Notes under the pieces: model-generated
The model's database searches: none
Told to the model about the DNA's origin: nothing
The model's input: only the letters and a program-made list of their open reading frames with translations
NCBI GenBank assembly: GCA_016700095.1
Contig: CP065002.1
Location: forward strand, 28,074 to 92,073
Source of the DNA: Candidatus Woesebacteria bacterium
Lineage (GTDB): Bacteria > Patescibacteriota > Microgenomatia > UBA8517
Reading direction: 5' to 3'
DNA length: 64,000 nt
In this document: positions 1-64,000 of the stretch, piece by piece
How positions within the stretch are numbered: position 1 is the stretch's first letter
How the letters are laid out: every line of letters starts with the position of its first letter
Translations under genes and position numbers: made by a program

Positions 1-697
1 CGGCAATAAATATTTTTAGGTTACTCGTAATCTTTTTATCGATATGGGTAATTGCTTCCAGCAAATATTTTATTCCTTTTTCGCGTGCAACTCTTCCCGC
101 AAACCCAATTTTGGGATGTATCCCTTTGTAAATTCTTGCCATTTTTTTCTTCGCCACAACAACCTTCACGGGAGGTAAAATATAAACCAATTTATCTTTG
201 AAGTGTTTCAAATAAACGGAACTATCGGCATAGTCCTTTGTGTAAACCACAATCTTATCTGCCAACATGCCACTAATCAACAGGGATAAATATGTTATCC
301 GTTCGGTAATTTGATTAATTAAACCAGGCCAGTTGGACAAATCGCAGTGATGAGTAATTATTACTTTTCTTCGGAGTAGTTTTGCTAATATAACCAGAAT
401 TACTATTTCAAATGATGGAATGTGACAATTAACGACATCTGCTTCTTTTACCGATTTGTAAGCTTCAAGTACATATGTTGGCATAATCGCCCCACGTCCA
501 ATTTTAAAAGGTGTCCACACTCTCTTCACCGAAACATTATTCTCCTTACTTTTATATTCCAACTCGCCGGTGTGTCTTGAAGTAATGACTTCCACCTTAT
601 GTCCCTGACTTGCCAAACTTTCGGCTAGATTTTTAGCGTATATCGAAAGTCCGCTTACATTGGGGTAATAATATGAAATTCCTATTAATATTCTCAT
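1..697 (-). CDS. Glycosyltransferase family 4 (GT4), N-terminal part; gene runs off the window start
   Basis: The minus-strand reading from ATG (complement of 695-697) gives MRILIGISYYYPNVSGLSIYAKNLAESLASQGHKVEVITSRH..., a typical GT4 N-terminal Rossmann domain. The ATG overlaps the stop of the upstream ORF (ATGA). It is absent from the ORF track only because no stop lies inside the window. Confidence 0.6.
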   Translation of the reverse strand, partial: MRILIGISYYYPNVSGLSIYAKNLAESLASQGHKVEVITSRHTGELEYKSKENNVSVKRVWTPFKIGRGAIMPTYVLEAYKSVKEADVVNCHIPSFEIVILVILAKLLRRKVIITHHCDLSNWPGLINQITERITYLSLLISGMLADKIVVYTKDYADSSVYLKHFKDKLVYILPPVKVVVAKKKMARIYKGIHPKIGFAGRVAREKGIKYLLEAITHIDKKITSNLKIFIA

Positions 698-1248
698 GAG
701 TTTACAAATCTCTTTAGTTTATTGTTTGATTTATCGACAACAACTGTTCTAAGATTTTTGAATCTTCTTTTCAAGTAATTAACTAGGGCTTTATCATCAT
801 CAATCAGAATATCAATTTTTAATTTATTGATCATCGCTTCTTTGAACACATGCGGTTGATCATCGTTTTCATTTAAATATATTTTTTCAAAAAGGTCGTT
901 TATTCCATAGTGATTGATCCATTGTTTTGTACGTTTAATTAAAAACGAATATCTACTTGAGACGGCAAAAACACAATATCTTTCATCCTCGGCAAGTTTT
1001 CTTATCAATGCGATGTTAGTGTTAATTGGTGGTCTAATAAGAGGGTGGTGACTCAAAATCCGCACATATTGCTCATACTTTTTAGGGAATCTATACTCTA
1101 GTTTTCTTTTTTTGTGTGATCTATAAAGCCATTCGATAATTTTTTGGGGTATTATCGGTGGTTTGTCGATAATTACTCCATCAAGGTCAATTCCAATATT
1201 TATTTTTGTTTTTGGATGCGCCATTAGAGTATTATACTGTATGTACAT
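694..1248 (-). CDS. HAD-superfamily hydrolase-like protein
   Basis: The N-terminal IGIDLDGVI matches the HAD motif I (DxDGV/T) and the size is ~180 aa. The true start may be the internal Met (MAHPKTK, ~1224). Stop-start coupled to the downstream GT4 gene. Confidence 0.45.
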   Translation of the reverse strand: MYIQYNTLMAHPKTKINIGIDLDGVIIDKPPIIPQKIIEWLYRSHKKRKLEYRFPKKYEQYVRILSHHPLIRPPINTNIALIRKLAEDERYCVFAVSSRYSFLIKRTKQWINHYGINDLFEKIYLNENDDQPHVFKEAMINKLKIDILIDDDKALVNYLKRRFKNLRTVVVDKSNNKLKRFVNS

Positions 1249-3373
1249 GGGATCTGATTCAACATATATTTTGTGGTGGTGGTTTCTGTTTCTATTTTTA
1301 AGTTTATCAAGTTTACCCTTGATGTCGTTATTGTTCCAAAAATTTCTTGATGTTGGTTATGGTTTTTCGAAAACACTTGGTCTCCTTTTCGTATCTTACT
1401 TAGTGTTTCTTGTGAGTATTTTTAAAATCGCTCCCTTCACGCAAATTACCATAGTTGCTGTTTTTATCTTGTATGCACTTTTCAATCTAATAATCTACAC
1501 TCGACACAAAAAAACAATCACCGACAACTTGCGCATCAAGATAAGGATTATTGTGGCTCAGGAAATTATTTTTACGACCGGATATTTGTATTGGGTACTC
1601 GTTAGAGGATACCAACCAGACATTAACGGTTTAGAAAAATTCATGGATTTTGGGTTCATTAATTCAATACTTAATTCGACATACTTACCACCGAAAGACA
1701 TGTGGTTTTCCGGAAGTTCAATAAATTACTACTGGTTTGGTCATTATGTAACTGCACTTATCACTAAAATATCGTTTATACCATCAAGCGTAACTTACAA
1801 TTTGATGTTGGCAACGATTATGGGATTAACTCTCAATGGTGCATTTTCGATTTCGGGCACTCTAGTCACATTGCTTGGGAGTAAAGTTAAAATCAGATAT
1901 GCGTTTGCTGCCGGTATATTGTCTGCCCTAATGCTTACTTTTGCCGGTAATTTCCATACCCTGTTTTTTTACGGGCGAAGTTATTATCAAAGTCTTCAGT
2001 CCACCACCAACTGTAGTACGCTGAATGAGTGTATCGAGTCTGTCTTGAACCATGAGGTAAATTATTGGTATCCTGATGCCACTCGGTTTATTGGATATGA
2101 CCCCGAAACAAACGATAAAACAATTCACGAATTCCCCATGTATTCTTTTGTCGTGTCAGATCTTCATGCACACTTACTGAACCTTCCTTTTGTTTTGCTG
2201 TTACTTGCATTGTTAACCAAGTTTGTATTTGTTAAAAACAAACTGTTTAATCTTTCGCTAGCAGTTTTACCGGTTGGTGTACTTTTGGGGATATTCTTTA
2301 TGACAAACACTTGGGATGTCGGAAATTATCTGCTGGTTACCGGTTTGGTGTTGGGTATTTTAAATCTCCATTACAAATTACTTAATCAAAAAAAATTGCT
2401 AAAAGCGCTGTTTTTAGCTATTTATGAAACGTTGATTCTCCTAATTGTTGCCATCATTGTTGCCGTCATTGTTTTTTTCCCTTTCTATGTCAACTTTATA
2501 TCAATAGCACAAGGGCTGGATTTCGTAAAATCGTATACTCCGGTCTGGCAACTCCTTGTTTTATGGGGTCTTCCAATAATGTTAACACTTAGCATGGCCA
2601 GTGTTTTAGTTAAGTCCAAAAAAATTTCAAATATCACGAGGGTGGATGTGTATGTTTTTTCTTTACTAATCGCGTCGCTTATTTTAATAGTAATTCCGGA
2701 AGTTGTTTTTCTTAAAGATATCTACTCGGCAACTCACCACAGGGCAAATACAATGTTTAAACTAACGTATCAAGCATTTGTTTTAAGCTACTTGGTAAGC
2801 GGCTATGTCGCTATCAGGGCAACACTTGCGCCAAAAAAGAAAGCATCAAAAATTGGAATAATTATTTTCTTTGGAATTATATATTCACTACTTCTACAAT
2901 ATCCTCGCTTTTCTATCGATTCATATTACGCCAAATTACAAGACTATAAGGGCACTGCGGGGGACACATGGCTTAAATATAGTTATCCCGACGAATATAA
3001 TATAATACAGTGGTTAAACTCCAATAAAACAGGTCAACCAACGATATTGGAAGCACCCGGTGATAGTTATACCGATTTCAACGTCATATCGTCTTACACC
3101 GGATTGCCAACCGTGTCGGGGTGGTATGTGCATGAATGGCTCTGGAGAGGTGATGCCTCATTTCCGCAAAATAGGGTGAACGATATTGCCATAATATATA
3201 CATCACCTGATGTAACACTTGTCAAAAGTCTTCTGGAAAAATATCAAGTGAAATACATTATTGTCGGAACATTTGAAAGACAGAAATATTTAAATGTTAA
3301 TACTTATGTATTTGAAGGGATAGCTAAAAAAGTGTTTCAATCGGGAGCTTCATTAATATACGAGGTAATCTGA
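1241..3373 (+). CDS. Large polytopic membrane protein with C-terminal extracytoplasmic domain (GT-C-like glycosyltransferase or related envelope protein)
   Basis: About 12 predicted TM helices are followed by a ~200 aa soluble C-terminal domain. The start was moved to the in-frame ATG at 1241 to avoid an 85-nt overlap with the divergent gene. Confidence 0.5.
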   Translation: MYMGSDSTYILWWWFLFLFLSLSSLPLMSLLFQKFLDVGYGFSKTLGLLFVSYLVFLVSIFKIAPFTQITIVAVFILYALFNLIIYTRHKKTITDNLRIKIRIIVAQEIIFTTGYLYWVLVRGYQPDINGLEKFMDFGFINSILNSTYLPPKDMWFSGSSINYYWFGHYVTALITKISFIPSSVTYNLMLATIMGLTLNGAFSISGTLVTLLGSKVKIRYAFAAGILSALMLTFAGNFHTLFFYGRSYYQSLQSTTNCSTLNECIESVLNHEVNYWYPDATRFIGYDPETNDKTIHEFPMYSFVVSDLHAHLLNLPFVLLLLALLTKFVFVKNKLFNLSLAVLPVGVLLGIFFMTNTWDVGNYLLVTGLVLGILNLHYKLLNQKKLLKALFLAIYETLILLIVAIIVAVIVFFPFYVNFISIAQGLDFVKSYTPVWQLLVLWGLPIMLTLSMASVLVKSKKISNITRVDVYVFSLLIASLILIVIPEVVFLKDIYSATHHRANTMFKLTYQAFVLSYLVSGYVAIRATLAPKKKASKIGIIIFFGIIYSLLLQYPRFSIDSYYAKLQDYKGTAGDTWLKYSYPDEYNIIQWLNSNKTGQPTILEAPGDSYTDFNVISSYTGLPTVSGWYVHEWLWRGDASFPQNRVNDIAIIYTSPDVTLVKSLLEKYQVKYIIVGTFERQKYLNVNTYVFEGIAKKVFQSGASLIYEVI

Positions 3374-3386
3374 ATCTCCACTTATT

Positions 3387-4550
3387 TCACCAGTTATGTG
3401 TTAAATTACAATTCTCATTTATTTGACAATCTGCCCATGTATGAACTTCATTCCAAACAAATTTACCATCCTCGGTAATGATACGTGGTGTAAATACATA
3501 TAGATTATCGTAATCAGGACTAATTTGAGGGTTAATCAATAGATCTTCCGGAATTACATTTGTCGACATATCATCTTGTGCTTCGTATATTCGTCGTGCC
3601 AATATTGCAAGTGCACTTGGATCCAGGGTGGTCTGCGTGTGGTATGTGACTATGTCGATAAGTGAACGAATTTTTTTTGGTGACAGCAATATTTCTTTGC
3701 TTAATACCTTTTCTTCTATGCTTTTTATTATCGCTTGTTGACGTAGACTGCGTGCAAAATCAGTACCCTCATCTCCATCGGCATTTCTTGAGCGTACATA
3801 CTTGAGAGCTAAGGCGCCATCCATGTGTTTAACACCCTTTTCAAAGACGATGGTTTCATACCTGCACATTAAACTTACGTCTCCGTTACAATCGTCGTTC
3901 TCCCTACCTTTTATCGGATATTTGTTGTCAACAAAAGCATTTTTGACATCAACCTCTATTCCACCAATTTCATCGATTATTTTTTCAAACACCGTGAAAT
4001 CAACAACCACGCTATAATGAACCGGTTGCCCCAATACCTCTTCTACAGCCGACTCGGCTAGTACAATTCCTCCGCCGGCTTGTTTTTTGTTTCCCCAATA
4101 GTAAGCACTATTTAACTTAGCTCTTAACTCAGGTATCCAAATATCTCTTGGTAGTGATATCATAACAATTTTTGATCGAGTGTGGTTCACGGAGACAAAC
4201 ATCATCGTGTCAGTCAGCTCCGGCGCTTCATGACCTTCACCACCTTTCCCTAAAATCAATATGTTTGTTTTGGAGTCATTGCTTTGCATCTTTTCGACTG
4301 GAGCAAATATAAAATCGGACGCTAATGACAAATAAAAGTCGGCCCCTGTCGTTTTTAAAATTAATCCTATAAATAAAACGACCAGATATACTAGCGCTAT
4401 AAATCCAAGAACAAGTGACGTCCTGATAACCCAAACATGCTTAAAAAGCTTTCTTTTTAGTTTAATAATAAACCTGTTTTTTCTTTTGGTTTGTTTACCA
4501 AGTGGCAACGGTGTCTTGTCAATTGTTTGGCTATGCGGTGTGTTGTCCAT
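3387..4550 (-). CDS. LytR-CpsA-Psr (LCP) family cell-envelope polymer transferase
   Basis: A single N-terminal TM is followed by ILILGKGGEGHEAPELTDTMMFVSVNHTRSKIVMISLPRDIWIP, the LCP-family core. Confidence 0.75.
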   Translation of the reverse strand: MDNTPHSQTIDKTPLPLGKQTKRKNRFIIKLKRKLFKHVWVIRTSLVLGFIALVYLVVLFIGLILKTTGADFYLSLASDFIFAPVEKMQSNDSKTNILILGKGGEGHEAPELTDTMMFVSVNHTRSKIVMISLPRDIWIPELRAKLNSAYYWGNKKQAGGGIVLAESAVEEVLGQPVHYSVVVDFTVFEKIIDEIGGIEVDVKNAFVDNKYPIKGRENDDCNGDVSLMCRYETIVFEKGVKHMDGALALKYVRSRNADGDEGTDFARSLRQQAIIKSIEEKVLSKEILLSPKKIRSLIDIVTYHTQTTLDPSALAILARRIYEAQDDMSTNVIPEDLLINPQISPDYDNLYVFTPRIITEDGKFVWNEVHTWADCQINENCNLTHNW

Positions 4551-4619
4551 GTTAGAATAATAAACACTTGCGGAAGTGCTCTTTGTATTAAGTCGCTACT
4601 AATTGTAAAGTGTAAAGCG

Positions 4620-6476
4620 ATGGCAAACAAGTTACTTGAAAATTTAAATACCAAACAACAAGAGGCGGTTGTATTTAGCGGCGGACCTTTACTTATTTTG
4701 GCTGGTGCAGGTAGTGGTAAAACACGAGTATTGACTCATCGAGCAGCATGGTTTGTAGAAAATAAAATTGCCAAACCGCAAAATATTTTACTGCTTACTT
4801 TTACCAACAAAGCAGCAGGTGAAATGAAAGACAGAATAGACAAGCTTACAAACAATGCCCCTTCTTTCGCGGGTACTTTTCATTCATTTTGCGTGCGACT
4901 ACTGCGCACCGACGGTGTAAAGATCGGCATACCCTCGCAATTTATCATCTACGATGAAACCGACCGCAAAGACGCAATTCGAGAAGTTCTTGACAAATTG
5001 GACATCTCCGACGATTCATACAAGCCAGCTTCAATTGCGCATCAGATTTCCGATGCCAAGAGCCAAATGTTAACACCCCTTGCTTACTCCGAGATAGTAA
5101 GAGGTGAATTCCAGGAAGTTGTTTTTAAGGTGTACTTGGAATATGAAAAAATGCTTAAAGAAATCGGAGCATTGGATTTTGACGATTTGTTGTTAAACGG
5201 AGTACGGCTTCTCAAGGAAGATCTGCCGACAAGGGACAAATGGCAAAAACAATTGACTCACATTCTAGTTGATGAATGGCAAGACACCAATAAAATTCAA
5301 TACAATCTCACCAAACTTCTTGTCGGAAAGGGAAATAATATAACTGCAGTTGGAGACGCCAGCCAATCTATCTATTCCTGGCGCGGAGCCGATTACAAAA
5401 ATATTAATTATTTAATGGATGATTATCCGGGCATAAAAGTAATCAACCTTGAGAGAAACTACCGATCAACCGAAAACATATTAAGCGCAGCTAATTCGAT
5501 TATTAAAAAAAATCAGAGCCATCCAGTTTTGGAACTTTGGACTGAAAAAGGAAAGGGTGAAAAAATTAAATTGTATAGAGCAGGAAACGGTTTGGATGAG
5601 GCACAGTTTGTTGTCGACGAAATCCAAAAACTGACTAAACTAAACAAACAAAGTACATTAAGTGATTATGCAATTTTGTATAGAACAAATGCGCAATCAC
5701 GCGTACTCGAGGAAGCTCTTCTACATGCAGGCGTACCATATACCCTAGTGGGGGGAACAAATTTCTATGATCGCCGTGAAGTCAAAGACATTATCGGATA
5801 TTTGAGACTGTTAATAAACGACAAGGACACGGTCTCTCGAAAAAGAATCGAAAAATTGGGTAAAAATCGCCTCAAGAGTTTTGACAATTTCACAAGCAGT
5901 ATAGCAAAAAAAATTACTTCACTAACGACCATTGAAATTATGGATGGATTAATCGCAAGTATAAACTATCTTGAGAAGTTTAAAAGAGATTCGGAGGAGA
6001 ATCTCCAAAGACTGGAGAATATCAAAGAGTTGCGAAGTGTAGCTAGTGAATTTCCAGTTCTTTCGGATTTTCTGGAAAACGTAAGCCTGGTTGAAGCTGA
6101 ACAAAAAAGTAAAAACACAATCGACTCAATACTGGGTGAGGCTGAAGGCAGGGTTACACTTATGACCCTGCATGCCGCCAAGGGTCTAGAATATCCGGTT
6201 GTTTTTATGGTCGGCATGGAAGAAGGGCTCTTTCCTCATTCCAGAAGCTTGTGGGATATAAACGAATTGGAAGAAGAACGAAGACTTGCCTATGTGGGTA
6301 TAACACGTGCCATGAACACTCTTTACCTTACCTTTGCAAACCGCAGGCTTTACTTTGGCCTAAGAACTTCAAATCCTCCGTCCAGATTTATTATTGACAT
6401 TCCCGAAGAGTTAATTGAAAGCTCAGTGGACACATCTTTCATTGACAGATCCTTTGATCCATCGCAAAACTTCTAA
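4620..6476 (+). CDS. pcrA: ATP-dependent DNA helicase, UvrD/PcrA family (short form)
   Basis: From MANKLLENLNTKQQEAVVFSGGPLLILAGAGSGKTRVLTHRAAW (Walker A, motif I), UvrD motifs continue through VDEWQDTN (motif II) and the YRS/GG motifs. The 43-codon N-terminal extension in the ORF track is not protein-like. Confidence 0.8.
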   Translation: MANKLLENLNTKQQEAVVFSGGPLLILAGAGSGKTRVLTHRAAWFVENKIAKPQNILLLTFTNKAAGEMKDRIDKLTNNAPSFAGTFHSFCVRLLRTDGVKIGIPSQFIIYDETDRKDAIREVLDKLDISDDSYKPASIAHQISDAKSQMLTPLAYSEIVRGEFQEVVFKVYLEYEKMLKEIGALDFDDLLLNGVRLLKEDLPTRDKWQKQLTHILVDEWQDTNKIQYNLTKLLVGKGNNITAVGDASQSIYSWRGADYKNINYLMDDYPGIKVINLERNYRSTENILSAANSIIKKNQSHPVLELWTEKGKGEKIKLYRAGNGLDEAQFVVDEIQKLTKLNKQSTLSDYAILYRTNAQSRVLEEALLHAGVPYTLVGGTNFYDRREVKDIIGYLRLLINDKDTVSRKRIEKLGKNRLKSFDNFTSSIAKKITSLTTIEIMDGLIASINYLEKFKRDSEENLQRLENIKELRSVASEFPVLSDFLENVSLVEAEQKSKNTIDSILGEAEGRVTLMTLHAAKGLEYPVVFMVGMEEGLFPHSRSLWDINELEEERRLAYVGITRAMNTLYLTFANRRLYFGLRTSNPPSRFIIDIPEELIESSVDTSFIDRSFDPSQNF

Positions 6477-6755
6477 CGTTCTTAAACACAAGATGTGACC
6501 AATCCATAACTAGGTTGTTCGGGTCAAATAAAGCATTTCCAGCAAGCTTCTTCATTGGTAACAAATATTAATACAAAGGCTTTACCTTAACTGCTGATTC
6601 GGACATTAAACAAAAATTAACCAGTTTGCCATCACCGCAGTACATCCACTTACACACTAAAGGATTCCGATAACTAAACACTAACGCCTATATGAAATCT
6701 GTTGATACTGATTTGCTCCATCAACACTTCCAAGGCTCCTAAGGTATAATAACTT

Positions 6756-7715
6756 ATGACCCCAAACAAATCAGAAATAAACAAAGTCGCTACTCACCCT
6801 TTGCAATCGTGGGAATGGGGGGAGTTTAGAAAAGAGTGGGGCAACGAGGTTGTCAGGCTTCCTTTTGGTCAGCTAATGCTACATAAAATTCCAAAAACAA
6901 ATTACAAAGTTGCTACCTTTATCAAAGGTCCTAAACCAAACCAGTCTCAGTTAGACACACTTAAAAAAATCGCCAAGGAAAACAATTATATATTTATTAA
7001 GCTTGAACCAAATATCAGGCATAACAAAAATAGCGAAATATTGTTAAAAAAATCAAACGCCAGACAGGGCAAGACGCTTTTTACTCCCACCACCTTCTGG
7101 ATAGATTTAACAAGAAATGAAGACGATGTAATGAAATCATTTGAATCTAAGACTCGCTACAATATTCGTCTTGCTCAAAAAAACGGCGTAGAAGTTGTTG
7201 AGGATAACTCCGGCAAGGCTTTTGAGAAATATCTTAAATTAACAAAAGAAACGGTAGAACGTCAAAAGTTTTATGCTCATTCAGAAAAATATCACAGACT
7301 CATGTGGGAACATTTACACACCTCAATGTCCGTTAACCCAATAGCAAGACTATTAACAGCCAAATACCGAGGAGAAATCATAACAACGTGGATCGTTTTT
7401 GTTTGGAAAGATTTTCTTTATTATCCGTACGGAGCGTCGACCTTCAAGCACAAAAATATCATGGCCAACAATCTCATGATGTGGGAAGCAATAAGGTATG
7501 GACAAAAAAACAACTTAAAAACTTTTGATCTTTGGGGGCGAGAGCCCGGTAAGGGGTTTACAAAGTTCAAGGAAGGTTATAAGCCCGAAATTGTTAGATT
7601 TATTGGCACATGGGACCTCGTTACCAGCAAACTTTATTCCACCTATAAACTCATCGATCAGACTAGGTGGTTTTTTCTTAGAAATAAAGCCAAGATCTCC
7701 AGGCCTACTTTTTAA
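6756..7715 (+). CDS. FemAB-family peptidyltransferase-like protein (peptidoglycan interpeptide bridge formation)
   Basis: The size and the C-terminal LYYPYGASTFKHKNIMANNLMMWEAIRYGQKNNLKTFDLWG resemble the FemX/FemAB (GNAT-fold) signature YxYAGS...YY. Confidence 0.55.
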   Translation: MTPNKSEINKVATHPLQSWEWGEFRKEWGNEVVRLPFGQLMLHKIPKTNYKVATFIKGPKPNQSQLDTLKKIAKENNYIFIKLEPNIRHNKNSEILLKKSNARQGKTLFTPTTFWIDLTRNEDDVMKSFESKTRYNIRLAQKNGVEVVEDNSGKAFEKYLKLTKETVERQKFYAHSEKYHRLMWEHLHTSMSVNPIARLLTAKYRGEIITTWIVFVWKDFLYYPYGASTFKHKNIMANNLMMWEAIRYGQKNNLKTFDLWGREPGKGFTKFKEGYKPEIVRFIGTWDLVTSKLYSTYKLIDQTRWFFLRNKAKISRPTF

Positions 7716-8208
7716 TATTGCAATTACCAACCCTAATCAAAATAGAAGGGGAGAGGTCAGTGGTAATTAGGATAGCTGCTTAAAATTTAAAAAGGAAAAT
7801 AATTTCTTAGTGCAACTTAAGTTGGCATATTAATTATTGTATTAATGTTAAATAAGTCGAAACACAAGTTTCACAAACAAAGATTGTTAATTGTTTTCAC
7901 GATATGTATATATTATTCTTTCACGCGATGCGTTTATTGTTGCCCGAGTTATCCACAAACATCAAATAATATATACGTCGCACAATAATTGTGTTGATAT
8001 AGTTAGATATATCCTATAATTAAGTAACTGAATTAATCAACCACAGGAACTTGAAACAGTAATACCGGTGTCACATTATTTTTCAAAGCTTTCCCCTCTT
8101 CCCCACCTCCGGCATGGTCCACTTTGTCACCCGTTTCCACACACTAAAGAATCAGTGTAAGCTTATTACGTCGTACAATATTAATTTAATATAATCTCTG
8201 GGGACTTT

Positions 8209-11112
8209 TTACTTATCCGATAAACAAAAATTGCTGAATTCACAATCTTTCTGGCAAATATAACTATGAGAACAAGAAAAATCCGAATTTTCGATATCTT
8301 CTCTTATCCTGAATATCTTGTTTTCAAAATCACTTAGCTGATCCGCACCTCTTACAGACGTTATCATGCTTTGGTTTTCAAAGTAATACAGGCAAAGTAT
8401 GATTTTTTCTGCCGTGACATTAAACGGTGGTTCTTTTATTTTACTTGCGGCCAGTGCATAAAAAGTCAACTGGTCGTTTTTGTCTACTTCGCGTTGACTT
8501 GGTACGTCTTCGCTTGTTTTATAATCAACAATTCGCAAAACACCTTGCGGTAATCTATCAATTCTGTCGATTTTCCCGCCAATTTTTAGACTTCTCCCCT
8601 TGTGTTTTGGATCTGTCAGATTAACCAGAAAAGAATGCTCAACGGCAATCGGCAAACTCTGTTTACGAAAGCTTTTTAACACATAGTCTTGTATGTATGC
8701 CCTACCCTTCTTTCTATATAAATCTTCGTGTATTTTGTGGGTAAATCCTTCGCTGACCCAGTTTTTTTCAAGAAATTCTTGAGCAAGTTTATCGGTAACA
8801 TTTACACCATTTACCGCATGTTTATAGATATCGTTTAGCGTCTGATGAATCGCAACACCAAAGGAAATCGGGGCAGTTTTCGGAGTTGGAACATTTAATA
8901 AATATTTCAGCTTGTAATGCAAAGGGCATATTTCGAAGGTTTGAATCTGCGAATAGGACAAATAATCAATGTGGAGTTTTTCATTTACCTGCTCCACCTT
9001 GCGGTCGTCGGTTTTTTTGTAATCGGCAAACGATAATTGAACGGAGTTTTCCACCTCACTACGGATAGCTTCGTCTCCAAGTGTCTCAAAGATAAACGGA
9101 GATAGTCTTTTGGTGCGTTTTCCCTCTCCATAATAATCCGCCGCTGTTAAATAGAGTTTTTCTTGTGCTCTTGTTACTCCCACGTAACAAAGCCGTCTTT
9201 CTTCTTGAAGATGGTGATCACCCGAGGATACAACTTCCTTAATAAGCCCATCCGGAATTGGAATCTGGTCTTTCCTGTCGGATGTCGGGAATCGTTGTGA
9301 TACTAAATTTACCAAAAAGACACATGGAAATTCCAATCCCTTGCTTGAATGTATTGTTAGTATGTTTACAGCATTGTTGTTTATCCAATCAATTTCTGCG
9401 GCAGCAGGCGATTCACCCTCCTCAATCATTAAGTCAATCCACTCGACAACACTTTGAACATTAGCGTTTTCTGTTTTTGTTTCAAAGTTTTTCAGCTTAT
9501 CGAAAAATTTAGAGATGTTTTTCGTAATCTTCTCAACATCCGGTGTATCTGGGTCGAGAAGTCTTTTTAACATTCCGGTTTCATCTAACAATGTATAAAC
9601 CAAACTACCCGCTGTACTTTTTTCACTTAATTCAATATGGCGCTGAAGTAACTTGTAAATTTTTGTTATTCCAGATTTACCTTTGGTAATACTTATATCT
9701 CGTAGGTCATCTTCCAAAACCTCAAAAAGTGATTTGTTTTTCTTTCTGGCGTAGCTTGTTATTTTTTTCAAGTCTCTGACATTAATTGCAAAATAGTCGG
9801 AAGCAATAAGCCTAAAAAGTGACAAGGAATCATCGGGGTCATTTACTACTTTTAAGTACGCAATTATTTCTTGAATTTCTTTTTGCAAGAAAAGCTTCCC
9901 CGGTCCTAAAAACTGATAGGGAATATTTTTTCTTGCCAACGCGTTTATAAAACTACTGGCATGATCATTTGCGCGAACGAGAATTGCAACATCGTTATAT
10001 TGATAGTCATCCCTAGTCATTCTAAATATTTCATCAGCAACTACTCGCGCCTCGTTTTCGGCGTTTGCTTCGTGAATGAACTTTACTTCCCCCTTACCGG
10101 CAATTTTTGATATCAGTTTCTTGTTTATTTTTTCAACTACTTCCAATCGGTCGGGGTTGTTGAATTGAATTAGATTGTAAGCATTATCCAATATTTCTTG
10201 CCTTGATCTGTAATTATTAATTAAGGTAATTGTTTTTACTTTTGGAAAACTGTTCCTGAACTGGATTGCGTTTGATACCGCCGCTCCTCGAAATCTATAA
10301 ATCGACTGATCATCGTCAAGAACTACTGTTATATTTTCGTCGTCGTTTGCTAACATCTTTACCAATTCGTTTTGGGCAATATTGGTATCTTGATATTCAT
10401 CAACTAAAATATATGAAAATTTCTTTTGGTAATTCATGAGGATATTTGGACGTACTCTGAATAATTTCAAGGTATTGGTTATTAAATCACCGAAGTCCAT
10501 TTTTCCTTCATGTATTTTTAGATCGCAGTACTTTTTGTAAGCATTTGAAAGCTCGTTCCACTTTTTTACTTCGATTTGTTCATCTTCGGTATGTTTTTTG
10601 TTGTCGTTACTTTTAACCCAATCGCAATATTGATCAGCTGTAACGTCCTCGTCTTGAAGACGACTAAAATGCTGACACAAACCTTTAATAAATTTGTTTG
10701 GATTTCCGAGTGGGCGGTAATACTTAAAATCAAAATCGTAAAGATGTTTGGTTATAAAACGCATCGTTTCCGAAGTTGTCATAAGATCATACGACGTAGT
10801 AAGCCCAATCGCTAACGCTTCCTGGCGAAGTATGCGGTCACAGAACGAATGAAAGGTAGAAATCCACATTTGTGAATAACCCAACGAAAGGGCAACATCA
10901 ATCCTCTCCTCCATTTCACTTGCTGCTTTTTCGGTAAACGTAAGGGCAAGAATGTCGGATGGATTGATACCACGATTCATAATTAAGTATTTAATTCTCT
11001 CGACAATCACAGTGGTTTTCCCAGTACCTGCACCCGCAACCACCATAAGTGGACCTTTGTTGTGCTTAACACACTTAAGCTGTTCGTTATTTAGTTTTTG
11101 GTAAGTGTCCAT
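8209..11112 (-). CDS. UvrD-like helicase fused to a C-terminal RecB-family PD-(D/E)xK nuclease domain with a Cys cluster (AddAB/AdnAB-like helicase-nuclease)
   Basis: The N-terminus carries VVAGAGTGKTTV (Walker A) and VDEYQDTN. The C-terminal ~250 aa has IDRIDRL...IVDYKT (RecB nuclease motifs II/III) and the terminal CSHSYICQKDCEFSNFC (C-x5-C-x3-C-x5-C), preceded by an upstream Cys (FEICPLHY). This arrangement resembles Cas4/AddB Fe-S nuclease domains. Confidence 0.8.
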   Translation of the reverse strand: MDTYQKLNNEQLKCVKHNKGPLMVVAGAGTGKTTVIVERIKYLIMNRGINPSDILALTFTEKAASEMEERIDVALSLGYSQMWISTFHSFCDRILRQEALAIGLTTSYDLMTTSETMRFITKHLYDFDFKYYRPLGNPNKFIKGLCQHFSRLQDEDVTADQYCDWVKSNDNKKHTEDEQIEVKKWNELSNAYKKYCDLKIHEGKMDFGDLITNTLKLFRVRPNILMNYQKKFSYILVDEYQDTNIAQNELVKMLANDDENITVVLDDDQSIYRFRGAAVSNAIQFRNSFPKVKTITLINNYRSRQEILDNAYNLIQFNNPDRLEVVEKINKKLISKIAGKGEVKFIHEANAENEARVVADEIFRMTRDDYQYNDVAILVRANDHASSFINALARKNIPYQFLGPGKLFLQKEIQEIIAYLKVVNDPDDSLSLFRLIASDYFAINVRDLKKITSYARKKNKSLFEVLEDDLRDISITKGKSGITKIYKLLQRHIELSEKSTAGSLVYTLLDETGMLKRLLDPDTPDVEKITKNISKFFDKLKNFETKTENANVQSVVEWIDLMIEEGESPAAAEIDWINNNAVNILTIHSSKGLEFPCVFLVNLVSQRFPTSDRKDQIPIPDGLIKEVVSSGDHHLQEERRLCYVGVTRAQEKLYLTAADYYGEGKRTKRLSPFIFETLGDEAIRSEVENSVQLSFADYKKTDDRKVEQVNEKLHIDYLSYSQIQTFEICPLHYKLKYLLNVPTPKTAPISFGVAIHQTLNDIYKHAVNGVNVTDKLAQEFLEKNWVSEGFTHKIHEDLYRKKGRAYIQDYVLKSFRKQSLPIAVEHSFLVNLTDPKHKGRSLKIGGKIDRIDRLPQGVLRIVDYKTSEDVPSQREVDKNDQLTFYALAASKIKEPPFNVTAEKIILCLYYFENQSMITSVRGADQLSDFENKIFRIREDIENSDFSCSHSYICQKDCEFSNFCLSDK

Positions 11113-11169
11113 AAATTAGTGTTAGAATAACACAATTTCTTGATACGGGTTATAAGTGAGGTATAAAAT

Positions 11170-12183
11170 TTACGGTTTCTTTTGTTCTAACAGCTTATTC
11201 TTGTCATCGTCTACACTTAACTCTTTAGTGTTTGAGATTTTTTGCCCTAATTGCGCATAGCCTGTCAAAACATTACCCATCATCGCATGGGCGTTATTCA
11301 CATGTTTTTGTAAAGTAAACAAATTCTCGTCGACTTTATAATAGTCTTTCTGGATTGCTCGTAGCATTGCAAACACTTCTCTAGCTTTATTTTCAATTTT
11401 TTGGCCTTCAAACGACAGAAGCAGAGTTTGTAAGTGGGCATACAAAGTTGTCGGAGAAACGGGATACACCCTCGCCAGCTGAGCATCGGACATTAAACCA
11501 ACATCATTTACCATTTCATAATAAACAGCCTCCGAAGGAATATACATAAGGGCAAAATCCATTGTTCCTTCTTCAGGTAATATATATTTTCTGGAGATAT
11601 CGCCAATGTGTTTTTTTATATCTTTCCTGAATAATTTAGTATATGCCTCACGCTCTGTTGCCTTTACTGCCGAAGCCAGTTTTGCAAAGTTCTCCATTGG
11701 AAACTTAGAATCGATTGGCAGTATTCCGGCACTGGTTTTAATTGCCGCGTCGACTTTCTCCCCTGATTTGAAAGTGTATTGCAGAGAAAATGTCGACTTT
11801 GGAAACATTTGACCAATCAAATCTTTCAGAACTTGCTCGCCAATATTACCTCTTAGTTTTGGGCTCGCAAGAAATTGCTGCAATTCTTTAATTCCGCGAC
11901 CTATCTCACTCATCTCACCAAGATTTCGTTGCACTTCTCCAATTACTTTGGCTGCGTTGTCTAATCTCAAATTAAAATTATTTGACGAATCGCGGATGGA
12001 TTCGGAAAATTGTTTGCTCTGTAAATCAAGGCGTACATTTGTCGTTTTGAGATATTCAAGGAGGTCACCTGATAATTTCTGGGTTTCTTTAAGATTGGAA
12101 AATCTAATATTAAGATAAATGCCAATAACGACAAAACCAATCACTCCGATAATTAATATCAACGCTACTGCAGCAAAATCCAT
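11170..12183 (-). CDS. rmuC: DNA recombination protein RmuC homolog
   Basis: An N-terminal TM helix, a long coiled-coil segment and a C-terminal RmuC-like domain are present. It lies immediately upstream of, and co-directional with, the helicase-nuclease gene. Confidence 0.6.
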   Translation of the reverse strand: MDFAAVALILIIGVIGFVVIGIYLNIRFSNLKETQKLSGDLLEYLKTTNVRLDLQSKQFSESIRDSSNNFNLRLDNAAKVIGEVQRNLGEMSEIGRGIKELQQFLASPKLRGNIGEQVLKDLIGQMFPKSTFSLQYTFKSGEKVDAAIKTSAGILPIDSKFPMENFAKLASAVKATEREAYTKLFRKDIKKHIGDISRKYILPEEGTMDFALMYIPSEAVYYEMVNDVGLMSDAQLARVYPVSPTTLYAHLQTLLLSFEGQKIENKAREVFAMLRAIQKDYYKVDENLFTLQKHVNNAHAMMGNVLTGYAQLGQKISNTKELSVDDDKNKLLEQKKP

Positions 12184-12232
12184 GTGTACTCATTCTATCA
12201 TCTCCCTGAAATGATATCATTTACTTAAACTT

Positions 12233-12691
12233 ATGAATTTACAAAAAGCAAAAAAGAAAACGCGTCTTAACTTGAGATCGTTAATATTTTTACACCCTCT
12301 CAAAAGAGTGAGGGTTAAAAATGCACATACAAATACTTTTGTGAAACACCAAAAAAAACTTACCAACAAAACGGATAGATTTGAAAAAGTACGAAGAAGA
12401 AAAAATTTTTTTCCCTCATTGCTTATCAATATTATTTTATGGGTTATGTGGATAACGTTTGTTTATTCGGTTGAACCCGATACCATTTTAGCTATCCCCC
12501 TGTTTTTTGTTTTAACATTTCTGTGCTTACTTTTCACAATTTCATTTTTATTAATTAATACTCAACGAGGTGTCCTTATTTCAACAATTATTGTTGTTTT
12601 TCTAGTTCTTCGATATTTGGGGGTAGGCAATTTACTAAACCTGTTGTTACTAACTGGTCTATATATTACCTACGAATTATATGTAAATTAG
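12233..12691 (+). CDS. Small hypothetical membrane protein (true start probably the internal Met, MWITFVYS)
   Basis: The C-terminal ~80 aa form 3 hydrophobic helices. The N-terminal portion is Lys/Arg-rich and low complexity and may not be translated. Confidence 0.3.
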   Translation: MNLQKAKKKTRLNLRSLIFLHPLKRVRVKNAHTNTFVKHQKKLTNKTDRFEKVRRRKNFFPSLLINIILWVMWITFVYSVEPDTILAIPLFFVLTFLCLLFTISFLLINTQRGVLISTIIVVFLVLRYLGVGNLLNLLLLTGLYITYELYVN

Positions 12692-12927
12692 CTGCCTGCT
12701 CGACACTCAAAATCAATCGCAATTTAGTGTGATGCTTGTGAATTGTCTTAATCTTTCGTCTTTATAATTTCTTTGGTTACATCCAGAAATCATAATTTTC
12801 TTAATTCATCTACTTGTTAACACGGTTTCCATTATTAAATGAATTTCCGTCAAGATAACACTTGACGACGCCAAAAACGCTGATATACTGCGATTAAGAA
12901 TCTTTCATTCTAACTGCCGTTTGTATA

Positions 12928-13281
12928 ATGCGAACGTCTAATAAAAAGTTAAATCTTTCTCTTCAAAAACAAGTTTATTCACTTTTTAATCAATTGATTG
13001 TTGACATAAAGGGAAACGACGAAGCTGAATTAATCATGCGCGATTTTTTCAAAGATTCGGAATATGAAATGTTTGCCAAAAGGTTAGCCATCGCATATTG
13101 GCTAAAGAAGGGAAGAAGTTATGCAAATATCAAAAAGAATTTAAAGGTGTCTTCGGCAACAATCGCTTCAATTCAACAAACAATGGACAAAAAGGGAATA
13201 AAACACGCTTTGAAATATGTCGAGGCCGATGAGTGGGCGTCAAAGTGGTCTGAAAAAATTAAAAAAATTACACGAAGATAA
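12928..13281 (+). CDS. YerC/YecD-family TrpR-like DNA-binding protein
   Basis: At 117 aa, MRDFFKDSEYEMFAKRLAIAYWLKKGRSYANIKKNLKVSSATIASIQ matches the TrpR-like YerC/YecD family. A TTGACG-N16-TATACT promoter lies upstream (12871-12898). Confidence 0.6.
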   Translation: MRTSNKKLNLSLQKQVYSLFNQLIVDIKGNDEAELIMRDFFKDSEYEMFAKRLAIAYWLKKGRSYANIKKNLKVSSATIASIQQTMDKKGIKHALKYVEADEWASKWSEKIKKITRR

Positions 13282-13282
13282 A

Positions 13283-13828
13283 TCAAATATCAATTTCAAT
13301 GATCCTCGCTCCGTAAGTTCGATACAGTTTGCTTTCTTCATACACCGACTCAGCATTCGAATATTGATGTCCAACAAACACATATTTTGGTCTTTTCGCA
13401 AGGACATATCGCCTAATATTTTCCGACCCAATATGAACTGGATCATTTGGGTCATCCAGCATTCCTTTTGGCCCAGCATGAAGAAGCAAAATATCAACAT
13501 ATGGAAAAGTGTCTGCAAAATTTGCAGCTTCCTCTTTTGTATACATGAGACCAGAATTTTTGTATTTTAAACACCCCTGGAATCCTCCCCATTTTAGTCC
13601 TCCAAAATTAACAACTTTGTTGTGTAGGTTTACAATTCCAAGTTGGTCAAAATACCGACCCGAGTCGTGGTTTCCATATACGCCAAACGAAGGTTTCTTG
13701 ATATGCATCTCTTCAAGTCCGGGAAAATCAAAAAGAGTCAAGTCTCCTGTCGAAACCAAAATCTCACATTGACTATATAAGTTAGCAAAATCGGCTGAGG
13801 TGCAATCAGAATAATGAAGTATTTTCAT
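13283..13828 (-). CDS. Calcineurin-like metallophosphoesterase
   Basis: It carries the GDLT, GNHDS and GH motifs (VYGNHDSGRY, LLLHAGP, FVGHQ). Confidence 0.65.
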   Translation of the reverse strand: MKILHYSDCTSADFANLYSQCEILVSTGDLTLFDFPGLEEMHIKKPSFGVYGNHDSGRYFDQLGIVNLHNKVVNFGGLKWGGFQGCLKYKNSGLMYTKEEAANFADTFPYVDILLLHAGPKGMLDDPNDPVHIGSENIRRYVLAKRPKYVFVGHQYSNAESVYEESKLYRTYGARIIEIDI

Positions 13829-13845
13829 TAGGATTAAAGATGGCC

Positions 13846-14475
13846 TTACAGATGGTATTTCTCACAAAGTCCACTATAAACATACAAACCTTCCCGACCA
13901 TTTTCATGATACGCATACGGAAAGTACATTGCCCATTCGTCATCTCCAAGTTCAAATAAGTCGTTTAGTTTTTTGTCTTCACCAGCAAAAGTATTCTTTA
14001 GGTACACTCTCTCGTCTAATGATAAATGTCCGATAATTAAACATCCTAAATTTGCAAACATGTTATCTGTAATACTCTGTTTTATTTCTTTCACATTGAT
14101 TTCTTCAACAACCACAATTAGTTTTTTTGGCCGAGCTTCTGCAAATAAGTAGTGAATTACTCCGTTTCCACTCCACCGAGAAAGATCATTTATACCAATA
14201 ACATGATGTATGCCATTTTTTCTGTCCTCATGACTAGAACTTTCATGGTCGACAAACTTATCAAAGTCGTGGTTTAGATTATGAAATACTTCATCTTTCT
14301 GAAAAGTCCACTTATTAAATCTGAAACTTTTTTTCAAGGACTCTGCATTCGATGTTTCTCTTTCCCAAAGTTCATACACAGAATTTGCACCACCATAATT
14401 AGCATCTGGAATTTTTCCAATTATCACAACAGTTCTTCGATAATCAATTGGGTTAAAAGAAAGTGGAAATTTCAC
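13846..14475 (-). CDS. Hypothetical protein, possibly degenerate metallophosphoesterase-like
   Basis: An ORF of 209 aa co-directional with the previous gene. It contains GHLSLDE and HHVIGIND segments but no clean motif set. Confidence 0.35.
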   Translation of the reverse strand: MKFPLSFNPIDYRRTVVIIGKIPDANYGGANSVYELWERETSNAESLKKSFRFNKWTFQKDEVFHNLNHDFDKFVDHESSSHEDRKNGIHHVIGINDLSRWSGNGVIHYLFAEARPKKLIVVVEEINVKEIKQSITDNMFANLGCLIIGHLSLDERVYLKNTFAGEDKKLNDLFELGDDEWAMYFPYAYHENGREGLYVYSGLCEKYHL

Positions 14476-14496
14476 AGTTAAACATTAACATAAGGC

Positions 14497-14630
14497 TTGA
14501 TAATGTTGCAATCTGTTGGTAAACTGCGAACATGGTACCGAGCATAACAATTGTTTCAATGATGATGGCAGACTTCTCATAGGAGGTTTGTCTTATCAGT
14601 GGAAAAACCTCCGAACGGAGGTTTTTTTTT
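14497..14630 (+). promoter_or_regulatory. Candidate Met-sensing transcription attenuator: promoter, leaderless 16-codon leader ORF with MMM, and alternative antiterminator/terminator hairpins
   Basis: A TTGATA-N17-TAAACT promoter sits at 14497-14525. An ATG at 14532 opens MVPSITIVSMMMADFS* (14532-14582), with three consecutive Met codons at 14559-14567. GGAGGTTTG (14583-14591) can pair with AAACCTCC (14605-14612) as an alternative to the terminator stem CCTCCG/GGAGG (14608-14621) plus a T9 run (14622-14630). Confidence 0.4.
14603..14630 (+). terminator. Rho-independent terminator (attenuator terminator)
   Basis: AAACCTCCGAACGGAGGTTTTTTTTT is a GC-rich stem followed by a 9-T run. Confidence 0.6.
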
Positions 14631-14716
14631 GAGCAAATATATCAGTTTACCCAAGTAGACACACGAAGACTTGTTGAATATATCAACAATGAAAGTTGTG
14701 TGTTTTAAATCACATA

Positions 14717-15544
14717 ATGAAACCGAAATTTATTACCCTAATAAACGACTGTAAAGACGATAATGCCAAAAGCAGACAAACAACAAGGTGGTCTGCTCTT
14801 TTCCCTTCGATCAATGTGTCGTTTGTCGGCGTAGACAGTTCTTTGGGTAAAAATTCAACCATCGAAGCCGCCGGAAATATTATCGACATTCTCGACGCCA
14901 GCATGCATGAACCCGGTATTTTAGCAGTAAACGTTGCGCCTCGCGGAACCAAGACCGACGGTGAAAACGGTTCAAGTTTCTGTTATTTTTGGATAGGAAA
15001 TGTGTTAGTTGTCTCAACAGTCAAAGATTACAACCTGTCGCTAGTCAAAAAATTCGGCATGGTAAAAAATATTAATATTCTCGATATTCCAACAATACTC
15101 AAGAAATTAGTTAAAGCTCAGCTCGTATCTCGTCAGCTTGCCGAACATATTTCCAAGTCACAATTTAGGAGTTTTGATTTCCAACCCAGGGTCGCCAAGT
15201 GGATTTGCGATGGAGTTGATGTTCCTTCCAAAAAAATACCGATTAAAACAATTAGTGATATACCCCAATCTGCTTGGTGTATCGATTCCTTTGGGAACAT
15301 TAAATTAACCTTGACAGCACAAGATTTCTGTTCCTCTACTCCACCTTGTATAATCAAAACAAGCATTGGAGTTTTCAAATATTATAAACATCTCAAAGAC
15401 GTACCAGATGGCGACACGGCGATATACATTGGAAGTTCGGGATGGAAAAAACACAGGTTTCTTGAACTGGCGACACAAAATCGAAAACCGGGTGCGGCCA
15501 AAAAACTTGGTGTCAAAATTGGTAGTGAAATAAATATTCTGTAA
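14717..15544 (+). CDS. SAM hydroxide adenosyltransferase-like protein (DUF62; fluorinase/chlorinase/SAM-hydrolase family)
   Basis: Three family-like motifs are present: INDCKDDNA (cf. FlA SDLGTTDDS), FCYFWIGNVLVVST (cf. YIYIAPNNGLLT) and CIDSFGNIKLTL (cf. IDHPFGNVWTNI). It lies 15 nt upstream of metG. Confidence 0.5.
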   Translation: MKPKFITLINDCKDDNAKSRQTTRWSALFPSINVSFVGVDSSLGKNSTIEAAGNIIDILDASMHEPGILAVNVAPRGTKTDGENGSSFCYFWIGNVLVVSTVKDYNLSLVKKFGMVKNINILDIPTILKKLVKAQLVSRQLAEHISKSQFRSFDFQPRVAKWICDGVDVPSKKIPIKTISDIPQSAWCIDSFGNIKLTLTAQDFCSSTPPCIIKTSIGVFKYYKHLKDVPDGDTAIYIGSSGWKKHRFLELATQNRKPGAAKKLGVKIGSEINIL

Positions 15545-15559
15545 AACAATATCACATTT

Positions 15560-16993
15560 ATGAACAAAAATTATTACATTACAACAACCCTACCCTATGT
15601 AAATGCCTTACCGCACATGGGTTTCGCGCTTGAGATAATCCAAGCAGATATACTTGCCAGGTACAACGAAAGACTTGGTAACACTGTTTTTTTTAATTTC
15701 GGTACCGACGAACACGGACAAAAAATATACCAGAAGGCGGTGGCGTCGGGAAAACCTCCGCAAGATTATGTTGATGAATTTGCTGCAAAATTCGATGATT
15801 TAAAAATAGCGTTAAATCTAAGTTACAATAATTTCATACGCACAACCGACGCACATCACAAAAAAGCAGCTCAAGAAATATGGATCAGATGTCGCGATAA
15901 CGGTTACATCGAAAAAGGGATATATAAAACGAAATACTGTATCGGCTGTGAACTCGAAAAACAAGATTCTGACTTGCAAGACGGCAAATGTCCACTGCAC
16001 CCCACTTACGAAATTCAATATATTGAAGAGGAGAATTATTTTTTTAAATTTTCCAAACTCCAACTCAAGCTACTCGACTTATATCAAGCAAATGAAAATT
16101 TCGTCGTACCAAAACACAGGTATACAGAAATCATAAACTTCGTTAAAAGCGGACTAAACGACTTTAGTATCTCCAGACAAAAGGAAAAAATGCCGTGGGG
16201 AATTGAGGTTCCCGATGACAACAAGCACGTAATGTACGTATGGTTTGATGCGCTGACGAATTACATCTCCGCTCTTGGGTGGCCGGAGAACACGTCAAAA
16301 TTCAACGATTATTGGGGTTCTATCGCTAACCCAAATGCGATTCAAATTGCCGGAAAAGACAATTTAAGACAACAATCCTCTATGTGGCAGGCAATGCTTC
16401 TTGCTGCAGGTTTACCGCCAACCAAGCAAATCATAATTCACGGATTCATTACATCCGGTGGGCAAAAGATGAGCAAAAGCTTAGGAAATGTTATTAACCC
16501 CTTCGAATATGTCGATACTTATGGAACAGATGCGGTAAGATATTATCTTGTTTCAAAAATTAATCCTTTCGAAGACAGCGATTTTACCAAAGAAAGCTTT
16601 GAGCTGACATACCAGGCTGACCTCGCAAACGGTTTGGGCAATCTGGTGTCAAGAGTAAGTAAAATGTGTGAAACACAAGGAGTGGTCGCAAATTCTCACA
16701 ACGACTTAAAATTTAGTCCACTGATAGTTAATCATTTGACATCTTATCGTTTCGATATGGCTATTAAAACAATCTGGGACAGCATTAAAAAAACCGATAT
16801 GTGGATTAACGACAACAAAGTGTGGGAGTTAACGGGTGAAGAGAAAAATAAAGCCTTAAGCTATCTTGTTGGCATAATATTACAGATAACGTATGATTTA
16901 TATCCATTTATGCCCGAAACTGCTGACAAAATTAAAAAGCAGTTTACCAGCGATAGTATTAAATTGTCTAATCCCCTTTTCCCAAGGCTTTAA
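15560..16993 (+). CDS. metG: Methionyl-tRNA synthetase (short, class I)
   Basis: It has the PYVNALPHMGFA (HIGH-type) motif, a Zn knuckle CIGCELEK...CPLHP, the KMSKSLGNVI motif and the anticodon-binding helical domain, in 477 aa. Confidence 0.85.
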   Translation: MNKNYYITTTLPYVNALPHMGFALEIIQADILARYNERLGNTVFFNFGTDEHGQKIYQKAVASGKPPQDYVDEFAAKFDDLKIALNLSYNNFIRTTDAHHKKAAQEIWIRCRDNGYIEKGIYKTKYCIGCELEKQDSDLQDGKCPLHPTYEIQYIEEENYFFKFSKLQLKLLDLYQANENFVVPKHRYTEIINFVKSGLNDFSISRQKEKMPWGIEVPDDNKHVMYVWFDALTNYISALGWPENTSKFNDYWGSIANPNAIQIAGKDNLRQQSSMWQAMLLAAGLPPTKQIIIHGFITSGGQKMSKSLGNVINPFEYVDTYGTDAVRYYLVSKINPFEDSDFTKESFELTYQADLANGLGNLVSRVSKMCETQGVVANSHNDLKFSPLIVNHLTSYRFDMAIKTIWDSIKKTDMWINDNKVWELTGEEKNKALSYLVGIILQITYDLYPFMPETADKIKKQFTSDSIKLSNPLFPRL

Positions 16994-17032
16994 TTTTCTT
17001 TTCTGATTTTTATTTATAATATAATTAAAAGG

Positions 17033-18529
17033 ATGTTTAAAACATTTATTATTAACCATGAAAAAAAGGTGCAGAGATTTCTCGAGGTACTTCCCGGACT
17101 TGTTTCTTGGAATCTGATTCTTTTCCCCTACTGGGGTATATTTATAATTCCAAAAGTCGTTGCTTATTACATATTGGGTTATACCGTTTATTGGTTTTAC
17201 CAGTCTTTCCAAATCGCAACAACCGGAATTATTTCCCATCTCAGAATACAAGCGTCGATGCAAAACGACTGGATCAAGGATTTAAATGCAAGATTCAAAG
17301 ATTGGCAAAAAATAAAACATGTGATAATTATTCCAACTTACAAGGAACCGCTTTACATTCTCGAACGTACTATATCTTCGGTTGCCAACCAAACGCTACC
17401 CAAAAAGCAAATCGTTCTTATACTTGCCATGGAAAAAAAGGAGGACGAGAAGGAAAGAAACATAAAAATTGCCGCTTTAACTAAGAAATTTGAGGGTGTG
17501 TTTGACAATTTCATTGCAACGGTTCACGAATTAGTACCGGGTGAGATTATCGGAAAGTCGTCAAACGAAAAATACGCAGCAAAGTGGTTTAAGGCAAATT
17601 ACATAGATAAATACAAAAAAGATATTAAAAATTATACAGTCACCAGTTGCGACGCAGATCACACTTTTCACAAAAATCATTTCGCATCACTTACATATCT
17701 TTATCTTGCCAACAAAGACAGATATATGAGGTTTTGGCAACCGGCAGTCCTTTTTTACAACAATATTTGGGAACTACCGGCAATCACAAGAACTACAAAC
17801 ATCTTAGGATCAATATTTAATTTATCGCAATTACCCAGAAAAGATAGATTAATAAATGTATCTAACTACTCATTGTCGTATAAATTGTTGCACGAAGTTG
17901 ATTACTGGGACGCGGATAAAATACCTGAAGATTGGGGTATATTTTTCAAGTCGTATTTCAAAAAACAAGGTGGTGTCGAAGTTGAAGCCAATTACTTACC
18001 GGTTTATGCAGACGCCGCACAGTCTTCAACAACCTGGAAAACTATAAAAAATCAATACGAACAAAAGAAACGCTGGGCATGGGGGGTATCAGATGATCCG
18101 TGGATAATTAAGGCTTATTTTCTTACTCCAAATGTTCCTTTCTGGGAAAAAACAATGCGTGTTTGGTATGTAATTCAGTCACATTTTTTTTGGCCGGTTC
18201 ATTGGTTTGCAATTACGATTGGACTTCAAATACCAGTACTTTTAAATGCCCGTTTCGGAAGAACAACTCTTGCTCATACCGTTCCGGAAATATCATCGGT
18301 TATTCTGACCGCAGCTCTGGGTTTTCTGTTTATAATGCTTATCTTAGATAGAATATATCGTCCAGAAAGACCATCACGTTACCCTGTTTGGCGAGCCATT
18401 GTTCAACCATTGGAGTTTTTCTTAATGCCGGTTGTGGGGTTTTTCTTTTCTGCACTACCCGGCTTGGATGCACATACGCGACTTATGTTGGGGAAATACA
18501 TTGAATACAAAGTTACGGAAAAAGTATAA
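17033..18529 (+). CDS. Processive family-2 glycosyltransferase (cellulose/chitin/hyaluronan-synthase-like), membrane-integrated
   Basis: It has VIIIPTYKEP, the D,D,D motifs (TSCDADH) and the Q-x-x-R-W motif (QKKRWAWG), with N- and C-terminal TM helices. Confidence 0.7.
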   Translation: MFKTFIINHEKKVQRFLEVLPGLVSWNLILFPYWGIFIIPKVVAYYILGYTVYWFYQSFQIATTGIISHLRIQASMQNDWIKDLNARFKDWQKIKHVIIIPTYKEPLYILERTISSVANQTLPKKQIVLILAMEKKEDEKERNIKIAALTKKFEGVFDNFIATVHELVPGEIIGKSSNEKYAAKWFKANYIDKYKKDIKNYTVTSCDADHTFHKNHFASLTYLYLANKDRYMRFWQPAVLFYNNIWELPAITRTTNILGSIFNLSQLPRKDRLINVSNYSLSYKLLHEVDYWDADKIPEDWGIFFKSYFKKQGGVEVEANYLPVYADAAQSSTTWKTIKNQYEQKKRWAWGVSDDPWIIKAYFLTPNVPFWEKTMRVWYVIQSHFFWPVHWFAITIGLQIPVLLNARFGRTTLAHTVPEISSVILTAALGFLFIMLILDRIYRPERPSRYPVWRAIVQPLEFFLMPVVGFFFSALPGLDAHTRLMLGKYIEYKVTEKV

Positions 18530-18694
18530 CCGGCTCCTTTCTATATAATCAGATATTGGTTTATTCTATATAAATATCACCACATAGTCGCACGTGTTGT
18601 AAATTCAAATATACATACCGAGGACGTGGTAATAAAACTCAAACATCACATACTTTGTCCCCTTTCATTTTGGACAACAAAGATATGTTAAACT

Positions 18695-20092
18695 TTGGTT
18701 ATGCCTGCAGACTTCCTTTCCAATAGCCAATTTACGTCTAGTTTAAATAATCCGGAAGCATTTAGTGCACTAGTTTCATTGCAACGACTCCCCGATGTTG
18801 TCAGGGTGACAATGAAGGATTTATTTCCTCCCCTATGGAATATCATCGAGTGGATTCTTTTTACCACTTTGGGGAAAGATGAGATATATATAAGAAGCAT
18901 ATCTTTTGCTTTTTTTGTTTTAACGACAGTTTTTACATATAAAATCGGCAAGCTTATGTATTCCGGCAAGACAGGACTGTTTGCCGTGTTGCTTGTTTTT
19001 TCTAATCCAATGATGTTCATTTTTGCTTTTGAAGGCAGAATGTTTTCTCTGCTTTCTTTTTTGACCACTGCATCACTATATTTTTATTTTAAGCTCATGA
19101 AACCGCTGGAAGAAAGAAAATTCGCGTTCCCGGGATATATTCTTACTACAATCTGTGCCTTGTACACCCACCATTCCGCCATATTTTTGTTATTTATCGA
19201 GATACCATGGCTGATCGTTATATTTTTTCAAGGTAAAAAAAATGCCGTCAAACGGTTGCTAAAAGCATATATCGTTGTTATCTTGTTGTACTTGCCGTGG
19301 TCATACTTGATGTATATTCATTTGCATAAAGGCAAAGACTTACTACTTTCCACAAGTGTTGAAGATATAAAATTATTAATCGACAGCTATCTTATTCCCG
19401 AAATAACAACCAATCCCGCTAGTATTGCAGTAGTAAATTATCCAATATACAAAATTGCATTAGTGTTTGTAGTTTTTATCTTAATAGCAAGGTGTTGGCA
19501 CAAATCGATCAAAAATACCGTATTTTTGATGTTGTGTTTTTTGGGTCCTATATTACTGTCGTGGTTAATAGCTCGGAATATCTCGATTACGGAAAGAAAT
19601 ATGGTTATCTACACAATTCCATATGCAATGTTGATCTTGGCATCAAAGCGAAGAAAGTACACAAGTATATTAATTGTAACACTGGTAGGCTTGTGGTTGG
19701 TTATGGATTTTTATTATTTCAAACACCCTCATAAAGCACCATTCAGAGAAATTACTCCTTTTGTCACGTCGGCAAAAGACAATGGAGATTTTGTCGTAAG
19801 CTGGTTTTCTGACTCAAACCGTCTATGGGAAACAAAATATTATAAACTCAATGCTCCAATATACTTACCCGGCACAACCAATGCACCAAATCTCTATACA
19901 ACTTCCCTCGTCGATGTAAGTGACACGGTAAAAGCAATACCCCAAAATACAAAAACCGTTGGGGTGTTGACTGATTTACCGCCAGAAGAAATTGTTTTAG
20001 AAAATTATGTCTTGCAAGAATATAAAGATATTAACGGATTGAAGTTTATATGGTATCGTTTAAATACAACAAGATTAAATGAAGACGATTAA
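18695..20092 (+). CDS. GT-C fold membrane glycosyltransferase (ArnT/PMT/GT83-like); start possibly internal
   Basis: A multi-TM protein. Translational overlap with the next GT-C gene (20079) indicates an operon. Confidence 0.5.
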   Translation: MVMPADFLSNSQFTSSLNNPEAFSALVSLQRLPDVVRVTMKDLFPPLWNIIEWILFTTLGKDEIYIRSISFAFFVLTTVFTYKIGKLMYSGKTGLFAVLLVFSNPMMFIFAFEGRMFSLLSFLTTASLYFYFKLMKPLEERKFAFPGYILTTICALYTHHSAIFLLFIEIPWLIVIFFQGKKNAVKRLLKAYIVVILLYLPWSYLMYIHLHKGKDLLLSTSVEDIKLLIDSYLIPEITTNPASIAVVNYPIYKIALVFVVFILIARCWHKSIKNTVFLMLCFLGPILLSWLIARNISITERNMVIYTIPYAMLILASKRRKYTSILIVTLVGLWLVMDFYYFKHPHKAPFREITPFVTSAKDNGDFVVSWFSDSNRLWETKYYKLNAPIYLPGTTNAPNLYTTSLVDVSDTVKAIPQNTKTVGVLTDLPPEEIVLENYVLQEYKDINGLKFIWYRLNTTRLNEDD

Positions 20093-21584
20093 TACTATTA
20101 AAAAACTTCACATTCCAATCTGGCTTTTTTGTCTGCTTGTCGGTGTATTGGTTTTAAGAATACCTTCATTGTTTGAGCCATACTACTACGGAGACGAAAT
20201 GATATATCTGGCACTAGGGAACGCCATAAAAAAAGGAATGGTGCTTTATAAAAGTATTCACGACAACAAACCACCACTCCTCTATCTCACGGCAGCAATT
20301 GCAGGTAATTTATTCTGGTTCCGAGCGATACTGGCTATTTGGCACTTGATGACAGTTTTTGTATTCTGGAAACTAGTTCGAGTTCTTTACCCCAAAAAAA
20401 TCAATCTGCAAAAAGTGTCAACCTGTGTGTTTGCACTACTGACAACGCTTCCTTTACTTGAAGGAAATATTGCCAATTCAGAAATGTTCATGATTGGCCC
20501 AACAATGGTCGGTTTTCTTATTCTTCTAAGGAAAAATCAAATTAGCGGAGCTCCTCTGGTCGCAGGACTTGCTTTTTCGATTGGTGCCCTTTTCAAAATC
20601 CCTGCCGCTTTTGATATGCCAGCAATAGTTCTTTTTTGGATAATCACGCAAAACTTTTCTTCGAAGGACATACTTATCACTATTAAAAAAACTGTTTTGC
20701 TTGCAGTGGGATTTGCCGTACCAATTCTTGTAACTTTTGTGTATTACTATTTCCGAGGTGCGTTGTCCGAATACTTCATCGCTGCTTTTGGTCAAAACTT
20801 CGGCTATCTCTCGTCGTTTAGGCCGGATGACACCAGAGAGCCATTTCTAACACGCAACGGACCGTTAATTTTTCGCGGACTTACGCTTCTTTCTGGTCTG
20901 GGTGTTTTGTTTTTGGCAAGAAAAAAGCTTAGTAAACAATTCATTTTCTTAACAACATGGTTACTTCTAACGATGTTTGCCGTCACTTTATCTGAACGAC
21001 CATATCCTCACTATTTAATTCAATCCATCCCCGTTGTGTCAATTATGATCGGAATACTATTTACTAATAAAAAAATCGAACAAACCCTGGTTATTATTCC
21101 TCTTTTAGTCTTTTTTGCAATACCGGTATATTACAAGTTTTGGTATTATCCTTCTGCTCCTTACTATGTAAGATATCTTGATTTTGTCTCCGGGAAAATT
21201 ACTTTAGACCAATATAGATCTGCTTTTGGAAATAATGTTAATGTTGATTATAAAGTTGCCAGGTTTGTGATAGATAACACGACAAAAGACGATAAAATTT
21301 TTGTGTGGGGTGATAATGCGGCTATTTATGCAATCACAAATAGATTCCCCCCCTTTAAATACGTTGTTGACTATCATATAAATGACTTTTCGACACAAGA
21401 AGATACTATTCAAGCTTTAAATGCTGACCTTCCTAAATTTATTGTGATCTTACCCAATTCCCAAGAGTTTCCCGATTTGGTCGGGTTAATCAAATCTAAA
21501 TACGGCACAGAAACATTAATCGATGGAGCGCAAATTTGGAGATTGCTAAACACCCCACTGCGCGAAAATTATATCATTGACTAG
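20079..21584 (+). CDS. GT-C fold membrane glycosyltransferase (ArnT/PMT-like)
   Basis: The N-terminal YYGDEMIYLALGNAIKKGMVLYKSIHDNKPPLLYL matches the DE/acidic first-loop motif of ArnT/PMT-type transferases. It has ~11 TM helices and a C-terminal soluble domain. Confidence 0.55.
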   Translation: MKTINTIKKLHIPIWLFCLLVGVLVLRIPSLFEPYYYGDEMIYLALGNAIKKGMVLYKSIHDNKPPLLYLTAAIAGNLFWFRAILAIWHLMTVFVFWKLVRVLYPKKINLQKVSTCVFALLTTLPLLEGNIANSEMFMIGPTMVGFLILLRKNQISGAPLVAGLAFSIGALFKIPAAFDMPAIVLFWIITQNFSSKDILITIKKTVLLAVGFAVPILVTFVYYYFRGALSEYFIAAFGQNFGYLSSFRPDDTREPFLTRNGPLIFRGLTLLSGLGVLFLARKKLSKQFIFLTTWLLLTMFAVTLSERPYPHYLIQSIPVVSIMIGILFTNKKIEQTLVIIPLLVFFAIPVYYKFWYYPSAPYYVRYLDFVSGKITLDQYRSAFGNNVNVDYKVARFVIDNTTKDDKIFVWGDNAAIYAITNRFPPFKYVVDYHINDFSTQEDTIQALNADLPKFIVILPNSQEFPDLVGLIKSKYGTETLIDGAQIWRLLNTPLRENYIID

Positions 21585-21725
21585 AATCACCGGAAATTCC
21601 CAACACTATCTAGAAGTTAATAATAATACATATATCCTTTTGCCCCGGTTAGTTGTCGTAGATTATCTTGGATTTTAAGCCGCCAACAGAGTAAAATCAT
21701 TCAAAGAAAGGTAATTTACCAACCA

Positions 21726-22148
21726 ATGAGAGTCAAGAGAAAAGTAAAAATACACAACAATATTCCCCTAACACTTAACAACACCTTTGCGGGAACAAAC
21801 AGACTTCACAAACAAATTGAAAAGAACTTGATATATCCAAAAATACTGTTTGTATCCCTTCTCCTTATTGCTCTTTCAATACTGTCGACATTTTTACTCA
21901 CACAATATCTTCCACCCGAAATACCACTCTTTTTTGGTCTGCCGGAAAGCGAAGATCAGATCGCTTCATCTTCCGCACTCATTGTCCCAAGTCTGTTTTC
22001 TCTGGCCATACTTGTCTTGAATTCGACAATTGCTTATTTTTCTAACGATAAATTTATCAAGATGGTATTAATATTTTCTAGTCTTGCAATTTCATTGTTA
22101 TCAACCATCGCAACCCTGAAAATCACACTACTTATCGGAAGTTTTTAA
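21726..22148 (+). CDS. Small hypothetical membrane protein
   Basis: Three or four hydrophobic helices; stop 4 nt before the next gene. Confidence 0.35.
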   Translation: MRVKRKVKIHNNIPLTLNNTFAGTNRLHKQIEKNLIYPKILFVSLLLIALSILSTFLLTQYLPPEIPLFFGLPESEDQIASSSALIVPSLFSLAILVLNSTIAYFSNDKFIKMVLIFSSLAISLLSTIATLKITLLIGSF

Positions 22149-22152
22149 TTAG

Positions 22153-23229
22153 ATGACACTTATATCGTTAATCATTCTACCGCTCATTGTTTCTTTCATG
22201 ACATCTTATTTATCTACACCGTGGGTGATCAAATTTGCCACAAGGTTTAATCTGATTGACGATCCAAAAGTTAACAAACATCCCAAGGTATTACACAAAA
22301 GGCCAATTCCCAGAGCAGGAGGACTCGCAACATTTATAGGTGTATTAGCCGGAATCGTGTTTTTCCTACCCTTAGACAAACATATCGTCGCTATCGCTAT
22401 TGGTGCGCTCATTATTGTTGTTCTTGGAATACTGGATGATAAATATAACATACATCCACTATTGCGCTTAATTGCAATGACTCTTGCAGCACTTATTCCA
22501 ATTGCATCGGGAATTGGAATCGCTTTTGCAACGTCACCTCTGGGTGGTCTTATCGATCTGTCGTATCCCAGATTTGAATTTTTTCTTATGGGGGAAGAAA
22601 GAAGCATATGGATCCTCTCTGACATTTTTGCTTTGTTTTGGATTGTCTTCATGATGAACATTCTAAACATGGGCGCAAAGGGCATACAAGGTCAACTACC
22701 CGGTGTAACCGCTATTGCCGCAACGACCATTGTCTTGCTTTCGACTAAATTTACCGCGGATATTACCGAATGGCCCGTAATGATACTTGCAGTGATAACA
22801 ACGGGTGCATACTTAGGATTTCTACCATGGAATTTTTTTCCCCAAAAAATAATGCCCGGTTTCGCGGGCTCGACTCTGGCGGGCTACTTACTTGCTGTAC
22901 TATCTATTCTTTCAACTGCCAAGGTGGGTACACTTTTAATTGTCCTGGGAATACCGATTGTAGATACCCTCTATACGATTTTTAGGCGTATCGCATCAGG
23001 AAAGTCACCGTTTTGGGGCGATAGAGGTCATCTCCATCACAAATTACTCGATTCAGGTTTATCTCAAAAACAGGTTGTATATTTTTACTGGGCAACAACA
23101 TGTCTCTTGGGCGCATTGGCATTAAATTTGAACGCTTCACATAAGTTGTATACAATAATAGGTATAACAATATTTACCGGCGGTCTCCTGCTCTTTCTCA
23201 CCCATAAGCCGAAAAATGTTAATAACTAG
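22153..23229 (+). CDS. Polyprenyl-phosphate N-acetylhexosamine-1-phosphate transferase (MraY/WecA family)
   Basis: It carries LIDDPKVNKHPKVLHKRPIPRAGGLATF (the WecA/MraY cytoplasmic loop motif), ILDDKYN (the DDxxD-like Mg site) and a PIVDTLYTIFRR C-terminal motif, with 10-11 TM helices. Confidence 0.7.
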   Translation: MTLISLIILPLIVSFMTSYLSTPWVIKFATRFNLIDDPKVNKHPKVLHKRPIPRAGGLATFIGVLAGIVFFLPLDKHIVAIAIGALIIVVLGILDDKYNIHPLLRLIAMTLAALIPIASGIGIAFATSPLGGLIDLSYPRFEFFLMGEERSIWILSDIFALFWIVFMMNILNMGAKGIQGQLPGVTAIAATTIVLLSTKFTADITEWPVMILAVITTGAYLGFLPWNFFPQKIMPGFAGSTLAGYLLAVLSILSTAKVGTLLIVLGIPIVDTLYTIFRRIASGKSPFWGDRGHLHHKLLDSGLSQKQVVYFYWATTCLLGALALNLNASHKLYTIIGITIFTGGLLLFLTHKPKNVNN

Positions 23230-23352
23230 CTGTAGTGTTGGGTGATAAGTTGAGTCAATTTGTCAACATTAATATAAACGTCTCTGTTGGTAAACAGAAA
23301 AAACGGATAATATGAATAGGTATTAAATACATGCAAGGTCGCACTTACTAAC

Positions 23353-24315
23353 ATGAAATCTAAAAATCTATCATTAATTAAACTAATTATCGGTAGCATA
23401 AAGGTTGCAAGACCCCTACACTGGATTAAAAACTTCTCTTTGTTCGCAGCGCTAATTTTCTCAGGAGGACTATTTAATCCGGTTTTGTTTGCAACCGCAT
23501 TTTGGGGTTTCGTTTCGTTTAATTTTGCGGCAAGTGCAACGTACATTTTTAACGATTTTCGCGACATAAAACACGACAAACTTCACCCAATTAAAAAAAA
23601 TAGGCCACTTGCTGCGGGTACAATTCCGGTGAATATTGCACTTCTGGAAATGTTGTTCTTTGTTCTCCTATCCATCAATGTTGCTGTCAATTTTGTAAAT
23701 CCACTCTTTACAACTGCTGTAATTTCATATTTTCTCCTGCAATTTTTTTACAGCTTAATCCTCAAAAATTGGCCTACGATTGACATACTGGTAATTGCGC
23801 TTGGTTTCATCATCAGAGTCTACGCTGGGGCGATTGCCGTCGATGCTCATCTGTCTGTATGGTTTTTGTTGTGTGTAATTTCCGTAGCACTATTTTTAGC
23901 CTCCGGAAAAAGAAGATCTGAATTAAACATATTAAATACAACCAAAATAGTAACCAGGAATAGCCTGTCTAAATACAAACGTGAATTATTGAATTCTTAC
24001 GTTACGATGTTTGGGAACGCAGCCTGGATGTCTTGGGCACTTTTTACATTTTTTGAATCTCCCGAAGCGCCTATGCCTGTGTGGTTGTTTTTAGCAGAGA
24101 TATCAAGAACAACAACAATAAGCAAACTCATGATGATTACAATTCCCGTTGTAATCTTTGCAATTATGAGATATCAAAGTCTTATTTTTGCCGGTAAATC
24201 GGAGGCTCCGGAATTAGTATTACTGAAAGACAAACCGCTCGTTTTGTCTATCGTCATCTGGATTTCACTAGTTGTTTGGGTCATTTACTATTCTTCCACT
24301 GCACTAATCACCTAA
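23353..24315 (+). CDS. UbiA-family prenyltransferase, decaprenyl-phosphate phosphoribosyltransferase (DPPR synthase)-like
   Basis: NDFRDIKHDKLHPIKKNRPLAAG matches the NDxxDxxxD...HP.K..RP.A.G signature of the DPPR-synthase subgroup of UbiA enzymes, with ~8 TM helices. Confidence 0.6.
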   Translation: MKSKNLSLIKLIIGSIKVARPLHWIKNFSLFAALIFSGGLFNPVLFATAFWGFVSFNFAASATYIFNDFRDIKHDKLHPIKKNRPLAAGTIPVNIALLEMLFFVLLSINVAVNFVNPLFTTAVISYFLLQFFYSLILKNWPTIDILVIALGFIIRVYAGAIAVDAHLSVWFLLCVISVALFLASGKRRSELNILNTTKIVTRNSLSKYKRELLNSYVTMFGNAAWMSWALFTFFESPEAPMPVWLFLAEISRTTTISKLMMITIPVVIFAIMRYQSLIFAGKSEAPELVLLKDKPLVLSIVIWISLVVWVIYYSSTALIT

Positions 24316-25193
24316 TTTGCACTTGTTGGCTGCGGAGTTAAATTCGCCTCATCTTCTTTGGAATCACTGTCAAGAATTTTTGTATAAGTTGTTGATACCC
24401 ACCCATCTTTACCTTCTTCATAACTAATTTTATGCCATTCACCGTCTTCACTTTCCTCAAGTAATACATATGTCTCCCCCGGAATTACCTTTCCTATTTC
24501 TTCACTGCCACTTGAGGCATCACTTCTTACTCGCAAAAAGTTTGTGGGGGTGGAAAGAATTTCAATCTCGGTTTGCGTTTTTATTTCCAGTTCATCTTTG
24601 TCTTCCTCTATCACAATTTGGTCAGATTTTGCCAGCTTAACAATAACTGTAAGCATGTAGCCTTCATATGTTTTGATTTTAATTGACCGATCACTAAAAC
24701 CGGGTGCCGTCAAACTTAAGGTATATTCTCCCTGAGACACATCCGTCGTTTTAAAAGGTGCAAATCCTCTTATCACACCGTCAATTTTAACCTGCGCGCC
24801 GTCGGGTTGAGACAAGACAGCCAGGCTGGTCTCGGTTTTTCCCACGCGTTCAAACGATACAATCTCACCCGAAGAAGTATCCTCTAAATCTTTGAATTCC
24901 CGTGTAATTACGGTTTCCACACCCGAAGTTAGATTAACCATCGTTTCATATGGAGTCAGTGGTAATTCAAAAGAGTCGGGGACAAGCTTAATTACTTTCT
25001 CGCCGGGCTCATAAATGGCATTATATGGAGTCCTTCCAACCTGTTTTCCATCTATATAAACAGAGGCAAGTGGAGTTGTTTGTATAAGAAGTCCCGCTCC
25101 CTTAGGCTTGAAAAAACCAACCAAAAAAAGTACGATCACCAAAAGAGCTAGTAACGCAAGTATTGGAACAAGTAGTTTTTTTGTTTTATTCAC
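24312..25193 (-). CDS. PEGA-domain surface protein with C-terminal SH3-like domain
   Basis: A signal/TM anchor is followed by two PEGA-type repeats (VYIDGKQVGRTP; VKIDGVIRGFAP) and a C-terminal GETYVLLEESEDGEWHKISYEEGKDGWVS (SH3b-like). Confidence 0.6.
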   Translation of the reverse strand: MNKTKKLLVPILALLALLVIVLFLVGFFKPKGAGLLIQTTPLASVYIDGKQVGRTPYNAIYEPGEKVIKLVPDSFELPLTPYETMVNLTSGVETVITREFKDLEDTSSGEIVSFERVGKTETSLAVLSQPDGAQVKIDGVIRGFAPFKTTDVSQGEYTLSLTAPGFSDRSIKIKTYEGYMLTVIVKLAKSDQIVIEEDKDELEIKTQTEIEILSTPTNFLRVRSDASSGSEEIGKVIPGETYVLLEESEDGEWHKISYEEGKDGWVSTTYTKILDSDSKEDEANLTPQPTSAN

Positions 25194-25282
25194 AATCTTT
25201 ATTTACAAACACTTTTATCTAACAACGTAGAGAAGTTTAGCACGTTCAAAGTTAGGCATCAAGGATTCAATATTCTTCGGGG

Positions 25283-25311
25283 TTGACATGAAAAATAATC
25301 TTATTTATACT
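25283..25311 (+). promoter_or_regulatory. Consensus sigma70-type promoter of hsp20 (TTGACA-N17-TATACT)
   Basis: TTGACA lies at 25283-25288, a 17-nt spacer follows, and TATACT lies at 25306-25311. Confidence 0.6.
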
Positions 25312-25314
25312 AGA

Positions 25315-25341
25315 TTGGCACTCTTTTCAATTGAGTGCCAA
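25315..25341 (+). promoter_or_regulatory. CIRCE-like inverted repeat (HrcA-operator-like) TTGGCACTC-N9-GAGTGCCAA
   Basis: A perfect 9-bp inverted repeat with a 9-nt spacer matches the CIRCE consensus TTAGCACTC-N9-GAGTGCTAA at 16 of 18 positions. It begins 4 nt after the -10 element and precedes the RBS AAGGAGGTGA (25347-25356). Confidence 0.55.
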
Positions 25342-25364
25342 TTATAAGTAAGGAGGTGATTCTT

Positions 25365-25763
25365 TTGACGAACTTAGTATACAAAGATCCTTTTAGAGGA
25401 TTATTCAGTCTACCTAGTCTTTCCGAAGATGTTGAGGATTATTCTGCGCTTCAAAGAGGGCTAAGGGTTAAAGAAACAAAAGGAAATCTGTTGATTGAAG
25501 CTGTTGTGGCTGGTGTACCAGACAACAACGTTGAGGTTTCCATCGAGGATGGAATTCTTACTATCAAAGCTCAATCTCAAGAAGTTAAAGATGAAGATGA
25601 ATATAAATCATCCAGCTATCAATACTATTACACCGTTGCACTTTCGGGTGGACAATGGGACAAGGCCGATGCCGAGGTCGAGCATGGCATAGTTAAAATA
25701 AGCATTCCGAAAGAGGAATCGCAAAAGGCAAGAAAGATAGCTGTCAGATCAAAAAAGAAGTAA
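25365..25763 (+). CDS. Small heat-shock protein, Hsp20/alpha-crystallin family
   Basis: The alpha-crystallin domain is present (LLIEAVVAGVPDNNVEVSIEDGILTIKAQ ... GIVKISIPK). The start was set at TTG 25365, 9 nt downstream of the RBS. The ORF-track ATG at 25335 overlaps the RBS. Confidence 0.75.
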   Translation: MTNLVYKDPFRGLFSLPSLSEDVEDYSALQRGLRVKETKGNLLIEAVVAGVPDNNVEVSIEDGILTIKAQSQEVKDEDEYKSSSYQYYYTVALSGGQWDKADAEVEHGIVKISIPKEESQKARKIAVRSKKK

Positions 25764-25787
25764 CGGTTATTACGTGGTCGGGTGACA

Positions 25788-27071
25788 CTACTCGGGAATT
25801 TCTCGGTGTAGTGTCACAATCGACCGCTCTGAAACAATATCTTCCAACACTTCAGATAATATCGACGGTAACTGGTCAGCTTGTGAGGCATTGAAATAGT
25901 TGGTTGAATAATTTCTAAATATATTAATCACATCTTTGGGTGGATTGTTGAAAATTGTTACAGAGTAAGCGTCTGTTTCTGGTTTCCTCTGTCCGTATAT
26001 TCCTAGTCCGGGTATGTACGTTTCTTTGTCAGCAAGTGCACATTTCAGATAATCCTTCCCCAACGGCTCACAAATACTGTAAGCGACTGCATTGAAATTT
26101 GTAGCGTCCCACGGTCCATCCTTGTACTGCTCGTACAGATAACACTGCCAACCATACTCATTAGTATCACAGTAGTTATTATTTATCGTATCAATAGGAA
26201 AAGCTGGACAAAACACACTAAGAGGACACCCGGAACTGGGCACTCTAGAGTTGGGTATGCCATCAGTAATTACAATTTCAATCTGTTTTGTTCCCGTATT
26301 GTCGTCGGCGAAATATTTATGCGACATGTCATATGCGGATCCGACACTGGTTGAGTCCATAACCGACTGACACGCAGGACTTTCTTGTCTTGTTGATCCG
26401 AACCCGTCGTTTAAGGCGCTAATGATTTCATCAAAGGTGTATCCGGCATCCGGCGAAACATCACCCCTACTCGATACCAGCCACTTGGCATCTATCCCAA
26501 AAACATTTATCCCTATGTTAAATTTGTTGGAATTTTCCAAATCTTTTATGTTGTTAACAAAATTTATAGCCGCTTCTTTTTGTGCATCAAATCTCGTCGG
26601 ACGGGTAAAGCAGTTTGGGCAACTTGCGCCGGCATCCATGCTACCGGTACAGTCAAGCGATAATATGATGTCTATCTTTTCAACATTGCCCAATGAATAT
26701 ATTGTTCGTTCGGCTCTTACCTTACTTGCCGAATAGCCCAATTCCGAAGTAACTAAAAAAGTTTGTACATTTTCAAGTTGATTCCCCGATGCAACAATTC
26801 TTGATGATCCTATTTCAAAACTTTCGTTAAAAGGCATATCATCTTTATCTAGATAGCCTCCGATAAACCTTGCCAAGTAATCATTTGCGATACTCTCGGC
26901 TTGATAGGTTGAAACAAGACTGTCCGAAGCAGATTTGGTTCTTCTAAGTGCCAACAACAATCTTGATTGTGCAACCGCAAGTAGAAGTGCTGCGATAATG
27001 GCAATGATTAATACATACAAGAGTATGACTGCACCGGATTGATTTATATTTTTACGACTTATCGATTTCAT
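25788..27071 (-). CDS. von Willebrand factor A (vWA) domain protein with N-terminal membrane anchor (pilus tip/adhesin-associated)
   Basis: An N-terminal hydrophobic helix is followed by [13 protein letters not shown] (the MIDAS DxSxS motif). It is the last gene of the pilin operon, with a 4-nt overlap with the upstream pilin gene. Confidence 0.6.
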
Positions 27072-28258
27072 CTTAATGGTTTAGGCGTTGGTGTTGGTGT
27101 ATTTGTTGGTCTAGGCGTACTTGTCGGTCTTGGTGTATTTGTTGGTCTAGGCGTCGCAGACGGATACCACGTAGGCGTTGGCCTTCGTGTTGGGGATGGT
27201 CCAAATGTTGGCGACGGATTGGGTGTAACGGTCTGCGTGATTGGGGTCGGAGTATCGGGCGTCGTAGAAGGTTCTATGGACGGAACGGAAGTTGGGCTAA
27301 TTGTCGGAGACGGCAAGATAGGTTGTATTAAACCAATTACTCCCCCAGAGCGTGGCGATACGATAAGCGTAAGTGTTTCACGTACATCGGGAGACAGTCT
27401 GTGTGACAAATCCATACTCACCTGAATACTTGACATCAGCGATGTCGGATATAAATTAGTAGAAGGAATCACTTCATAAACAAAATCCGTGTGTGCCCAA
27501 TCTAGCTTGATTTCCGCTCTACCGGCTACTTTGTAGTATTCAACAACGATATTGTATCTTGTATTTTTGTCGAGCAAGATATTTCCTTGCGCTTGAGACT
27601 TTCCGTCTTTCCATTTGTTTATCACTATTTTATCGTCAATAGTCAATCGCGACCCGTCATTAGAATTCAATCTAAAGCGATAATTTCCCCTATTCCGTGT
27701 TTCAAGTTGCCCGGTCCAACGAATCGAATACGACCCGTCGTCTATCTCAGGGCTTGGTGTATCAAAACTCCAATCAAAATCTATATCCGGATCAATTCGC
27801 GTAATTTTATAACCGGTAAAGTTCTCGTTGTCAAAGTAGTTTCCAGTCAGTCCTATTCCTGCTTCGAGCTCAACAGGATCAAGCGACGATGAATATTTTG
27901 TTACTTGGAAATTCTCAACAATCACATCTTTGCTTGTCAGAGGATCATCACCCTTATACAAACGTCCGTCAATCACTCGATACTGCACAGCATCAACACC
28001 AAGAACTCCTCCTGTAAATGTAACGTTTTCGTTAGCCCATTTTACACTGTTGCCTATCTCCAGCTGTACATCGTTTTTACTTTGTTCAAGCGTTTCAAGC
28101 TTTTTTTGTTTAGTGCTAATACCAAAAAGAGAGACAATCAGGTTTGAGGCAACAATAAATATTGCAGTTGAAACGACCACTCCAATTAGCACTTCAATCA
28201 GAGTTATACCTTCAAAATGCGAGTGTTGTTTATGAGTAAAAGGAATTCTTGATTTCAT
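27068..28258 (-). CDS. Type IV pilin/pseudopilin-like protein with PA14 domain and Pro/Thr-rich repeat tail
   Basis: The N-terminus has the prepilin motif [15 protein letters not shown] (G|ITLIE). A central PA14-like segment is present ([13 protein letters not shown]...[40 protein letters not shown]). The C-terminus is [37 protein letters not shown], encoded by ~27-nt tandem DNA repeats. Confidence 0.65.
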
Positions 28259-28259
28259 A

Positions 28260-28760
28260 TCATTTTTCGGGAACTCGATAGCTTAATAGTCTGGCGGTAA
28301 CCGCTTTTTCGTTTCCTGATTCAATCCACTTGACACTGGTTTCAATGATTCGGCTGTTTACGTCTATTTCACCACTGCAGATATTATTAAGCTCATAATC
28401 TTCAATTCTTGCTCCCGTGTCCACATGTCTGCATACACTTATTAGTTTTATACTACGTGTAAATCTGGCCTGTAAATTGTTCTCTTCCCCAGTCACGAGA
28501 ATCCAACTATCTTCGTCCTCATCGTATGCCGGATGATACAAGCCATCCGAATATCCATCCCAATCTCCAATAATGGCGTTGTGTGCTATTTCGACACCTT
28601 CTTGAACAAGCAAACTTGCCCCCGAGTCATATTTGCTTTTCTGTGTTTTAACCTCAAGCATCCCGATGGAGGCATAAAGTGACAAACCTACTAATGAAAA
28701 AATCACGATTGCAATCAAAGTCTCGATAATCAGAAAACCCTTTATATTGTTATCTTTCAT
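28260..28760 (-). CDS. Type IV pilin/pseudopilin-like protein (minor pilin)
   Basis: [24 protein letters not shown] has the prepilin cleavage/N-methylation motif G|FLIIE plus a hydrophobic helix. Its stop sits 2 nt from the next gene. Confidence 0.6.
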
Positions 28761-28797
28761 TGTTGTTATAACGTGTTACGTAACCTAAATAGTATTT

Positions 28798-29286
28798 TTA
28801 TTCCAAACTCTCAATATTGGATACTTCAACTACGCCTGTTTTAAATATTTCAAGAGTAATTTTCTTTTTCTTTGAGTTTACAAGCGTTATACTTGCGGCA
28901 TTTATCGTTTCTCCCGTCCCCTTCTCAAACCAGATGGTAAAATTATGGTCGAAAGTAATTCCGGGATCGAGACTGAATGCTGATTCCTTGGTATACGAAT
29001 CAGCGTTACCGGAAACTACATTATATTTCACATACGTATCGTTTATTATTCCCCAATTAGACTTTTGATTTGCTTCTCGAGCAAACACGTGTGCATTTCT
29101 AATATGATCCGCCAGTGCTTCTGCAGACGCATTAAGCGCTTGGTTGTTTCGTGAATCCCTATAAGTAGTTACGAGTGGTACAATCAGCACTCCAATTATG
29201 GAAACGGCGATGAGCATTTCAATAAGCGTAAACCCGTAGCCACAGGTGTGTTTATTGCATTTTTTATATTTGAAACGGGCAAACAT
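28798..29286 (-). CDS. Type IV pilin/pseudopilin-like protein
   Basis: The N-terminus ...GYGFTLIEMLIAVSIIGVLIV carries the canonical G|FTLIEML prepilin motif. Confidence 0.65.
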   Translation of the reverse strand: MFARFKYKKCNKHTCGYGFTLIEMLIAVSIIGVLIVPLVTTYRDSRNNQALNASAEALADHIRNAHVFAREANQKSNWGIINDTYVKYNVVSGNADSYTKESAFSLDPGITFDHNFTIWFEKGTGETINAASITLVNSKKKKITLEIFKTGVVEVSNIESLE

Positions 29287-29298
29287 GGCAGATTAAAG

Positions 29299-29808
29299 TT
29301 ATTTTACGACTATTTGTGCTGGACTTGAAAATATTTGCAACGGTTTATCAAATGCCGTGATTTGTATGTCTTCTAGGGGGATTTCTACGCTTATATTTCC
29401 ACTTTCTTCAGCCAAAACCGTAACCACACCTAGTTCCACTTGTCCCTTAAACGGGCGTTGATAATCAATTGTTTGATTTTTTGTAATTATCCCATTTGAC
29501 GCAATATTTATCGCTATAGATGGAATTATAAGCGAATCACTTTCAAACATAGCTATTACTTTCAAATCAACTTCGTTACCGCGACTAACAACCACATTCC
29601 CGGGTTCGAACCACAATCTGAGTTCGGCATCCGATTGAGCCTGTGGTGAAAATCTTAAGTTTGGTGGAGTTGTTATAAAGAAAATGAAGGCTGGCAATAT
29701 TGCTGCCAGCAAAAAGACGGGGAGTAACTTTTTTGTAAAAGATACAATCTTTAAATCGTACCTTCTTTTCTCCGGCTTGTCTTTGGGGACGATAAAATGA
29801 TAATCCAT
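29299..29808 (-). CDS. Hypothetical membrane-anchored protein, first gene of the pilin operon
   Basis: One TM helix (LLPVFLLAAILPAFIFFITT) is followed by a beta-rich extracytoplasmic region. Confidence 0.4.
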   Translation of the reverse strand: MDYHFIVPKDKPEKRRYDLKIVSFTKKLLPVFLLAAILPAFIFFITTPPNLRFSPQAQSDAELRLWFEPGNVVVSRGNEVDLKVIAMFESDSLIIPSIAINIASNGIITKNQTIDYQRPFKGQVELGVVTVLAEESGNISVEIPLEDIQITAFDKPLQIFSSPAQIVVK

Positions 29809-29890
29809 ACCTGCCTACACTATATATAAATTGCCGCATTTAGTCTATGCTATTTTCTTAACCAATGATAAAATGTAACCGTTCGCATTC

Positions 29891-29965
29891 GGCCTGGTAG
29901 CCAAGTGGGAAGGCAGGGGACTGCAAATCCCCTATTCGTGGGTTCGATTCCCACCCAGGCCTCCA
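29891..29965 (+). tRNA. tRNA-Cys (anticodon GCA), CCA encoded
   Basis: The acceptor stem GGCCTGG/CCAGGCC is followed by the D-arm AGCCAAGTGGGAAGGC, the anticodon stem-loop GGGGA-CTGCAAA-TCCCC and the T-arm GGGTTCGATTCCC, then discriminator T and CCA. Confidence 0.85.
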
Positions 29966-29978
29966 TGTTTCGGAACAC

Positions 29979-31067
29979 ATGAAAACCTACTACTTTTTTC
30001 TTATCTTTTCTTTTATGCTTGCAACGCTTTTTCTTTATCTTGCCTCAAGTATTAAAACGATTTTTCCGATTAGAAATGGAGAAAATAAACCAACTACCAA
30101 ACAACTAACAAAAAGCATACCATCACCCATAAATTACAGCAGAATATTTGATAATACAACTGAGTTAACTGATGAAACTAGCGAGGAAGTGATATCGATA
30201 TTTATAACAGGCGATATTATGCTCGGCCGATCAATAAACAGCAATTCTATATCAAAAAACGATTATCAATGGGCATTTCGCAATATTAGCAATCTAACAA
30301 ACTTTGGTGATATAACTCTTATTAATCTTGAAAGCCCTTTTAATTCAAAATGCGAACGCACAAATACCGGAATGCGGTTTTGCGCCGACGAAAAACTGGT
30401 TACGGGAATTTCAGACTTTGGAGTGGATGTGGCAAATATTGCAAATAACCATATATCCGATCAGGGCAAAACGGGTTTCAAACGAACACAAGAGGTACTA
30501 ATGGATGCAAATATTGCCATATCGGGAATGGAAAAACCTGCATTTATAACACGAAAGGACACGGTTATTGCATTTTTAGGATTTAATGACATTCCACCCC
30601 ACACAAACCTAGTCGAAGAGGTAACAAATGAAAATGTTAAGAATAAAATCTCTCGCGCTAAAGATGAGGCAGATTTTGTAGTTGTGTCGTTTCATTGGGG
30701 TAACGAATACCAAGAAACACCAACACAGCGTCAAATTGAGCTTGCACACACAGCAATTGATAATGGTGCAGATTTAATTGTCGGCAATCACCCCCACTGG
30801 ATTCAACCACTGGAAATATACAACACAAAACCAATTTTCTATTCACTTGGCAATTTTGTCTTTGATCAGATGTGGTCTCGTAAAACATCATATGGTTTAT
30901 CTGCCCGCGTTTTCATTTACAACAATGAAACGCTGGATATTGATTTTCATCCGATAATTATCGAAAACTACGGACAACCCCGCAAGGCAAATGAAATTGA
31001 AAAGATGCAAATTATGCAAGAGTTCATTACCTTGACTAAGTCGTTAAACATAAGATTACATCCTTAA
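29979..31067 (+). CDS. CapA/PgsA-family metallophosphatase-like protein (poly-gamma-glutamate capsule-synthesis-type domain)
   Basis: A signal/TM anchor is followed by VISIFITGDIMLGRSIN and ...GNHPHWIQP, the CapA-family motifs. Confidence 0.65.
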   Translation: MKTYYFFLIFSFMLATLFLYLASSIKTIFPIRNGENKPTTKQLTKSIPSPINYSRIFDNTTELTDETSEEVISIFITGDIMLGRSINSNSISKNDYQWAFRNISNLTNFGDITLINLESPFNSKCERTNTGMRFCADEKLVTGISDFGVDVANIANNHISDQGKTGFKRTQEVLMDANIAISGMEKPAFITRKDTVIAFLGFNDIPPHTNLVEEVTNENVKNKISRAKDEADFVVVSFHWGNEYQETPTQRQIELAHTAIDNGADLIVGNHPHWIQPLEIYNTKPIFYSLGNFVFDQMWSRKTSYGLSARVFIYNNETLDIDFHPIIIENYGQPRKANEIEKMQIMQEFITLTKSLNIRLHP

Positions 31068-31177
31068 AATAACCCAAATTTCGATTGCGGCTACTAATAG
31101 TATTGTTTTTTCATCTTCAACTAACACCTCTATCTTAAAAACTTGCTTTTTGGCTATTTTTCGGCTAGAATACAGAC

Positions 31178-31205
31178 AATCTCGCATCTAAGCGAGATTT
31201 TTTGT
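31178..31205 (+). terminator. Rho-independent terminator downstream of capA-like gene
   Basis: AATCTCGCATCTAAGCGAGATTTTTTGTG has an 8-bp stem and a T-run. Confidence 0.55.
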
Positions 31206-31277
31206 GTCTCAAGATTTGTCCTGAACAAAGTACATACTGCGTTTACTTGATACACAGCGTTCACCCTTTACGTAAAT

Positions 31278-31970
31278 TTGGGTAATATGAAACAAAAAAG
31301 GCTGATTCTGCCTCAATTACACCACCTTGTTTATACTAACAAGGTGGCAATCAAAGCCCTTTTTCCCAACCCGGGTATGATTTCTAGTGTACGAAAAGGG
31401 AGCAAGGTATCACGATATCTTAGATATATCCTCGAACGCATACAGATTAAAAAAATCTTTGCAACAAATTTAGCAATAATGATTATTGCGGCAAATTACA
31501 TTCCACAAACCAATCAACCCTTCCTCGTCGGAGCTTCGGGTGAAATAACAAACGAAGGAGAAATCATCCACACCAGTAGTCCCTTGGTCATAACTACGAA
31601 TAAAAAAATTCAATACCCCGTGAGATCGATTAATATTTCACAAGGTTATAAAATTTACCATCCTGGTATAGATTTTGACGGAAATACAGGTGATATTATC
31701 TACCCAATTATGTCGGGATATGTGGAAGAAATAAACTACTCAAATATTGGCTATGGAAATGCGGCATACATAAGACATAACGACACAACCACGTCGTTAT
31801 ATGCTCATTTGTCACATATTTTTGTTAAGGTGGGTACGTTCGTTGATTTTAACGATCCAATCGGTACAATGGGGTCAACCGGTCGGTCATCGGGTGATCA
31901 TTTGCATCTTGAGATCCATATAAACGGTAAACCGACAAATCCTCTCGGTTTACTACCTGGTTTACAATAA
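31278..31970 (+). CDS. M23-family (LytM-like) metallopeptidase
   Basis: It has HPGIDFDG...LYAHLSHIFVKVGTFV...GSTGRSSGDHLHLEIHING, the HxxxD and HxH motifs. Confidence 0.7.
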   Translation: MGNMKQKRLILPQLHHLVYTNKVAIKALFPNPGMISSVRKGSKVSRYLRYILERIQIKKIFATNLAIMIIAANYIPQTNQPFLVGASGEITNEGEIIHTSSPLVITTNKKIQYPVRSINISQGYKIYHPGIDFDGNTGDIIYPIMSGYVEEINYSNIGYGNAAYIRHNDTTTSLYAHLSHIFVKVGTFVDFNDPIGTMGSTGRSSGDHLHLEIHINGKPTNPLGLLPGLQ

Positions 31971-32155
31971 TCTGAATGACGTCCCCTGTCGACAAAAGTC
32001 GGTAGTATCCGTCTTCTCAATAAGGATTCGACCTAAAACTACTGGTTGAAATCAGTGGTTTTAGACTTAACGAGAATAAAGTGACCATTGATTCAGTTAT
32101 TACAACAGAGAAACTCTCTATCGATAATATCTTAAGAAGCGAAGTTTGGAGAATC

Positions 32156-33802
32156 TTACATACCCATCATTCCACCACCGGGCATTCCTCCGGCTGGCGA
32201 TTGTGGCTCTTTCTCGGGGATATCCGTAATCAATCCTTCGGTTGTCAGAACCATCATTGCTACCGAGGCGGCATTAATAAGAGCCGAACGAGTTACCTTC
32301 ACTGGGTCTAATATTCCTTTTTTCATCACCGAACCCATAGAACCATCTAGTGCATTATATCCATAATCAATAATAGAAGATTCTTCGATAGCCTTTATTA
32401 TGTGATATCCTTCTCCGCCTTCTCCGGAATTAATTGCAAGATAACGAACCGGGGAATCAAGAGCGTCAAAAACAATATTAATACCTGTTGCCTCGTCTCC
32501 ACTGGCCTTTGAGTCATCTTTAAGTTTCTTAAGTGCTTTACGGGCTTTAAGCAAGGCTACTCCTCCACCAGGCACAATTCCTGCTTCGATTGCAGCTTTG
32601 GTTGCACCAACAGCATCTTTAACTCTTTCTTTTTTGTCGTTTAATTCAACTTCCGTTGCCGCACCAACATTTATTACAGCGACTCCTCCTGCCAGCTTTG
32701 CTAGGCGCTCTTCAAGTTTCTCACGATCAAAGTCTGAGTCACTAGCCTCAATCTGGCTTTTTAACATATTAACTCGTGCCTTAAGATCAGAAGCCTGTCC
32801 TTTACCGCCAACAATTTGAGTCTTGTCTTTGTCTGACCACACTTTATCAGCTCTTCCCAAATCAGAAAGCTCAATGTTTTCAAAACTGGCACCGGTATCT
32901 TCCGAAATAACTTTTCCGCCGGTTAAAATAGCGATATCTTCAAGCATCGCTTTTCGCCTATCACCAAACCCGGGAGCCTTAACAACGAGAACGTTAAACA
33001 TGCCTTTAAGTTTATTAACAACAAGAGTAGCAAGTGCTTCACCATCGACATCGTCCGCTATAATAACCAAGTTTTTGCTTACTTTTACAAATTTTTCCAA
33101 AAACGGAAGCATTTCTTGAACTGAAGATATCTTTTTGTCGGTCAAAAGAATATATGCATCTTCAACTTCTGCCTCCATTTTCTCCGAATTGGTAACAAAG
33201 TAGAGTGAGGCATATCCTCTGTCAAATTCCATACCTTCTTTGTACTCTATATCTATAGTAAAACCTTTCCCTTCCTCTACGGTAACAACTCCATCTCGGC
33301 CAACTTTTTCAAGCGCTTCGGCAATTTTTGCACCAATTAATTCATCACCTGCAGAAATTGTGGCTACTTGAGCTATTTCTTCTTTGCCTTTAAGTGGTTT
33401 TGCCATCTTTTCCAGTTCTTCCAAAACCAAGGCAACTGCTTTTTCCATACCCTTTTTCACCATCATAGGATTCGCACCAGCTGTGATGTTTTTCATACCG
33501 GCTTGAGTCATTTGTTGTGCAAGAAGTGTTGCTGTGGTAGTACCATCACCCGCAATGTCATTGGTTTTTTCGGCTGCTGCTTTAACCAACTGCGCTCCCA
33601 TGTTTTCAAAGGGATCTTGTAATTCAATCTCTTTGGCAACGGTAACTCCGTCATGAATAATGCTGGGAGAACCCCATTTTTTGTCGATGGCAATATTTCT
33701 TCCTTTTGGCCCAAGCGTTGTAACGACTGCTTTAGCGACTAAGTTAATACCTTTCATCAAGGACTGTCTTGCTTCGTCAGAAAATTGTAGTTGTTTAGCC
33801 AT
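32156..33802 (-). CDS. groL: Chaperonin GroEL (Hsp60)
   Basis: [40 protein letters not shown] ... and a C-terminal [11 protein letters not shown] tail. Confidence 0.95.
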
Positions 33803-33807
33803 AGTAA

Positions 33808-34110
33808 TTAGTTAACAATCGCCAGTATATCATCAAACTTGGCAAATAAATATTCTGTTCCTTCAATTTTAACTTCATTTCCTCCCCACTTCTTGTAAAT
33901 AACCACGTCTCCTACTTGTACGGGTGATTTTCTCACGGTTCCGGAATCTGTAATTTCTTCACCGCCTACCGCCAACACCTTTCCTTTTTGAGGTTTCTCG
34001 TTAGCATTATCAGGAAGGTAGATACCCGAAGAAGTTTTTGTTTCTGCCTCAAGAGGCTGAATTATGATGTGCCCGGCTACGGGGAGAATATTTAATTTTT
34101 TATTTTTCAT
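33808..34110 (-). CDS. groS: Co-chaperonin GroES (Hsp10)
   Basis: At 100 aa, ...[10 protein letters not shown]...[18 protein letters not shown]..., lying 5 nt upstream of groL. Confidence 0.9.
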
Positions 34111-34144
34111 ATTTCTTTGTTAGCATTCCTAACTATCGACTGCT

Positions 34145-34173
34145 ATTGTAAAAAGTAAAATTATTTTTGTCAA
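34145..34173 (-). promoter_or_regulatory. groES-groEL promoter (TTGACA-N17-TACAAT on minus strand)
   Basis: The reverse complement of 34145-34173 reads TTGACAaaaataattttacttttTACAAT. It lies ~35 nt upstream of the groES ATG. Confidence 0.5.
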
Positions 34174-34225
34174 GTACTTTTTGTATGAAACAAACACCTA
34201 CTCTCTGGAGGATACTGTGTATACC

Positions 34226-35836
34226 TTATTTTGTCAAACCAAATCTCACCAATACGTCGTTTACTTTAACGGTAAATGTATCCATATTACTCAATCCCTT
34301 GTCATTGATAATCGGCTCATACAAATCGGCAAATTGCGCATTAATCCCCGTATTTCCATCGTATGTCATGTCGGCTAAATACCAACTTCGTGCAAAGGGA
34401 GCTAAATTAATAAGGTTAGCTGAAAACATATCATTCTTGAGAAGTTGAGCCATATTTACTATTGGATACGGTTTTCCGACTTTGTTAATTGCAACACTTT
34501 GATCGTTCACGTCTTCTAAGTTATCAGGTTGAGAAATAAAATCAAGAAACCTCCAGGCAACGCCCCTACTTAGACTTCTTTTCCAAACACCCTGTACCCA
34601 ATACGATGCATAAGACAAATCCGGTTCAAGAGGATCGTCTCTTCGCAATTGCGGTAGCGGTATGGATTTGAAATTTAAATCTGGGTTGGTTTTTACTATT
34701 GCTGTTACGCTTTTTGTTGTACCAAAGTACATTGCGACCTGGCCATTGGCAAAAGCCACAGTTGATTGCGGCAATAAATCACTCCAATTGCCATCGTTTT
34801 TCAGTTTTATATAATAAGCAAGTGCTTCACTTGCTTCGCTGCTTCCCGGGTTTGACGGTGTGCCGTGGTTTTGGAAAATCATGAATGCGATTAACTCTTG
34901 CCAATGATCCATGTTTTGAGTTGGCCCAAGAGAAACCCCCGATTGAATAATATTTCCTTGTTTATCTTTTTGGGTTAACTCTCTCGCCAAGTTTCGAAAT
35001 TCATCCCATGTTACGGGTGGACTTTTACCGGCTGACGCGAATATGTCCTCATTCATATATAAAACAAGCCCATCGTACTCAAGCGGAAGTCCAACAACAC
35101 CGTCAGATCGGGTCAAGTCGGCAGCAATAATTGGATAGTATGTGTCAGCGAATTCTTGCGCGCCCATGACAAACGAAGGCATTATATCCAACTCACCCCT
35201 AAACATCGGAACCCAACTATTGTGATAAGCGAAAACGTCCGGTCCGCTCCCCTTCGCCAGTGAATTTGTCAAACGCTCACGATAATTATCCGGTGACTGC
35301 TGGATATATGTAATTTTTGTATTTTTGTTCTCACTTTCAAATTTAGTAATAACTGATTTGTAGATATTTGCATCTTCCAAGCCCCACCATACTATTTCGC
35401 CCTCGGTATCGGTAGGTTCGGTTGTTTCTTCTGTTCCTCGGTTTTTCGTTAATAGTATCGCAAACAATAACCCGACTATAACGAGAAGAAAAATCGCAAA
35501 GATAATTAACACGGGCGGTTTTTTCTTTTTTTTGCCGACAAAATCTTGGTTTGCGTTATTGCCTTTCAAATCAGTCTTATTAGTAGCAGAACTTGTTGAG
35601 CCGGAATTAAATACCCCCAGCAAATCCTTATTTTTAAAAAGAGAGGGCTCTTGGGTCTTTGTTTCGTTGGGTTTTTGCATGTTTGTATTTGATAAATTCG
35701 ACGGGTTGATATCAATATTGGATTTGTAAAGAGGTTGCACATTCGTACTAGCGGTATTTAAAGATTGATCACCGCCAACATTTTGTGACAAATTAGGCTG
35801 TTGAGATTGACCTGTAGTGGTATTTTGATTTTGCAT
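34226..35836 (-). CDS. Extracellular solute-binding protein (ABC-transporter SBP family 1-like) with long low-complexity N-terminal cytoplasmic tail and single TM anchor
   Basis: A ~110-aa Q/N/S/T-rich N-terminus is followed by a TM helix (VLIIFAIFLLVIVGLLFAILL) and an SBP_bac_1-like domain (IVWWGLEDANIYKS...). No permease or ATPase genes are adjacent. Confidence 0.5.
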   Translation of the reverse strand: MQNQNTTTGQSQQPNLSQNVGGDQSLNTASTNVQPLYKSNIDINPSNLSNTNMQKPNETKTQEPSLFKNKDLLGVFNSGSTSSATNKTDLKGNNANQDFVGKKKKKPPVLIIFAIFLLVIVGLLFAILLTKNRGTEETTEPTDTEGEIVWWGLEDANIYKSVITKFESENKNTKITYIQQSPDNYRERLTNSLAKGSGPDVFAYHNSWVPMFRGELDIMPSFVMGAQEFADTYYPIIAADLTRSDGVVGLPLEYDGLVLYMNEDIFASAGKSPPVTWDEFRNLARELTQKDKQGNIIQSGVSLGPTQNMDHWQELIAFMIFQNHGTPSNPGSSEASEALAYYIKLKNDGNWSDLLPQSTVAFANGQVAMYFGTTKSVTAIVKTNPDLNFKSIPLPQLRRDDPLEPDLSYASYWVQGVWKRSLSRGVAWRFLDFISQPDNLEDVNDQSVAINKVGKPYPIVNMAQLLKNDMFSANLINLAPFARSWYLADMTYDGNTGINAQFADLYEPIINDKGLSNMDTFTVKVNDVLVRFGLTK

Positions 35837-35978
35837 GTTTGATTTATATGATCAAGGCAATATTTCCATAGGTCTTGCACCCTAGATAATCTAGCAGTAG
35901 CTAGTATTATTGAATGCAATTTGGATGATAGCCCAACATAATAAATGTTATCATACTAAAGGCGTATGTAGAAGTTTT

Positions 35979-37721
35979 ATGACGAAAAAAATAAGCAAAC
36001 GAAAAATATTTTTTGCCACGCTTCTTGGTGTATTAATCGCCATTGTAATAACCACTCTATCGGCAACCCTCTATTATCAGGAACGTATTTATCCAAATAT
36101 CTGGATAGCGGGGGTGGTTATTGAAAATCACAAGGTGGACACCGCAAAAAACATCATAAAAAACTCGGTTAGTGTCCCAGACACCATGGGTCTTTTTTAC
36201 AATGAAACAAGGTACAGCATACCTCTTGCCGATTTAAAACTTGAATACGATTTCGACCAAACCGTCGAAAATGCCTATAAAGCTCACAGGTCATCCACGA
36301 AACCTAATCTTCTCGAAGTTATACAGAGCTTAAATACAATAAAAGAGATTGAGTTGGTTTACAAGATTGACGAAACCGTCCTTAATAGTCACATATCAGT
36401 TATCGCTGATGAAATTGTGACGCAACCGGTTTTTCCTTCATTAATTGCAACAAACAAAAAAATCGACATTTCTAAAGGATCAAAAGGAACCGATATTAAT
36501 GTTAATCAATTAACACAAACCATCCTCGACAAGCTTTCAACCGGCAATTTTTCCGATACCTTAATTCAGGTTTCCGAAATTGACCCAACCTTAAATGATG
36601 ATCAAGCCTTACATTATCAAAACCGCGGAAATTCCATTTTTTCAAAACAATTAACATTTGTTTTAGATGACACCGACTTCACATATGACGGGTCACAACT
36701 GCTTTTGTTAATTGATCCGTTGGGCAAATATAAAGAAGAGGAGGTGGATAAAGTATATTCCGACTTGGCAATTAAGGTTGAACGCTCCCCTCTTAATCCA
36801 GTTTTTGTCTTTGAAAACAACAAAGTTACAGAATTTAAACCGGCGACCAAAGGCATTACTATTGTAAAAGATGATTTCGCCACTTTACTTGAATCAGCAG
36901 TTTGGGAACTTGAAACCACCGACACTGTCAAGAAGGTCGTTGATATACCGGTGATTAAAACGCTCCCTGAAATTGACACGGGGGATGTAAACAACCTCGG
37001 AATTAACGAACGAATAGGGTTGGGTGAATCTTCTTTTACCGGGTCAATTTCATCAAGAATTCACAACATTGGTGTAGCCGCCAAAAATTTCAACGGTGTT
37101 CTGGTAGCACCGGGTGATACATTATCTTTTAATGCTATTTTGGGAGATGTCTCTACCTTAACCGGCTATCTCCAAGCATATGTAATCAAGGATGGAAAAA
37201 CAGTATTAGGAGATGGTGGTGGAGTATGTCAAGTTTCAACGACCCTTTTCAGGGCTGCTCTAAATGCTGGTTTACCAATCGTTGAAAGACGTTCGCATTC
37301 CTATCGTGTTAGTTATTACGAGCAAAATTCAGCTCCCGGATTAGACGCAACCGTATATGCACCAACAACCGATTTAAAAATACAAAACGACACCCCTTCA
37401 CACATACTGATCCAAACACTTTTTGATCCAAAATTGGCAACACTGGATGTTGAAATATACGGTACTTCTGATGGCAGAATCGTATCTTTAACCAAGCCGA
37501 TCATTACAAGCCAATCTCCTCCTCCTGAAGATTTTTTTCAAGACGATCCCGGTTTACCAATAGGTACAGTTAAACAAATTGATTGGGCAGCTTGGGGAGC
37601 AAAGGTGCAATTTAATTATAAAGTAACAAGAAATGGCGAAGTGCTTCAAGAAAAAACATTTTTTTCCAACTACCGACCCTGGCAGGCAAAATTTTTGCGG
37701 GGTACAGGACCAGTAATCTAA
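35979..37721 (+). CDS. VanW-domain protein, membrane-anchored
   Basis: It has an N-terminal TM helix and a C-terminal GDGGGVCQVSTTLFRAALNAGLPIVERRSHSYRVSYYE (VanW family signature). Confidence 0.6.
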   Translation: MTKKISKRKIFFATLLGVLIAIVITTLSATLYYQERIYPNIWIAGVVIENHKVDTAKNIIKNSVSVPDTMGLFYNETRYSIPLADLKLEYDFDQTVENAYKAHRSSTKPNLLEVIQSLNTIKEIELVYKIDETVLNSHISVIADEIVTQPVFPSLIATNKKIDISKGSKGTDINVNQLTQTILDKLSTGNFSDTLIQVSEIDPTLNDDQALHYQNRGNSIFSKQLTFVLDDTDFTYDGSQLLLLIDPLGKYKEEEVDKVYSDLAIKVERSPLNPVFVFENNKVTEFKPATKGITIVKDDFATLLESAVWELETTDTVKKVVDIPVIKTLPEIDTGDVNNLGINERIGLGESSFTGSISSRIHNIGVAAKNFNGVLVAPGDTLSFNAILGDVSTLTGYLQAYVIKDGKTVLGDGGGVCQVSTTLFRAALNAGLPIVERRSHSYRVSYYEQNSAPGLDATVYAPTTDLKIQNDTPSHILIQTLFDPKLATLDVEIYGTSDGRIVSLTKPIITSQSPPPEDFFQDDPGLPIGTVKQIDWAAWGAKVQFNYKVTRNGEVLQEKTFFSNYRPWQAKFLRGTGPVI

Positions 37722-38332
37722 TGAACAGCATCGCAACACATCCTGTGGAATTTTTAGAAGTAATTTACATAACCCATGGTTACTTTATTGTTTTCATCAG
37801 TAATTACATTGAAGCATCTCCGTTGGGATGGGCAATTCCCGGAGGGGTACTTGTAGCTCTTGGTGGATTTTTTGCTCAAAGTAACATACTGTCTTTGGGC
37901 GGTGTCTTGATTGCTGGCTGGCTAGGACTTTTTTCTGTTCTATTAACAGCATATTATCTTGGATCTAAAAGCGGTATGCGTTTGGCAAAAATTCTTCATC
38001 AGGAAAAAAATGCCGCCAAGGCAAAACGATTAATTGAAAAACATGGCGCTACTGTTCTAACAACATCACTTCTTGCCAGCTTGACCCGCTTCTGGGTAGC
38101 TTATGTGTGTGGAGCGCAAAAATACAGCCGAAACAAATTTATCATATATGCAGCTTTTACGTCGTTTGCATGGAATTTCATTCTCGTTTTTGTTGGATAT
38201 GTTGCCGGTGAAGAAAAGGAAAGGCTGGATTCCAATTTAGCCGCTCTCGGTTTTCTGGGATGGATAATCCTGTTTGTCACCGTAGCAATTATTTATTGGT
38301 ATGTAAGTCGGGAAAATGAAACCGAAAAATGA
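37721..38332 (+). CDS. DedA/SNARE-associated (TVP38/TMEM64) family membrane protein
   Basis: It has the ...YFIVFISNYIEASPLGWAIPGGVLVALGGFFA motif and 4-5 TM helices, and overlaps the previous stop (ATGA). Confidence 0.6.
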   Translation: MNSIATHPVEFLEVIYITHGYFIVFISNYIEASPLGWAIPGGVLVALGGFFAQSNILSLGGVLIAGWLGLFSVLLTAYYLGSKSGMRLAKILHQEKNAAKAKRLIEKHGATVLTTSLLASLTRFWVAYVCGAQKYSRNKFIIYAAFTSFAWNFILVFVGYVAGEEKERLDSNLAALGFLGWIILFVTVAIIYWYVSRENETEK

Positions 38333-38488
38333 CATGCAACGGACTTTGGTCTGTGGGAACTTTTTTTACGTCGTCGATATCGAAATTATTCTCCATCCAC
38401 GCGACAAACCACGTGATTTTACCAAACAGGGAAGTGATGGTACGATATTTTGCCAATTCCTTTAATTGAATTTTGATACAATATCACC

Positions 38489-39523
38489 ATGAGAATACTT
38501 GGTATCGAAACCAGTTGCGACGAAACCGGTGCAGCGCTTGTTGAAAACGGTAGCAAGATTATTTCTAATGTAATTGCAAGTTCCATAAATATTCATGCAA
38601 CAACGGGCGGAATTATTCCTGAAAGTGCCGCCAGAAAACAGGTTGAATATATTCTTCCGGTTATCAACGAGGCGTTGTTTAATGGATTAAACTACCGACC
38701 CAATACAAATCCTCCAGATATTGATGCTATTGCAGTCACCTACGGACCAGGGTTAATCGGTTCATTGTTGGTTGGCGTAGAGGTCGCCAAAACACTTTCT
38801 TTCCTTTGGAAAAAACCTCTAATTCCCGTTAATCATTTAATCGCTCATATTTTTGCAAATTATTTAGAAAATAGTGAATCCATTAATTTACCGGCCATTT
38901 CACTAATTGTAAGCGGAGGACACACCGAACTCGTTCTACTTGATAAAAACAAAACACTCAAGCGTATCGGTGGCACCAGAGACGATGCCGCCGGTGAAGC
39001 CTTTGATAAAACAGCAAGACTTCTTACGCTTCCCTATCCTGGGGGTCCATCGATAGCTAGTAAAGCAAGCACTTATCGCGAAGCTCACAGTGAAGTGATT
39101 GATGCGGATCTAAAGATGTTTCCACGACCAATGATAGACTCACCCGACTTTGATTTCAGTTTCTCGGGTCTGAAAACGTCAGTCTTAAACAAAGTAAAAT
39201 CGATGAAAAATGTCAATGACAACGTTGGCATGCTAAGTGCCGAAATCCAAGAAGCGATCGTTGATTGTTTAGTTGATAAATCCATCAAAGCACTTGATTA
39301 TTACCATATAAATACCTTTTTATTAGGCGGTGGAGTTGCCGCAAATGAACATCTGGTTGCTCGTTTTAAAAAAACACTAGCGAAAAAAAGGATTGATTTT
39401 TTCGTACCCCTTCCGAAATTCTGCACCGATAATGCAGCTGCAATAGCAGCGTGTGCTTATCATTTCCAAAACGTTGTATCATGGAAAAACGTTATTGCTG
39501 ATCCAGAATTAGATGTAGTCTAA
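38489..39523 (+). CDS. tsaD: tRNA N6-adenosine threonylcarbamoyltransferase TsaD (Kae1/YgjD)
   Basis: MRILGIETSCDETGAALVENG... with the ASKH-fold motifs and the SGGV/GGVAAN motif. Confidence 0.85.
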   Translation: MRILGIETSCDETGAALVENGSKIISNVIASSINIHATTGGIIPESAARKQVEYILPVINEALFNGLNYRPNTNPPDIDAIAVTYGPGLIGSLLVGVEVAKTLSFLWKKPLIPVNHLIAHIFANYLENSESINLPAISLIVSGGHTELVLLDKNKTLKRIGGTRDDAAGEAFDKTARLLTLPYPGGPSIASKASTYREAHSEVIDADLKMFPRPMIDSPDFDFSFSGLKTSVLNKVKSMKNVNDNVGMLSAEIQEAIVDCLVDKSIKALDYYHINTFLLGGGVAANEHLVARFKKTLAKKRIDFFVPLPKFCTDNAAAIAACAYHFQNVVSWKNVIADPELDVV

Positions 39524-39525
39524 AT

Positions 39526-40155
39526 ATGATATTAAAAATTGATTTCACTTCATTAAGCAATGATGCTATCAACAAAGCCGTGTCGGTTTTAACTAATGGA
39601 GGTGTTGTCGTTTATCCAACCGATACGTGTTATGGTATCGGTGTAAACGCTTTTAATATACATGCCGTTAATAAACTTTATGATATAAAAGGCAGAGATG
39701 TTACTAAGCCGACACATGTGGTGGTTAGAGATTGGAAAATGATTGAAGATTTAGCTTACCCCAACAGCCTCGCCAAAACATTATTTGATAAATTTCTTCC
39801 AGGTCCGCTTACGATGATTTTAAACAAAAAACCAAATGTTTTGGATATTTTAACAGGTGGACTTTCGACACTTGGTGTCCGCATTCCAAATAGTCACTTA
39901 ACAAGCAAGTTGTCAAAATTGGTAGATTTCCCATACACCACCCCATCCGCCAACAGAACGGGAGAGCCATCCCCATATTCCTTTGAGGAGGTCATGAAGG
40001 TTTTAGATCTAAATAAAGTTGATCTAATTCTTGATGCCGGATTTCTTCCCCACAACCCACCGTCTACTATAGTTGATGTAACCAAAATGCCTTACGAAAT
40101 GTTAAGGGAAGGGCCCATAACCAATAAACAAGTAAAGTATATCTTGGGTTTATAA
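39526..40155 (+). CDS. tsaC: L-threonylcarbamoyladenylate synthase TsaC/YrdC family
   Basis: GGVVVYPTDTCYGIGVNAFN... and ...LGVRIPN... (YrdC/Sua5 domain), 2 nt after tsaD. Confidence 0.75.
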   Translation: MILKIDFTSLSNDAINKAVSVLTNGGVVVYPTDTCYGIGVNAFNIHAVNKLYDIKGRDVTKPTHVVVRDWKMIEDLAYPNSLAKTLFDKFLPGPLTMILNKKPNVLDILTGGLSTLGVRIPNSHLTSKLSKLVDFPYTTPSANRTGEPSPYSFEEVMKVLDLNKVDLILDAGFLPHNPPSTIVDVTKMPYEMLREGPITNKQVKYILGL

Positions 40156-40179
40156 ATACTTAACAATAAGATATAATTG

Positions 40180-40346
40180 ACTAATTAAGGCGCTTTAAAT
40201 TTGGTTAGTCCCCAAATTAGCCTGTAGCTGACAAGAAACTTAAGTTACACGGATGCAAGCCGTAATCTGCAAAATTAAGTAATAGTTGAGGTGGTACCTG
40301 TCCCGGAAACGGGATCCGCAACACGCTGAGATTGGCGTGTTTTTTT
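40180..40346 (+). promoter_or_regulatory. Candidate T-box riboswitch leader upstream of valS
   Basis: GAGGTGGTACC (40288-40298) matches the T-box core AGGGUGGNACC. The rho-independent terminator AACACGCtgagattgGCGTGTTTTTTTT (40320-40347) lies immediately downstream, and the stem-loop GTTACACGGatgcaagCCGTAAT lies upstream. Its position 5' of an aminoacyl-tRNA synthetase gene fits a T-box. Confidence 0.4.
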
Positions 40347-40371
40347 ATGATTAAAAAGTTAATATAAATGT

Positions 40372-42648
40372 ATGGAAAAACAATATAATCATTGTGATTA
40401 TGAAAAGAAAATCTATAAGATGTGGGAAGATGGTGGATATTTTAAGGCCGAAATTGATCTTAATAAAAAGCCATATACAATTCTTCTTCCACCGCCCAAC
40501 GCTAGTGGAAAAATGCATACAGGCAACGTTCTTATGATTGCAATTGAAGACTTACTTATCAGGTGGAAGCGTATGCAGGGTTACGCCGCACTTTGGATCC
40601 CTGGAACAGACCATGCAGGATTTGAAACACAAATTACTTTTGAGAAACAACTGGCTGAAAAAGGTGATTCACGCCTAAACTACGACAGACAAACTTTGTA
40701 CAATATGATTTGGGAATTTGTACAAGGAAACAAACACTTAATAGAAAATCAAATCAAAGAAATGGGTGCAAGTGTTGATTGGAATAGGTATACCTTCACC
40801 TTGGACGATAAGGTTATACGGACTGTTTATGAAACCTTTAGTAAACTTCACAATGACGGCTTAATTTACAAAGACGACTACATGGTCAACTACTGCACCT
40901 TTTGCGGAACGACGTTTGCAGACGCTGAGGTGTCACATAAAACTAAAATTTCGCCTTTGTACTACGTTAAATATCAACTCGTTGATATCACTTATCAGAA
41001 AAAGGCTTATATTGTAATCGCCACTACTCGCCCAGAAACGATTTACGTAGATACTCATGTGGCAATTAATCCCAGCGATACAACCAAAACAGAATTGATT
41101 GGCAAAAAAGTCCTAAATCCTCTCACCGAAAATGTGATGGATATTGTTGCCGATGAATTTGTAGATCCAAAATTTGGAACCGGAATCGTCAAGTTAACGC
41201 CAGCGCACGACAAAAATGATTACGAGGTGGCCAAAAAAATCAACCTTCCAATAATTCAGGTTTTTGGGATGGATGGGAAAATGAATAGCAACGCGCGTGA
41301 ATTTGAAGGATTGTATATTAAACAAGCTCGAGAAAAAGTAGTAGAACAACTAATAAAAAGTGGAAAAATTGACAAGATAGATGAAAATTATGTCAACACC
41401 GTCGCTTTGTGCAAAGGTAAACACCAAATTGAACCAATGATAATACCCAATTGGTTTGTTAAAGTCGACAGTCTTAAAAAACCTGCACACGAAGCCGTTA
41501 AAGACGGCAGAGTCACTATCTACCCAAAATGGCAGGAAATTAAATATCACAGATGGATGGAAACCATGCATGATTGGCCTATTTCCCGGCAAGTAGTTTG
41601 GGGAATTAGAATACCAGTGTGGTACGAGGTGTCACAAAATCCAAATTTAGTAATTACATTTCTTACAGAGAAAAGAAACGTTATAACCGGCAAACTTAGC
41701 GAGATATTAAAGGATCACGCGCTTGGTGAAATTAAAAACGGTCTTCAAACACTTGTTGCAACCAAAGACAGCAAATATGTTATTTCCAGCGATCAACCCG
41801 GAGAAAATTATTTGCCTGAAACCGACACTTTTGACACATGGTTTTCGTCTGGTCAGTGGCCACTCGTTACACTAGGATATCCAGAATCTTTGGATTTTAA
41901 GTATTTTTACCCCACAGCAGTTCTCGAAACAGGTTGGGAAATACTCCGACTTTGGATATCCCGAATGATTATGTTCGGATTATATTTAGCAAACGATGTA
42001 CCTTTCAAAAACGTTTATCTTCACGGAATGGTTCGTGCAATAGATGGACGAAAAATGAGCAAAAGCTTAGGAAACAACATTAATCCGGATGAATACATCA
42101 AAGAATACGGTGTGGATGCACTTCGCATGGGACTTATTGCCGGAACAGCAAATGGCAAAGATTTTAATTTTCCACACGACAAAGTCAAATCGTACAGAAA
42201 CTTTGCAAACAAAATTTGGAATATCGCCCGATTTATGAATATGTTGTTTGAAGAATTCGAAAACGAAGACATCGAAGAATTTGACGATCTTGCTTCAAGT
42301 CCCGCTTCTGATGAGCAGTTAAACATTAACGACAGAAATATTCTTAAACTCCTCGATGAGACAATCAACAAAGTTGATTCTTCGCTTAACAAATATCGTT
42401 TTTCCGATGCTTCCGAAGCAATCTATCATTACATATGGAATGAAGTTGCTTCAAATTACATTGAAGATGTTAAGTTAAGAAAAGGAAACAATAAGCGGGT
42501 TGGATTAATTGTTTTAAAACATGTATTTCTTAACAGCATGAAACTGCTTCATCCTTTTATGCCCTTTGTAACCGAGGCGGTCTGGCAAGAAACAACACAC
42601 AAGAGTACCAGCCCTTTGATCATCTCCACTTGGCCTACATCTAAATAG
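40372..42648 (+). CDS. valS: Valyl-tRNA synthetase (compact form lacking C-terminal coiled coil)
   Basis: It has PPPNASGKMHTGN (the ValS-type PPPN + HIGH region), IVIATTRPETIYVDTHVAINP (the ValS CP1 editing-domain TTRPET motif) and KMSKSLGN. LeuS (TTRPDT) and IleS were considered and rejected. Confidence 0.75.
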   Translation: MEKQYNHCDYEKKIYKMWEDGGYFKAEIDLNKKPYTILLPPPNASGKMHTGNVLMIAIEDLLIRWKRMQGYAALWIPGTDHAGFETQITFEKQLAEKGDSRLNYDRQTLYNMIWEFVQGNKHLIENQIKEMGASVDWNRYTFTLDDKVIRTVYETFSKLHNDGLIYKDDYMVNYCTFCGTTFADAEVSHKTKISPLYYVKYQLVDITYQKKAYIVIATTRPETIYVDTHVAINPSDTTKTELIGKKVLNPLTENVMDIVADEFVDPKFGTGIVKLTPAHDKNDYEVAKKINLPIIQVFGMDGKMNSNAREFEGLYIKQAREKVVEQLIKSGKIDKIDENYVNTVALCKGKHQIEPMIIPNWFVKVDSLKKPAHEAVKDGRVTIYPKWQEIKYHRWMETMHDWPISRQVVWGIRIPVWYEVSQNPNLVITFLTEKRNVITGKLSEILKDHALGEIKNGLQTLVATKDSKYVISSDQPGENYLPETDTFDTWFSSGQWPLVTLGYPESLDFKYFYPTAVLETGWEILRLWISRMIMFGLYLANDVPFKNVYLHGMVRAIDGRKMSKSLGNNINPDEYIKEYGVDALRMGLIAGTANGKDFNFPHDKVKSYRNFANKIWNIARFMNMLFEEFENEDIEEFDDLASSPASDEQLNINDRNILKLLDETINKVDSSLNKYRFSDASEAIYHYIWNEVASNYIEDVKLRKGNNKRVGLIVLKHVFLNSMKLLHPFMPFVTEAVWQETTHKSTSPLIISTWPTSK

Positions 42649-42752
42649 CGCCTAACATAAATAAATTAAATTATTCGACGCTAAATCCCCCATGGTTGAA
42701 CCTTTGATAAATATGGCTTGAATAAGTTGAAGTTAATCAGAGTAATTTCCGA

Positions 42753-43415
42753 TTATTTCTTTTCTTCCGAAGATTCTGTAACAGTTTCACCTTTTGCTTT
42801 ATCGTCAACGGCTTCTTTAACTTCTCCTTCTACGGCTTCGACAACAACCTCCGGCTCTTCTTCTCTGAGAGCTTCTACCTTGGCGATAATCAAATCATCG
42901 TCAGCTAAAATCTCTACTTTTTTATCCGTCCTCAAATCGGCAATCGAAACAGAACTTTCAACTTCCGTTAGTTTTGAGACATCTACTTCGAATTTGTCGG
43001 GTAAATCAGCAGGTAGTGCTTCTACTTCAACTTCGTCAACGTGCTGAACCAATGTTCCCAGACCGGATTTGTCGGCCGGTGATTCCCCTACTAATTCTAC
43101 CGGCACGTGTGCGGTTACTTTTTCTGTCAAATTAACTTGGAAAAAATCGGCATGAAGAAGTTCACCGGTAACAGGATCAACCTGAACATCATGAACAAGA
43201 ACGGGTTTTTTTGTGCTTCCCACTTCTAATTCGATCAGTCCGGTCTCCCCCACTTTTTTATAAACATCCGCAAACTCCTTTGTTGCAATCTGGATGGATA
43301 GAGATTTTACTTTTTTCCCAAAAACATTTGCGGGTAAAATTCCCTCTCTTCTTAGTTTTTTTACCTTTCTTCCAACGATTTCCCTGTTTTGTGCTTTTAG
43401 TATTTGCTTAGTCAT
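42753..43415 (-). CDS. rplY: Ribosomal protein L25/general stress protein Ctc with acidic C-terminal extension
   Basis: MTKQILKAQNREIVGRKVKKLRREGILPANVFGKK... (L25 N-domain), then a beta-barrel domain and a Glu/Val-rich tail. Confidence 0.75.
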   Translation of the reverse strand: MTKQILKAQNREIVGRKVKKLRREGILPANVFGKKVKSLSIQIATKEFADVYKKVGETGLIELEVGSTKKPVLVHDVQVDPVTGELLHADFFQVNLTEKVTAHVPVELVGESPADKSGLGTLVQHVDEVEVEALPADLPDKFEVDVSKLTEVESSVSIADLRTDKKVEILADDDLIIAKVEALREEEPEVVVEAVEGEVKEAVDDKAKGETVTESSEEKK

Positions 43416-46302
43416 ATTTCAGATTTACCTTAAGATTAATATCTTTGTCTAAGGTGGTATTATATCCGTATAGTCCCTCATTGGTCAAGCGAAAAATATT
43501 CGTTGGAAATATTGTTAATCTCTCGGGTGTTTTTATACTAACCGACAAGGGTACATTTTTCATCCCGGATTGTTTAATAAATCGAATATCATATTCCCCG
43601 TCTCTCGTCAGATCTAGCACCGACGTTGTTTCCCAATTAATTAGATATCGTTCCGTTTGGCCTGGCATAATTTCTATAATAAAACCAGCGGTCTTGCCTT
43701 CTTTCTCTACAGAGATATCCGGTTTAACCAAAACGGTTCCACTCTCGTTTGTACGGTAAATGTCTTCAAAGCCACTTTCTTTGTTAACCAATATTTTTAC
43801 ATAAGCTTGATAGGGTTGGGAATTGTCTTTCGGATTTGTAAATACATATTGCATCGAGTGTTTTACAATTCCCTCTTCTATGTAAACCGTAAGATTTATT
43901 TCTCGTTTAATTGATTGAGCATTGGCGTTTACGCTCGAGTCAAAAACACCGATCTCGTCAGAAAAGCAATTAAAACTACATTTTTGGGAATTCTTGTTTC
44001 CAAACAAATTTGCTGATTGCAATTTGTTGTTGAAATTGTCATCTGTTGTCATAAGCTGAATATTTTTATTATTACTTCCTTCAAATACTAATCCATAAAT
44101 TGATAATTTTTGATTCTCGTCTAATTCCACAAGTGTTTCAAAAATTCTTTTTATATATTCTTTTACCAATTTGGGGTCTTGTTGTTTCTCGGCGACCGCT
44201 GTGTGTAAATCGGAAGTACTTAACTCGTCGTTGAAAACTTTCTTATACTCATTTGCCATGTTTTCTTCTAGTCTATTAATAATTTCCTGATTTAAAACCA
44301 CAACTCCATCTACCTCAATATCAACCGATTTTGATATAAACCACTTAAGCTGTTCTGCAGAGTTTATGTAATTTACGTGCCAACCAAAATCCTTCGACGA
44401 CCACTTATCAGTATTTAGACCCGATAACAAATTTGCGGGAGGTATGATTTCTCCCTTAATTTGTTTATCTAAAAATTCAGGTGTATAAACATATATATCT
44501 GCCAGTTTTCCTTCACTAAAAACTATAATTGCAATATAGTTAGCTATTCCACCCGAAGGGCGGATTACATTCTCATCTTGGAATACAAGGGCATAACTCT
44601 TGGTCTTGTCTTCACCCAACATGTTCGGCAGGTCTGCTGAAATTTGTTGTATAAAATATGCAAGCGATTTCGTTCGAGAAATATCAACTGAAGATATTAT
44701 GTTGAGAATCACTTTTTTATTGTTCCCTGAAAGTGCTTTAATTTGTCCTTCCAAAAATCCCAATTCTTCTACCAACGATTTATTAACAAGCAGTATCGAG
44801 CTAGTGATATCTTCAACACTTCCATCAACACCAAAAGCATTGTCAACTAACACGTTGGTCGCACTTAACGAAACAACAATTTTTTCTTCAACTGTTGACA
44901 CCCTCAAAAGTACCAACGTTAAAGCATGAAGGTCGCCAAAAATACTACCTATGTGGGGAGTTGTCGATAATATAAATATGTAGTTTTCGGTTAATGCAAC
45001 AACTCTGTTTGATACACCAACTGTTGTACGGGCGGTTTTCAAATCATACGACAACAATCTGTTTTTATTGAAACTTACTAAAAATATTGACGTGGTAATA
45101 AGAAATAACGGCACTATAAAATATCCCAACACCGCAAAAAACACTACATACAAAACTGGTTTCTTAACCCTCTTTTTAATAACTAAATAATACTTTTTTA
45201 GCGCTAGTAAAACTTTTCTTGATTGCTTTTTGTCGTTTATAGCCGGGGTTAATGAGTGAACAATTTTACTACCTTTGTTGGAAGTTTGTTGGTCAATTAT
45301 TTTGTTGGATTCTATTTCGTTAGTATTTCTATTAACTACTTTTGACGAGTCTTGTTCATTTGAATAAAGTGGTGTATGTTGAGGTGGTACTAAATCTTTT
45401 TGGGTACTTCTATTTACCAAAGTGTCGTTTGGGTTGGATGATGTTTTTTCGGCATCATCATTGTGTGTAACAACTACTGCTTTGTAGCGATGAGTATTTG
45501 CATTTTCTTTTTCGCTTTTAACGCGGATCAGATATTCCTCAAGAAACGACATTAGTACGTTTTTGTCAAATTGAACAAAAGCTTTTTCTTCTACAAAAGC
45601 ATCTTCAAAACTTATATTAATAGAATCATTCCGACTTGTTAAATTCTTGTTTACCGTTTGTTGAAATTCATTAGCATAATTAACATGTGATATTACTGCA
45701 TGCTTAGTACTTTCACTCATAAACGAAAAAATCGATCGTTCAACGTGATAGAGTGCGTCGGCTATTCCGATTGGTAAAAATTTCCAGTTGTTAATACAAG
45801 GTAAGTCTTCTTCAAAATATAACTTCTCGGCTACTGTATTTTTTACAAACCCTTTCTTTAGTTCAACCACGTCACCAAGATACAAAGCTCGGTATTTCGG
45901 TTTGTCTAAATTTATTTTTAGTAACAAATTGTTGTTATCTATGTGTTTCTCTTTTGACGCTATATAGGAAAAAACAAATACCTTTTTTAAGTCTTGATGT
46001 TTAATAACCAGTTGCGCCAAATCCGATAATTTAACGCGAGACGTATTACCAAATTGTTCAAGGTCGATATAAATAAAATAGTCATATTTGTCTTGATATG
46101 AAAATTTTTCAATGTCCATTAAACGCCAGCCGTCAAATTTGGTTTCATCAACAATGATATTCCACAGATCGATGTTGTCTGTTACAACGTCTACTTCACA
46201 CGATAGATCAACAAATCTCTTGACAATGTTTAATGACAAGTAGTTGAATTTCGTAATTACGAGCGCCCGCGGTTTGGTCGTTTTAGTTTGTTGGTTGTCC
46301 AT
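43408..46302 (-). CDS. Large hypothetical membrane protein (964 aa; cytoplasmic N-domain, single central TM, large extracytoplasmic C-domain)
   Basis: An intact 2.9-kb ORF with a central hydrophobic helix (YVVFFAVLGYFIVPLFLITTSIFLVSF). It overlaps the rplY start by 8 nt. Confidence 0.5.
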   Translation of the reverse strand: MDNQQTKTTKPRALVITKFNYLSLNIVKRFVDLSCEVDVVTDNIDLWNIIVDETKFDGWRLMDIEKFSYQDKYDYFIYIDLEQFGNTSRVKLSDLAQLVIKHQDLKKVFVFSYIASKEKHIDNNNLLLKINLDKPKYRALYLGDVVELKKGFVKNTVAEKLYFEEDLPCINNWKFLPIGIADALYHVERSIFSFMSESTKHAVISHVNYANEFQQTVNKNLTSRNDSINISFEDAFVEEKAFVQFDKNVLMSFLEEYLIRVKSEKENANTHRYKAVVVTHNDDAEKTSSNPNDTLVNRSTQKDLVPPQHTPLYSNEQDSSKVVNRNTNEIESNKIIDQQTSNKGSKIVHSLTPAINDKKQSRKVLLALKKYYLVIKKRVKKPVLYVVFFAVLGYFIVPLFLITTSIFLVSFNKNRLLSYDLKTARTTVGVSNRVVALTENYIFILSTTPHIGSIFGDLHALTLVLLRVSTVEEKIVVSLSATNVLVDNAFGVDGSVEDITSSILLVNKSLVEELGFLEGQIKALSGNNKKVILNIISSVDISRTKSLAYFIQQISADLPNMLGEDKTKSYALVFQDENVIRPSGGIANYIAIIVFSEGKLADIYVYTPEFLDKQIKGEIIPPANLLSGLNTDKWSSKDFGWHVNYINSAEQLKWFISKSVDIEVDGVVVLNQEIINRLEENMANEYKKVFNDELSTSDLHTAVAEKQQDPKLVKEYIKRIFETLVELDENQKLSIYGLVFEGSNNKNIQLMTTDDNFNNKLQSANLFGNKNSQKCSFNCFSDEIGVFDSSVNANAQSIKREINLTVYIEEGIVKHSMQYVFTNPKDNSQPYQAYVKILVNKESGFEDIYRTNESGTVLVKPDISVEKEGKTAGFIIEIMPGQTERYLINWETTSVLDLTRDGEYDIRFIKQSGMKNVPLSVSIKTPERLTIFPTNIFRLTNEGLYGYNTTLDKDINLKVNLKYD

Positions 46303-46707
46303 TGTAATTAATGCTAATTCAATTACCTAAACATTTCAATTTTATGGTAATACTGGTGTTGTTTTAGTGTTAATAATATAGAACACATATTTTACTCAAC
46401 ATTTCGACGTGAAATTTTAAAAGTATTCACGAGGATATCTTGTAGTAATTACCGCATCGATATCTTTTATGGGTAAAAACATGTTCCATACATCAGAAAC
46501 GTGTAAGCAATAATAAGTGAGTAAAATTTACAAACATCATCGTTTCTTTTGGAGTAAATTTTATCAAAATTACACTTTAACAATTTCTTATAATCTATTG
46601 ATATAAGTAGTAAATATTAAATTGTCAGTTGAGGTGTTTTTCTAAAATAGCAATTTTTTTTAACGATTTTATAATTCTATAAGTGTTGAAGACCAATGAA
46701 AGATTAA

Positions 46708-47136
46708 TCAAGAAAGATGTTTGTGTTTATCCAATTCCCTGTTAACTAAAGAATCTGCAGTTTTGTTTAACAATCTTGGGACGGAAGAAAAAACAATTTC
46801 TTTATCAATGTCTTGAAGTAATGTTATTACTTTTTGGTGCAAGGTTATCAGATGTTCACTTTTAATTTTATAAATTCCGAGTATCTGTTTTGTTATCAAT
46901 TCAGAATCAAGTTTAAAGTATATTTTTTCACTGTTAATTATTTCTTTCCGATCTGCCTTAATCCATTCGAGCGCCATTAGTACGGAGTTGTATTCGGCAA
47001 CGTTGTTTGTTGTTTCTCCTAAGTACTTTGACTGGTTGTATATTTCAATTCCGTTTTTCAAAACAACAAATGCGCTTGCTGCAGGTCCCGGATTTCCTCT
47101 GGATCCACCATCACCAAATATTTCTATTGTTTCCAT
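46708..47136 (-). CDS. rnhA: Ribonuclease HI
   Basis: It has FGDGGSRGNPGPAA, TNNVAEY, LE, DS.L and NKTADSLVN, the RNase H1 catalytic DEDD motifs. The start was set at the internal Met (METIEIF) to avoid a 62-nt overlap with jag. Confidence 0.7.
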   Translation of the reverse strand: METIEIFGDGGSRGNPGPAASAFVVLKNGIEIYNQSKYLGETTNNVAEYNSVLMALEWIKADRKEIINSEKIYFKLDSELITKQILGIYKIKSEHLITLHQKVITLLQDIDKEIVFSSVPRLLNKTADSLVNRELDKHKHLS

Positions 47137-47149
47137 AATAAATGAAGGA

Positions 47150-47635
47150 TTATCTTTTGGGGTGTATAACAAGATGTCTATCTTGTCCTTCGCCAACCGA
47201 TTCGGTTTCAACTTCTTTGTTGTCTACAAGTGCCATATGTACAATCCTTCTTTGGGCGGGAGAAAGATTGAAAAGCGGAACATCCTCGCCAGTTTCGGCT
47301 GCCCGCTGTGCTGACGTAACTGCCAAATGATTTAGTTTTTCATTTTGTTTTTCTCTCCAATCCGCAACATTAATCAGTACCCTTACCCACTCCCCCGTTT
47401 TGGATTTATAAATCATGGAAATTACTGTCTGAAGTGCCAACAGAGTTTCTCCTCTGCTTCCAATAAGAAGTCCAGATTCTTTTTCGGTTTTTATATCAAC
47501 TAATATCGCATCGTTTACACTATCTTCCTTTACCTCCAGATCCGCACCAGACCCCATCAAGCGAAGCAGTTCGCGCGCAATCTCTTCGACAATTGATGCG
47601 GGATCTTGTTTTACTGTTTCAATTTTTTTTGACAT
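47150..47635 (-). CDS. khpB: Jag/KhpB-like RNA-binding protein (KH + R3H domains)
   Basis: The C-terminal R3H segment is ...AQRRIVHMALVDNKEVETESVGEGQDRHLVIHP. It sits in the conserved yidC-jag position and overlaps the yidC stop. Confidence 0.65.
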   Translation of the reverse strand: MSKKIETVKQDPASIVEEIARELLRLMGSGADLEVKEDSVNDAILVDIKTEKESGLLIGSRGETLLALQTVISMIYKSKTGEWVRVLINVADWREKQNEKLNHLAVTSAQRAAETGEDVPLFNLSPAQRRIVHMALVDNKEVETESVGEGQDRHLVIHPKR

Positions 47636-48452
47636 CTTTAGTGTTACTTTCGGATTTTAGCAGACCAAGCTTAATAATCCAAGGGGTCATACCTCCCCAC
47701 CCTTGGGAGCGGTATTGTTGATATGCTTGAAAAACAGAAAACACTAACCAATATAGTGCCAAGCCCGATGGAAATCTAAGTCCAATAAACAAAGTCATCA
47801 AAGGAAACATGTAGATCATAGATTTTTGCATACCAACTTGAAAATCATCACTTGCTTCAGGAGTCTTTTTGGCAATTTTCTCTTGAACCTTTTCGTAAGG
47901 AGCCATAATTTTTGCCGAGACAAATTGTGCCAATGCCGACAAAATTAACAGCGGACCAGGAATGTTAAAATCTATTCCGGGTATTTGGAAAACAGCGGGT
48001 TTGGTCATATCCATTCCTAAAAAACCGGTATTAATTATTTCACCGTCGGGAAATCTTAATGGGTTATAAAGAAGACTATTAAATGCCACCGTTGGATTTT
48101 CAGACGACAGCGTTTTGTTGAACATATTAAAAAATGCAATCAGCACTACTATTTGGAGCAAATAGGGAAGACACCCTGCTCCGGGATTAATGCCTTTAGA
48201 CTTATACAAATCCGCCTGTGCTTTTGTAAGTTTAACCTTGTCGTCTTTGTATTTCTTTTTTAGTTTGTCAAGCGATGGGGCAATATCTTTCATTTTCTTC
48301 ATCGACTCCATATAAGGTTTGGTAAGAGGATTGAGTGCATATCTCAAAAAAACACTAAAACCAATAATCGCAAGTCCCATATCTGAAAAGAGAAGTTTAT
48401 AAAAAACAACCAATCCGTTTGCCAAAGGTTGTATGAGTAGTGTGTTAAACAT
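47619..48452 (-). CDS. yidC: Membrane protein insertase YidC/Oxa1 (short Gram-positive-type)
   Basis: It has 5 TM helices, ...LLQIVVLIAFFNMF..., ...PLMTLFIGLRFPSGLALYWLVFSVFQ... and a basic C-tail. Confidence 0.8.
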   Translation of the reverse strand: MFNTLLIQPLANGLVVFYKLLFSDMGLAIIGFSVFLRYALNPLTKPYMESMKKMKDIAPSLDKLKKKYKDDKVKLTKAQADLYKSKGINPGAGCLPYLLQIVVLIAFFNMFNKTLSSENPTVAFNSLLYNPLRFPDGEIINTGFLGMDMTKPAVFQIPGIDFNIPGPLLILSALAQFVSAKIMAPYEKVQEKIAKKTPEASDDFQVGMQKSMIYMFPLMTLFIGLRFPSGLALYWLVFSVFQAYQQYRSQGWGGMTPWIIKLGLLKSESNTKDVKKN

Positions 48453-48460
48453 AGTAAGGA

Positions 48461-48697
48461 CTAAATGTGTATTATCTTCGGATTATCGCTTTTCGTCAAT
48501 GGATTACATGTAGCAAGTCTCAACGCTGTTTTTCCAAGTCCCGTTATAACGCCGTACTTTTCCACTGCTTTAATCGCATAATCGCCACAGCTTAGACTAT
48601 TTGGAGTATAAACACACGCTTGACCAAAAAAAGATTGGAAAATCGGGGATACAAATTTTTTATACAGTTTTAAAATTACAATAATGGAAGTTTTCAT
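48461..48697 (-). CDS. yidD: Membrane protein insertion efficiency factor YidD
   Basis: KLYKKFVSPIFQSFFGQACVYTPNSLSCGDYAIKAVEKYGVITGLGKTALRLATCNPL is the YidD signature. Confidence 0.7.
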   Translation of the reverse strand: MKTSIIVILKLYKKFVSPIFQSFFGQACVYTPNSLSCGDYAIKAVEKYGVITGLGKTALRLATCNPLTKSDNPKIIHI

Positions 48698-48699
48698 CT

Positions 48700-49044
48700 T
48701 CAGATTAATTTTGCTTTCTTGAGGGCTTGTTTTACTTCTTTCATGGTGTCGTCGGTCGGAGTGCGGGTAATTTGTGTTTTTGCGAGAAATACGACATCAT
48801 ATCCATTAATTAAATATTTTGATTCAAATCGCACAGCTTCACTAAGTGTTCGTTTTATTCTATTTCTGTCGACAGCGTGTTTTGCAATTTTCGTTGACAC
48901 TATAAATGAAAACTTGGGTGGTTTATCATCATCTTTTCTTTTGTAAACAGCCATACCAAAATTAGGGAACTGATACATCGTACCTTTTTCTTTTGCGCGA
49001 GAAATATAATAATGTCCTCGCATTCTGTATTTTCCGGCAAGCAT
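48700..49044 (-). CDS. rnpA: RNase P protein component
   Basis: ...FSFIVSTKIAKHAVDRNRIKRTLSEAVR... is the RnpA RNR motif, at 114 aa. Confidence 0.75.
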   Translation of the reverse strand: MLAGKYRMRGHYYISRAKEKGTMYQFPNFGMAVYKRKDDDKPPKFSFIVSTKIAKHAVDRNRIKRTLSEAVRFESKYLINGYDVVFLAKTQITRTPTDDTMKEVKQALKKAKLI

Positions 49045-49186
49045 AGTTTCTATATGTAGATTACCACATGGAAATCAAAAAACGAAGTGAACAATTTATT
49101 CTGCCCAGCAAAATATCACATTAGAGAAATTCGATATGGCGTTTTTTATAAAGAAGAACCTCGCCGTCGCAGTCATCTTAAACAGC

Positions 49187-49324
49187 TTATTCGGACAATT
49201 TGCTCCGACCCTTCGCTCGACGATTTTTAAGTGTTATTTTCCCCAACTTTGTAGTCGATCGACTCCTATAGCCATGCCTTCTTTTTCTTTTAATTTTACT
49301 CGGTTGATATGTCCTTTTTGTCAT
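49187..49324 (-). CDS. rpmH: 50S ribosomal protein L34
   Basis: [45 protein letters not shown]. The ORF-track N-terminal extension of 15 aa was discarded. Confidence 0.85.
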
Positions 49325-49518
49325 GTGCACATTATATATATTAATAATGCTAATTTCCAGTGCGAACAAAGTTGTTTATCAAAACAAAAAGCAGCAGGTT
49401 CTAATATTATTAAAGCAAAACTATTTCCGAAATGAAGTTTGGGCATACTACATTTATAAGCAATCGAAATATCGGCTCAGTTGTCGGTTAGGCTTCGGAT
49501 CTTTTCGGGGTTGAAAAT

Positions 49519-49527
49519 TGTGGATAA
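49519..49527. promoter_or_regulatory. Perfect DnaA box (TGTGGATAA = reverse complement of TTATCCACA) 51 nt upstream of dnaA
   Basis: An exact 9-mer in the rpmH-dnaA intergenic region. Confidence 0.6.
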
Positions 49528-49577
49528 CTTCCATAGGATGTAGATGTATTTGATGTTTCTTCTTCTGCCTTCAAATT

Positions 49578-51053
49578 ATGGATCATGATGTAAATAGCAC
49601 CTCCGACCAAGAGGTAGAAACAAATGATGATTTAAGTAAACCATCAAATAATTCTAGTGTCCACACAGAAGACGACACAGTTATCAACAGTCCGGGCAAC
49701 AAACTTAAAATCTGGCACGAGATATTGGAAAGTATTAAAGTTTCAGTTTCCGGAGCTATCTTCTCAACCTGGTTTACCCAAACCCATTTATCGGAACTAA
49801 AAAATGTTGGAAGCAGATATTTAGCTGAGGTGGGATGTTCGTCTAGTTTTGTCAGAACCACACTTGAGGGGAGATATTTCGGCTTAATACAGGATGCTTT
49901 GAACAAAACTCTCGATAAAGAATGTGACGTGCTTTTTATAGTAAAACAACAATCAGCTTCACAAGATTTTTCTTCTGTTCCTCTTTTCCAAGAACCTGAA
50001 AAAAACGAGGAAGGAATATTATTCTTAATTTCAAAATCTAATCTAAGAAAGAACTTCACTTTTGATAATTACGCGGTTTCTTCTACAAATCAAATGGCGT
50101 GGGCAGCTGCAGACGCGGTTTCTAAAAATTTGGGAAATGCATATAATCCACTTTTCATCTGGGGTGGGGTAGGGGTGGGCAAAACACATCTAATGCACGC
50201 TGTCGGCCATTGTGCGTTAATCAAAAATTCAAGTTCAAAAATTCTCAGTTGTACGGGTGAAGATTTTACCAACGATATCGTAGAGGGAATTAGACACAAA
50301 AATACAAAAAATGTACGCAATAAATATCGAAAACTGGATGCCCTGTTGGTTGACGACATTCAATTCATTGCCGGCAAAGATACTGTTCAAGAAGAATTCT
50401 TTCATACTTTTAATTCGATTGTTTCCGTTGGGGGACAAATTATTATCACCTCGGACAGACCTCCAAGCGAGATCTCGAAACTGGAAGAACGCTTACGAAG
50501 CAGATTTGAAGCAGGGCTTATTGTAGATATCGGAAATCCCGATTTTGAATTAAGATGCGCAATTGTCCAAATAAAAGCTGCTGATAGGGGAATTAATATT
50601 CCCATGGACTTGATTCAATTAATTGCCGGCAATATTGATTCGGCGCGCGAAATCGAAGGATTTCTCACCAAATTATCATCCGAGGTGATACTTAATAAAA
50701 ACGAAATAAGCAAAAATCTAATTGAAACCATTTTGTCGAAAAAAGGCGTACTAAACGGTGATACTCAAATCAAAGCTCAACCGCAAGAAGTTGTCGCCGC
50801 CGTGTCAAAGTATTATACGCTTGGCAAAAGAAGTCTATTGGGCGCTTCACGAGCGCGACCTGTTGCCAGACCACGTCAAATACTCATGTATCTTTTACGG
50901 ATGGAGTTAGCGCTGCCGCTCGAAGAGGTTGGGCGACTTGTTGGAGGACGAGATCACACCACCGTTATACACGCTGTGGATAAAATAACCAAACTAGCTT
51001 CGCTTGATGTGCAAACACGACAGGACATTAGGGGGATAAAAAACATCCTTTGA
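49578..51053 (+). CDS. dnaA: Chromosomal replication initiator DnaA
   Basis: It has the N-terminal domain WHEILESIKVSVSGAIFSTWF, the AAA+ motif NPLFIWGGVGVGKTHLMHAVG and the C-terminal DNA-binding domain ...RPRQILMYLLRMELALPLEEVGRLVGGRDHTTVIHAVDKI. Confidence 0.9.
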   Translation: MDHDVNSTSDQEVETNDDLSKPSNNSSVHTEDDTVINSPGNKLKIWHEILESIKVSVSGAIFSTWFTQTHLSELKNVGSRYLAEVGCSSSFVRTTLEGRYFGLIQDALNKTLDKECDVLFIVKQQSASQDFSSVPLFQEPEKNEEGILFLISKSNLRKNFTFDNYAVSSTNQMAWAAADAVSKNLGNAYNPLFIWGGVGVGKTHLMHAVGHCALIKNSSSKILSCTGEDFTNDIVEGIRHKNTKNVRNKYRKLDALLVDDIQFIAGKDTVQEEFFHTFNSIVSVGGQIIITSDRPPSEISKLEERLRSRFEAGLIVDIGNPDFELRCAIVQIKAADRGINIPMDLIQLIAGNIDSAREIEGFLTKLSSEVILNKNEISKNLIETILSKKGVLNGDTQIKAQPQEVVAAVSKYYTLGKRSLLGASRARPVARPRQILMYLLRMELALPLEEVGRLVGGRDHTTVIHAVDKITKLASLDVQTRQDIRGIKNIL

Positions 51054-51287
51054 GGATAAATATTTAGTAGTATCAACATATCAACAAATTACACACACTT
51101 ATAAACATCTTTATTAACATATCCTTGAGGTACATATCCACATTCGGCTTTGTGCACAAGTAGGAAGCGATATCCACTTGTCAACACTACCTACTACTAC
51201 AACTACTATTTAATAAGAAAGAAACACAATTTGTAAATTTTATACACACTTGGAAAAGTCGGACTTATTTCGTATACTTTTTTTATA
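51054..51287. other. Candidate oriC segment (dnaA-dnaN intergenic, AT-rich with DnaA-box-like 9-mers)
   Basis: Box-like 9-mers are TGAGGATAA (51051-51059), ATATCCACA (51134-51142), ATATCCACT (51170-51178) and TTATACACA (51240-51248, which fits TTATNCACA). The 234-bp non-coding segment also has AT-rich runs. Confidence 0.5.
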
Positions 51288-52400
51288 ATGAAACTACAGG
51301 TACTTCAAGAAGATCTGACGCGTGGATTAAATATTGCTGCTCGATTTGCAAGTCCCAGATCGCAATTACCAATACTAGGAAATATTTTGTTTAATGTTCA
51401 AAAAACAAAACTAACACTTTGTGCTACAAATCTTGAAACATCAGTATCTATTCCAATTGGAGCAAGTGTCAAAGAAATGGGTAATATAACGATTCCTGCA
51501 AGAGTAATAACGGATATTGTTGCAAATTTACCGAGAGGACAAATAAATTTGGAAGCCGCTAAAGAAAACCTGGTAGTTTCTTGCGAAAAATATACATCAA
51601 CTATATCGGGGACAAACGATGCCGATTTTCCAAGTGTTCCGACAGCCTTGGGAAAGGAGAAATCAAGTTTTCCAAAGGAATTGTTTACCGGCGCATTGTC
51701 TCAGGTGATTTTTGCGGCTAGCTCTGACGAAACGAGACCTGTTTTAACAGGTGTACTAATTATTTTTCAAAAGAATTCATTAGTGTTTGTTGCCACAGAC
51801 GGATTTAGACTTTCTCAGAAGTCGGTTGTTGCAACTGGAGTGGGGGATACTGACCAGGTAATTCTTCCTAAAAATACATTACTTGAACTGCTTAGATTAG
51901 CCAACGAGAGCTCGAGTATTGATATTGCATTTCCAAAAAACGAAAGTTTGGCACTTTTTGGACTAGGAGATATTGTTCTTTCTTCGAGAATTATTCAAGG
52001 TGAATTTCCAAATTTTTCAAAAATCATTCCCCAAACGACAAATATAAAAATTGATTTGGACAAAGAAGAGTTGGTTAGGTCGGTTAAACTGGCGAGTGTA
52101 TTAGCTCGTGACAGTGCTAATGCAATTACTTTCAAAATAGATAAGACGGGATTGGTTGCGACATCACAAAGCAGACAAGCCGGGAAGCAGGATATTCAAA
52201 TTGATGCACGAGTTGAATATTTAGAAGGCAATGATGATGTACTTGAAATAGCCTTTAATTATAAATTTATAGAAGATTTTCTGTCGTCTGTAAAAGGGGA
52301 TAGAGTCGTCGTAAAATTAACTTCAGCTAATGCACCGGGAGTATTTGAGGATCCGCAAGACAAAGATTATCTTCACCTTATCATGCCTGTGAAGTTGTAA
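51288..52400 (+). CDS. dnaN: DNA polymerase III beta sliding clamp
   Basis: It begins MKLQVLQEDLTRGLNIAARFAS... and has a three-domain beta-clamp architecture in 370 aa. Confidence 0.85.
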   Translation: MKLQVLQEDLTRGLNIAARFASPRSQLPILGNILFNVQKTKLTLCATNLETSVSIPIGASVKEMGNITIPARVITDIVANLPRGQINLEAAKENLVVSCEKYTSTISGTNDADFPSVPTALGKEKSSFPKELFTGALSQVIFAASSDETRPVLTGVLIIFQKNSLVFVATDGFRLSQKSVVATGVGDTDQVILPKNTLLELLRLANESSSIDIAFPKNESLALFGLGDIVLSSRIIQGEFPNFSKIIPQTTNIKIDLDKEELVRSVKLASVLARDSANAITFKIDKTGLVATSQSRQAGKQDIQIDARVEYLEGNDDVLEIAFNYKFIEDFLSSVKGDRVVVKLTSANAPGVFEDPQDKDYLHLIMPVKL

Positions 52401-52418
52401 TTAATGCTCTTCGGTTTT

Positions 52419-53396
52419 TTACAGTTCTACACTGTATAGGTTGTCGTTATAATCGACCATATACATTATTCCGTTAATGTAAGCCGAAATTTCTCTTATG
52501 TAACCAATATTTTCTATCGGTTTTTGTTCTGACAAAGACATGTTTGAAACATCAAGGATGGCGTAAGTAGTATTAGGTAAATTTGTAAGTATAAATATTT
52601 GCGAATTATTAATCCAGATAGTCTTGTTACCTGGACGTATTTGCGAATTTCCCATTATGGCCATATCGTTAAGATCATATATCGTCAGATTGCTGGATGA
52701 TTGTATTGCAATCTTTGCTTTATCAGGAGTCAGAGAATATGTATTCCCTAATGACAACACAGTGTTTTCAAGTGTTAGCAAATCGAGAATGCTTACCTTG
52801 CTTGCATTGGGAGAATCATAATCTTCAAAGAGAACAAGTCGGTTTTTAACTATACAATCAACATCGCTTGCAGTTGTTTCTAGTAATGAGATTGGTGAGT
52901 TGCTATTAATTGGGAGTGAGTATAGAATCGACTTTTCCGTGTTTGGATTGTAGTTTCCGATAAAGTAAATTTTTCCTTCTTGTTCTGAAATTGTTGCTGA
53001 GACTATTGGACTGTATTTCGTAAGTTGGATTATGGATGTTAGATTTGTTGATGTATCTATTAATGTTAATGAACTTGCGTTGTTGTGTTCTTTTACGAGA
53101 ATATAACGACCGTCTTGTGAATATTTTTCAACTACTTTTTCAAATAATATGCTAGTTTCATTATTCGTAATGCGGACAAGCTTTCCGTTGTTTGTATTTA
53201 TGCCAATAAGTTGACCGGCAATATTGTTTAAATGAGTTAGCGATTTGTTTCCATCGATTATATCAAGTTTGTTTACAACTACACTTGAATTGTCGATGTC
53301 GATGTCAGCTGAATTATCGTTGAATAAAATATACAACAATATCCCCGTTGATAATACTGCTGCAACAATTAATAAATACTTTATTTTTTTAATCAT
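52419..53396 (-). CDS. Hypothetical membrane-anchored protein with beta-rich extracytoplasmic domain (last gene of T4SS-like operon)
   Basis: An N-terminal TM (YLLIVAAVLSTGILLYILF) is followed by N/S/T-rich beta-strand repeats. It overlaps the upstream gene by 4 nt. Confidence 0.4.
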   Translation of the reverse strand: MIKKIKYLLIVAAVLSTGILLYILFNDNSADIDIDNSSVVVNKLDIIDGNKSLTHLNNIAGQLIGINTNNGKLVRITNNETSILFEKVVEKYSQDGRYILVKEHNNASSLTLIDTSTNLTSIIQLTKYSPIVSATISEQEGKIYFIGNYNPNTEKSILYSLPINSNSPISLLETTASDVDCIVKNRLVLFEDYDSPNASKVSILDLLTLENTVLSLGNTYSLTPDKAKIAIQSSSNLTIYDLNDMAIMGNSQIRPGNKTIWINNSQIFILTNLPNTTYAILDVSNMSLSEQKPIENIGYIREISAYINGIMYMVDYNDNLYSVEL

Positions 53397-54754
53397 GGTA
53401 TAACACAGTTTGTCGAGTAATTAGGGCAGACGCCCAAACCGAATTTTTGTTCAAAGTCTGTTTGAGGGCAAATCGTTCCGTCTCCACCGGGAAAATTTAG
53501 TGAACCATTATTTATGGCAAAGTGTAAATGCTCCGCTGTTGAATTGCCGGTGTTGTCTGAGGTGGCGATGACTTCTCCTGCTTGAACAAAATCACCGACC
53601 TTAGAGTAAATATCGCACGTATGAGCATAATAGTAATTTCTTCCATCGTCACCTGCAAGAAACACGCCATTTCCTCCTGCTGCTGTTTGTAATGTTAAAT
53701 AAATTCGTCCACTGGTGTATGCAAGTAGTGGCAAATGTGCATCTCCAGGGTTGCCCTGTACCCCTATGTCAACAGCTAGATTACCGTCGTGGTGATAACA
53801 ATCGTAACCAAGTCTACCATATTCAGCCATTGGGAAGTAGTAGTTACCCGAGGCAATGACTCCGGTGGCACTTGGTCTTGTGTTAGGATTAGCTGCCGGA
53901 CCCAAACATTCATCGGGAGCATTACCAATTCTTACAGTTGCTGAGGCTTGTGATGATTCTCCTGTTAATCCTTCTGCTGTTGCTGTAATTGTAATTATAT
54001 CGGTCACCGCTGTGTCGTAGTAGCTGGTGCTGTCTGGAAATGCTTGACTATAAGTAAATACAAAAGGTGTCCCAGGGGAAATTTCCTGAGGTGGTGTAGG
54101 TAAGCCTGGATTAATTGGGGGACAGGAGGGAGGGGTTCCTTGTCGTTTTGAAACATAACATCGGTATTCGATGTTGATGTCTGTAAGAACCGATCTCTCT
54201 GCTATTATCGAGACGGTGTACTGAACAGTCCAAGGTAAATTCTCATTAGGTATATTTGTGATACTTGCTGTTTTACTAACTTCAATAAACGCTGAATCGA
54301 CAAGGAACGGATCTGATTGTCCACTCCACGGTGGTACAACCCATGCGCCGGAATTGATAATAAACAGAATTATCGATACGGCAATGGGGATAATTACAAA
54401 AACGATGATAATCGGCGACGCAAGGGCGACACCAACCGCCGCTAAAATACTTAATGTTATGGAAAACGCGTGTGCTGATGCCAGAGCCAATCCACCGAGT
54501 AGATCGCGTGCATCTTTACTGAATTTTTGCATAGCGTTAACCATGCGAGCGATTAATTCTCCGGCTATCTCAGCGGCAACAGCGGCGATCGCATTTCCTA
54601 CCCCGGGAGCTAAACTTCCCAAGGCTTGTCCAGCCGCTCTTACTGTTGCTTTGGTGGCTGCCTTGGTTACAACTTTTTTGGTGACTGTTTTGGCGGCGCT
54701 TCCGGCAATTTGTCCAGTAGTACTTGGTCTTTGATTTTCCTGATCTTTTGCCAT
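53393..54754 (-). CDS. Membrane-anchored M23 peptidase (cell-wall hydrolase of T4SS-like operon; Ala-rich N-terminus)
   Basis: It has an Ala/Gly-rich N-terminus and TM helices (IIIVFVIIPIAVSIILFIIN). The C-terminal domain carries YHHDGNLAVDIGV...YYYAHTCDIY...GNSTAEHLHFAIN (M23 HxxxD / HxH). Confidence 0.65.
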   Translation of the reverse strand: MAKDQENQRPSTTGQIAGSAAKTVTKKVVTKAATKATVRAAGQALGSLAPGVGNAIAAVAAEIAGELIARMVNAMQKFSKDARDLLGGLALASAHAFSITLSILAAVGVALASPIIIVFVIIPIAVSIILFIINSGAWVVPPWSGQSDPFLVDSAFIEVSKTASITNIPNENLPWTVQYTVSIIAERSVLTDINIEYRCYVSKRQGTPPSCPPINPGLPTPPQEISPGTPFVFTYSQAFPDSTSYYDTAVTDIITITATAEGLTGESSQASATVRIGNAPDECLGPAANPNTRPSATGVIASGNYYFPMAEYGRLGYDCYHHDGNLAVDIGVQGNPGDAHLPLLAYTSGRIYLTLQTAAGGNGVFLAGDDGRNYYYAHTCDIYSKVGDFVQAGEVIATSDNTGNSTAEHLHFAINNGSLNFPGGDGTICPQTDFEQKFGLGVCPNYSTNCVIP

Positions 54755-54758
54755 AATG

Positions 54759-56762
54759 TTATTTTATAATATTTGTACCGACATCTGTTTGCCTGATTGC
54801 ATTGATCGTACTTGGTGACGGTATCTGATTATTTTGTTTTATAACTGTATTTTTTTGTTTTTGCAAAATCTCTCTTGGATTAGTTGTGATTAAGCCGTGT
54901 TCTTCAGGTGATGCAACAATACGGATTGGAACATGGTGATTGCCGGCAAAAAATATTCCTTCTCCGATGTTTGCTCCAAGCAGTAACTGCCTCTCTCCCT
55001 GAGATAAATAGAACACATCACCAATGCGGTCGATTGCGGCAGGAGACTGCTTGAGGAGAATTCTAAGGGCACTGTTTGTAACAATAGCTTTACCAATATC
55101 TTGTGCCAAAAAATCCTCCACGTCTTGAGTGATTGTCGTTAATCCAAGATAGTACTTTCTCGCTCTTTTTACGATCGACCATAGGAATTGTGCACTGTCT
55201 TCGTACCTCATCATATGCCATGCTTCGTCGACAATTAGAATACGTTTTCTCATATCTCTTTTTACTTTGGTCCAAATAAAATCAAGAATAATAAACATGG
55301 CAATCGGTCTTAATTCGTCCCGTAATTCACGGACACCAAAAACCGTAAACGGGTTGTTGATTTCAATGTTGGTGTGTTGGTCAAAAATTCCAACATAACT
55401 TCCTTTAACAAATTTTTCGATACGCGCAGCCAGGTCGAGTGCGGTTTCGACTTCCATGCCGATTAACGCCTTGTAAAGATCTTCCATCAGCGGAGGTTCT
55501 TTCTTTTGAGTTTCTGGGTCTTGGGTGATTCCCTTGGCTTTGTAAGTTGCAACAAGAGCTCGGTCGAGCATGGCGTCTTGTTGGGCGTTTAAGCTTCCCA
55601 TAATAATTTTAAAGAGTGAGTGCAATGACAAAATCTTTAGGCCCAAATTATTTTCACCCTCCTCGTAAATCTGTGACAAATCAAATGGATTAATTCTTTG
55701 CGGTGAGCTGAAAGAGAAATCAATATACTGTCCATCAACAGCATCGGCGAGTACTTTGTATTCGGATTCGGGATCAACAGCGATGATTTCAACACCAAGC
55801 ATGAGTGATCGCACGGATTCCAATTTTACAAAATAGCTTTTTCCTGCTCCGGAAGTCGCAAACACTGTCATGTTGTGATTTTCCAAAGAGAATCTGTCAA
55901 AAATAATGAAAGAGTCATTCTGGGGATTAATACCATACAATATTCCGCTGTCACTGGTTAGTTCTGTGGACGTAAGAGGGAAAGTAGTAGCAAGGGAGGT
56001 AGTATCCATGTTTCTGGTGATATTTAACCTATCAAGTCCAAGAGGAGAAGTTGACAAAAATCCGTTGTTCATATCAAGTGTTGCATTTCTTGGAATAGCA
56101 AGCAGTGACTGAAGAGTGGATGCAACCTGTCTTGTTACGAAATTTAATTGTTCAATATCTGCTGCTCTAATTGTTATATAAAATCCAAATTCAAAAAAAT
56201 GTTCAACCCCTTTTACAAGAGACTCTTGTAACATCCGGGCGTCATCCAACTTTGCCTGTGTTGAAGGGTTGACAATTTTACCGCGTTCCAAATCGGTTAT
56301 GATTTCGGCTTCCATTTCGGCGATTTTGTGTCTGAAATCTTCAAGAATACCTTTTATTTCAACCGGATAGACAAAAAAGGCAATATCTAATGAAGCGTTA
56401 AAATTAATAATTTGCTCTAACCATCCAGGTGAAACATAGCGTGGGTAACCTGCAATAAATAGCGTGCGAAAATAGACATTGTTAATTCTAAGATGGTTAA
56501 AATCAACCTCTATTTCTTGAGGGGCAACCACATCGAGGACATTTGCATCCTTGTCGAGAATTTCGGATATCGGATCGCGGAACTTTGGTTTTACAAATTC
56601 GTCGCGAGTTATTCCTCCTTCTTTGTTTGATTTGGATGTTTTATCTTGGATTTGATTAACCAACTTCTGTTGCGGAGTTTTTCCGTCTGTTTCGGGAGTG
56701 GGATCAACAACATTGTGCACCTCCGTCTCTTTCTGAGTATTTTTTTTACCAAACAGTTTCAT
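54759..56762 (-). CDS. VirB4/TrbE/CagE-family T4SS ATPase (ATPase portion)
   Basis: It has NVYFRTLFIAGYPRYVSPGWL (the conjugative VirB4 GYPR region), the Walker A FATSGAGKSYF, DPESEY and the Walker B ILIVDEAWHMM. Confidence 0.75.
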   Translation of the reverse strand: MKLFGKKNTQKETEVHNVVDPTPETDGKTPQQKLVNQIQDKTSKSNKEGGITRDEFVKPKFRDPISEILDKDANVLDVVAPQEIEVDFNHLRINNVYFRTLFIAGYPRYVSPGWLEQIINFNASLDIAFFVYPVEIKGILEDFRHKIAEMEAEIITDLERGKIVNPSTQAKLDDARMLQESLVKGVEHFFEFGFYITIRAADIEQLNFVTRQVASTLQSLLAIPRNATLDMNNGFLSTSPLGLDRLNITRNMDTTSLATTFPLTSTELTSDSGILYGINPQNDSFIIFDRFSLENHNMTVFATSGAGKSYFVKLESVRSLMLGVEIIAVDPESEYKVLADAVDGQYIDFSFSSPQRINPFDLSQIYEEGENNLGLKILSLHSLFKIIMGSLNAQQDAMLDRALVATYKAKGITQDPETQKKEPPLMEDLYKALIGMEVETALDLAARIEKFVKGSYVGIFDQHTNIEINNPFTVFGVRELRDELRPIAMFIILDFIWTKVKRDMRKRILIVDEAWHMMRYEDSAQFLWSIVKRARKYYLGLTTITQDVEDFLAQDIGKAIVTNSALRILLKQSPAAIDRIGDVFYLSQGERQLLLGANIGEGIFFAGNHHVPIRIVASPEEHGLITTNPREILQKQKNTVIKQNNQIPSPSTINAIRQTDVGTNIIK

Positions 56763-56763
56763 A

Positions 56764-57426
56764 TCAGTTAAATATCCCCCTTTCTTTTATGGGCGGCTCG
56801 GGATTGTAAATGTTATAAACCAAATCGATAAGCTCATCTGTTTTAAGTTGCCTTAAATTTAAACCTAATCTCCTAGCCTGTCTTGCGATATGTTCACGCT
56901 TGGGGTAGAGAGCTATTTTAGCTTTCCTTACGACATAAGCTTTTGTATACGGGACACCGGGTTGTGTTTGTTTACTACCAGGTAAAGAAAACGATTTTGA
57001 AACACCAAGTTCGTATTGAGTAAACGGCAGTACAATATAAAACTTTTTACTTAAAACATTTTTCTTCTTTATTGAATCGCTCATGAACTTTTTGTAACCA
57101 CGCATAATTTCTGTTAGTTTGGGATTAGATATGCTTTTTTCAGCGTCGTCCAGCAAAATTAAGTAATTAGAAATGTCTTTTTGAAGACTTCTGACCACAA
57201 TTTGAATATGAAAAGTAAGAGAATTCAAAAGTCCCGCATAACCGGCAATTACAGCTTCCTGTTCGTTTTCGCTAAGTAGGCCGAAGTTAAGCGAGGTGGA
57301 TTCCAAAATAAGTGTTACGGCACCGTTTTTGTAAAGCACCAGGTCTTCAAAAATTTCGGCAATGGGCAAATGATTTTGTGTTGTTGTTGATAATGGACGA
57401 TCGGGAAAAAATAATGGTAATTTCAT
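56764..57426 (-). CDS. VirB4 N-terminal-domain-like protein (separate ORF; stop 1 nt before ATG of the ATPase ORF)
   Basis: IAEIFEDLVLYKNGAVTLILESTSLNFGLLSENEQEAVIAGYAGLLNSL resembles the N-terminal (CagE_TrbE_VirB-type) region normally fused to the VirB4 ATPase. The junction is TGA-T-ATG, so the two ORFs are in different frames. Confidence 0.4.
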   Translation of the reverse strand: MKLPLFFPDRPLSTTTQNHLPIAEIFEDLVLYKNGAVTLILESTSLNFGLLSENEQEAVIAGYAGLLNSLTFHIQIVVRSLQKDISNYLILLDDAEKSISNPKLTEIMRGYKKFMSDSIKKKNVLSKKFYIVLPFTQYELGVSKSFSLPGSKQTQPGVPYTKAYVVRKAKIALYPKREHIARQARRLGLNLRQLKTDELIDLVYNIYNPEPPIKERGIFN

Positions 57427-57427
57427 A

Positions 57428-58483
57428 TTAGTTGGTTAAATTGCTGTTTGTCGCCGTTATTGCTATTGGGTCGATTAGAGATCCGGTTACGTTTAGTTTT
57501 ACAGGATCAAACATTAACCCTTCCTTTTCTGTAATAATTTCGTATGTACCGCTTGGCAGTGGTGTTACAATGCCAAAATGTCCAAGCGTATTGCTTTTTA
57601 GAGCTCTTACCGGGCGATTGTCTTCATCTCGTATTTCCAGAATTGCCCCACTAATTATTTTTCCGGCACCATCCATCACTTGACCGACCAAGATGTTTGG
57701 CTGGGTTGGTGGAATTGGAGGAGCAGACTCCGAAGAGAAGACGGCTTGTTTTACGAAACTGTTTGCTTGGCTTGCAAGCGAACCGGTAACTGTAGTCGTA
57801 GCTTTTGCTACGTCGTTGTCACTTACCGTGATATTGACAGCATGGTCAATTAACGGCTGAGTTGCTTTTTGATTTATTGCGTTACTACTAACCGGTGTTG
57901 GTGTTGCAAGCGGGACTTTAATCGTATCTGTATTAGTGGGCATTACCGGTTGATTGGTGTTACCGAAATGCTCCGATATTTTAACTAAAAATTGTTTCTC
58001 TGTTGTTTCAAGTCCCGACAATGCTTTGGTTGCCTCCACTTGAATACCTACTGGCGCCATTGCAGACTCTGTGGGCTCGGAAGGTACTTTCTGCGACATT
58101 TGTTGTTGGATTTGAGCCGGAGTTTGGTTTTGTGCCAATGTTTCCATCATTTCGGCGTCGGAGGCAAAAAAGGAAAGCGGTTTTGTTTTTATCCATGTAA
58201 AAATAGTTGGTGAATAAATCGATTTAACAAATAATATTAACCACTTTTCAAGCGGTCTGTCCTCGAACGGGAAAAAAGCCAAAGCAATCCCAAAGAGGAA
58301 TGAAATTAGCATGAGTGGAAGTTTTATGAAGGTGAGTAAATTTGTCGAATACAGGAGCAGTGCAATCAGTGCACCCGCTGCTACTTGAAAAAATTGTTTT
58401 AAGGTCATGTCACCAACAAGCCTAAATTGATAGGAGGTAATTTCTTGCGGAATTGGATGCTGGACTTCGAATTCTACTGACAT
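57428..58483 (-). CDS. VirB3/PrgI-like two-TM protein with C-terminal transthyretin/carboxypeptidase-regulatory-like domain
   Basis: YQFRLVGDMTLKQFFQVAAGALIALLLY plus a second TM resembles the (G)(L/P)(T/S)(L/F)(R/K)Q motif of Gram-positive VirB3-like proteins. The C-terminus GQVMDGAGKIISGAILEIRDEDNRPVRALKSNTLGHFGIVTPLPSGTYEIITEKEGLMF is a CarboxypepD_reg-like beta-sandwich. Confidence 0.4.
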   Translation of the reverse strand: MSVEFEVQHPIPQEITSYQFRLVGDMTLKQFFQVAAGALIALLLYSTNLLTFIKLPLMLISFLFGIALAFFPFEDRPLEKWLILFVKSIYSPTIFTWIKTKPLSFFASDAEMMETLAQNQTPAQIQQQMSQKVPSEPTESAMAPVGIQVEATKALSGLETTEKQFLVKISEHFGNTNQPVMPTNTDTIKVPLATPTPVSSNAINQKATQPLIDHAVNITVSDNDVAKATTTVTGSLASQANSFVKQAVFSSESAPPIPPTQPNILVGQVMDGAGKIISGAILEIRDEDNRPVRALKSNTLGHFGIVTPLPSGTYEIITEKEGLMFDPVKLNVTGSLIDPIAITATNSNLTN

Positions 58484-58655
58484 AATTTAGTGTGACTAAT
58501 AACACCAACGAATACAAGAAACGTGTTCTTGTATTAGTTCTGCTAAATTAAGCTTACAGTGTGAACAAAGTAATTCAAGTATTAGGGTTTTCACAGGATT
58601 GGGAACTAACGAAATCGCACGATGAGTGTTAATATTATTTCAACGATAACTAATC

Positions 58656-59180
58656 ATGGTGTATATTTCAATCTTAATTGTAGTATTTGTTGTATTTTAT
58701 TTTGTGAAACGTGACTTTTTTTACGGAAACAACGCTCCGTATGTGCCATCCGACGCGGATGTGGTTGAAAGAGTAATGGAGATGGCTGAAGTTAAGAAGG
58801 GTGATGTTGTTTATGATCTAGGCGCAGGAGATGGTAGATTTGTTTTAGCTGCAGCCATGAAAGGTGCAAGCGCTGTGGGAGTAGAACTCAATTTACTAAG
58901 AAGCATATATGCTAGGGTTTGGTTTAGAATACTTAGAATCGACAAGACAGCTAAAATTATAAGGCAAGATATTTTTAAGACAGATTTATCGAAAGCAACA
59001 GTTGTAATTTGTTATTTGCTTCAGGAAACTAACGATGCTTTGCAAAAAAAGTTGGAAAAGGAATTAAAACCAGGCACCAAAGTGATTTCTATTGCTTTTA
59101 AGTTTGCGGGTTGGAAAGAAGTGAAGTTTGATGGAAGGGGAGTTGTTTACGGTCCAATTAGAATGTACGAAATTGAATGA
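58656..59180 (+). CDS. Small class I SAM-dependent methyltransferase with N-terminal TM helix
   Basis: VVYDLGAGDGRFVLAAAMKGASAVGVELN is SAM-binding motif I (D/E-x-G-x-G-x-G). It is 174 aa, on the opposite strand to the flanking T4SS genes. Confidence 0.5.
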   Translation: MVYISILIVVFVVFYFVKRDFFYGNNAPYVPSDADVVERVMEMAEVKKGDVVYDLGAGDGRFVLAAAMKGASAVGVELNLLRSIYARVWFRILRIDKTAKIIRQDIFKTDLSKATVVICYLLQETNDALQKKLEKELKPGTKVISIAFKFAGWKEVKFDGRGVVYGPIRMYEIE

Positions 59181-59224
59181 AGGTACATTTTGAATAAACA
59201 ACGAGTAAAATGTTATAATTATTT

Positions 59225-61165
59225 ATGAGTATAGAAGAAAATGACGGTGATCTTTCGATAATACGCGCTGCTGAGACGTTGGGGTATGATGAACGGGCAC
59301 AGCGCGAATTTCAACGATACGAAGAAACAATGAAACTCAGGGCTGAACAACGCCAAATTGCACCTGAAAGAGAAATGTTGGAAAAAGCAAGAACTGCGGA
59401 ACAGGTTACTTATGCTATGAGATTATTTTCGGATCAAACGGAGGCGGCGAATAATGATCATCCGGAGTTTTATGACAGATATGGCCAGTTAAATTTCTTT
59501 TTGACAGCGGAAGGAAAACTTAGATCATGGGAAGCGGGAACCAGAAAGAAGAGAGCTGAACTGGCGGCGCTTGGTTTTACTGATTTGACAGCGCACGAAA
59601 TAGTGCCTGACTTGCAAATTGATCAAGTACAGATACTTGATAGTATGAGTGATAAGCAGAAACAAGAAATCGAAGCAAGAAACCGACAAGCTCTGACACA
59701 TAACCAAAAAAACCAAGAGGAAAGAGCGATTATTGAGGAAAATCGAGATGGTGTTATTGACACACTAAGAAGAGAATGTCGCTTGTTTGCTGCACGTGCG
59801 AAACTCACTCGAGAAACAGCAAACTACCACAATGCAGGAGGCTCAATTACTGAAATTGCGAAAGGTTTTCTCGCCCCAGCTCCTTATCAGATTAATGCTG
59901 AAGATTTTGAGGCAATATTTACCGCTGGTCCGGGTTTGGTTTTGTCACCGGATAAAAGAAACGAATTTCGGAATAACCCCAATGCGCGCCATTTAGGCAA
60001 TGATGTTAGCATGGCGATTATGTTGTATGATCTGGTTGCCGCGTCAGAAAATAAAACCAAGATGTTGGACTATATACAATCACCTGGTTTTAAGCGAATA
60101 GTAGCAGGGGAGAAAGAGGGGGAAGTTCTTCGTGGCTTCACTAAAAGGTTTATAGGTAATCCCAGTAATTGGAAGGAAGAAAATAAAAAAGTAGAAAACG
60201 CAAACAATCCGTCTCAATCTCTTTATACAGGCGAAAGAACAAAAGAAGATCTCAAGATAGAAGCAAATGATAGAGGGTTGTTAACAGTCGCAGGGAATGT
60301 TTTTGCCCACAAAGAATCGACTAGAACAAGGCAAGTGGTCGACGATATTGTGTGTCAATTGGTAGGAGGAAACCAAACTGCACAATTAATAGCAAAAAAC
60401 TTATATCGGGTGTCGGGTGCAGCAGCTGCAGCAGGTGCTGAAATTTATAAAGATGGCAATAGATATTTACCGGAAGTGGAAGGATACCCGGCAGGTTCTG
60501 ATGACCTGGTTGCTCTAACACAATTTAAGGCTAAGCAAATAAAAGACCGCGAGAAAGGTAGTCCTTGTGGGGTAATTTATACATGTGGACTTTATCCAGA
60601 TCTTCTTGCTGATTTTTGGTCTTTTCAAACTGTTGAAGGAGCAAAAGGGAGTATAAAAGTGAAAAGGTCACTTCGTGAATATATGTGGGGTGGAGGAGAT
60701 GGTGTACACGACCTCGACGCCGGTCACTTATTGGGTGAAGTAGATTGGAAGAGTTTTCCTCCAGAATTATGGCAGGAACACAAACTTAGAATGTATTATG
60801 GTGGACGAGATAGAACCGGTTTGGCAGAGTTACTCAAGAGAGTCAGGTTTACCCCCGACGAATTGACTAATTATGAATTTTGGCAAACTCTAAATAAGGC
60901 GGTTGGAATTGTGGTACATGACTCACTGGTAACTGGGGGTAATTACCGAGACTGGGATGGTCGGATGGATCAATTGAGAACAGCTACTGCTAATATGGCA
61001 CTAAGGATAAAAGGACTTTTTGTATACGGTGTGAACACGAGACAAAACCAGTGGCTTAGAAGGGATCACATGGACCAGATTGATTCCAGAACTCGTGGTA
61101 TAGACTTAATGAATGAAGCTGTTAATGACGCAAAATTTCAATTTACACAATTTAACCCTAAGTAA
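59225..61165 (+). CDS. Hypothetical 646-aa soluble protein embedded in T4SS-like cluster (candidate cargo/effector)
   Basis: A long intact ORF with no recognisable motif and a visibly higher GC content than its neighbours. It is co-directional with the methyltransferase. Confidence 0.45.
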   Translation: MSIEENDGDLSIIRAAETLGYDERAQREFQRYEETMKLRAEQRQIAPEREMLEKARTAEQVTYAMRLFSDQTEAANNDHPEFYDRYGQLNFFLTAEGKLRSWEAGTRKKRAELAALGFTDLTAHEIVPDLQIDQVQILDSMSDKQKQEIEARNRQALTHNQKNQEERAIIEENRDGVIDTLRRECRLFAARAKLTRETANYHNAGGSITEIAKGFLAPAPYQINAEDFEAIFTAGPGLVLSPDKRNEFRNNPNARHLGNDVSMAIMLYDLVAASENKTKMLDYIQSPGFKRIVAGEKEGEVLRGFTKRFIGNPSNWKEENKKVENANNPSQSLYTGERTKEDLKIEANDRGLLTVAGNVFAHKESTRTRQVVDDIVCQLVGGNQTAQLIAKNLYRVSGAAAAAGAEIYKDGNRYLPEVEGYPAGSDDLVALTQFKAKQIKDREKGSPCGVIYTCGLYPDLLADFWSFQTVEGAKGSIKVKRSLREYMWGGGDGVHDLDAGHLLGEVDWKSFPPELWQEHKLRMYYGGRDRTGLAELLKRVRFTPDELTNYEFWQTLNKAVGIVVHDSLVTGGNYRDWDGRMDQLRTATANMALRIKGLFVYGVNTRQNQWLRRDHMDQIDSRTRGIDLMNEAVNDAKFQFTQFNPK

Positions 61166-61192
61166 AAGAGGCACAGAATAATAATTGAGATA

Positions 61193-62785
61193 TTAAATAC
61201 CCCATTTTTTAAGTTGCATCCAGTGTTGGACATCTAGCCATCTAGCACTTGTACCTCCAGGTGTTCCAGCCTTTCCTGCCTTTTTGGATACAAAACTATA
61301 AGCTCCAGTCTTGGCGCCTTCGCGAGAAGCAGCAACTCCAGCTGACAGTGCTCCTGAGGCAAACGCCAAACCTTCACCAATTCCGCGACCCATGTCATAA
61401 GGCCTGCCTGCTACCATACCTTTTACAATGTCTGCTGCTTTGGGTGCAAGAGCAATGATTGCTACGCTTGCTCCTAGCCAAATAAGATCGGTGTCCCCTG
61501 TACCTCCACCATTGAGAAATGGAGGTGTCCAAGCTCTTCCTTCAAGTCCGGGATCTAAAACATCAAATGGCCATAGATTATCCAATTGACCCAAGGTTGC
61601 GATATCAACTATTCGGGTAAACATATTAGTATACGCTGCTCTCAAAAATACAAATGCCAAAACATACATAAAACCAACTGTTGGGTAAACAGCAAGGAGT
61701 GAAGCTAGATTTTTTATCCACCCGGAAAAACCACTTCCGCCGATCGCGCCCAAAAGAATTTGAATCGGTCCAAAAATAATTGCAAACATAATTAAAACAA
61801 AAGTTTTTAAAAGCATCCAGGTTACTCTAAAGGCAAGAATAAGAATGACAATTGACATGATAATTGACACTATGGCTACAAGCAGGCCAATTGCCGATCC
61901 CTGTGAGGTAATTGCCATTACGATACCGGCGGGGTTTGAAACGAGTGTCCAGAAAAGTGCACCGGTGAAGAAAAGCCAGTATTTAAACATAACCATGAAT
62001 GCACTCTGGGCGTAAGTTAATTGTCCGAATAATTCTGACCAAGACTGTGTTGTACCACTAGCCACCACATTGGCCGATTGCAAAATTGCAGCAAGTAAAC
62101 CAATAACCACGTACATGAGGTCAATCATAAAGCCGGCAATGGCGTAAGAAAAAGTAATCAGTATTAATGTGGTAAACACCTTTGGTAGAGCCGACTGGAC
62201 GGTGATAACGGTTTGAGGAGAAATTTTAACACGGAACATAATCATGAAAGACATAATGATAATAATAAGAATTAGAAAGCTGTAGGAAACATTTCGTGTA
62301 GCTTGCCAAAGATTAAAAATGAGAGCACCACCATTGTCAAAACCAAAGCCTTGTGCGCTTGCCTCGGGAGTTAAATGCCACCTGTTAGCAATATTTGCAA
62401 AGTAACTAAGTGACGATACGGAGTGGATGTTAAGCGTAGCAACAGGTGAAGTGGTTTCAATTTGTCCGATGCCCGTCAGTTCTCGTGCTAATATCACTAT
62501 ACACTCCGCGGCATTTCCCTGAATACCAGCCATCACAATACAGGTGATAAAAGGGTGGTCAATCGAGTAGATTAATCCATAAATTACCCATTTAACCTGA
62601 GCGGCGGTATAGCGTTCACCGAAAAGTTCCGATTCGGTTCCGGATTGTACTGTGTTCACAAATTCGGGATATGTTTGTTTGTACCACTGTGCCTTAACAG
62701 GTTGAGCAGTCAAATGCATGAGAGGGAATGCAAAGATAATTAGAGAAAGGAAAACAAGCAAAGATTTATTGATAAATTTTCTCAT
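61193..62785 (-). CDS. VirB6/TrbL-like polytopic membrane protein
   Basis: A signal peptide and an ~130-aa extracytoplasmic segment are followed by 7 or more TM helices and a Gly/Ala-rich C-terminal tail, typical of VirB6/PrgH/TcpH-type T4SS channel proteins. Confidence 0.45.
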   Translation of the reverse strand: MRKFINKSLLVFLSLIIFAFPLMHLTAQPVKAQWYKQTYPEFVNTVQSGTESELFGERYTAAQVKWVIYGLIYSIDHPFITCIVMAGIQGNAAECIVILARELTGIGQIETTSPVATLNIHSVSSLSYFANIANRWHLTPEASAQGFGFDNGGALIFNLWQATRNVSYSFLILIIIIMSFMIMFRVKISPQTVITVQSALPKVFTTLILITFSYAIAGFMIDLMYVVIGLLAAILQSANVVASGTTQSWSELFGQLTYAQSAFMVMFKYWLFFTGALFWTLVSNPAGIVMAITSQGSAIGLLVAIVSIIMSIVILILAFRVTWMLLKTFVLIMFAIIFGPIQILLGAIGGSGFSGWIKNLASLLAVYPTVGFMYVLAFVFLRAAYTNMFTRIVDIATLGQLDNLWPFDVLDPGLEGRAWTPPFLNGGGTGDTDLIWLGASVAIIALAPKAADIVKGMVAGRPYDMGRGIGEGLAFASGALSAGVAASREGAKTGAYSFVSKKAGKAGTPGGTSARWLDVQHWMQLKKWGI

Positions 62786-62865
62786 TAAACTAATATTAAC
62801 TCAGACTAATTTATTGTACAAGCGTCTTTCGGTATATTCCACATCAGATTGTAAAAGTGTATCTA

Positions 62866-63417
62866 TTAATTGCAAAAACTAAGTGGATATGATTTGCCGG
62901 CTTTGTCTTCGTTGACACTTCGCGATGTAGTCGTAAATATTTTTAAGGCACATGCTTTGCTTTCTTCGATTCTTAAAATCTCCAACAGTTCTTGTTCAGC
63001 CTCTTTCTGGTATTTATCAAAATCAGAATTGAGGATAGAAATTAAAAAGCTGTCATCACTACTAAAATATAATATTTGGAAATTGTCGGAATCGTAAGTG
63101 AGATAATCACCGTTTTTGTTTATTGGATTTCCGTCTTTGTAATAAAGTTCACTTTCAACCACTTCTGCAGTAGATTTTTTGGGTATGGATGGGGTTTTAG
63201 TCGGAAGAACTTCATTGGTTTTTTCCTCCTCATTTTTCTTGTTACCCGGGATTAAGTCGGAAAAAGAGTTAAGAAAAGAGGTTTCGGTCTCGTTAATGTC
63301 ACTTGTTGGCATTACACCCGTTTGACTAGTGGTATGTTTGGGAAGTAATATCGCCATTACCGTTACAAACAACGCAAATATTACAAACCCGGCAATTATC
63401 ATATTTCCTTTCTTCAT
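62866..63417 (-). CDS. Hypothetical membrane-anchored/secreted small protein (possible VirB8-like component)
   Basis: An N-terminal TM/signal (MIIAGFVIFALFVTVMAILL) is followed by a ~150-aa extracytoplasmic domain. Confidence 0.35.
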   Translation of the reverse strand: MKKGNMIIAGFVIFALFVTVMAILLPKHTTSQTGVMPTSDINETETSFLNSFSDLIPGNKKNEEEKTNEVLPTKTPSIPKKSTAEVVESELYYKDGNPINKNGDYLTYDSDNFQILYFSSDDSFLISILNSDFDKYQKEAEQELLEILRIEESKACALKIFTTTSRSVNEDKAGKSYPLSFCN

Positions 63418-63438
63418 AATTTTATTATAAACATATCT

Positions 63439-63999
63439 TTATGGAATTCCGCATCTTGTTGCTGCGATTGTCCAGTTACTGCTGAAATTACATATTGCAT
63501 TTGAAGGTGGGTTATATGATCCACAAGCCAGTCTTACTGCCTCACGAATATTTCTTTCTGGATCGATGTAGTTTTCAACACACGCATCAAGTAAGGATTG
63601 ATTTGCAACCTCGCACCAGTTTAACGGGTGGGTCCCCGAGGGTAAATAATCAATCACAAATGACCCTGGGCAGCGAGGGGTAAACGTTGCTAGGGGATGG
63701 AGATTTATCTGGAAAAGACCGACGCTGTAGTCGGGTGAGACTCCCGTTAAGCACCCATAGTTAGTTCTTGTTGGATTACCTCCCGATTCTTGTGCGCAAA
63801 TCTGACTGGCGTTTTCGGCAGCAACTTGGTTGGGGAAGTAATTTAGCAAGTTGGTAACGCTGCACGGTCCGTTTTCAACGGGAGCGCAATTACCAGGTTG
63901 AGTTGGCGGTACAGGATCTCCCGATCCTGGAGGCATACCGTGTCTTAGATATAAAGTATTCATAACATAGGGTCTAAGTAAATCCTGCATGGACACCAT
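63439..63999 (-). CDS. Lysozyme-like (SLT/Rpf-type) cell-wall hydrolase domain protein; N-terminus may lie beyond the window end
   Basis: ICAQESGGNPTRTNYGCLTGVSPDYSVGLFQINL carries the catalytic E-S-G-G-N and GLxQ motifs of lytic transglycosylase/Rpf lysozyme-like domains. The reading frame is open to the window edge. Confidence 0.55.
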   Translation of the reverse strand: MVSMQDLLRPYVMNTLYLRHGMPPGSGDPVPPTQPGNCAPVENGPCSVTNLLNYFPNQVAAENASQICAQESGGNPTRTNYGCLTGVSPDYSVGLFQINLHPLATFTPRCPGSFVIDYLPSGTHPLNWCEVANQSLLDACVENYIDPERNIREAVRLACGSYNPPSNAICNFSSNWTIAATRCGIP

Positions 64000-64000
64000 G

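Follow-up and report, generated by a model that had tools for sequence, protein, structure and literature searches.

A helicase-nuclease fusion gene next to an RmuC-family gene

We analyzed a 64-kb stretch of DNA from a Candidatus Woesebacteria bacterium (the window), in which a minus-strand open reading frame (ORF) encodes a 967-amino-acid (aa) protein that joins a UvrD-type helicase to a predicted iron-sulfur (Fe-S) nuclease of the PD-(D/E)xK type. We use HelNuc as a working name for this fusion, which is 100% identical to an NCBI protein annotated as "UvrD-helicase domain-containing protein" from Candidatus Woesebacteria bacterium. The features discussed here, with the basis of each assignment in parentheses, are as follows.

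4491 to 6476, plus strand: separate PcrA/UvrD-type helicase, 661-aa ORF with a gene call of 618 aa (Pfam, gene call)
8209 to 11112, minus strand: HelNuc gene, 967-aa fusion of a UvrD-type helicase and a predicted Fe-S PD-(D/E)xK nuclease (ORF list, translation, Pfam)
8209 to 8211, minus strand: HelNuc stop codon
8212 to 8976, minus strand: HelNuc C-terminal nuclease domain, PDDEXK_1, Cas4/AdnA/AddB-like, aa 713 to 967 (Pfam PF12705)
8224 to 8256, minus strand: codons of the C-terminal Cx3Cx5C triad (C953, C957, and C963) of a putative four-Cys site (conservation, ACE1 alignment)
8272 to 8274, minus strand: codon of C947, a fifth Cys, six residues ahead of the triad (present in all of 30 close homologues)
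8926 to 8928, minus strand: codon of C729, the N-terminal putative Fe-S ligand, in the motif TFEICPLHY (invariant in alignments A1 and A3)
9139 to 11094, minus strand: HelNuc SF1A motor core, aa 7 to 658 (Pfam UvrD-helicase and UvrD_C)
11113 to 11169, minus strand: RmuC-HelNuc spacer, 57 nt (sequence)
11170 to 12183, minus strand: RmuC-family gene, 337 aa (Pfam PF02646, E 1.3e-50, 172.6 bits against a cut-off of 26)

The separate helicase gene, which lies 1.7 kb from HelNuc and went unmentioned in a preliminary description of this DNA, encodes no nuclease domain and is convergent with HelNuc.

The motor resembles PcrA and UvrD

Pfam places a UvrD-helicase domain at aa 7 to 290 of HelNuc (PF00580, E 1.4e-76), a UvrD_C domain at aa 295 to 658 (PF13361, E 1e-52), and a PDDEXK_1 domain at aa 718 to 963 (PF12705, E 2.3e-34, 119.9 bits against a cut-off of 22), and the E-values of these matches and of the RmuC match exclude chance similarity. 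The ORF and its domains agree with the preliminary description, which had placed a UvrD-type motor and a C-terminal PD-(D/E)xK nuclease on one 967-aa chain. All SF1A motifs are intact, namely the Q motif (Q11), Walker A (GAGTGKT, aa 27 to 33), motif II (DEYQD, aa 238 to 242), motif III (DDDQSIYRFRGA, aa 266 to 277), motif V (HSSKGLEF, aa 588 to 595), and motif VI (VGVTRA, aa 644 to 649), and these residues show little or no variation among 30 close and 62 wider homologues. An intein breaks motif III in 4 of 80 orthologues.

The PcrA, UvrD, and Rep SF1A helicases are the closest relatives of the motor half (31 to 32% identity), and PcrA (1pjr) is the closest solved structure (E 2.8e-97). Foldseek also ranks PcrA and UvrD first for a model of full-length HelNuc; this model has a pTM of 0.41, so the nuclease cannot be placed relative to the motor. 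Members of the PcrA/UvrD/Rep group pass an equivalog cut-off, are about 650 to 750 aa long, and have no extra catalytic domain. HelNuc, in contrast, scores below the equivalog cut-offs for pcrA (473 versus 911 bits) and uvrD (368 versus 1144 bits) and has an appended nuclease domain of 255 aa, and we therefore did not assign it to this group. The best explanation of the sequence data is that HelNuc has a catalytically competent SF1A motor of the PcrA/UvrD type, as predicted from its motifs.

The nuclease domain has a predicted Fe-S cluster site

The catalytic residues of the nuclease domain (E825, D849, D863-x-K865, and Q881-x3-Y885) are intact in HelNuc and invariant in 62 relatives. An AlphaFold2 model of this domain (pLDDT 90.3, pTM 0.86) gave its best Foldseek matches to AdnA (7sjr_A, TMq 0.72), ACE1 (9iab/9iac, 0.70), and AddB (4ceh_B, 0.66), while the cluster-less nucleases of AddA, RecB, and AdnB were poorer structural matches. 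CRISPR Cas4 was rejected as an identity for the domain, with a TIGR00372 score of 20 bits against a cut-off of 65 and no cas genes among the Pfam annotations within about 10 kb.

Fe-S clusters are established for AdnA, AddB, and ACE1, and AdnA and AddB cut the 5' strand (PMC13000450, PMC12094033); ACE1 binds its Fe4S4 cluster through a 1+3 arrangement of cysteines (PMC12094033). HelNuc has one upstream cysteine, C729, and a C-terminal series, C947-x5-C953-x3-C957-x5-C963, the last three of which line up in a profile search with the CxxCx5C ligand triad of the Fe4S4 nuclease CtACE1 (9iab). The canonical 1+3 pattern of C729 with C953, C957, and C963 is kept in relatives down to about 30% identity, the triad being spaced Cx3Cx5C in HelNuc and Cx2Cx5C in most relatives. 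Alignment A3 shows no exceptions at C953 and C957, and at least 90% conservation at C963. C947, however, is conserved only in a Microgenomates-type subfamily, and distant homologues mostly have P or A at this position (R and T once each). Thus, of the five-Cys Fe-S bracket proposed in the preliminary description, four residues extend across the family and the fifth does not. Neither outcome named there as a refutation was seen, since the C-terminal region matches PD-(D/E)xK profiles strongly and the last three cysteines align with known Fe-S ligands. From ligand conservation and fold similarity, we infer that C729, C953, C957, and C963 form an Fe-S cluster site that would staple the nuclease fold. 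The same description saw a departure from precedent in an AddB/Cas4-type Fe-S arrangement on the helicase subunit; the kinship is borne out by the nearest folds, but the novelty was overstated, since AdnA and AddB are already helicase-like chains with a cluster (PMC13000450, PMC12094033).

HelNuc compared with known helicase-nucleases

The fusion type is not new, having already been described by comparative genomics: Hudaiberdiev et al. (2017) found that UvrD-Cas4-like fusions, in which the UvrD motor appears to be active, make up the largest pfam12705 branch (PMC5704561). Like HelNuc, these proteins have an N-terminal SF1 UvrD helicase, a C-terminal PDDEXK_1 domain with its catalytic motifs, and four cysteines, and each is encoded by a stand-alone gene without a second subunit. 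By architecture, catalytic residues, and the four cysteines, HelNuc can be assigned to this family, within which the fifth conserved cysteine marks its subfamily. The published conserved contexts of the fusions, type III restriction-modification (R-M) or Dcm/Vsr genes, favored a defense or ancillary role, whereas HelNuc lies in a housekeeping context with a conserved RmuC gene, which that study does not mention (PMC5704561). The literature that we searched contained no experimental characterization of UvrD-Cas4-like fusions. The architecture is common to thousands of homologues, and 586 representative clusters of a 50%-identity library match HelNuc at an E-value of 1e-30 or less.

AdnA of mycobacterial AdnAB (PDB 6ppj, 6ppr, 7sjr), the best match to the HelNuc nuclease in both sequence and structure, also places an Fe-S nuclease after a UvrD-like domain in a single chain; at the fork, this nuclease threads the 5' strand and cuts it. 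However, the motor-like domain of AdnA is non-translocating, whereas the HelNuc motor has intact, PcrA-like motifs, and AdnA functions only when paired in a heterodimer with AdnB, the product of an adjacent gene, whereas HelNuc has no adjacent paralogous partner. AddB of AddAB (PDB 3u44, 4ceh) likewise has an Fe4S4 "iron staple" nuclease of the same fold at the C terminus of a helicase-like chain; its helicase domain is described as inactivated and serving Chi recognition (PMC3321194), and AddB requires AddA. The eukaryotic Dna2 resembles HelNuc in combining an Fe-S PD-(D/E)xK nuclease and an active SF1 helicase on a single chain, but its nuclease (5eax/5eaw) is a detectable and much weaker structural match (TMq of about 0.5). 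The domain order of Dna2 is the reverse of that in HelNuc, and its helicase is SF1B (5' to 3') rather than SF1A.

These comparisons bear on whether HelNuc could be one subunit of an AddAB/AdnAB-like heteromer, with its partner elsewhere in the genome or in the nearby 661-aa PcrA-type helicase, a reading that we consider quite improbable. The characterized bacterial resection helicase-nucleases are all heteromers, an Fe-S nuclease of this fold is normally found on the subunit that does not act as the motor (AdnA, AddB), and the PcrA-type helicase is syntenic with HelNuc in 58 of the 76 related loci with 4 kb or more on each side of HelNuc (the well-flanked loci). Yet this gene is convergent with HelNuc, has FemAB in between, and is missing from rearranged loci that retain RmuC. 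The addAB and adnAB genes are operonic pairs, whereas our partner search, which covered the window and about 8 kb around 166 related loci, found no second UvrD/PDDEXK_1 nuclease-bearing ORF in the former and no second nuclease-domain gene in the latter, in line with the preliminary description, which had seen no adjacent AddA, RecB, or RecC gene. The AddAB/AdnAB layout of two adjacent paralogous genes was rejected on this ground, and so was their division of labor, in which the Fe-S nuclease accompanies a degenerate motor and the subunit with the active motor has a cluster-less nuclease, because HelNuc has an intact motor and a 1+3 Cys nuclease on one chain. HelNuc is also far below the NCBIfam equivalog cut-offs for AddA (addA_Gpos, 207 versus 708 bits), AddB (addB_alphas, 29 versus 487 bits), and RecB (recB, 160 versus 696 bits), and we rejected these identities as well.

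Linkage of HelNuc to RmuC

The 337-aa product of the upstream gene passes the PF02646 gathering score and has the PD-(D/E)xK core residues (D145, D158-S-K160) and N-terminal hydrophobic membrane helix (aa ~5 to 26) by which RmuC-family proteins are recognized. The RmuC domain, the membrane helix, and the PD-(D/E)xK core are common to this protein, E. coli RmuC (YigN), and the Shield effector ShdA, but the window protein is shorter than its 475-aa E. coli counterpart and falls far below the cut-off of the E. coli RmuC equivalog model (25 versus 810 bits). Among the RmuC genes that neighbor HelNuc, conservation of D145, D158, and K160 is 97% or higher, and 100 of 103 have the N-terminal hydrophobic segment.

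The preliminary description had RmuC directly upstream in the same orientation, and this arrangement proved strongly conserved: of 72 GTDB loci, 66 share it. The genes are less than 200 nt apart (-49 to +72 nt) in 26 of the 72 loci, and a consensus scan of the 57-nt spacer in the window found nothing resembling a terminator or a promoter on the coding (minus) strand. Co-transcription of RmuC and HelNuc is thus plausible from the sequence, but in 40 of the 72 loci variable genes on either strand lie between the two, so a strict operon is not universal. RmuC is present within the flanks at 66 of the 76 well-flanked loci, rearranged loci included, and is retained at 36 to 40% HelNuc identity in three arrangements, lying upstream of HelNuc, downstream of it on the same strand, or downstream of it on the opposite strand. 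FemAB (62 of 76) and PcrA (58 of 76) are nearly as syntenic, so the RmuC linkage may in part be inherited block synteny; the loci that argue for specific selection for the linkage are about four rearranged ones (L089, L091, L092, and L097) and L086. No adjacent RmuC gene was found at distant HelNuc homologues in Omnitrophota or in one 4-Mb genome. In Vibrio cholerae, the RmuC gene belongs to the SOS regulon (PMC5963079). RmuC is a poorly understood nuclease, and its conserved pairing with a helicase-nuclease, of which we found no report in the literature searched, appears to be unreported.

[quoted passage not shown] Natural competence through ComEC and pili has been reported for Patescibacteria (PMC12455944), the RmuC-domain protein ShdA lowers transformation efficiency, and pilin-like genes occasionally lie between or beside RmuC and HelNuc (L031, L086). 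However, this case is purely circumstantial, neither comEC nor other uptake genes are conserved in the HelNuc block, and E. coli RmuC is also membrane anchored and yet tied to recombination and the SOS response. We therefore regard DNA uptake or scavenging as very doubtful.

HelNuc lies in a conserved housekeeping block

The genes near HelNuc encode a class I aminoacyl-tRNA synthetase, FemAB, LytR, and glycosyltransferases, and those for LeuRS and GroEL are found further away in the window. This neighborhood is a housekeeping block and not a defense island. The HelNuc family is widespread in Microgenomates and occurs in at least 171 GTDB species representatives. A recA gene lies within 5 kb of distant HelNuc homologues in two lineages but is seldom close, being found at 6 of the 76 well-flanked loci.

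This context weighs on the proposal that HelNuc, alone or together with RmuC, breaks down phage or plasmid DNA that enters the cell. [quoted passage not shown] PADLOC models for GajB (UvrD-type) and reverse transcriptase (RT)-associated RmuC also give matches at this locus, but these reflect generic domain similarity, and the two "RTas" models belong to different UG systems. We rejected Gabija and the other PADLOC systems since the cognate partner is not adjacent and the neighbors are housekeeping genes; no GajA, RT, R-M, Dcm, or Vsr gene adjoins HelNuc. In Shield, ShdA belongs to a defense island and has ShdB-E as partners; PADLOC v2.0.0, which may predate Shield, gave no ShdA match here. Defense genes usually have a patchy distribution and lie in islands, whereas HelNuc belongs to a deeply conserved block, has a native composition with unremarkable GC content, carries an intein in some orthologues, and had no viral copies among the viral contigs searched. 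The preliminary description had offered end resection and defense side by side; the evidence favors housekeeping repair or resection, and we consider a defense function unlikely.

Proposed role in DNA end processing

We lean toward the view that HelNuc is a chromosomal, vertically inherited UvrD-Cas4-like enzyme that processes DNA ends in recombinational repair and works with RmuC. It may act as a minimal single-chain enzyme. Its motor would load at a DNA end or gap and translocate 3' to 5' on one strand, unwinding the duplex, and the Fe-S nuclease domain, positioned at the fork, would thread and cut single-stranded DNA as AdnA and AddB do. The strand cut would most likely be the displaced 5' strand, which would leave a 3' tail for RecA. 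HelNuc would share this pathway with the membrane-anchored PD-(D/E)xK nuclease RmuC, which might make the first cut in DNA that is aberrant or has secondary structure, giving an end for HelNuc to process.

A broader and more tentative possibility is that RmuC and HelNuc make up an unrecognized, vertically inherited two-gene module that replaces RecBCD, AddAB, or AdnAB, and perhaps SbcCD, in CPR bacteria, with RmuC making the first cut at aberrant DNA or hairpins, after which a motor-nuclease acting as a single chain or a homodimer would resect the end. As a homodimer, HelNuc would resemble a symmetrical ancestor of the AddAB and AdnAB heterodimers. If such a module exists, RmuC, whose role has been unclear since 2000, would gain a defined biochemical partner.

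A helicase-nuclease fusion encoded beside RmuC

We found two same-strand open reading frames (ORFs) at exactly the coordinates given in the preliminary description, which had identified their products as a UvrD-type helicase fused to a PD-(D/E)xK nuclease (here called HelNuc) and RmuC. Pfam domain searches confirmed the fusion and the RmuC identity, all with E values of 2.3e-34 or lower.

Features of the HelNuc and RmuC genes and their products
8209-11112, minus strand: HelNuc ORF, 967 aa (ORF list)
11170-12183, minus strand: RmuC ORF, 337 aa (ORF list)
HelNuc aa 7-290: UvrD-helicase domain (Pfam, E 1.4e-76)
HelNuc aa 295-658: UvrD_C domain (Pfam, E 1e-52)
HelNuc aa 718-963: PDDEXK_1 domain (Pfam, E 2.3e-34)
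337-aa protein: RmuC domain (Pfam, E 1.3e-50)

The 57-nt spacer between the two ORFs (11113-11169) contained no terminator-like and no coding-strand promoter-like matches in a scan limited to consensus motifs. Translation of HelNuc gave C729 and then the C-terminal series C947-x5-C953-x3-C957-x5-C963, the same layout of one upstream cysteine plus C-x5-C-x3-C-x5-C that had been described before. Since the ORFs, Pfam E values, and translated cysteines agree, the fusion and its RmuC neighbor are a real observation, far beyond chance. An identical protein is named [quoted passage not shown] in the database, placing the organism among the CPR/Patescibacteria (Microgenomates).

The architecture itself is already catalogued, with no new fold or domain combination. 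A fusion of a Cas4-like nuclease and a UvrD-like helicase, monophyletic in both halves, forms the largest branch of pfam12705 (Hudaiberdiev et al. 2017, PMC5704561). In the literature searched, we found no experiments on this fusion and nothing relevant on the AddAB/RecBCD content of CPR genomes or on a link between RmuC and a helicase. HelNuc is a member of a catalogued, experimentally uncharacterized family, to which this analysis adds genomic context and a testable mechanism; what is distinctive here is an extra cysteine, a housekeeping neighborhood, and conserved pairing with RmuC across CPR genomes.

HelNuc joins an SF1A motor to an AdnA/AddB-class nuclease

In 30 close homologues (~55% identity), no SF1A motif is lost (Q motif, Walker A GAGTGKT, DEYQD, DDDQSIYRFRGA, motif V, and motif VI), and the five cysteines are conserved along with E825, D849, D863-Y-K865, and Q881-x3-Y885 of the nuclease. 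A search of 1.84 billion representative proteins with the nuclease-domain profile matched 586 clusters at E values of 1e-30 or lower and 4,468 at 1e-10 or lower, and full-length profile matches were mostly 900 to 1,070 aa long, with the nuclease domain at the C terminus. Across 62 of the relatives, which extend to ~30% identity, C729, C953, and C957 never vary, and conservation of C963 is at least 90%. Only the closest subfamily retains C947, a position usually occupied by P or A in the others; the family-wide pattern is therefore the canonical C...C-x2/3-C-x5-C, with C947 a lineage-specific addition. C947 (codon at window 8272-8274) lies six residues before the CxxCx5C triad and is invariant in the Microgenomates-type subfamily; it might serve as an alternative ligand or respond to redox state.

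Some family members depart from this layout. Four of the 80 GTDB orthologues (loci L003, L036, L039, and L057) carry a ~364-aa intein (Cys1 ... His-Asn, Ser+1) that splits helicase motif III (DDDQ / SIYRFRGA) within a single ORF of 1,341 to 1,402 aa (for example, L057 4017-8039), and inteins may explain some of the 1,170- to 1,330-aa members. Three top or near-top matches to the nuclease profile, proteins P0121, P0124, and P0126 (1,047 to 1,297 aa), have another architecture than HelNuc, with an internal nuclease domain, four to six matched stretches, and no helicase motifs at the aligned positions.

A confident AlphaFold2 model of HelNuc residues 700 to 967 (pLDDT 90.3, pTM 0.86) was compared with the PDB by using Foldseek. 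The AdnA nuclease ranked first (7sjr_A, TMq 0.72), followed by ACE1, an Argonaute-associated Cas4-family nuclease (9iab/9iac, TMq 0.70), and the AddB nuclease (4ceh_B, TMq 0.66), with Cas4, RecE, AddA, RecB, and Dna2 far lower. In AdnA, ACE1, and AddB, Fe4S4 is coordinated by four cysteines, one N-terminal and three C-terminal, and the unwound 5' strand is the one that AdnA and AddB cut (PMC13000450; PMC12094033). The proposed correspondence of the HelNuc cysteines to known Fe-S ligands was borne out in part: a profile search aligned the C-terminal triad with CxxCx5C of CtACE1 (9iab), the only sequence alignment to cover it, but local alignments to AdnA ended at profile position 191 and alignment to AddB was not significant. 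Because these alignments missed the triad, we relied on the Foldseek comparison of folds instead. The motor half is nearest PcrA/UvrD (1pjr, E 2.8e-97, versus 3.6e-39 for AdnB and 1e-28 for AddA), and full-length Foldseek gave the same motor ranking; the full-length AlphaFold2 model (pLDDT 70.8, pTM 0.41, residues 591 to 710 below 50) is too weak for inter-domain geometry. HelNuc falls below the NCBIfam equivalog cut-offs for PcrA, UvrD, Rep, AddA, AddB, and RecB.

HelNuc combines a competent-looking SF1A motor and an AdnA/AddB-class nuclease with a conserved putative four-Cys Fe-S site. In AdnAB and AddAB the active motor is in the AdnB/AddA-like role, and HelNuc has such a motor, while the Fe-S, fork-facing nuclease is that of AdnA or AddB, which the HelNuc nuclease resembles. 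Since its nuclease is AdnA/AddB-like while its motor is PcrA/UvrD-like, HelNuc unites on one chain what AdnAB and AddAB split over two. The earlier emphasis on an Fe-S site on the helicase subunit holds insofar as the motor looks catalytically competent, but AdnA and AddB already carry an Fe-S cluster on a helicase-like chain; taken as a whole, the earlier interpretation is partly supported.

Linkage of HelNuc to RmuC across genomes

When GTDB species genomes were scanned, at least 171 species proved to carry the HelNuc gene; the named carriers are Woesebacteria, Levybacteria, Gottesmanbacteria, Chisholmbacteria, and other Patescibacteria. As previously described for this genome, RmuC lies upstream on the same strand in 66 of the 72 GTDB loci with enough upstream sequence, at a gap of -49 to +72 nt in 26 of them. 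Four genes that appeared to be inserted between the two are really intein-bearing HelNuc N termini; the other inserts are small genes that vary between loci and may lie on one strand or the other. A metagenome scan seeded by more distant nuclease domains, whose named members are Peregrinibacteria and Gracilibacteria, yielded 80 further loci.

Of the 76 loci with flanks of 4 kb or more on each side, 66 had RmuC in the flank, 62 a FemAB-like gene (6756-7715 in the window), and 58 a PcrA-type gene (4491-6476, plus strand), syntenic together with the FemAB-like gene. At 36 to 40% HelNuc identity, RmuC was present in five of six loci flanked to this extent (a looser count, 11/12, is biased since any locus in which RmuC was found was admitted). 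Three arrangements occur at this identity: RmuC may lie upstream of HelNuc on its strand, downstream on that strand (loci L091, L092, and L097), or downstream on the opposite strand (L089). These four rearranged loci no longer have FemAB and PcrA but retain RmuC. One further lineage has RmuC 5.9 kb downstream of HelNuc, and adjacent RmuC is absent beside homologues in Omnitrophota and one 4-Mb genome. We read the pairing as a genuine functional association on top of a deeply conserved synteny block, with evidence for its specificity coming from only a handful of rearranged loci.

We also considered recA as a conserved neighbor, which it is not, being near HelNuc in only 6 of the 76 loci. In two distant lineages, recA lies less than 5 kb from the homologue (L085 1517-8970; L082 8001-16642), one with a same-strand array recA-recX-rny-ymdB-HU-helicase-nuclease and the other with cinA-ligT-recA-topA downstream. 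Loci L004, L005, L008, and L009 and many other GTDB loci are titled "uncultured Gammaproteobacteria bacterium" yet contain a Woesebacteria-like RmuC/HelNuc/FemAB/PcrA block at ~55% identity; the submitter's labels look wrong.

Gene neighborhood and proposed function

The nearby genes encode a class I aminoacyl-tRNA synthetase, a Trp-repressor-family protein, the FemAB-like protein, LytR, glycosyltransferases, and the PcrA/UvrD helicase, those for LeuRS, L25, and GroEL lie farther away, and GC content is flat across the window. The neighborhood of HelNuc is housekeeping and vertically inherited. A defense or ancillary role has been suggested for the UvrD-Cas4 fusion, which occurs stand-alone or beside type III R-M or Dcm/Vsr genes (PMC5704561). 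PADLOC returned only generic UvrD/GajB matches and a weak RmuC-domain match, with no cognate partners of the matched systems, and a scan of a viral contig collection found no HelNuc relatives. The models "RTasHel" and "RTasRmuC" do not form one known system, since each comes from a different UG reverse-transcriptase group. We consider it unlikely that HelNuc is a defense enzyme.

HelNuc might instead be one subunit of a heteromer with its partner encoded at a distance, which we regard as rather improbable. The preliminary description had noted that no AddA/RecB/RecC gene is adjacent, and we likewise found no adjacent partner subunit. The nuclease profile matched no other ORF in the 64-kb window, the only other motor match there was the PcrA-type gene, and across 166 related loci a second gene with a nuclease domain was absent from the surrounding ~8 kb. 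A 964-aa ORF (43408-46302, minus strand) was rejected as a partner; its weak DUF4012 match is below the Pfam gathering score, and it has no helicase or nuclease similarity.

We give somewhat better than even odds to an end-processing role for HelNuc, with RmuC in the same pathway. The motor would move 3'->5', unwinding from an end or gap, and the Fe-S domain at the fork would thread and cut single-stranded DNA. By analogy with AdnA/AddB, the 5' strand is its most likely target, and RecA would be provided with a 3' tail. RmuC, itself a PD-(D/E)xK nuclease whose gene is SOS-induced in Vibrio cholerae (PMC5963079), would perhaps make the initiating cut. The RmuC proteins retain D145, D158-S-K160, and a hydrophobic helix at the N terminus. 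That HelNuc processes imported DNA at the membrane seems to us very doubtful.

To our knowledge, the characterized bacterial double-strand-break resection machines (RecBCD, AddAB, and AdnAB) are all multi-subunit. An active SF1A motor and an AdnA/AddB-type Fe-S nuclease on one polypeptide would be a minimal, possibly ancestral-like, resection machine. It would probably also serve as the route of repair across the very large, uncultured CPR radiation. The conserved pairing supplies RmuC, a nuclease with a still undefined cellular role, with a specific partner that experiments can test, and it distinguishes a housekeeping function for the UvrD-Cas4 architecture from the proposed defense role.

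We noted three further features of the window. The PcrA/UvrD helicase gene, convergent to HelNuc, is a 661-aa ORF called as 618 aa and has no nuclease domain. The 493 nt between the convergent FemAB-like and HelNuc genes (7716-8208), long for a compact CPR genome, contain no ORF of at least 50 aa and no Rfam match. A gene at 54759-56762 (minus strand) encodes a TraG/VirD4-like P-loop ATPase (PF19044, E 6.5e-29), a similarity that suggests a type IV secretion or conjugation-like gene.

Follow-up and report, generated by a model that had tools for sequence, protein, structure and literature searches.

A candidate methionine-specific, probably leaderless leader-peptide attenuator upstream of a SAM-cleaving-enzyme-like gene and metG in a Woesebacteria genome

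Textbook leader-peptide attenuators respond to Trp, His, Phe, Leu, Thr or Ile/Val. Methionine stands apart, since the codon to be sensed doubles as the start codon, and our searches of the full-text literature found no description of a methionine-specific leader peptide. Does such a leader exist in a Woesebacteria genome, among the mostly uncultured CPR bacteria, whose gene regulation has to our knowledge been little studied? The question is raised by an element at 14497-14630 of the window, by which we mean the whole 64,000-nucleotide stretch of DNA that was analysed. Its switch of about 100 bases lies ahead of a SAM-cleaving-enzyme-like gene and the gene for methionyl-tRNA synthetase (Table 1). 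We consider it about 80% probable that the element senses charged tRNA-Met as a ribosome-mediated transcription attenuator, methionine-specific and probably leaderless, which would be a new specificity; folding, geometry and comparative data support this reading.

Table 1. Features of the leader element and the genes behind it, in window positions
Feature	Positions	Strand	Details
Promoter	14497..14525	+	-35 TTGATA 14497-14502, 17-nt spacer, TG-extended -10 TAAACT 14520-14525
Leader ORF	14532..14582	+	16 codons plus TAG, MVPSITIVSMMMADFS; homologous Met-rich ORFs in relatives
Three consecutive Met (AUG) codons	14559..14567	+	Proposed sensing site
Segment 1, 5' arm of 1:2 (anti-antiterminator) hairpin	14560..14577	+	MFE structures; covariation, helices 1 and 2
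Segment 2, 3' arm of 1:2 hairpin	14582..14598	+	Begins with the G of the stop codon
Segment 3, GAAAAACCUCC	14602..14612	+	Partner is segment 2 (antiterminator) or segment 4 (terminator)
Intrinsic terminator	14603..14630	+	10-bp stem AAAAACCUCC / GGAGGUUUUU, loop GAAC, U9 at 14622-14630
Perfect inverted repeat TTGTTGA-ATATA-TCAACAA	14671..14689	+	In the 86-nt spacer from terminator to first gene
First gene	14717..15544	+	275-aa divergent DUF62 / SAM hydroxide adenosyltransferase-fold protein
metG, methionyl-tRNA synthetase	15560..16993	+	477 aa; Pfam tRNA-synt_1g 2.2e-91; protein name as in the source

The promoter comes first. The pair TTGATA-N17-TAAACT, proposed in a first-pass annotation of this DNA, is present base for base at the positions given there, and a sequence check places the leader ATG at 14532, 6 nt past TAAACT. 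In the promoter scan the pair has 9 of 12 matches, a score that is not significant alone (13 sites, against 7.3 +/- 2.4 in shuffles). The same annotation had the leader ATG leaderless, and here the relatives agree: a TANNNT hexamer ends 5-8 nt before the in-frame ATG in 19 of 24 homologous leaders, as against 7.9% of any ATG, and most of those 19 have a TTGACA-like -35 as well. Transcription thus probably starts at or adjoining the A of this ATG, which would make the leader ORF leaderless. Such geometry, with a -10 hexamer 5-8 nt before the ATG, is found for 16 of the 47 long ORFs of the window (34%), and a -10 at that distance is absent there from both the DUF62-like gene and metG. An SD-like motif precedes a single one of the 47 window genes, and the genome is essentially SD-less; the leader is further support for a genome in which translation is normally leaderless and SD-independent.

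The 16-codon ORF with three consecutive Met codons was verified in the sequence at 14532-14582, with its UAG stop codon at 14580-82, and it holds the only Met run plus terminator within the 64-kb window. Three Met codons are all that this leader has, which counts against an attenuator. Is the leader read as codons at all? Rather than being translated, the element might act as a small SAM or Met riboswitch, or its AUG repeats might pair with the CAU anticodon of tRNA-Met in the manner of a T-box specifier. The AUG run does lie inside a conserved helix, AUG is complementary to that anticodon, and a T-box-like antiterminator seems to lie upstream of valS in the same genome. However, ATG triplets inside 30 leaders fall into phases 0, 1 and 2 at 119:2:1, and the main phase is that of a 5' ATG which the -10 precedes at the distance of a leaderless start; Met makes up 21% of the internal codons, and the triplets between the Met codons vary freely (E, N, K, A, S, R, G). 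From the phase and the free variation we conclude that the leader is read as codons. The stop codon keeps its place beside segment 2, a conserved unpaired core for binding a ligand is missing beyond the AUGs and the mutually complementary arms, and the T-box (RF00230) and SAM riboswitch models have no match in 14300-14900 even at E <= 10. An untranslated RNA element is therefore quite unlikely.

How would codons be coupled to transcription? The 103-nt transcript folds at -36.0 kcal/mol (z = -4.6), none of 200 shuffles folds as well, and its MFE structure is the 1:2 hairpin together with the terminator. The 1:2 hairpin (14560-14577 with 14582-14598) has -18.5 kcal/mol, with the Met codons in its 5' arm, where segment 1 spans two full Met codons and part of the first one, and the stop codon in its loop. 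This hairpin had been overlooked when the locus was described as a "minimal" attenuator; that word was wrong, since the full 1:2 / 2:3 / 3:4 architecture is there. The first 8-11 nt of segment 2 (GGAGGUUUGUC) double as the 5' arm of the antiterminator, a helix of 8-11 bp. An inverted-pair search found GGAGGTTTGTC (14582-14592) to be 91% complementary to GAAAAACCTCC at 14602-14612, which bears out the proposed pairing of an antiterminator segment with the 5' half of the terminator, and the terminator arms AAAAACCTCCG / CGGAGGTTTTT (14603-14626) to be 100% complementary. The downstream terminator with T9 is likewise as described, with a 10-bp stem and a T-run at 14622-14630; it is unlisted by the consensus terminator scan, yet a separate custom scan detected it, and the miss may be due to the stem taking up part of the T-run.

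Folding with a ribosome constraint showed the alternative pairing to be competitive, as had been predicted: the 2:3 antiterminator has -11.1 to -14.0 kcal/mol, the 3:4 terminator -11.2 to -13.0 kcal/mol. A footprint that covers the Met codons leaves GGAGGUUU to pair with AAACCUCC (-11.1 to -14.0 kcal/mol), whereas one over the stop codon masks the antiterminator arm, and the terminator alone can form. In the masking simulation of the window, segment 3 is paired upstream at 90% when the ribosome sits on a Met codon, at 30% when it sits on the stop codon (a weak structure of -0.8 kcal/mol) and at 20% without a ribosome, in agreement with the idea that a stalled ribosome frees the antiterminator and one at the stop masks its arm. 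Over the 23 terminator-bearing loci, segment 3 is engaged in the antiterminator to a mean fraction of 0.82 for a ribosome stalled at the first Met codon and 0.78 at the last; a ribosome at the stop codon brings this down to 0.07. Without a ribosome the mean is 0.45, a mixed state across these loci, though in the window it is clear (0.20). The antiterminator arm starts about 8-18 nt past the last Met codon in the window (17 nt, measured by hand) and in 17 of 18 relatives measured, these being the ones where the script placed the terminator correctly, and this distance of segment 2, 9-18 nt in those 17 relatives, matches a ribosome's downstream reach. Counting against the switch, the full-length RNA at equilibrium slightly favours the terminator even with a ribosome on the Met codons; the switch must accordingly work kinetically, as does the trp attenuator of E. 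coli.

In the proposed attenuator, transcription would begin with the A of the 14532 ATG or a base adjoining it, which would allow a ribosome to load on the 5'-terminal AUG of the nascent RNA. When Met-tRNA is plentiful, the ribosome would pass the three AUGs and reach the UAG, where its footprint would lie over segment 2 (GGAGGUUUG...); with segment 2 covered, segments 3 and 4 would pair, and the hairpin and U9 would stop RNA polymerase at about 14628-14631. When Met-tRNA is scarce, the ribosome would stall with an AUG of 14559-14567 in its A site, covering segment 1 and leaving segment 2 free to pair with segment 3 once that has emerged; no terminator would form, and polymerase would read through into the DUF62-like gene and metG. 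If the leader is left untranslated, the 1:2 hairpin (-18.5 kcal/mol) and 3:4 would both form, and termination would follow. Under starvation the cell would make more MetRS and more of an enzyme whose family sets L-methionine free by nucleophilic attack on C5' of SAM. Sequence features, energies, geometry, and covariation and conservation among relatives are what the analysis shows; the enzyme's activity, the start of transcription, leader translation, its coupling to polymerase and the response to Met starvation are what we infer. Two points weigh against the scheme: initiator fMet-tRNA is depleted by Met starvation too, so that fewer ribosomes might load on the leader and termination be favoured, and we know of no studies of ribosome-polymerase coupling in CPR bacteria.

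If the element is such a switch, relatives should tell. Similar Met-rich leaders occupy the same place in 23 of 80 species-representative genomes with the DUF62-like family, most of them labelled CPR/Patescibacteria; the labels of leader-bearing genomes include Woesebacteria, Dojkabacteria, Kaiserbacteria, Nomurabacteria, Komeilibacteria and Paceibacterota. At least three in-frame ATGs within a stop-free stretch of 7 codons are found upstream of 26 of 81 DUF62-like genes (32%) and at least four upstream of 18 of 81, while other 300-nt chunks of the same loci, taken as the control, give 68/2454 (2.8%) and 4/2454, and the reverse strand 3/81. The conservation that the first-pass annotation expected of the Met leader ORF is thus seen in all four closest relatives (MNKRFFGTMMETKLS, MSKKLTYSTTMMMEMELS, MKTNFSMMMEMELS, MTSKLTVNNMMMTDF) and, as full attenuator anatomy, in about 24 of the 81 DUF62-like loci; 23 of the 24 homologous leaders examined have terminators. 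In each of the four closest relatives 1-2 nt separate the stop codon from a GGAGG or GGGGG, and a terminator with CCUCC or CCCUC comes after it. The leader is not universal, which counts against the reading: about 55 of 81 DUF62-like loci and about 75 of 80 metG loci are without it. So does a fairly close relative with metG downstream (L007), whose RNA architecture is kept (36 bits to the covariance model described below) and whose leader-like ORF, read from the sequence by eye, has a single internal Met codon. At one further locus (L069) there is an Ile/Val/Leu-rich leader candidate.

Covariation speaks for the same structure. Both the 1:2 hairpin and the terminator emerge from RNAalifold. 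A covariance model trained on 11 leaders found 6 independent leaders at 31-76 bits, and its sole match in the 64-kb window is the leader element, at 71.5 bits. In an alignment of 17 sequences, which was fitted to the structure of that model, 90.5% of cells are paired, with compensatory changes in 12 of 19 pairs; 0 of 500 shuffles do as well, and slid controls have 54-65%. In the terminator helix (helix 3) such changes affect 5 of the 7 pairs. The native duplex of leader and terminator arm has a mean of -10.3 kcal/mol versus -7.6 kcal/mol for cross-locus pairs, and none of 10000 permutations reaches the native mean: the complementarity of leader and terminator is locus-specific. AT-rich DNA often contains short ORFs and promoter-like hexamers, and a short ORF, a Met run and a terminator might have come together by chance; against this stand the fold (z = -4.6), the enrichment of Met runs in relatives (32% versus 2.8%), the covariation and permutation tests and the independent loci recovered by the covariance model, and chance, contradicted by these comparative data, is hardly credible. 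The Met leader element matches no family of Rfam 15, Pfam or NCBIfam: the window and 20 homologous loci were searched with no Rfam family at threshold, and Phe_leader (RF01859) reached 27.9 bits against a cut-off of 55, mostly by aligning to the terminator.

What does the leader control? The first gene behind it encodes a protein that matches Pfam SAM_HAT_C with 29.8 bits (cut-off 25.5). Its AlphaFold model (pLDDT 92.9, pTM 0.91) was compared with the PDB by Foldseek, and the best 30 matches are all SAM hydrolases, chlorinases or fluorinases, among them 2wr8, 1wu8, 2zbu, SalL, FlA and MJ1651 (E 3e-12 to 5e-8; TM 0.55-0.73 over 284-318 aligned columns; 14-18% identity to solved members). The model thus points to the two-domain fold of these enzymes, so the DUF62 identity given earlier stands at the level of the fold; the N-terminal Pfam domain was undetected, and the SAM-cleaving activity, the release of L-Met from SAM, is predicted by analogy with the family. 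There was no NCBIfam match and, even with a 25-sequence profile, no PDB sequence match; homologs at E <= 0.001 number 418. The annotated metG is indeed downstream (Pfam tRNA-synt_1g 2.2e-91), its start lies 15 nt past the DUF62-like stop codon, and the scan lists no terminator-like site on the + strand between the two genes. Both genes would then serve the supply or use of Met, given metG itself and a fold family that releases L-Met. Linkage of the leader and DUF62-like gene to metG is confined to the window, the seven closest relatives found (three of the 80 genome loci and the four closest metagenome relatives) and L089, where metG lies about 1 kb downstream. In two metagenome loci (L092 and L116) the leader is directly upstream of metG and there is no DUF62-like gene, which makes the methionine link independent of that enzyme.

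The short ORF might instead be a small gene in its own right, encoding a Met-rich peptide with its own function and its own terminator, and the DUF62-like gene and metG might then have a promoter apart from it. Met-rich motifs are able to bind Cu(I), and in the window the 86 nt from terminator to gene, with their palindrome, leave room for a second promoter; the inverted repeat could be an operator or an RNA hairpin, and in this genome the spacer might contain another promoter or control element, which counts against control by the leader alone. However, the peptide is unconserved except for the Met run and the C-terminal residues, which are kept because RNA pairing dictates them, and six leaders of 21-30 residues, searched against Pfam and NCBIfam, had no match. 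The T-run abuts the start codon of the DUF62-like gene in L061 and ends about 4-14 nt before it in L082 and L084, so in these relatives there is no room for a separate promoter. Nor would a simple gene end need a locus-specific complementarity of segment 2 to the terminator arm, and an independent small gene is very unlikely.

The closeness of hairpin and start codon in such relatives bears on another alternative, namely that control is mainly translational: the CCUCC / GGAGG hairpin would hide the ribosome-binding region of the first gene, and a stalled ribosome would open it. In L061 the DUF62-like start codon follows the GGAGG of the 3' arm by 7 nt, which is Shine-Dalgarno distance, in L002 a GGAGG arm and T-run stand just before the predicted gene start, and leaderless poly-Cys short ORFs of mycobacteria offer a precedent (bioRxiv 10.1101/834739). 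In the window, however, the hairpin ends 86 nt before the start codon, an SD-like motif is absent before the DUF62-like gene and in 46 of 47 genes, and in most of the 23 loci a U-run follows the hairpin, as is the signature of intrinsic terminators. Mainly translational control is unlikely; transcriptional control is the simpler reading for the window, and both levels may act in some relatives.

If the attenuator reading holds, an element of about 100 nt offers a directly testable regulatory mechanism in CPR bacteria. It is also a functional lead for an unannotated DUF62-like family with hundreds of members in these genomes, since regulation by the leader would point to a role in methionine supply from SAM. 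We raise only tentatively, as somewhat doubtful, the wider idea that many CPR/Patescibacteria have a Met "ribulon", in which low Met-tRNA would act through leaderless Met-rich leaders to switch on the divergent SAM-cleaving enzyme and, in some lineages, MetRS. Were it true, these reduced, host-dependent bacteria would meet methionine limitation and regain methionine from SAM, possibly from host SAM or from the inactive (R)-SAM epimer, and there might be a wider, undescribed set of CPR leader-peptide attenuators with other specificities.

Among known systems, the leader-peptide attenuators of E. coli (trpL, hisL, pheL, leuL, thrL, ilvL and pheM-pheST) are of the type compared here. Like them, the Woesebacteria element has a short ORF rich in cognate codons, 1:2, 2:3 and 3:4 alternatives, a terminating ribosome that would mask segment 2, and an intrinsic terminator before the first structural gene; like pheM-pheST, which serves Phe-tRNA synthetase, it has the cognate aminoacyl-tRNA synthetase in its operon. 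Unlike them, it reads methionine, is apparently leaderless and without a Shine-Dalgarno sequence, belongs to a CPR host, and stands before a first gene that is SAM-cleaving-enzyme-like and not biosynthetic; there is no sequence or model similarity. The physiology of Met T-boxes is alike, in that a terminator before Met-related genes is relieved by Met limitation or by uncharged tRNA-Met; T-boxes also precede metS in Firmicutes. There the tRNA binds directly and without translation, whereas the Woesebacteria element is read as codons and has no T-box model match. Met-specific T-box riboswitches precede Met genes in Firmicutes, for example in the S. aureus metICFE-mdh leader (PMC3771891). The other comparison is with the "Cys ribulon" of mycobacteria, whose polycysteine leaderless short ORFs act translationally and free a sequestered ribosome-binding site (Canestrari et al., bioRxiv 10.1101/834739). 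In both, an operon opens with a short ORF that is leaderless (in the Woesebacteria element, probably so), the codon run of one sulfur amino acid would be the sensor, a stalled ribosome would remodel a downstream RNA duplex, and several loci have the device; in contrast to the Cys ribulon, the Woesebacteria element has a canonical U-run terminator as its hairpin, concerns Met and not Cys, and comes from another phylum.

Upstream of metG (methionyl-tRNA synthetase) and of a gene for a divergent protein of the SAM hydroxide adenosyltransferase fold (the DUF62-like gene), sequence and predicted folding make ribosome-mediated transcription attenuation that senses charged tRNA-Met the best-supported reading, with a probability of about 0.8. 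The first-pass annotation had proposed a leader-peptide attenuator at this place, and the −35/−10 pair, the reading frame with its Met codons, the complementary segment behind it and the terminator are all present as it described. Its interpretation is supported by folding, geometry, conservation and covariation. The pairings that it named hold, but it had overlooked the strongest structure of all, a hairpin between segments 1 and 2 whose 5′ arm carries the Met codons and whose loop contains the stop codon. With this hairpin (1:2), the antiterminator (2:3) and the terminator (3:4), the element has the complete four-segment anatomy of a classical attenuator. The leader transcript as a whole has a folding energy of −36.0 kcal/mol (z = −4.6), and none of 200 shuffles was as stable. 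A consensus terminator scan did not list the terminator of the window, probably because some of the T-run pairs into the stem, and a dedicated scan for a hairpin plus a T-run finds it. By our reading of that scan, only about three of its sites in the 64 kb (14605, 31178 and 40320) have the look of canonical terminators, and two of these lie within the 5′ leaders of tRNA-synthetase genes.

Features of the putative attenuator and its neighbourhood (positions in the window)
Feature	Position	Strand	Remarks
TrpR-related (YerC/YecD-like) gene	12928-13281		family match; for relatives see text
Metallophosphoesterase	13283-13828	-	gene call and Pfam
209-aa ORF, divergent	13846-14475	-	no Pfam match; start at 14475, directly upstream of the element
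-35 TTGATA	14497-14502	+	read in sequence
-10 TAAACT	14520-14525	+	TG-extended; 17 nt after TTGATA
Leader ORF start ATG	14532	+	six nt beyond the -10
Leader ORF MVPSITIVSMMMADFS	14532-14582	+	stop TAG at 14580-82; read in sequence
Met codons of the leader ORF	14559-14567	+	read in sequence
1:2 hairpin	14560-14577 with 14582-14598	+	predicted fold, -18.5 kcal/mol
GGAGGTTTGTC	14582-14592	+	first base is the last G of the stop codon; 91% complementary to GAAAAACCTCC
GAAAAACCTCC	14602-14612	+	pairs with GGAGGTTTGTC; also 5' arm of the terminator hairpin
Terminator hairpin AAAAACCTCCG / CGGAGGTTTTT	14603-14626	+	perfect stem, inside a run of nine T
Inverted repeat TTGTTGA-ATATA-TCAACAA	14671-14689		perfect; in the spacer from terminator to DUF62-like start codon
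DUF62-like gene, 275 aa	14717-15544	+	86-nt spacer after the terminator
metG	15560-16993	+	15 nt beyond the DUF62-like gene

In the switching model, the nascent RNA was folded up to segment 3 with a ribosome footprint masked at a chosen codon; terminators in the homologous loci were located by a scan, and four were set by hand. When the footprint sits on the first or the last Met codon, a mean of 0.82 or 0.78 of segment 3 is held in the antiterminator across the homologous loci, compared to 0.07 with the footprint on the stop codon and 0.45 with no ribosome. The same check in the window agrees with the claim that a ribosome stalled at the Met codons frees the antiterminator and one reaching the stop masks it (0.90 of segment 3 with the footprint on a Met codon, 0.30 on the stop codon, and 0.20 with no ribosome). 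Here the energies are −11.1 to −14.0 kcal/mol for 2:3 and −11.2 to −13.0 kcal/mol for 3:4, and in the full RNA at equilibrium the terminator is slightly ahead; therefore the decision must be kinetic, in the same way as that of the trp attenuator. The arm complementary to the 5′ arm of the terminator begins 9-18 nt past the last Met codon in 17 of the 18 relatives whose terminator was correctly located by script, and 17 nt past it in the window (measured by hand), roughly the distance that a ribosome covers downstream. The loci fall into two layouts: in the Woesebacteria-like one, that of the window, the stop codon lies in the 1:2 loop and adjoins segment 2, and in the Parcubacteria-like one the leader ORF continues through segment 2. 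A caveat to the Met-sensing model is that methionine starvation hits the initiator tRNA too.

Two rivals concern what the short frame is for. That the RNA acts untranslated, as a riboswitch or a tRNA-binding element, is contradicted by the single codon phase of its ATG triplets, which inside 30 leaders are distributed 119:2:1 over phases 0, 1 and 2, counted from the start ATG, and by the lack of a conserved unpaired core. Met makes up 21% of the internal codons of these leaders, and the intervening codons vary freely. That the frame is an independent small gene for its peptide is contradicted as well, since the peptides are unconserved except for Met and for the C-terminal end, where RNA pairing determines the residues, and some relatives have no space for a second promoter. 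Six leaders of 21-30 residues gave no match in Pfam or NCBIfam.

The attenuator reading also draws on covariation. From 11 leaders, RNAalifold recovered the 1:2 hairpin and the terminator, and a covariance model built on them found six further leaders at 31-76 bits and one site only in the window. In an alignment of 17 sequences, fitted to the covariance model, which favours its pair counts, 90.5% of cells are paired and 12 of the 19 pairs show compensatory changes; none of 500 shuffles did as well, and slid registers reached 54-65%. Close relatives change all arms together, from GGAGG / CCUCC / GGAGG to GGGGG / CCCUC / GAGGG. The GGAGG of segment 2 is out of register in both the MAFFT and the model-fitted alignments, so the 2:3 pairs were not counted on an alignment and were tested by a cross-locus duplex permutation instead: the terminator arm binds its own leader at a mean of −10.3 kcal/mol versus −7.6 kcal/mol for the leaders of other loci, and none of 10000 permutations reached the native value.

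Conservation was followed in 80 species-representative loci with a DUF62-like protein at 39-54% identity, most of them labelled CPR/Patescibacteria (labels as recorded, many from third-party MAG records). Upstream of the DUF62-like gene, at least three in-frame ATG within 7 stop-free codons occur in 26 of 81 loci, window included, and at least four in 18 of 81. These controls bear on chance co-occurrence, which also belongs among the main rivals: in other 300-nt chunks of the same loci the frequencies are 2.8% and 0.16%, and on the opposite strand 3/81. About 24 of the 26 Met-run loci have the complete anatomy, with leaders such as MKIYSVNMMEMMTS, MTHLKTTMMNMMSTP, MTTSNPTMMKMMMPRLRGLLS, MSTKTATMMMRMMTSTQEGGFSFR and MINTLAITMMMEHD; two thirds of the DUF62-like loci have no Met leader. 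The conservation check suggested with the original claim found the Met leader in all four closest relatives (55-59% identity), which share the order RmuC, TrpR-like, leader, DUF62-like and metG, with a Ham1-like gene inserted before metG in one. Among 80 metagenome loci picked through metG, most have no leader, and it is present only in L089, upstream of a DUF62-like gene, and in L092 (MKKENKMMMQSNF) and L116 (MNIRVSIMMEMKLS), directly before metG and with no DUF62-like gene, which ties the element to methionine independently of the uncertain enzyme. Four other metG loci with a Met score of 3 were rejected, three lying inside a long frame whose end is just upstream of metG, and one having no terminator. 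No further convincing Met leader was found elsewhere in the window or across all fetched loci. Where metG is not linked, the DUF62-like gene is followed by unrelated genes (DsbA-like, NTPase and lysozyme-like among them), by genes more than 100 nt off, or by none on that strand; therefore the DUF62-like gene is the core target.

Some relatives depart from the common plan. L007 (2341-2431), a fairly close relative with metG downstream, keeps the antiterminator and terminator arms and scores 36 bits to the model, and by reading of its sequence the leader-like ORF MRTSLRILMSKPQ has one internal Met codon only; it may have decayed or been re-tuned. In L053 (1723-2151), the ORF directly after the DUF62-like gene joins a short TatD-like N-terminus to an Anticodon_1 domain resembling the MetRS C-terminus, and may be a gene fragment or fusion. 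In L061 (2470-2500), the GGAGG 3′ arm of the terminator and its T-run abut the DUF62-like start codon at Shine-Dalgarno distance, and in L082 and L084 the T-run ends about 4-14 nt short of that codon, so the hairpin could also control translation initiation there. As an extra layer over attenuation, an action on translation is plausible in loci such as L061, whose hairpin directly adjoins the start codon, but not in the window.

The neighbour directly before the leader in L082-L085, L092 and L116 is the TrpR-related gene, in the same orientation. The window has two minus-strand genes between gene and leader, which look like an insertion. The inverted repeat behind the terminator may serve as an operator or form a hairpin in the RNA.

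The 275-aa protein, annotated as a SAM-hydrolase-like enzyme that yields methionine, matches in Pfam the C-terminal SAM hydroxide adenosyltransferase domain only (29.8 bits), and neither single-sequence nor profile searches gave a PDB sequence match. Its predicted structure (pLDDT 92.9) retrieved SAM hydrolases, chlorinases and fluorinases only, the top 30 matches at E 3e-12 to 5e-8, and the link to solved SAM hydrolases runs through this predicted fold alone. As a confident model matches this family only, the fold part of the claim therefore stands, and the release of methionine is something that we infer from it. To our knowledge, the release of L-methionine from SAM is common to all characterised reactions of the family. 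In a recent preprint (10.1101/2025.08.29.672840), SAM hydrolases are assigned a role in salvaging (R)-SAM, the inactive epimer.

The promoter match (9/12) is not significant alone, with 13 sites in the scan versus 7.3 ± 2.4 in shuffles. Of 24 leaders, 19 have a TANNNT hexamer whose end is 5-8 nt upstream of an in-frame ATG, mostly accompanied by a −35 similar to TTGACA at a spacing of 16-18 nt; among all ATGs of these loci the rate is 7.9%. A Shine-Dalgarno-like motif at −20 to −4 precedes one of the 47 long ORFs in the window (against 7.8% of random positions), and TANNNT ends 5-8 nt before the first ATG in 16 of the 47 (against 9.6% for all ATGs); neither the DUF62-like gene nor metG has a −10 of its own at leaderless distance. 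The rarity of the former motif and the frequency of the latter geometry make leaderless initiation appear normal for this organism, whose genome looks SD-less with many leaderless mRNAs.

Two other leader-like elements were seen. Between a TATAAT and valS (40372-42648) lies a leader of about 180 nt (40170-40346, +) with, by reading, a T-box-like antiterminator (helix GUUGAGG / CCGCAAC, bulge UGGUACC, hairpin UCCCG-GAAA-CGGGA) overlapping a terminator, AACACGC...GCGUGUU + U7; it has no Rfam match even at E ≤ 1 and could represent a T-box of divergent or minimal type. The sequence TAATAT, resembling a −10, stands 6 nt upstream of the valS ATG. The second, in L069 (3330-3460, +), directly follows the DUF62-like gene and comprises the ORF MKFIKDMIIVLLITP, rich in Ile, Val and Leu, then GGGCGGGAGG and a terminator, ACCCGC-UUAUAG-GCGGGU + U7, abutting the ATG of a 545-aa ORF that has no Pfam match. 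It matches the Met-leader covariance model weakly (24.4 bits) and may be an attenuator of another specificity.

Rfam searches, at a permissive E-value around the element and at the gathering threshold on the window and 20 homologous loci, assigned it to no family, and a sub-threshold match to Phe_leader, driven by the terminator, was rejected. Full-text searches of the open-access literature yielded no leader-peptide attenuator for methionine, nor one of any specificity from CPR bacteria, which is not proof of absence. The element is probably a new variant of the classical mechanism, specific for Met and probably leaderless, carried by many CPR/Patescibacteria-labelled genomes. It would work like the trpL, hisL and pheL attenuators, and its closest likeness is pheM-pheST, in which a leader peptide governs the synthetase for the same amino acid; in its leaderless start the element resembles the leaderless poly-Cys short ORFs of mycobacteria (bioRxiv 10.1101/834739), and in the purpose served the Met T-boxes of Firmicutes.

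Follow-up and report, generated by a model that had tools for sequence, protein, structure and literature searches.

Systems that pair a polyprenyl-phosphate 5-phosphoribosyltransferase (PPPRS, or DPPR synthase, of the UbiA superfamily) with GT-C glycosyltransferases have already been described as widespread, and a mechanism has been published for them (PMC11127046). In the three-component extracytoplasmic pentofuranose glycosylation system of Citrobacter youngae O1/O2, which consists of ORF15 (PPPRS), ORF14 (MATE flippase) and ORF12 (GT-C, GT136), ribofuranose is the default sugar and no epimerase is involved (Kelly et al., PNAS 2024, PMC11127046). Modules of this type occur in both Gram-positive and Gram-negative bacteria, e.g. 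in a Lactococcus plasmid locus (PMC11127046) with the order GT-C–DPPRS–HAD phosphatase–GtrA...LCP. The mycobacterial decaprenyl-P-arabinose/arabinogalactan pathway comprises Rv3806c (UbiA), Rv3807c, DprE1/DprE2, Rv3789, AftA-D/EmbA-C, WecA, GlfT2 and Lcp1. Outside the actinobacteria, pilin D-arabinofuranosylation in Pseudomonas (para)aeruginosa Pa5196/PA7 also combines a PPPRS with a GT-C, the pilin-associated TfpW, together with linked DprE1/E2 homologues. A plasmid locus of Halostagnicola larsenii, known from its genes alone, contains a PMT-like GT-C, an NAD(P) oxidoreductase of the SDR type, DPPRS and a PHP-domain phosphoesterase.

The locus described here belongs to an uncultured Candidatus Woesebacteria (CPR/Patescibacteria) with a genome of 1.27 Mb, of which a stretch of 64 kb, called the window below, was analysed. 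It lies close to the replication origin, in a core region that is conserved, in contrast to the Citrobacter genes, which form a serotype-variable O-antigen island. The six co-directional genes predicted between 17033 and 24315 are all present as ORFs on the + strand, and a seventh, convergent gene follows them:

17033..18529, + strand: GT2 of the processive type, membrane-embedded, PgaC/cellulose-synthase-like (498 aa; PF13632)
18701..20092, + strand: GT-C(a), ArnT/PMT-like GT-C fold (463 aa from ATG 18701)
20079..21584, + strand: GT-C(b), core GT-C glycosyltransferase (501 aa)
21726..22148, + strand: small membrane protein with three predicted TM segments, orphan family (from hydropathy; no Pfam match)
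22153..23229, + strand: WecA-like polyprenyl-phosphate sugar-1-phosphate transferase, PNPT superfamily (358 aa; PF00953)
23353..24315, + strand: PPPRS/DPPR-synthase homologue, UbiA superfamily (320 aa)
24312..25193, - strand: PEGA + SH3_3 extracytoplasmic protein, membrane-anchored, convergent neighbour (PF08308, PF08239)

GT2 starts 39 nt past metG, the GT-C(a) and GT-C(b) genes overlap by 14 nt, in keeping with the translational overlap proposed for them, and the WecA-like gene starts 4 nt past the small TM gene. The ORF of GT-C(a) (18695-20092) opens at TTG 18695, with ATG 18701 as the likely start. A pilin-like operon is located just downstream of the cluster in the window, and an LCP-family ligase gene is found 13 kb from the locus.

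ORF 23353-24315 contains the DPPR-synthase motif quoted in the original prediction, NDFRDIKHDKLHPIKKNRPLAAG. Against the NCBIfam DPPR-synthase models it scored 205.5 bits (NF008978, 1.5 bits short of the equivalog cut-off of 207 bits), 192 bits (NF008977) and 143 bits (a further model). It shares 30–35% identity with PPPRS proteins (E 1e-36 to 1e-52), including 30% over the full length with Rv3806c, whose structure (PDB 8j8j) matches residues 10-308 with an E value of 1e-34 and was the only UbiA-superfamily structure matched in a PDB sequence search. In a neighbour-joining tree, the protein falls inside the PPPRS clade, which has members from five phyla. Its NDxxDxxxD and R..E loops are invariant, and residues N67, D68, D71, D75, R187, R188 and E190, invariant among 21 homologues, correspond to those required for activity in ORF15/Rv3806c (PMC11127046). 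Membership of Pfam PF01040, and the automatic naming of several JGI relatives as '4-hydroxybenzoate polyprenyltransferase', would fit a conventional UbiA/MenA-type prenyltransferase (aromatic or quinone) with no role in glycan synthesis. This identity is effectively refuted by the UbiA, MenA, CyoE and chlorophyll synthase models, which gave at most 41 bits, by the E values of 0.004–11 obtained with E. coli UbiA, MenA and CyoE, and by the restriction of PDB matches to Rv3806c; clustering with quinone prenyltransferases was not seen in the tree. Judged from its sequence, the protein is thus a DPPR-synthase-type enzyme (PPPRS), as had been proposed.

Structural comparison revealed the GT-C fold in both large membrane proteins. 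The label ArnT/PMT-like, which had been given to both, holds for GT-C(a), whereas the structure of GT-C(b) is closer to enzymes of the ALG3/PIG-M/PimE type. The top structural matches of both proteins are enzymes using polyprenyl-P-hexose or Ara4N donors. Both fall outside the canonical PMT and ArnT orthologues, as a PDB sequence search matched neither protein and their PMT_2 matches were sub-threshold only. GT-C(b), with an invariant GDE after TM1, is the one co-inherited with the PPPRS gene. GT-C(a), the relatives of which are classed as GT39/PMT_2, a protein O-mannosyltransferase family, lacks in this genome the WGDE motif conserved N-terminally in its family; it is an accessory, fast-evolving and unusually diverged copy, and looks degenerate here.

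The remaining members are also recognizable. GT2 matches PF13632 (E 3e-9) and has the motifs QKKRW, TSCDAD and IPEDW, with TS.D.D, IPEDW and Q..RWAWG conserved across 54 homologues, and its family profile matches residues 14-423 of E. coli PgaC along its whole length (hhalign probability 75.5%, E 2.4e-5), in agreement with its assignment as a processive QxxRW enzyme. The WecA-like protein (PF00953, E 5e-21) had been described as a WecA/MraY-type initiating phosphotransferase, and within this class it is WecA-like rather than MraY-like, with 100 bits for TIGR02380 (WecA) versus 44.7 bits for mraY, both under the cut-off, and with E. coli WecA aligned over 298 aa at 28% identity (E 5e-19) versus a partial match of 116 aa to MraY (E 5e-7). 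Its invariant residues are DD95-96, N169, N172, D271, D290 and HLHH293-296, the last aligning with HIHH of WecA. The predicted small membrane protein has three TM segments by Kyte-Doolittle hydropathy, matches no family in Pfam or NCBIfam, and carries a conserved LPPxxPLFYG..GE.QL loop. Its family has 437 representatives at E<=1e-3, and the 150 of them listed are all stand-alone proteins of 84–169 aa with no fusions; it is a candidate accessory subunit or flippase. The convergent neighbour, with PEGA (PF08308, E 4e-19) and SH3 (PF08239, E 6e-10) domains and a single N-terminal TM, is possibly a wall-associated partner or acceptor.

Conservation was counted over 80 orthologous loci in Woesebacteria/Microgenomates species. 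About 75–77 of the 80 species have the core block GT-C(b)–small TM–WecA-like–PPPRS intact, among them about 11 loci with a wholly different upstream context; counted as conserved in about 75–79 species, the arrangement is not due to chance. The small TM gene occurs in 77 loci and in each of them separates GT-C(b) from the WecA-like gene (itself present in 75), and the PEGA/SH3_3 gene is directly downstream in 79. GT2, with metG upstream, is found in about 46–55 loci and can be uncoupled from the core block, as some relatives show. Since synteny across Woesebacteria extends to the surrounding region (rmuC–metG ... groEL), gene-order conservation by itself is no proof of functional coupling. Independent cases of PPPRS–GT-C adjacency are seen in at least five distant lineages (Lactococcus, Rhizobium, Chondrinema, Halostagnicola and Tsukamurella), the groups sharing the pairing being Lactococcus, Rhizobium, Bacteroidota, haloarchaea and actinobacteria. 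By sequence, the GT-Cs of the present locus are unrelated to those encoded in the reference PPPRS loci, apart from a weak similarity to a Chondrinema GT39.

In our comparison, the actinobacteria are not the best comparator for this cluster, and the three-component pentofuranose system is the nearest known framework. Like Citrobacter, the Woesebacteria locus encodes, beside GT-C-fold glycosyltransferases, a PPPRS of the Rv3806c type whose catalytic loops are the same. It differs in having inside the block a WecA-like phosphotransferase and the orphan 3-TM protein, in its GT-Cs being assigned to other sequence families (PF27757/PMT_2-like), and in having neither a fused or neighbouring HAD-type phosphoribose phosphatase nor a MATE/GtrA flippase. 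Pfam scans detected no HAD, PAP2 or PHP phosphatase and no GtrA or MATE protein in the window, and an Rv3807c-type 5'-phosphatase and an Rv3789/GtrA-type flippase were found neither there nor as recurrent neighbours within ±10 kb in relatives; searches with reference sequences of phosphatases and flippases were likewise negative, at a limited sensitivity that also missed the LCP positive control. Of all PPPRS in the annotated records that were searched, that of H. larsenii is the closest (35% identity, E 1e-51), and it also adjoins a GT-C, but the phosphoesterase and the oxidoreductase of that locus are both absent from the window.

We therefore propose, as the somewhat more probable reading of these sequences, a conserved envelope-glycan locus with, at its centre, a lipid-linked pentofuranose donor that depends on PRPP, is probably ribofuranose and would be used by GT-C(b). 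Given its full-length homology and intact catalytic residues, PPPRS would use PRPP to attach 5-phosphoribose to polyprenyl phosphate on the cytoplasmic side of the membrane. A phosphatase would then remove the 5'-phosphate and a flippase would carry the lipid to the other side; locally, only the co-inherited 3-TM protein is a candidate for transport or for an accessory subunit. On the outer face, polyprenyl-P-ribofuranose would be the donor for GT-C(b) and, where functional, for GT-C(a). The acceptor would most likely be a polyprenyl-PP-linked or synthase-made glycan, started by the WecA-like enzyme and extended by the PgaC-like GT2, and the product a pentofuranose-decorated surface or wall polysaccharide.

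The original prediction of a polyprenyl-phosphate-pentose pathway thus stands as to PPPRS identity, GT-C fold and their pairing, while its arabinose half is not supported and its cell-wall glycopolymer is a putative acceptor. Shared with the mycobacterial pathway are the homologous PPPRS, the GT-Cs presumed to use the lipid donor, the WecA-like enzyme, the processive-type GT2 and the LCP gene. We regard it as quite unlikely, however, that this is a mycobacterial-type decaprenyl-P-arabinofuranose pathway, in which DprE1/DprE2-like enzymes encoded at another place of the genome would epimerise the PPPRS product and the GT-Cs would be D-arabinofuranosyltransferases building an arabinan. Pfam scans of the window detected no DprE1-like (FAD_binding_4) or DprE2-like (SDR) gene, clustering of neighbour ORFs gave no recurrent family of this kind in the ±10 kb around the 80 loci, and a low-sensitivity sequence search of 1.48 Mb (window plus 80 loci) found none either. 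In non-actinobacterial Araf systems, epimerases adjoin PPPRS (Rhizobium and Chondrinema loci; PMC11127046). With no epimerase gene in the cluster, ribofuranose is a more likely donor sugar than arabinofuranose. The PAP2 phosphatase and GtrA-type protein of mycobacteria were also not found, the GT-Cs share no sequence similarity with Emb/Aft enzymes, and the GT2 family profile showed no relationship to GlfT2 by hhalign; with these differences, the sugar is probably not arabinose.

With the same donor, the acceptor could instead be protein, the GT-Cs O-glycosylating surface proteins with pentofuranose as TfpW does Pseudomonas pilin, while the WecA-like enzyme and GT2 serve a separate polymer; the conserved PEGA/SH3 neighbour or pilins would be the candidate targets. 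The GT39/PMT_2 relatives of GT-C(a), the convergent PEGA+SH3 gene, the pilin-like operon just downstream and the precedent of PPPRS-dependent pilin arabinosylation favour this, but the pilin-like operon is present in only 1–2 of the 80 relatives, the WecA-like gene sits within the tightly packed core, and GT-C fold or family does not predict acceptor class; we consider it unlikely. The Pseudomonas system also has linked epimerases, which are not linked here. Alternatively, the adjacency may be historical, the GT-Cs using polyprenyl-P-hexose from unlinked DPM1/GtrB-type synthases and the PPPRS product feeding a different transferase or remaining as a membrane phosphoribosyl lipid, an end product in its own right. 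Synteny of the whole region, housekeeping genes included, makes order conservation weak evidence, and the hexose and Ara4N transferases that head the structural matches and the missing phosphatase and flippase point the same way. This seems very unlikely, however, as the core block stays intact beside differing upstream neighbours, the adjacency recurs independently in other lineages, and no polyprenyl-P-hexose synthase was found in the window, where PPPRS is the sole polyprenyl-monophosphate-sugar synthase found.

The strategy of combining a lipid-linked pentose donor with GT-C enzymes is known from mycobacteria and from O-antigen-modifying systems, and the Woesebacteria locus would thus represent a new example of it, not a new principle.

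The six genes that the original prediction described as running in one direction fill the interval 17033-24315 exactly, and the translational overlap that it noted between the two GT-C genes is present.

Genes of the cluster
17033-18529, + strand: glycosyltransferase of family GT2, starting 39 nt downstream of the end of metG
18695/18701-20092, + strand: ORF of GT-C(a), the first of two large GT-C-fold membrane proteins
20079-21584, + strand: GT-C(b), the second of these proteins, its gene overlapping that of GT-C(a) by 14 nt
21726-22148, + strand: small membrane protein of 140 aa
22153-23229, + strand: phosphotransferase of family PF00953, starting 4 nt past the small membrane protein gene
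23353-24315, + strand: UbiA-family protein of 320 aa, a homologue of the polyprenyl-phosphate 5-phosphoribosyltransferases (PPPRS)

The stop codon of the UbiA-family gene is also the point where the gene of a PEGA+SH3 protein converges on the cluster. The window is AT-rich (GC ~37%), and promoter and terminator scans gave signals no higher than shuffled expectation. Since yidC, rnpA, dnaA and dnaN lie at 47619-52400 and the cumulative GC-skew minimum falls at ~48-50 kb, the cluster is located ~25 kb from the replication origin.

The UbiA-family protein contains the motif that had been quoted as DPPR-synthase-like, and five lines of comparison are worth noting: 1) The NCBIfam decaprenyl-phosphate phosphoribosyltransferase models scored 205.5, 192.2 and 143.3 bits, the best of them, NF008978, falling 1.5 bits under its curated equivalog cut-off of 207 and NF008977 reaching 192 bits against a cut-off of 234. 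The HAD-fused UbiA model PRK08238, which we infer from its architecture to represent fused synthases of the type of Citrobacter youngae ORF15, scored 144.7 bits, and all other prenyltransferase models (heme O synthase, UbiA, chlorophyll synthase and GGGP-type) scored 41 bits or less. 2) In a sequence search of the PDB, the sole matches were two structures of M. tuberculosis Rv3806c (8j8j and 8j8k), with the 8j8j alignment spanning residues 10-308 (E 1e-34) and with no other UbiA-superfamily PDB match. 3) Reference PPPRS sequences, drawn from annotated records and compared pairwise with the window protein, were 30-35% identical to it over the full length (Halostagnicola, Tsukamurella, Chondrinema, Lactococcus and M. 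tuberculosis; E 1e-36 to 1e-52); the E values for E. coli UbiA, CyoE and MenA were 0.004, 0.05 and 11. 4) In a neighbour-joining tree the CPR clade falls inside the PPPRS group, the window protein grouping with PPPRS and not with MenA/UbiA. [quoted passage not shown] In addition, some relatives (62-65% identical) are named decaprenyl-phosphate phosphoribosyltransferase by NCBI (PGAP). A quinone-type UbiA/MenA function was ruled out by the HMM scores, the pairwise comparisons and the tree.

A one-genome-per-species scan identified 80 orthologous loci, all in MAGs of Woesebacteria, Microgenomates or Patescibacteria.

Homologues of the cluster genes and of the convergent neighbour among the 80 related loci
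PPPRS: 80/80 (tblastn)
PEGA/SH3 neighbour: 79/80
GT-C(b): 77/80
Small membrane protein: 77/80
WecA-like PF00953 protein: 75/80
GT2: 55/80
GT-C(a): 40/80

The order GT-C(b), small membrane protein, WecA-like protein, PPPRS and convergent PEGA gene is essentially invariant, and the core block from GT-C(b) to PPPRS, these two being no more than 1.8 kb apart on one strand, is conserved in ~75 of the 80 species. By itself the conserved order says little about coupling, since the flanking housekeeping genes rmuC, metG and groES/EL are likewise syntenic. Weightier evidence is provided by ~11 loci in which the core block is intact in an entirely different upstream context, and by the recurrence of PPPRS–GT-C adjacency in unrelated lineages (see below). 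The slot between the GT2 and GT-C(b) genes is variable and often holds other genes. In 24 of the 80 relatives it contains an orthologue of UDP-glucuronate decarboxylase (UDP-xylose synthase; ~314 aa, E 3e-107 to human UXS1), encoded on the opposite strand (e.g. 3379-4332(-) of locus L077), suggesting that xylose is part of the glycan in those 24 species. This identity ruled out the ~314-aa SDR as a lipid-pentose epimerase of the ORF13 type. The only other recurrent sugar-nucleotide gene is galU, found downstream in 10 of the 80 loci; neither gene is present in the window. Many of the loci (L006 and L008 and L009 among them) come from GTDB representative MAGs whose records are titled 'uncultured Gammaproteobacteria bacterium', and in one case 'Alphaproteobacteria'; as the loci are of Woesebacteria type, these look like mislabelled public records.

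Both large membrane proteins have the polytopic GT-C fold claimed for them. Neither matched any PDB sequence; in Pfam, GT-C(a) gave a sub-threshold PMT_2 match only and GT-C(b) none, while their relatives are labelled 'GT39 family' for GT-C(a) and PF27757/PMT_2 or 'ArnT-like' for GT-C(b). Compared with known GT-Cs, GT-C(b) matched GPI-mannosyltransferase I (21.0), ALG3 (20.9), PIG-U (19.1) and AglB (18.8), followed by ALG6/ArnT (17.8), PimE (16.4) and AftA (13.8). An hhalign comparison of the two proteins showed only a remote relationship (E 3e-4). The mycobacterial arabinofuranosyltransferases are not the specific nearest match of either one, and no similarity to either was detectable in the GT-Cs encoded at the PPPRS loci of Lactococcus and Rhizobium. 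GT-C(b) has an invariant G38-D39-E40 directly after TM1, the usual site of the catalytic acid in GT-Cs. The GT-C(a) family opens with W-G-D-E-G-F-S-A at the N-terminus, without a preceding TM1. The WGDE is found in all 30 aligned homologues, and the window copy has N-N-P-E instead, the Asp being lost and the Glu kept. It departs from the consensus at 33 of 104 near-invariant columns (median 1, maximum 5 for the other 39 members), whereas the same count is 0-1 for GT-C(b), the small membrane protein, the phosphotransferase and PPPRS. The proteins of the nearest relative are 79% (UbiA), 65% (GT-C(b)) and 47% (GT-C(a)) identical to the window copies, and its GT-C(a) retains the consensus residues. 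Although the ORF is still intact, the outlier sequence and the presence in only half of the related loci suggest that GT-C(a) is an accessory GT-C which, in the window lineage, either has decayed (or is decaying) or has changed function.

The GT2 protein, claimed to be of the processive type with QxxRW, matches PF13632 and has the D, DxD, ED and QxxRW signature, which is kept in 54 homologues, in a GT-A domain with TM helices on its N- and C-terminal sides. Its family profile aligned with residues 14-423 of E. coli PgaC with all motifs in register (probability 75%), so that it would belong to the PgaC/BcsA/HAS type; no relation to GlfT2 was found. The PF00953 protein (domain score 75.8 bits) had been described as WecA/MraY-type, of which the WecA part stood and the MraY part did not. 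Its identity to E. coli WecA is 28% across 298 residues (E 5e-19), and the WecA model TIGR02380 gave 100 bits (equivalog cut-off 326), compared with 44.7 bits for the mraY model and a partial match of 116 residues to MraY (E 5e-7). In its family, D95-D96, N169, N172 and H293-L-H-H are invariant; the alignment of HLHH with the HIHH of WecA, together with the WecA-like scores, ruled out an MraY identity. The position aligned to WecA D156 is Lys throughout the family, and D179Q in the window protein was not upheld as a sign of inactivation, the Asp being missing in 3 of 75 family members. To our knowledge, eukaryotic GPT-type enzymes do without both Asp residues. The protein that the original prediction described as a small membrane protein has three hydrophobic segments (3-TM); its family shares a conserved LPPxxPLFYG..GE.QL loop, and its gene always lies between those of GT-C(b) and the WecA-like protein in the 80 loci. 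It falls into no family of Pfam or NCBIfam. Of the 437 representatives returned by an exhaustive search, the best 150 were all stand-alone proteins of 84-169 aa, and neither a known family nor a fusion partner was found among them.

Arabinose-type epimerase genes (dprE1/dprE2) were not found in the window: a Pfam scan of essentially all its ORFs detected no FAD_binding_4 protein (DprE1) and no SDR. The same scan detected no PAP2, HAD or PHP phosphatase and no DPM1/GtrB-type synthase, and Pfam/NCBIfam scans of the window gave no match to a GtrA, MATE or SMR-type flippase. PPPRS itself has no fused extra domain, and hence no fused HAD PRP domain. When 1.48 Mb (the window and the 80 loci) was searched with reference PPPRS-locus proteins by tblastn, phmmer and 2-sequence HMMs for DprE1-like, DprE2-like, GtrA, HAD, PAP2 and PHP proteins, the sole match was one SDR in locus L007; these searches are of limited sensitivity, since they missed an LCP positive control. 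Clustering of all unexplained neighbour ORFs of the relatives, within flanks of ±10 kb, yielded no recurrent family of DprE1/E2 size. A 5'-phosphatase gene could lie elsewhere in the genome, and the 3-TM protein is the only local flippase candidate.

That a PPPRS acts with a GT-C is a published principle, said to be widespread and to extend to Gram-positives and a phage (PMC11127046); CPR taxa are not among the systems in the supplement of that paper. In the three-component system of C. youngae (Kelly et al. 2024, PMC11127046), composed of the PPPRS ORF15, the MATE flippase ORF14 and the GT-C ORF12 (GT136), a PPPRS gene is near a GT-C gene, as in the window, but in the window neither a 5'-phosphatase nor a dedicated flippase (MATE, GtrA or SMR) was found. 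The window also differs from the mycobacterial DPA pathway, in that the DprE1/DprE2 pair was not found and its GT-Cs are not of the Emb, AftA, AftB or AftD families. PPPRS–GT-C adjacency recurs in at least five unrelated lineages (the PPPRS being designated DPPRS here).

Gene content of PPPRS loci in unrelated lineages
Lactococcus plasmid: putative GT-C ('hypothetical protein'), DPPRS, HAD phosphatase, GtrA ... LCP
Rhizobium plasmid: HAD-UbiA fusion, GtrA, FAD oxidoreductase, SDR, two putative GT-Cs ('hypothetical protein')
Chondrinema: DPPRS, FAD oxidoreductase, SDR, with GT39 genes
Halostagnicola: PMT-like GT-C, oxidoreductase, DPPRS, PHP
Tsukamurella: glf, glycosyltransferase (GlfT2-like by context), PAP2, DPPRS, gene annotated 'zomB'

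The Tsukamurella 'zomB' gene occupies the place that AftB has in M. tuberculosis. The Lactococcus locus, at 7359-12635 of the dairy EPS plasmid pLLF27D, is a textbook case of a pentofuranose module, with genes for a 533-aa putative GT-C, DPPRS, a HAD-IB phosphatase and GtrA and, not far off, an LCP gene; this module would imply ribofuranose-type decoration of a lactococcal polysaccharide.

Other gene groups of the window were also noted. An envelope gene set at 1163-7715, ~13 kb upstream of the cluster, includes genes for a DUF2298 polytopic membrane protein (736 aa, Pfam E 6e-105), a FemAB-like peptidyl transferase and, in divergent orientation, a LytR_cpsA_psr (LCP) glycopolymer ligase (3387-4550, E 1e-31), which could be the ligase for the product of the cluster. 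A five-gene operon at 25788-29808 (-), directly downstream of hsp20, has genes for VWA_2, PA14 and N_methyl (type IV pilin-like) proteins and looks like a lineage-specific insertion, since just 1-2 of the 80 related loci, L053 for one, have homologues. The interval 54759-58483 (-) of this CPR genome holds a module for type IV secretion or of a conjugation-like kind, made up of a P-loop ATPase of the TraG type, an unannotated ORF of 220 aa and a fusion of a PrgI-family protein with a CarboxypepD_reg domain; two large unannotated ORFs (59225-61165 and 61193-62785) lie close by.

The model with the best support for the cluster is a polyprenyl-phosphate pentofuranose pathway like those that Kelly et al. 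defined (PMC11127046). PPPRS would convert PRPP to polyprenyl-P-5-phosphoribose, further components outside those found here would dephosphorylate and flip the lipid-linked 5-phosphoribose, and GT-C(b) would take the flipped lipid donor on the outer face. In the characterized non-actinobacterial systems the in-cluster epimerases set the pentose, none giving Ribf, an SDR Xylf and DprE1/E2 Araf (PMC11127046); by this rule, ribofuranose is predicted here, since the cluster has no epimerase gene. A WecA-like enzyme within the block, together with the PgaC-like GT2, suggests a lipid-linked or synthase-made polysaccharide as acceptor, and with its LCP ligase gene the organism can probably attach polymers to peptidoglycan. 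A live alternative is that the acceptor is a protein, either the PEGA/SH3 neighbour or pilins, which would be O-glycosylated. Beyond the pentofuranose pathway itself, we regard as unlikely, though worth stating, a reading in which an envelope polymer that carries or consists of ribofuranose, or even 5-phosphoribofuranose, is universal in Woesebacteria and perhaps in many Microgenomates. A GT-C family not recognized before would deliver the sugar from a polyprenyl-phosphate donor, and the new 3-TM protein would stand in for the usual flippase or adaptor. If so, ultra-small CPR bacteria would have in this polymer a minimal equivalent of arabinogalactan or teichoic acid, encoded in the core genome, and it would be anionic if the 5'-phosphate were retained, no phosphatase being encoded nearby.

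Literature searches on CPR, Patescibacteria or Woesebacteria with DPPRS, Rv3806c, DprE1 or glycosyltransferases returned nothing on this locus. As the principle of PRPP-derived polyprenyl-P-pentofuranose and GT-C transfer is already established, the advance would lie in its distribution and in CPR biology rather than in mechanism; the notable features are the core-genome status of the locus in a reduced genome, the lack of a recognizable phosphatase, flippase or epimerase, and the orphan 3-TM partner with a distinct GT-C family. There is next to no experimental knowledge of cell envelopes in the CPR/Patescibacteria, which have genomes of ~1 Mb and live attached to other cells. The locus supplies testable enzymes (PPPRS, the probably new GT-C family and the 3-TM partner) and extends the pentofuranose-glycosylation strategy to a deep, uncultured lineage. 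Almost all sampled Woesebacteria species have kept this glycan locus intact, which suggests that a surface or wall polysaccharide is important for their attached lifestyle.
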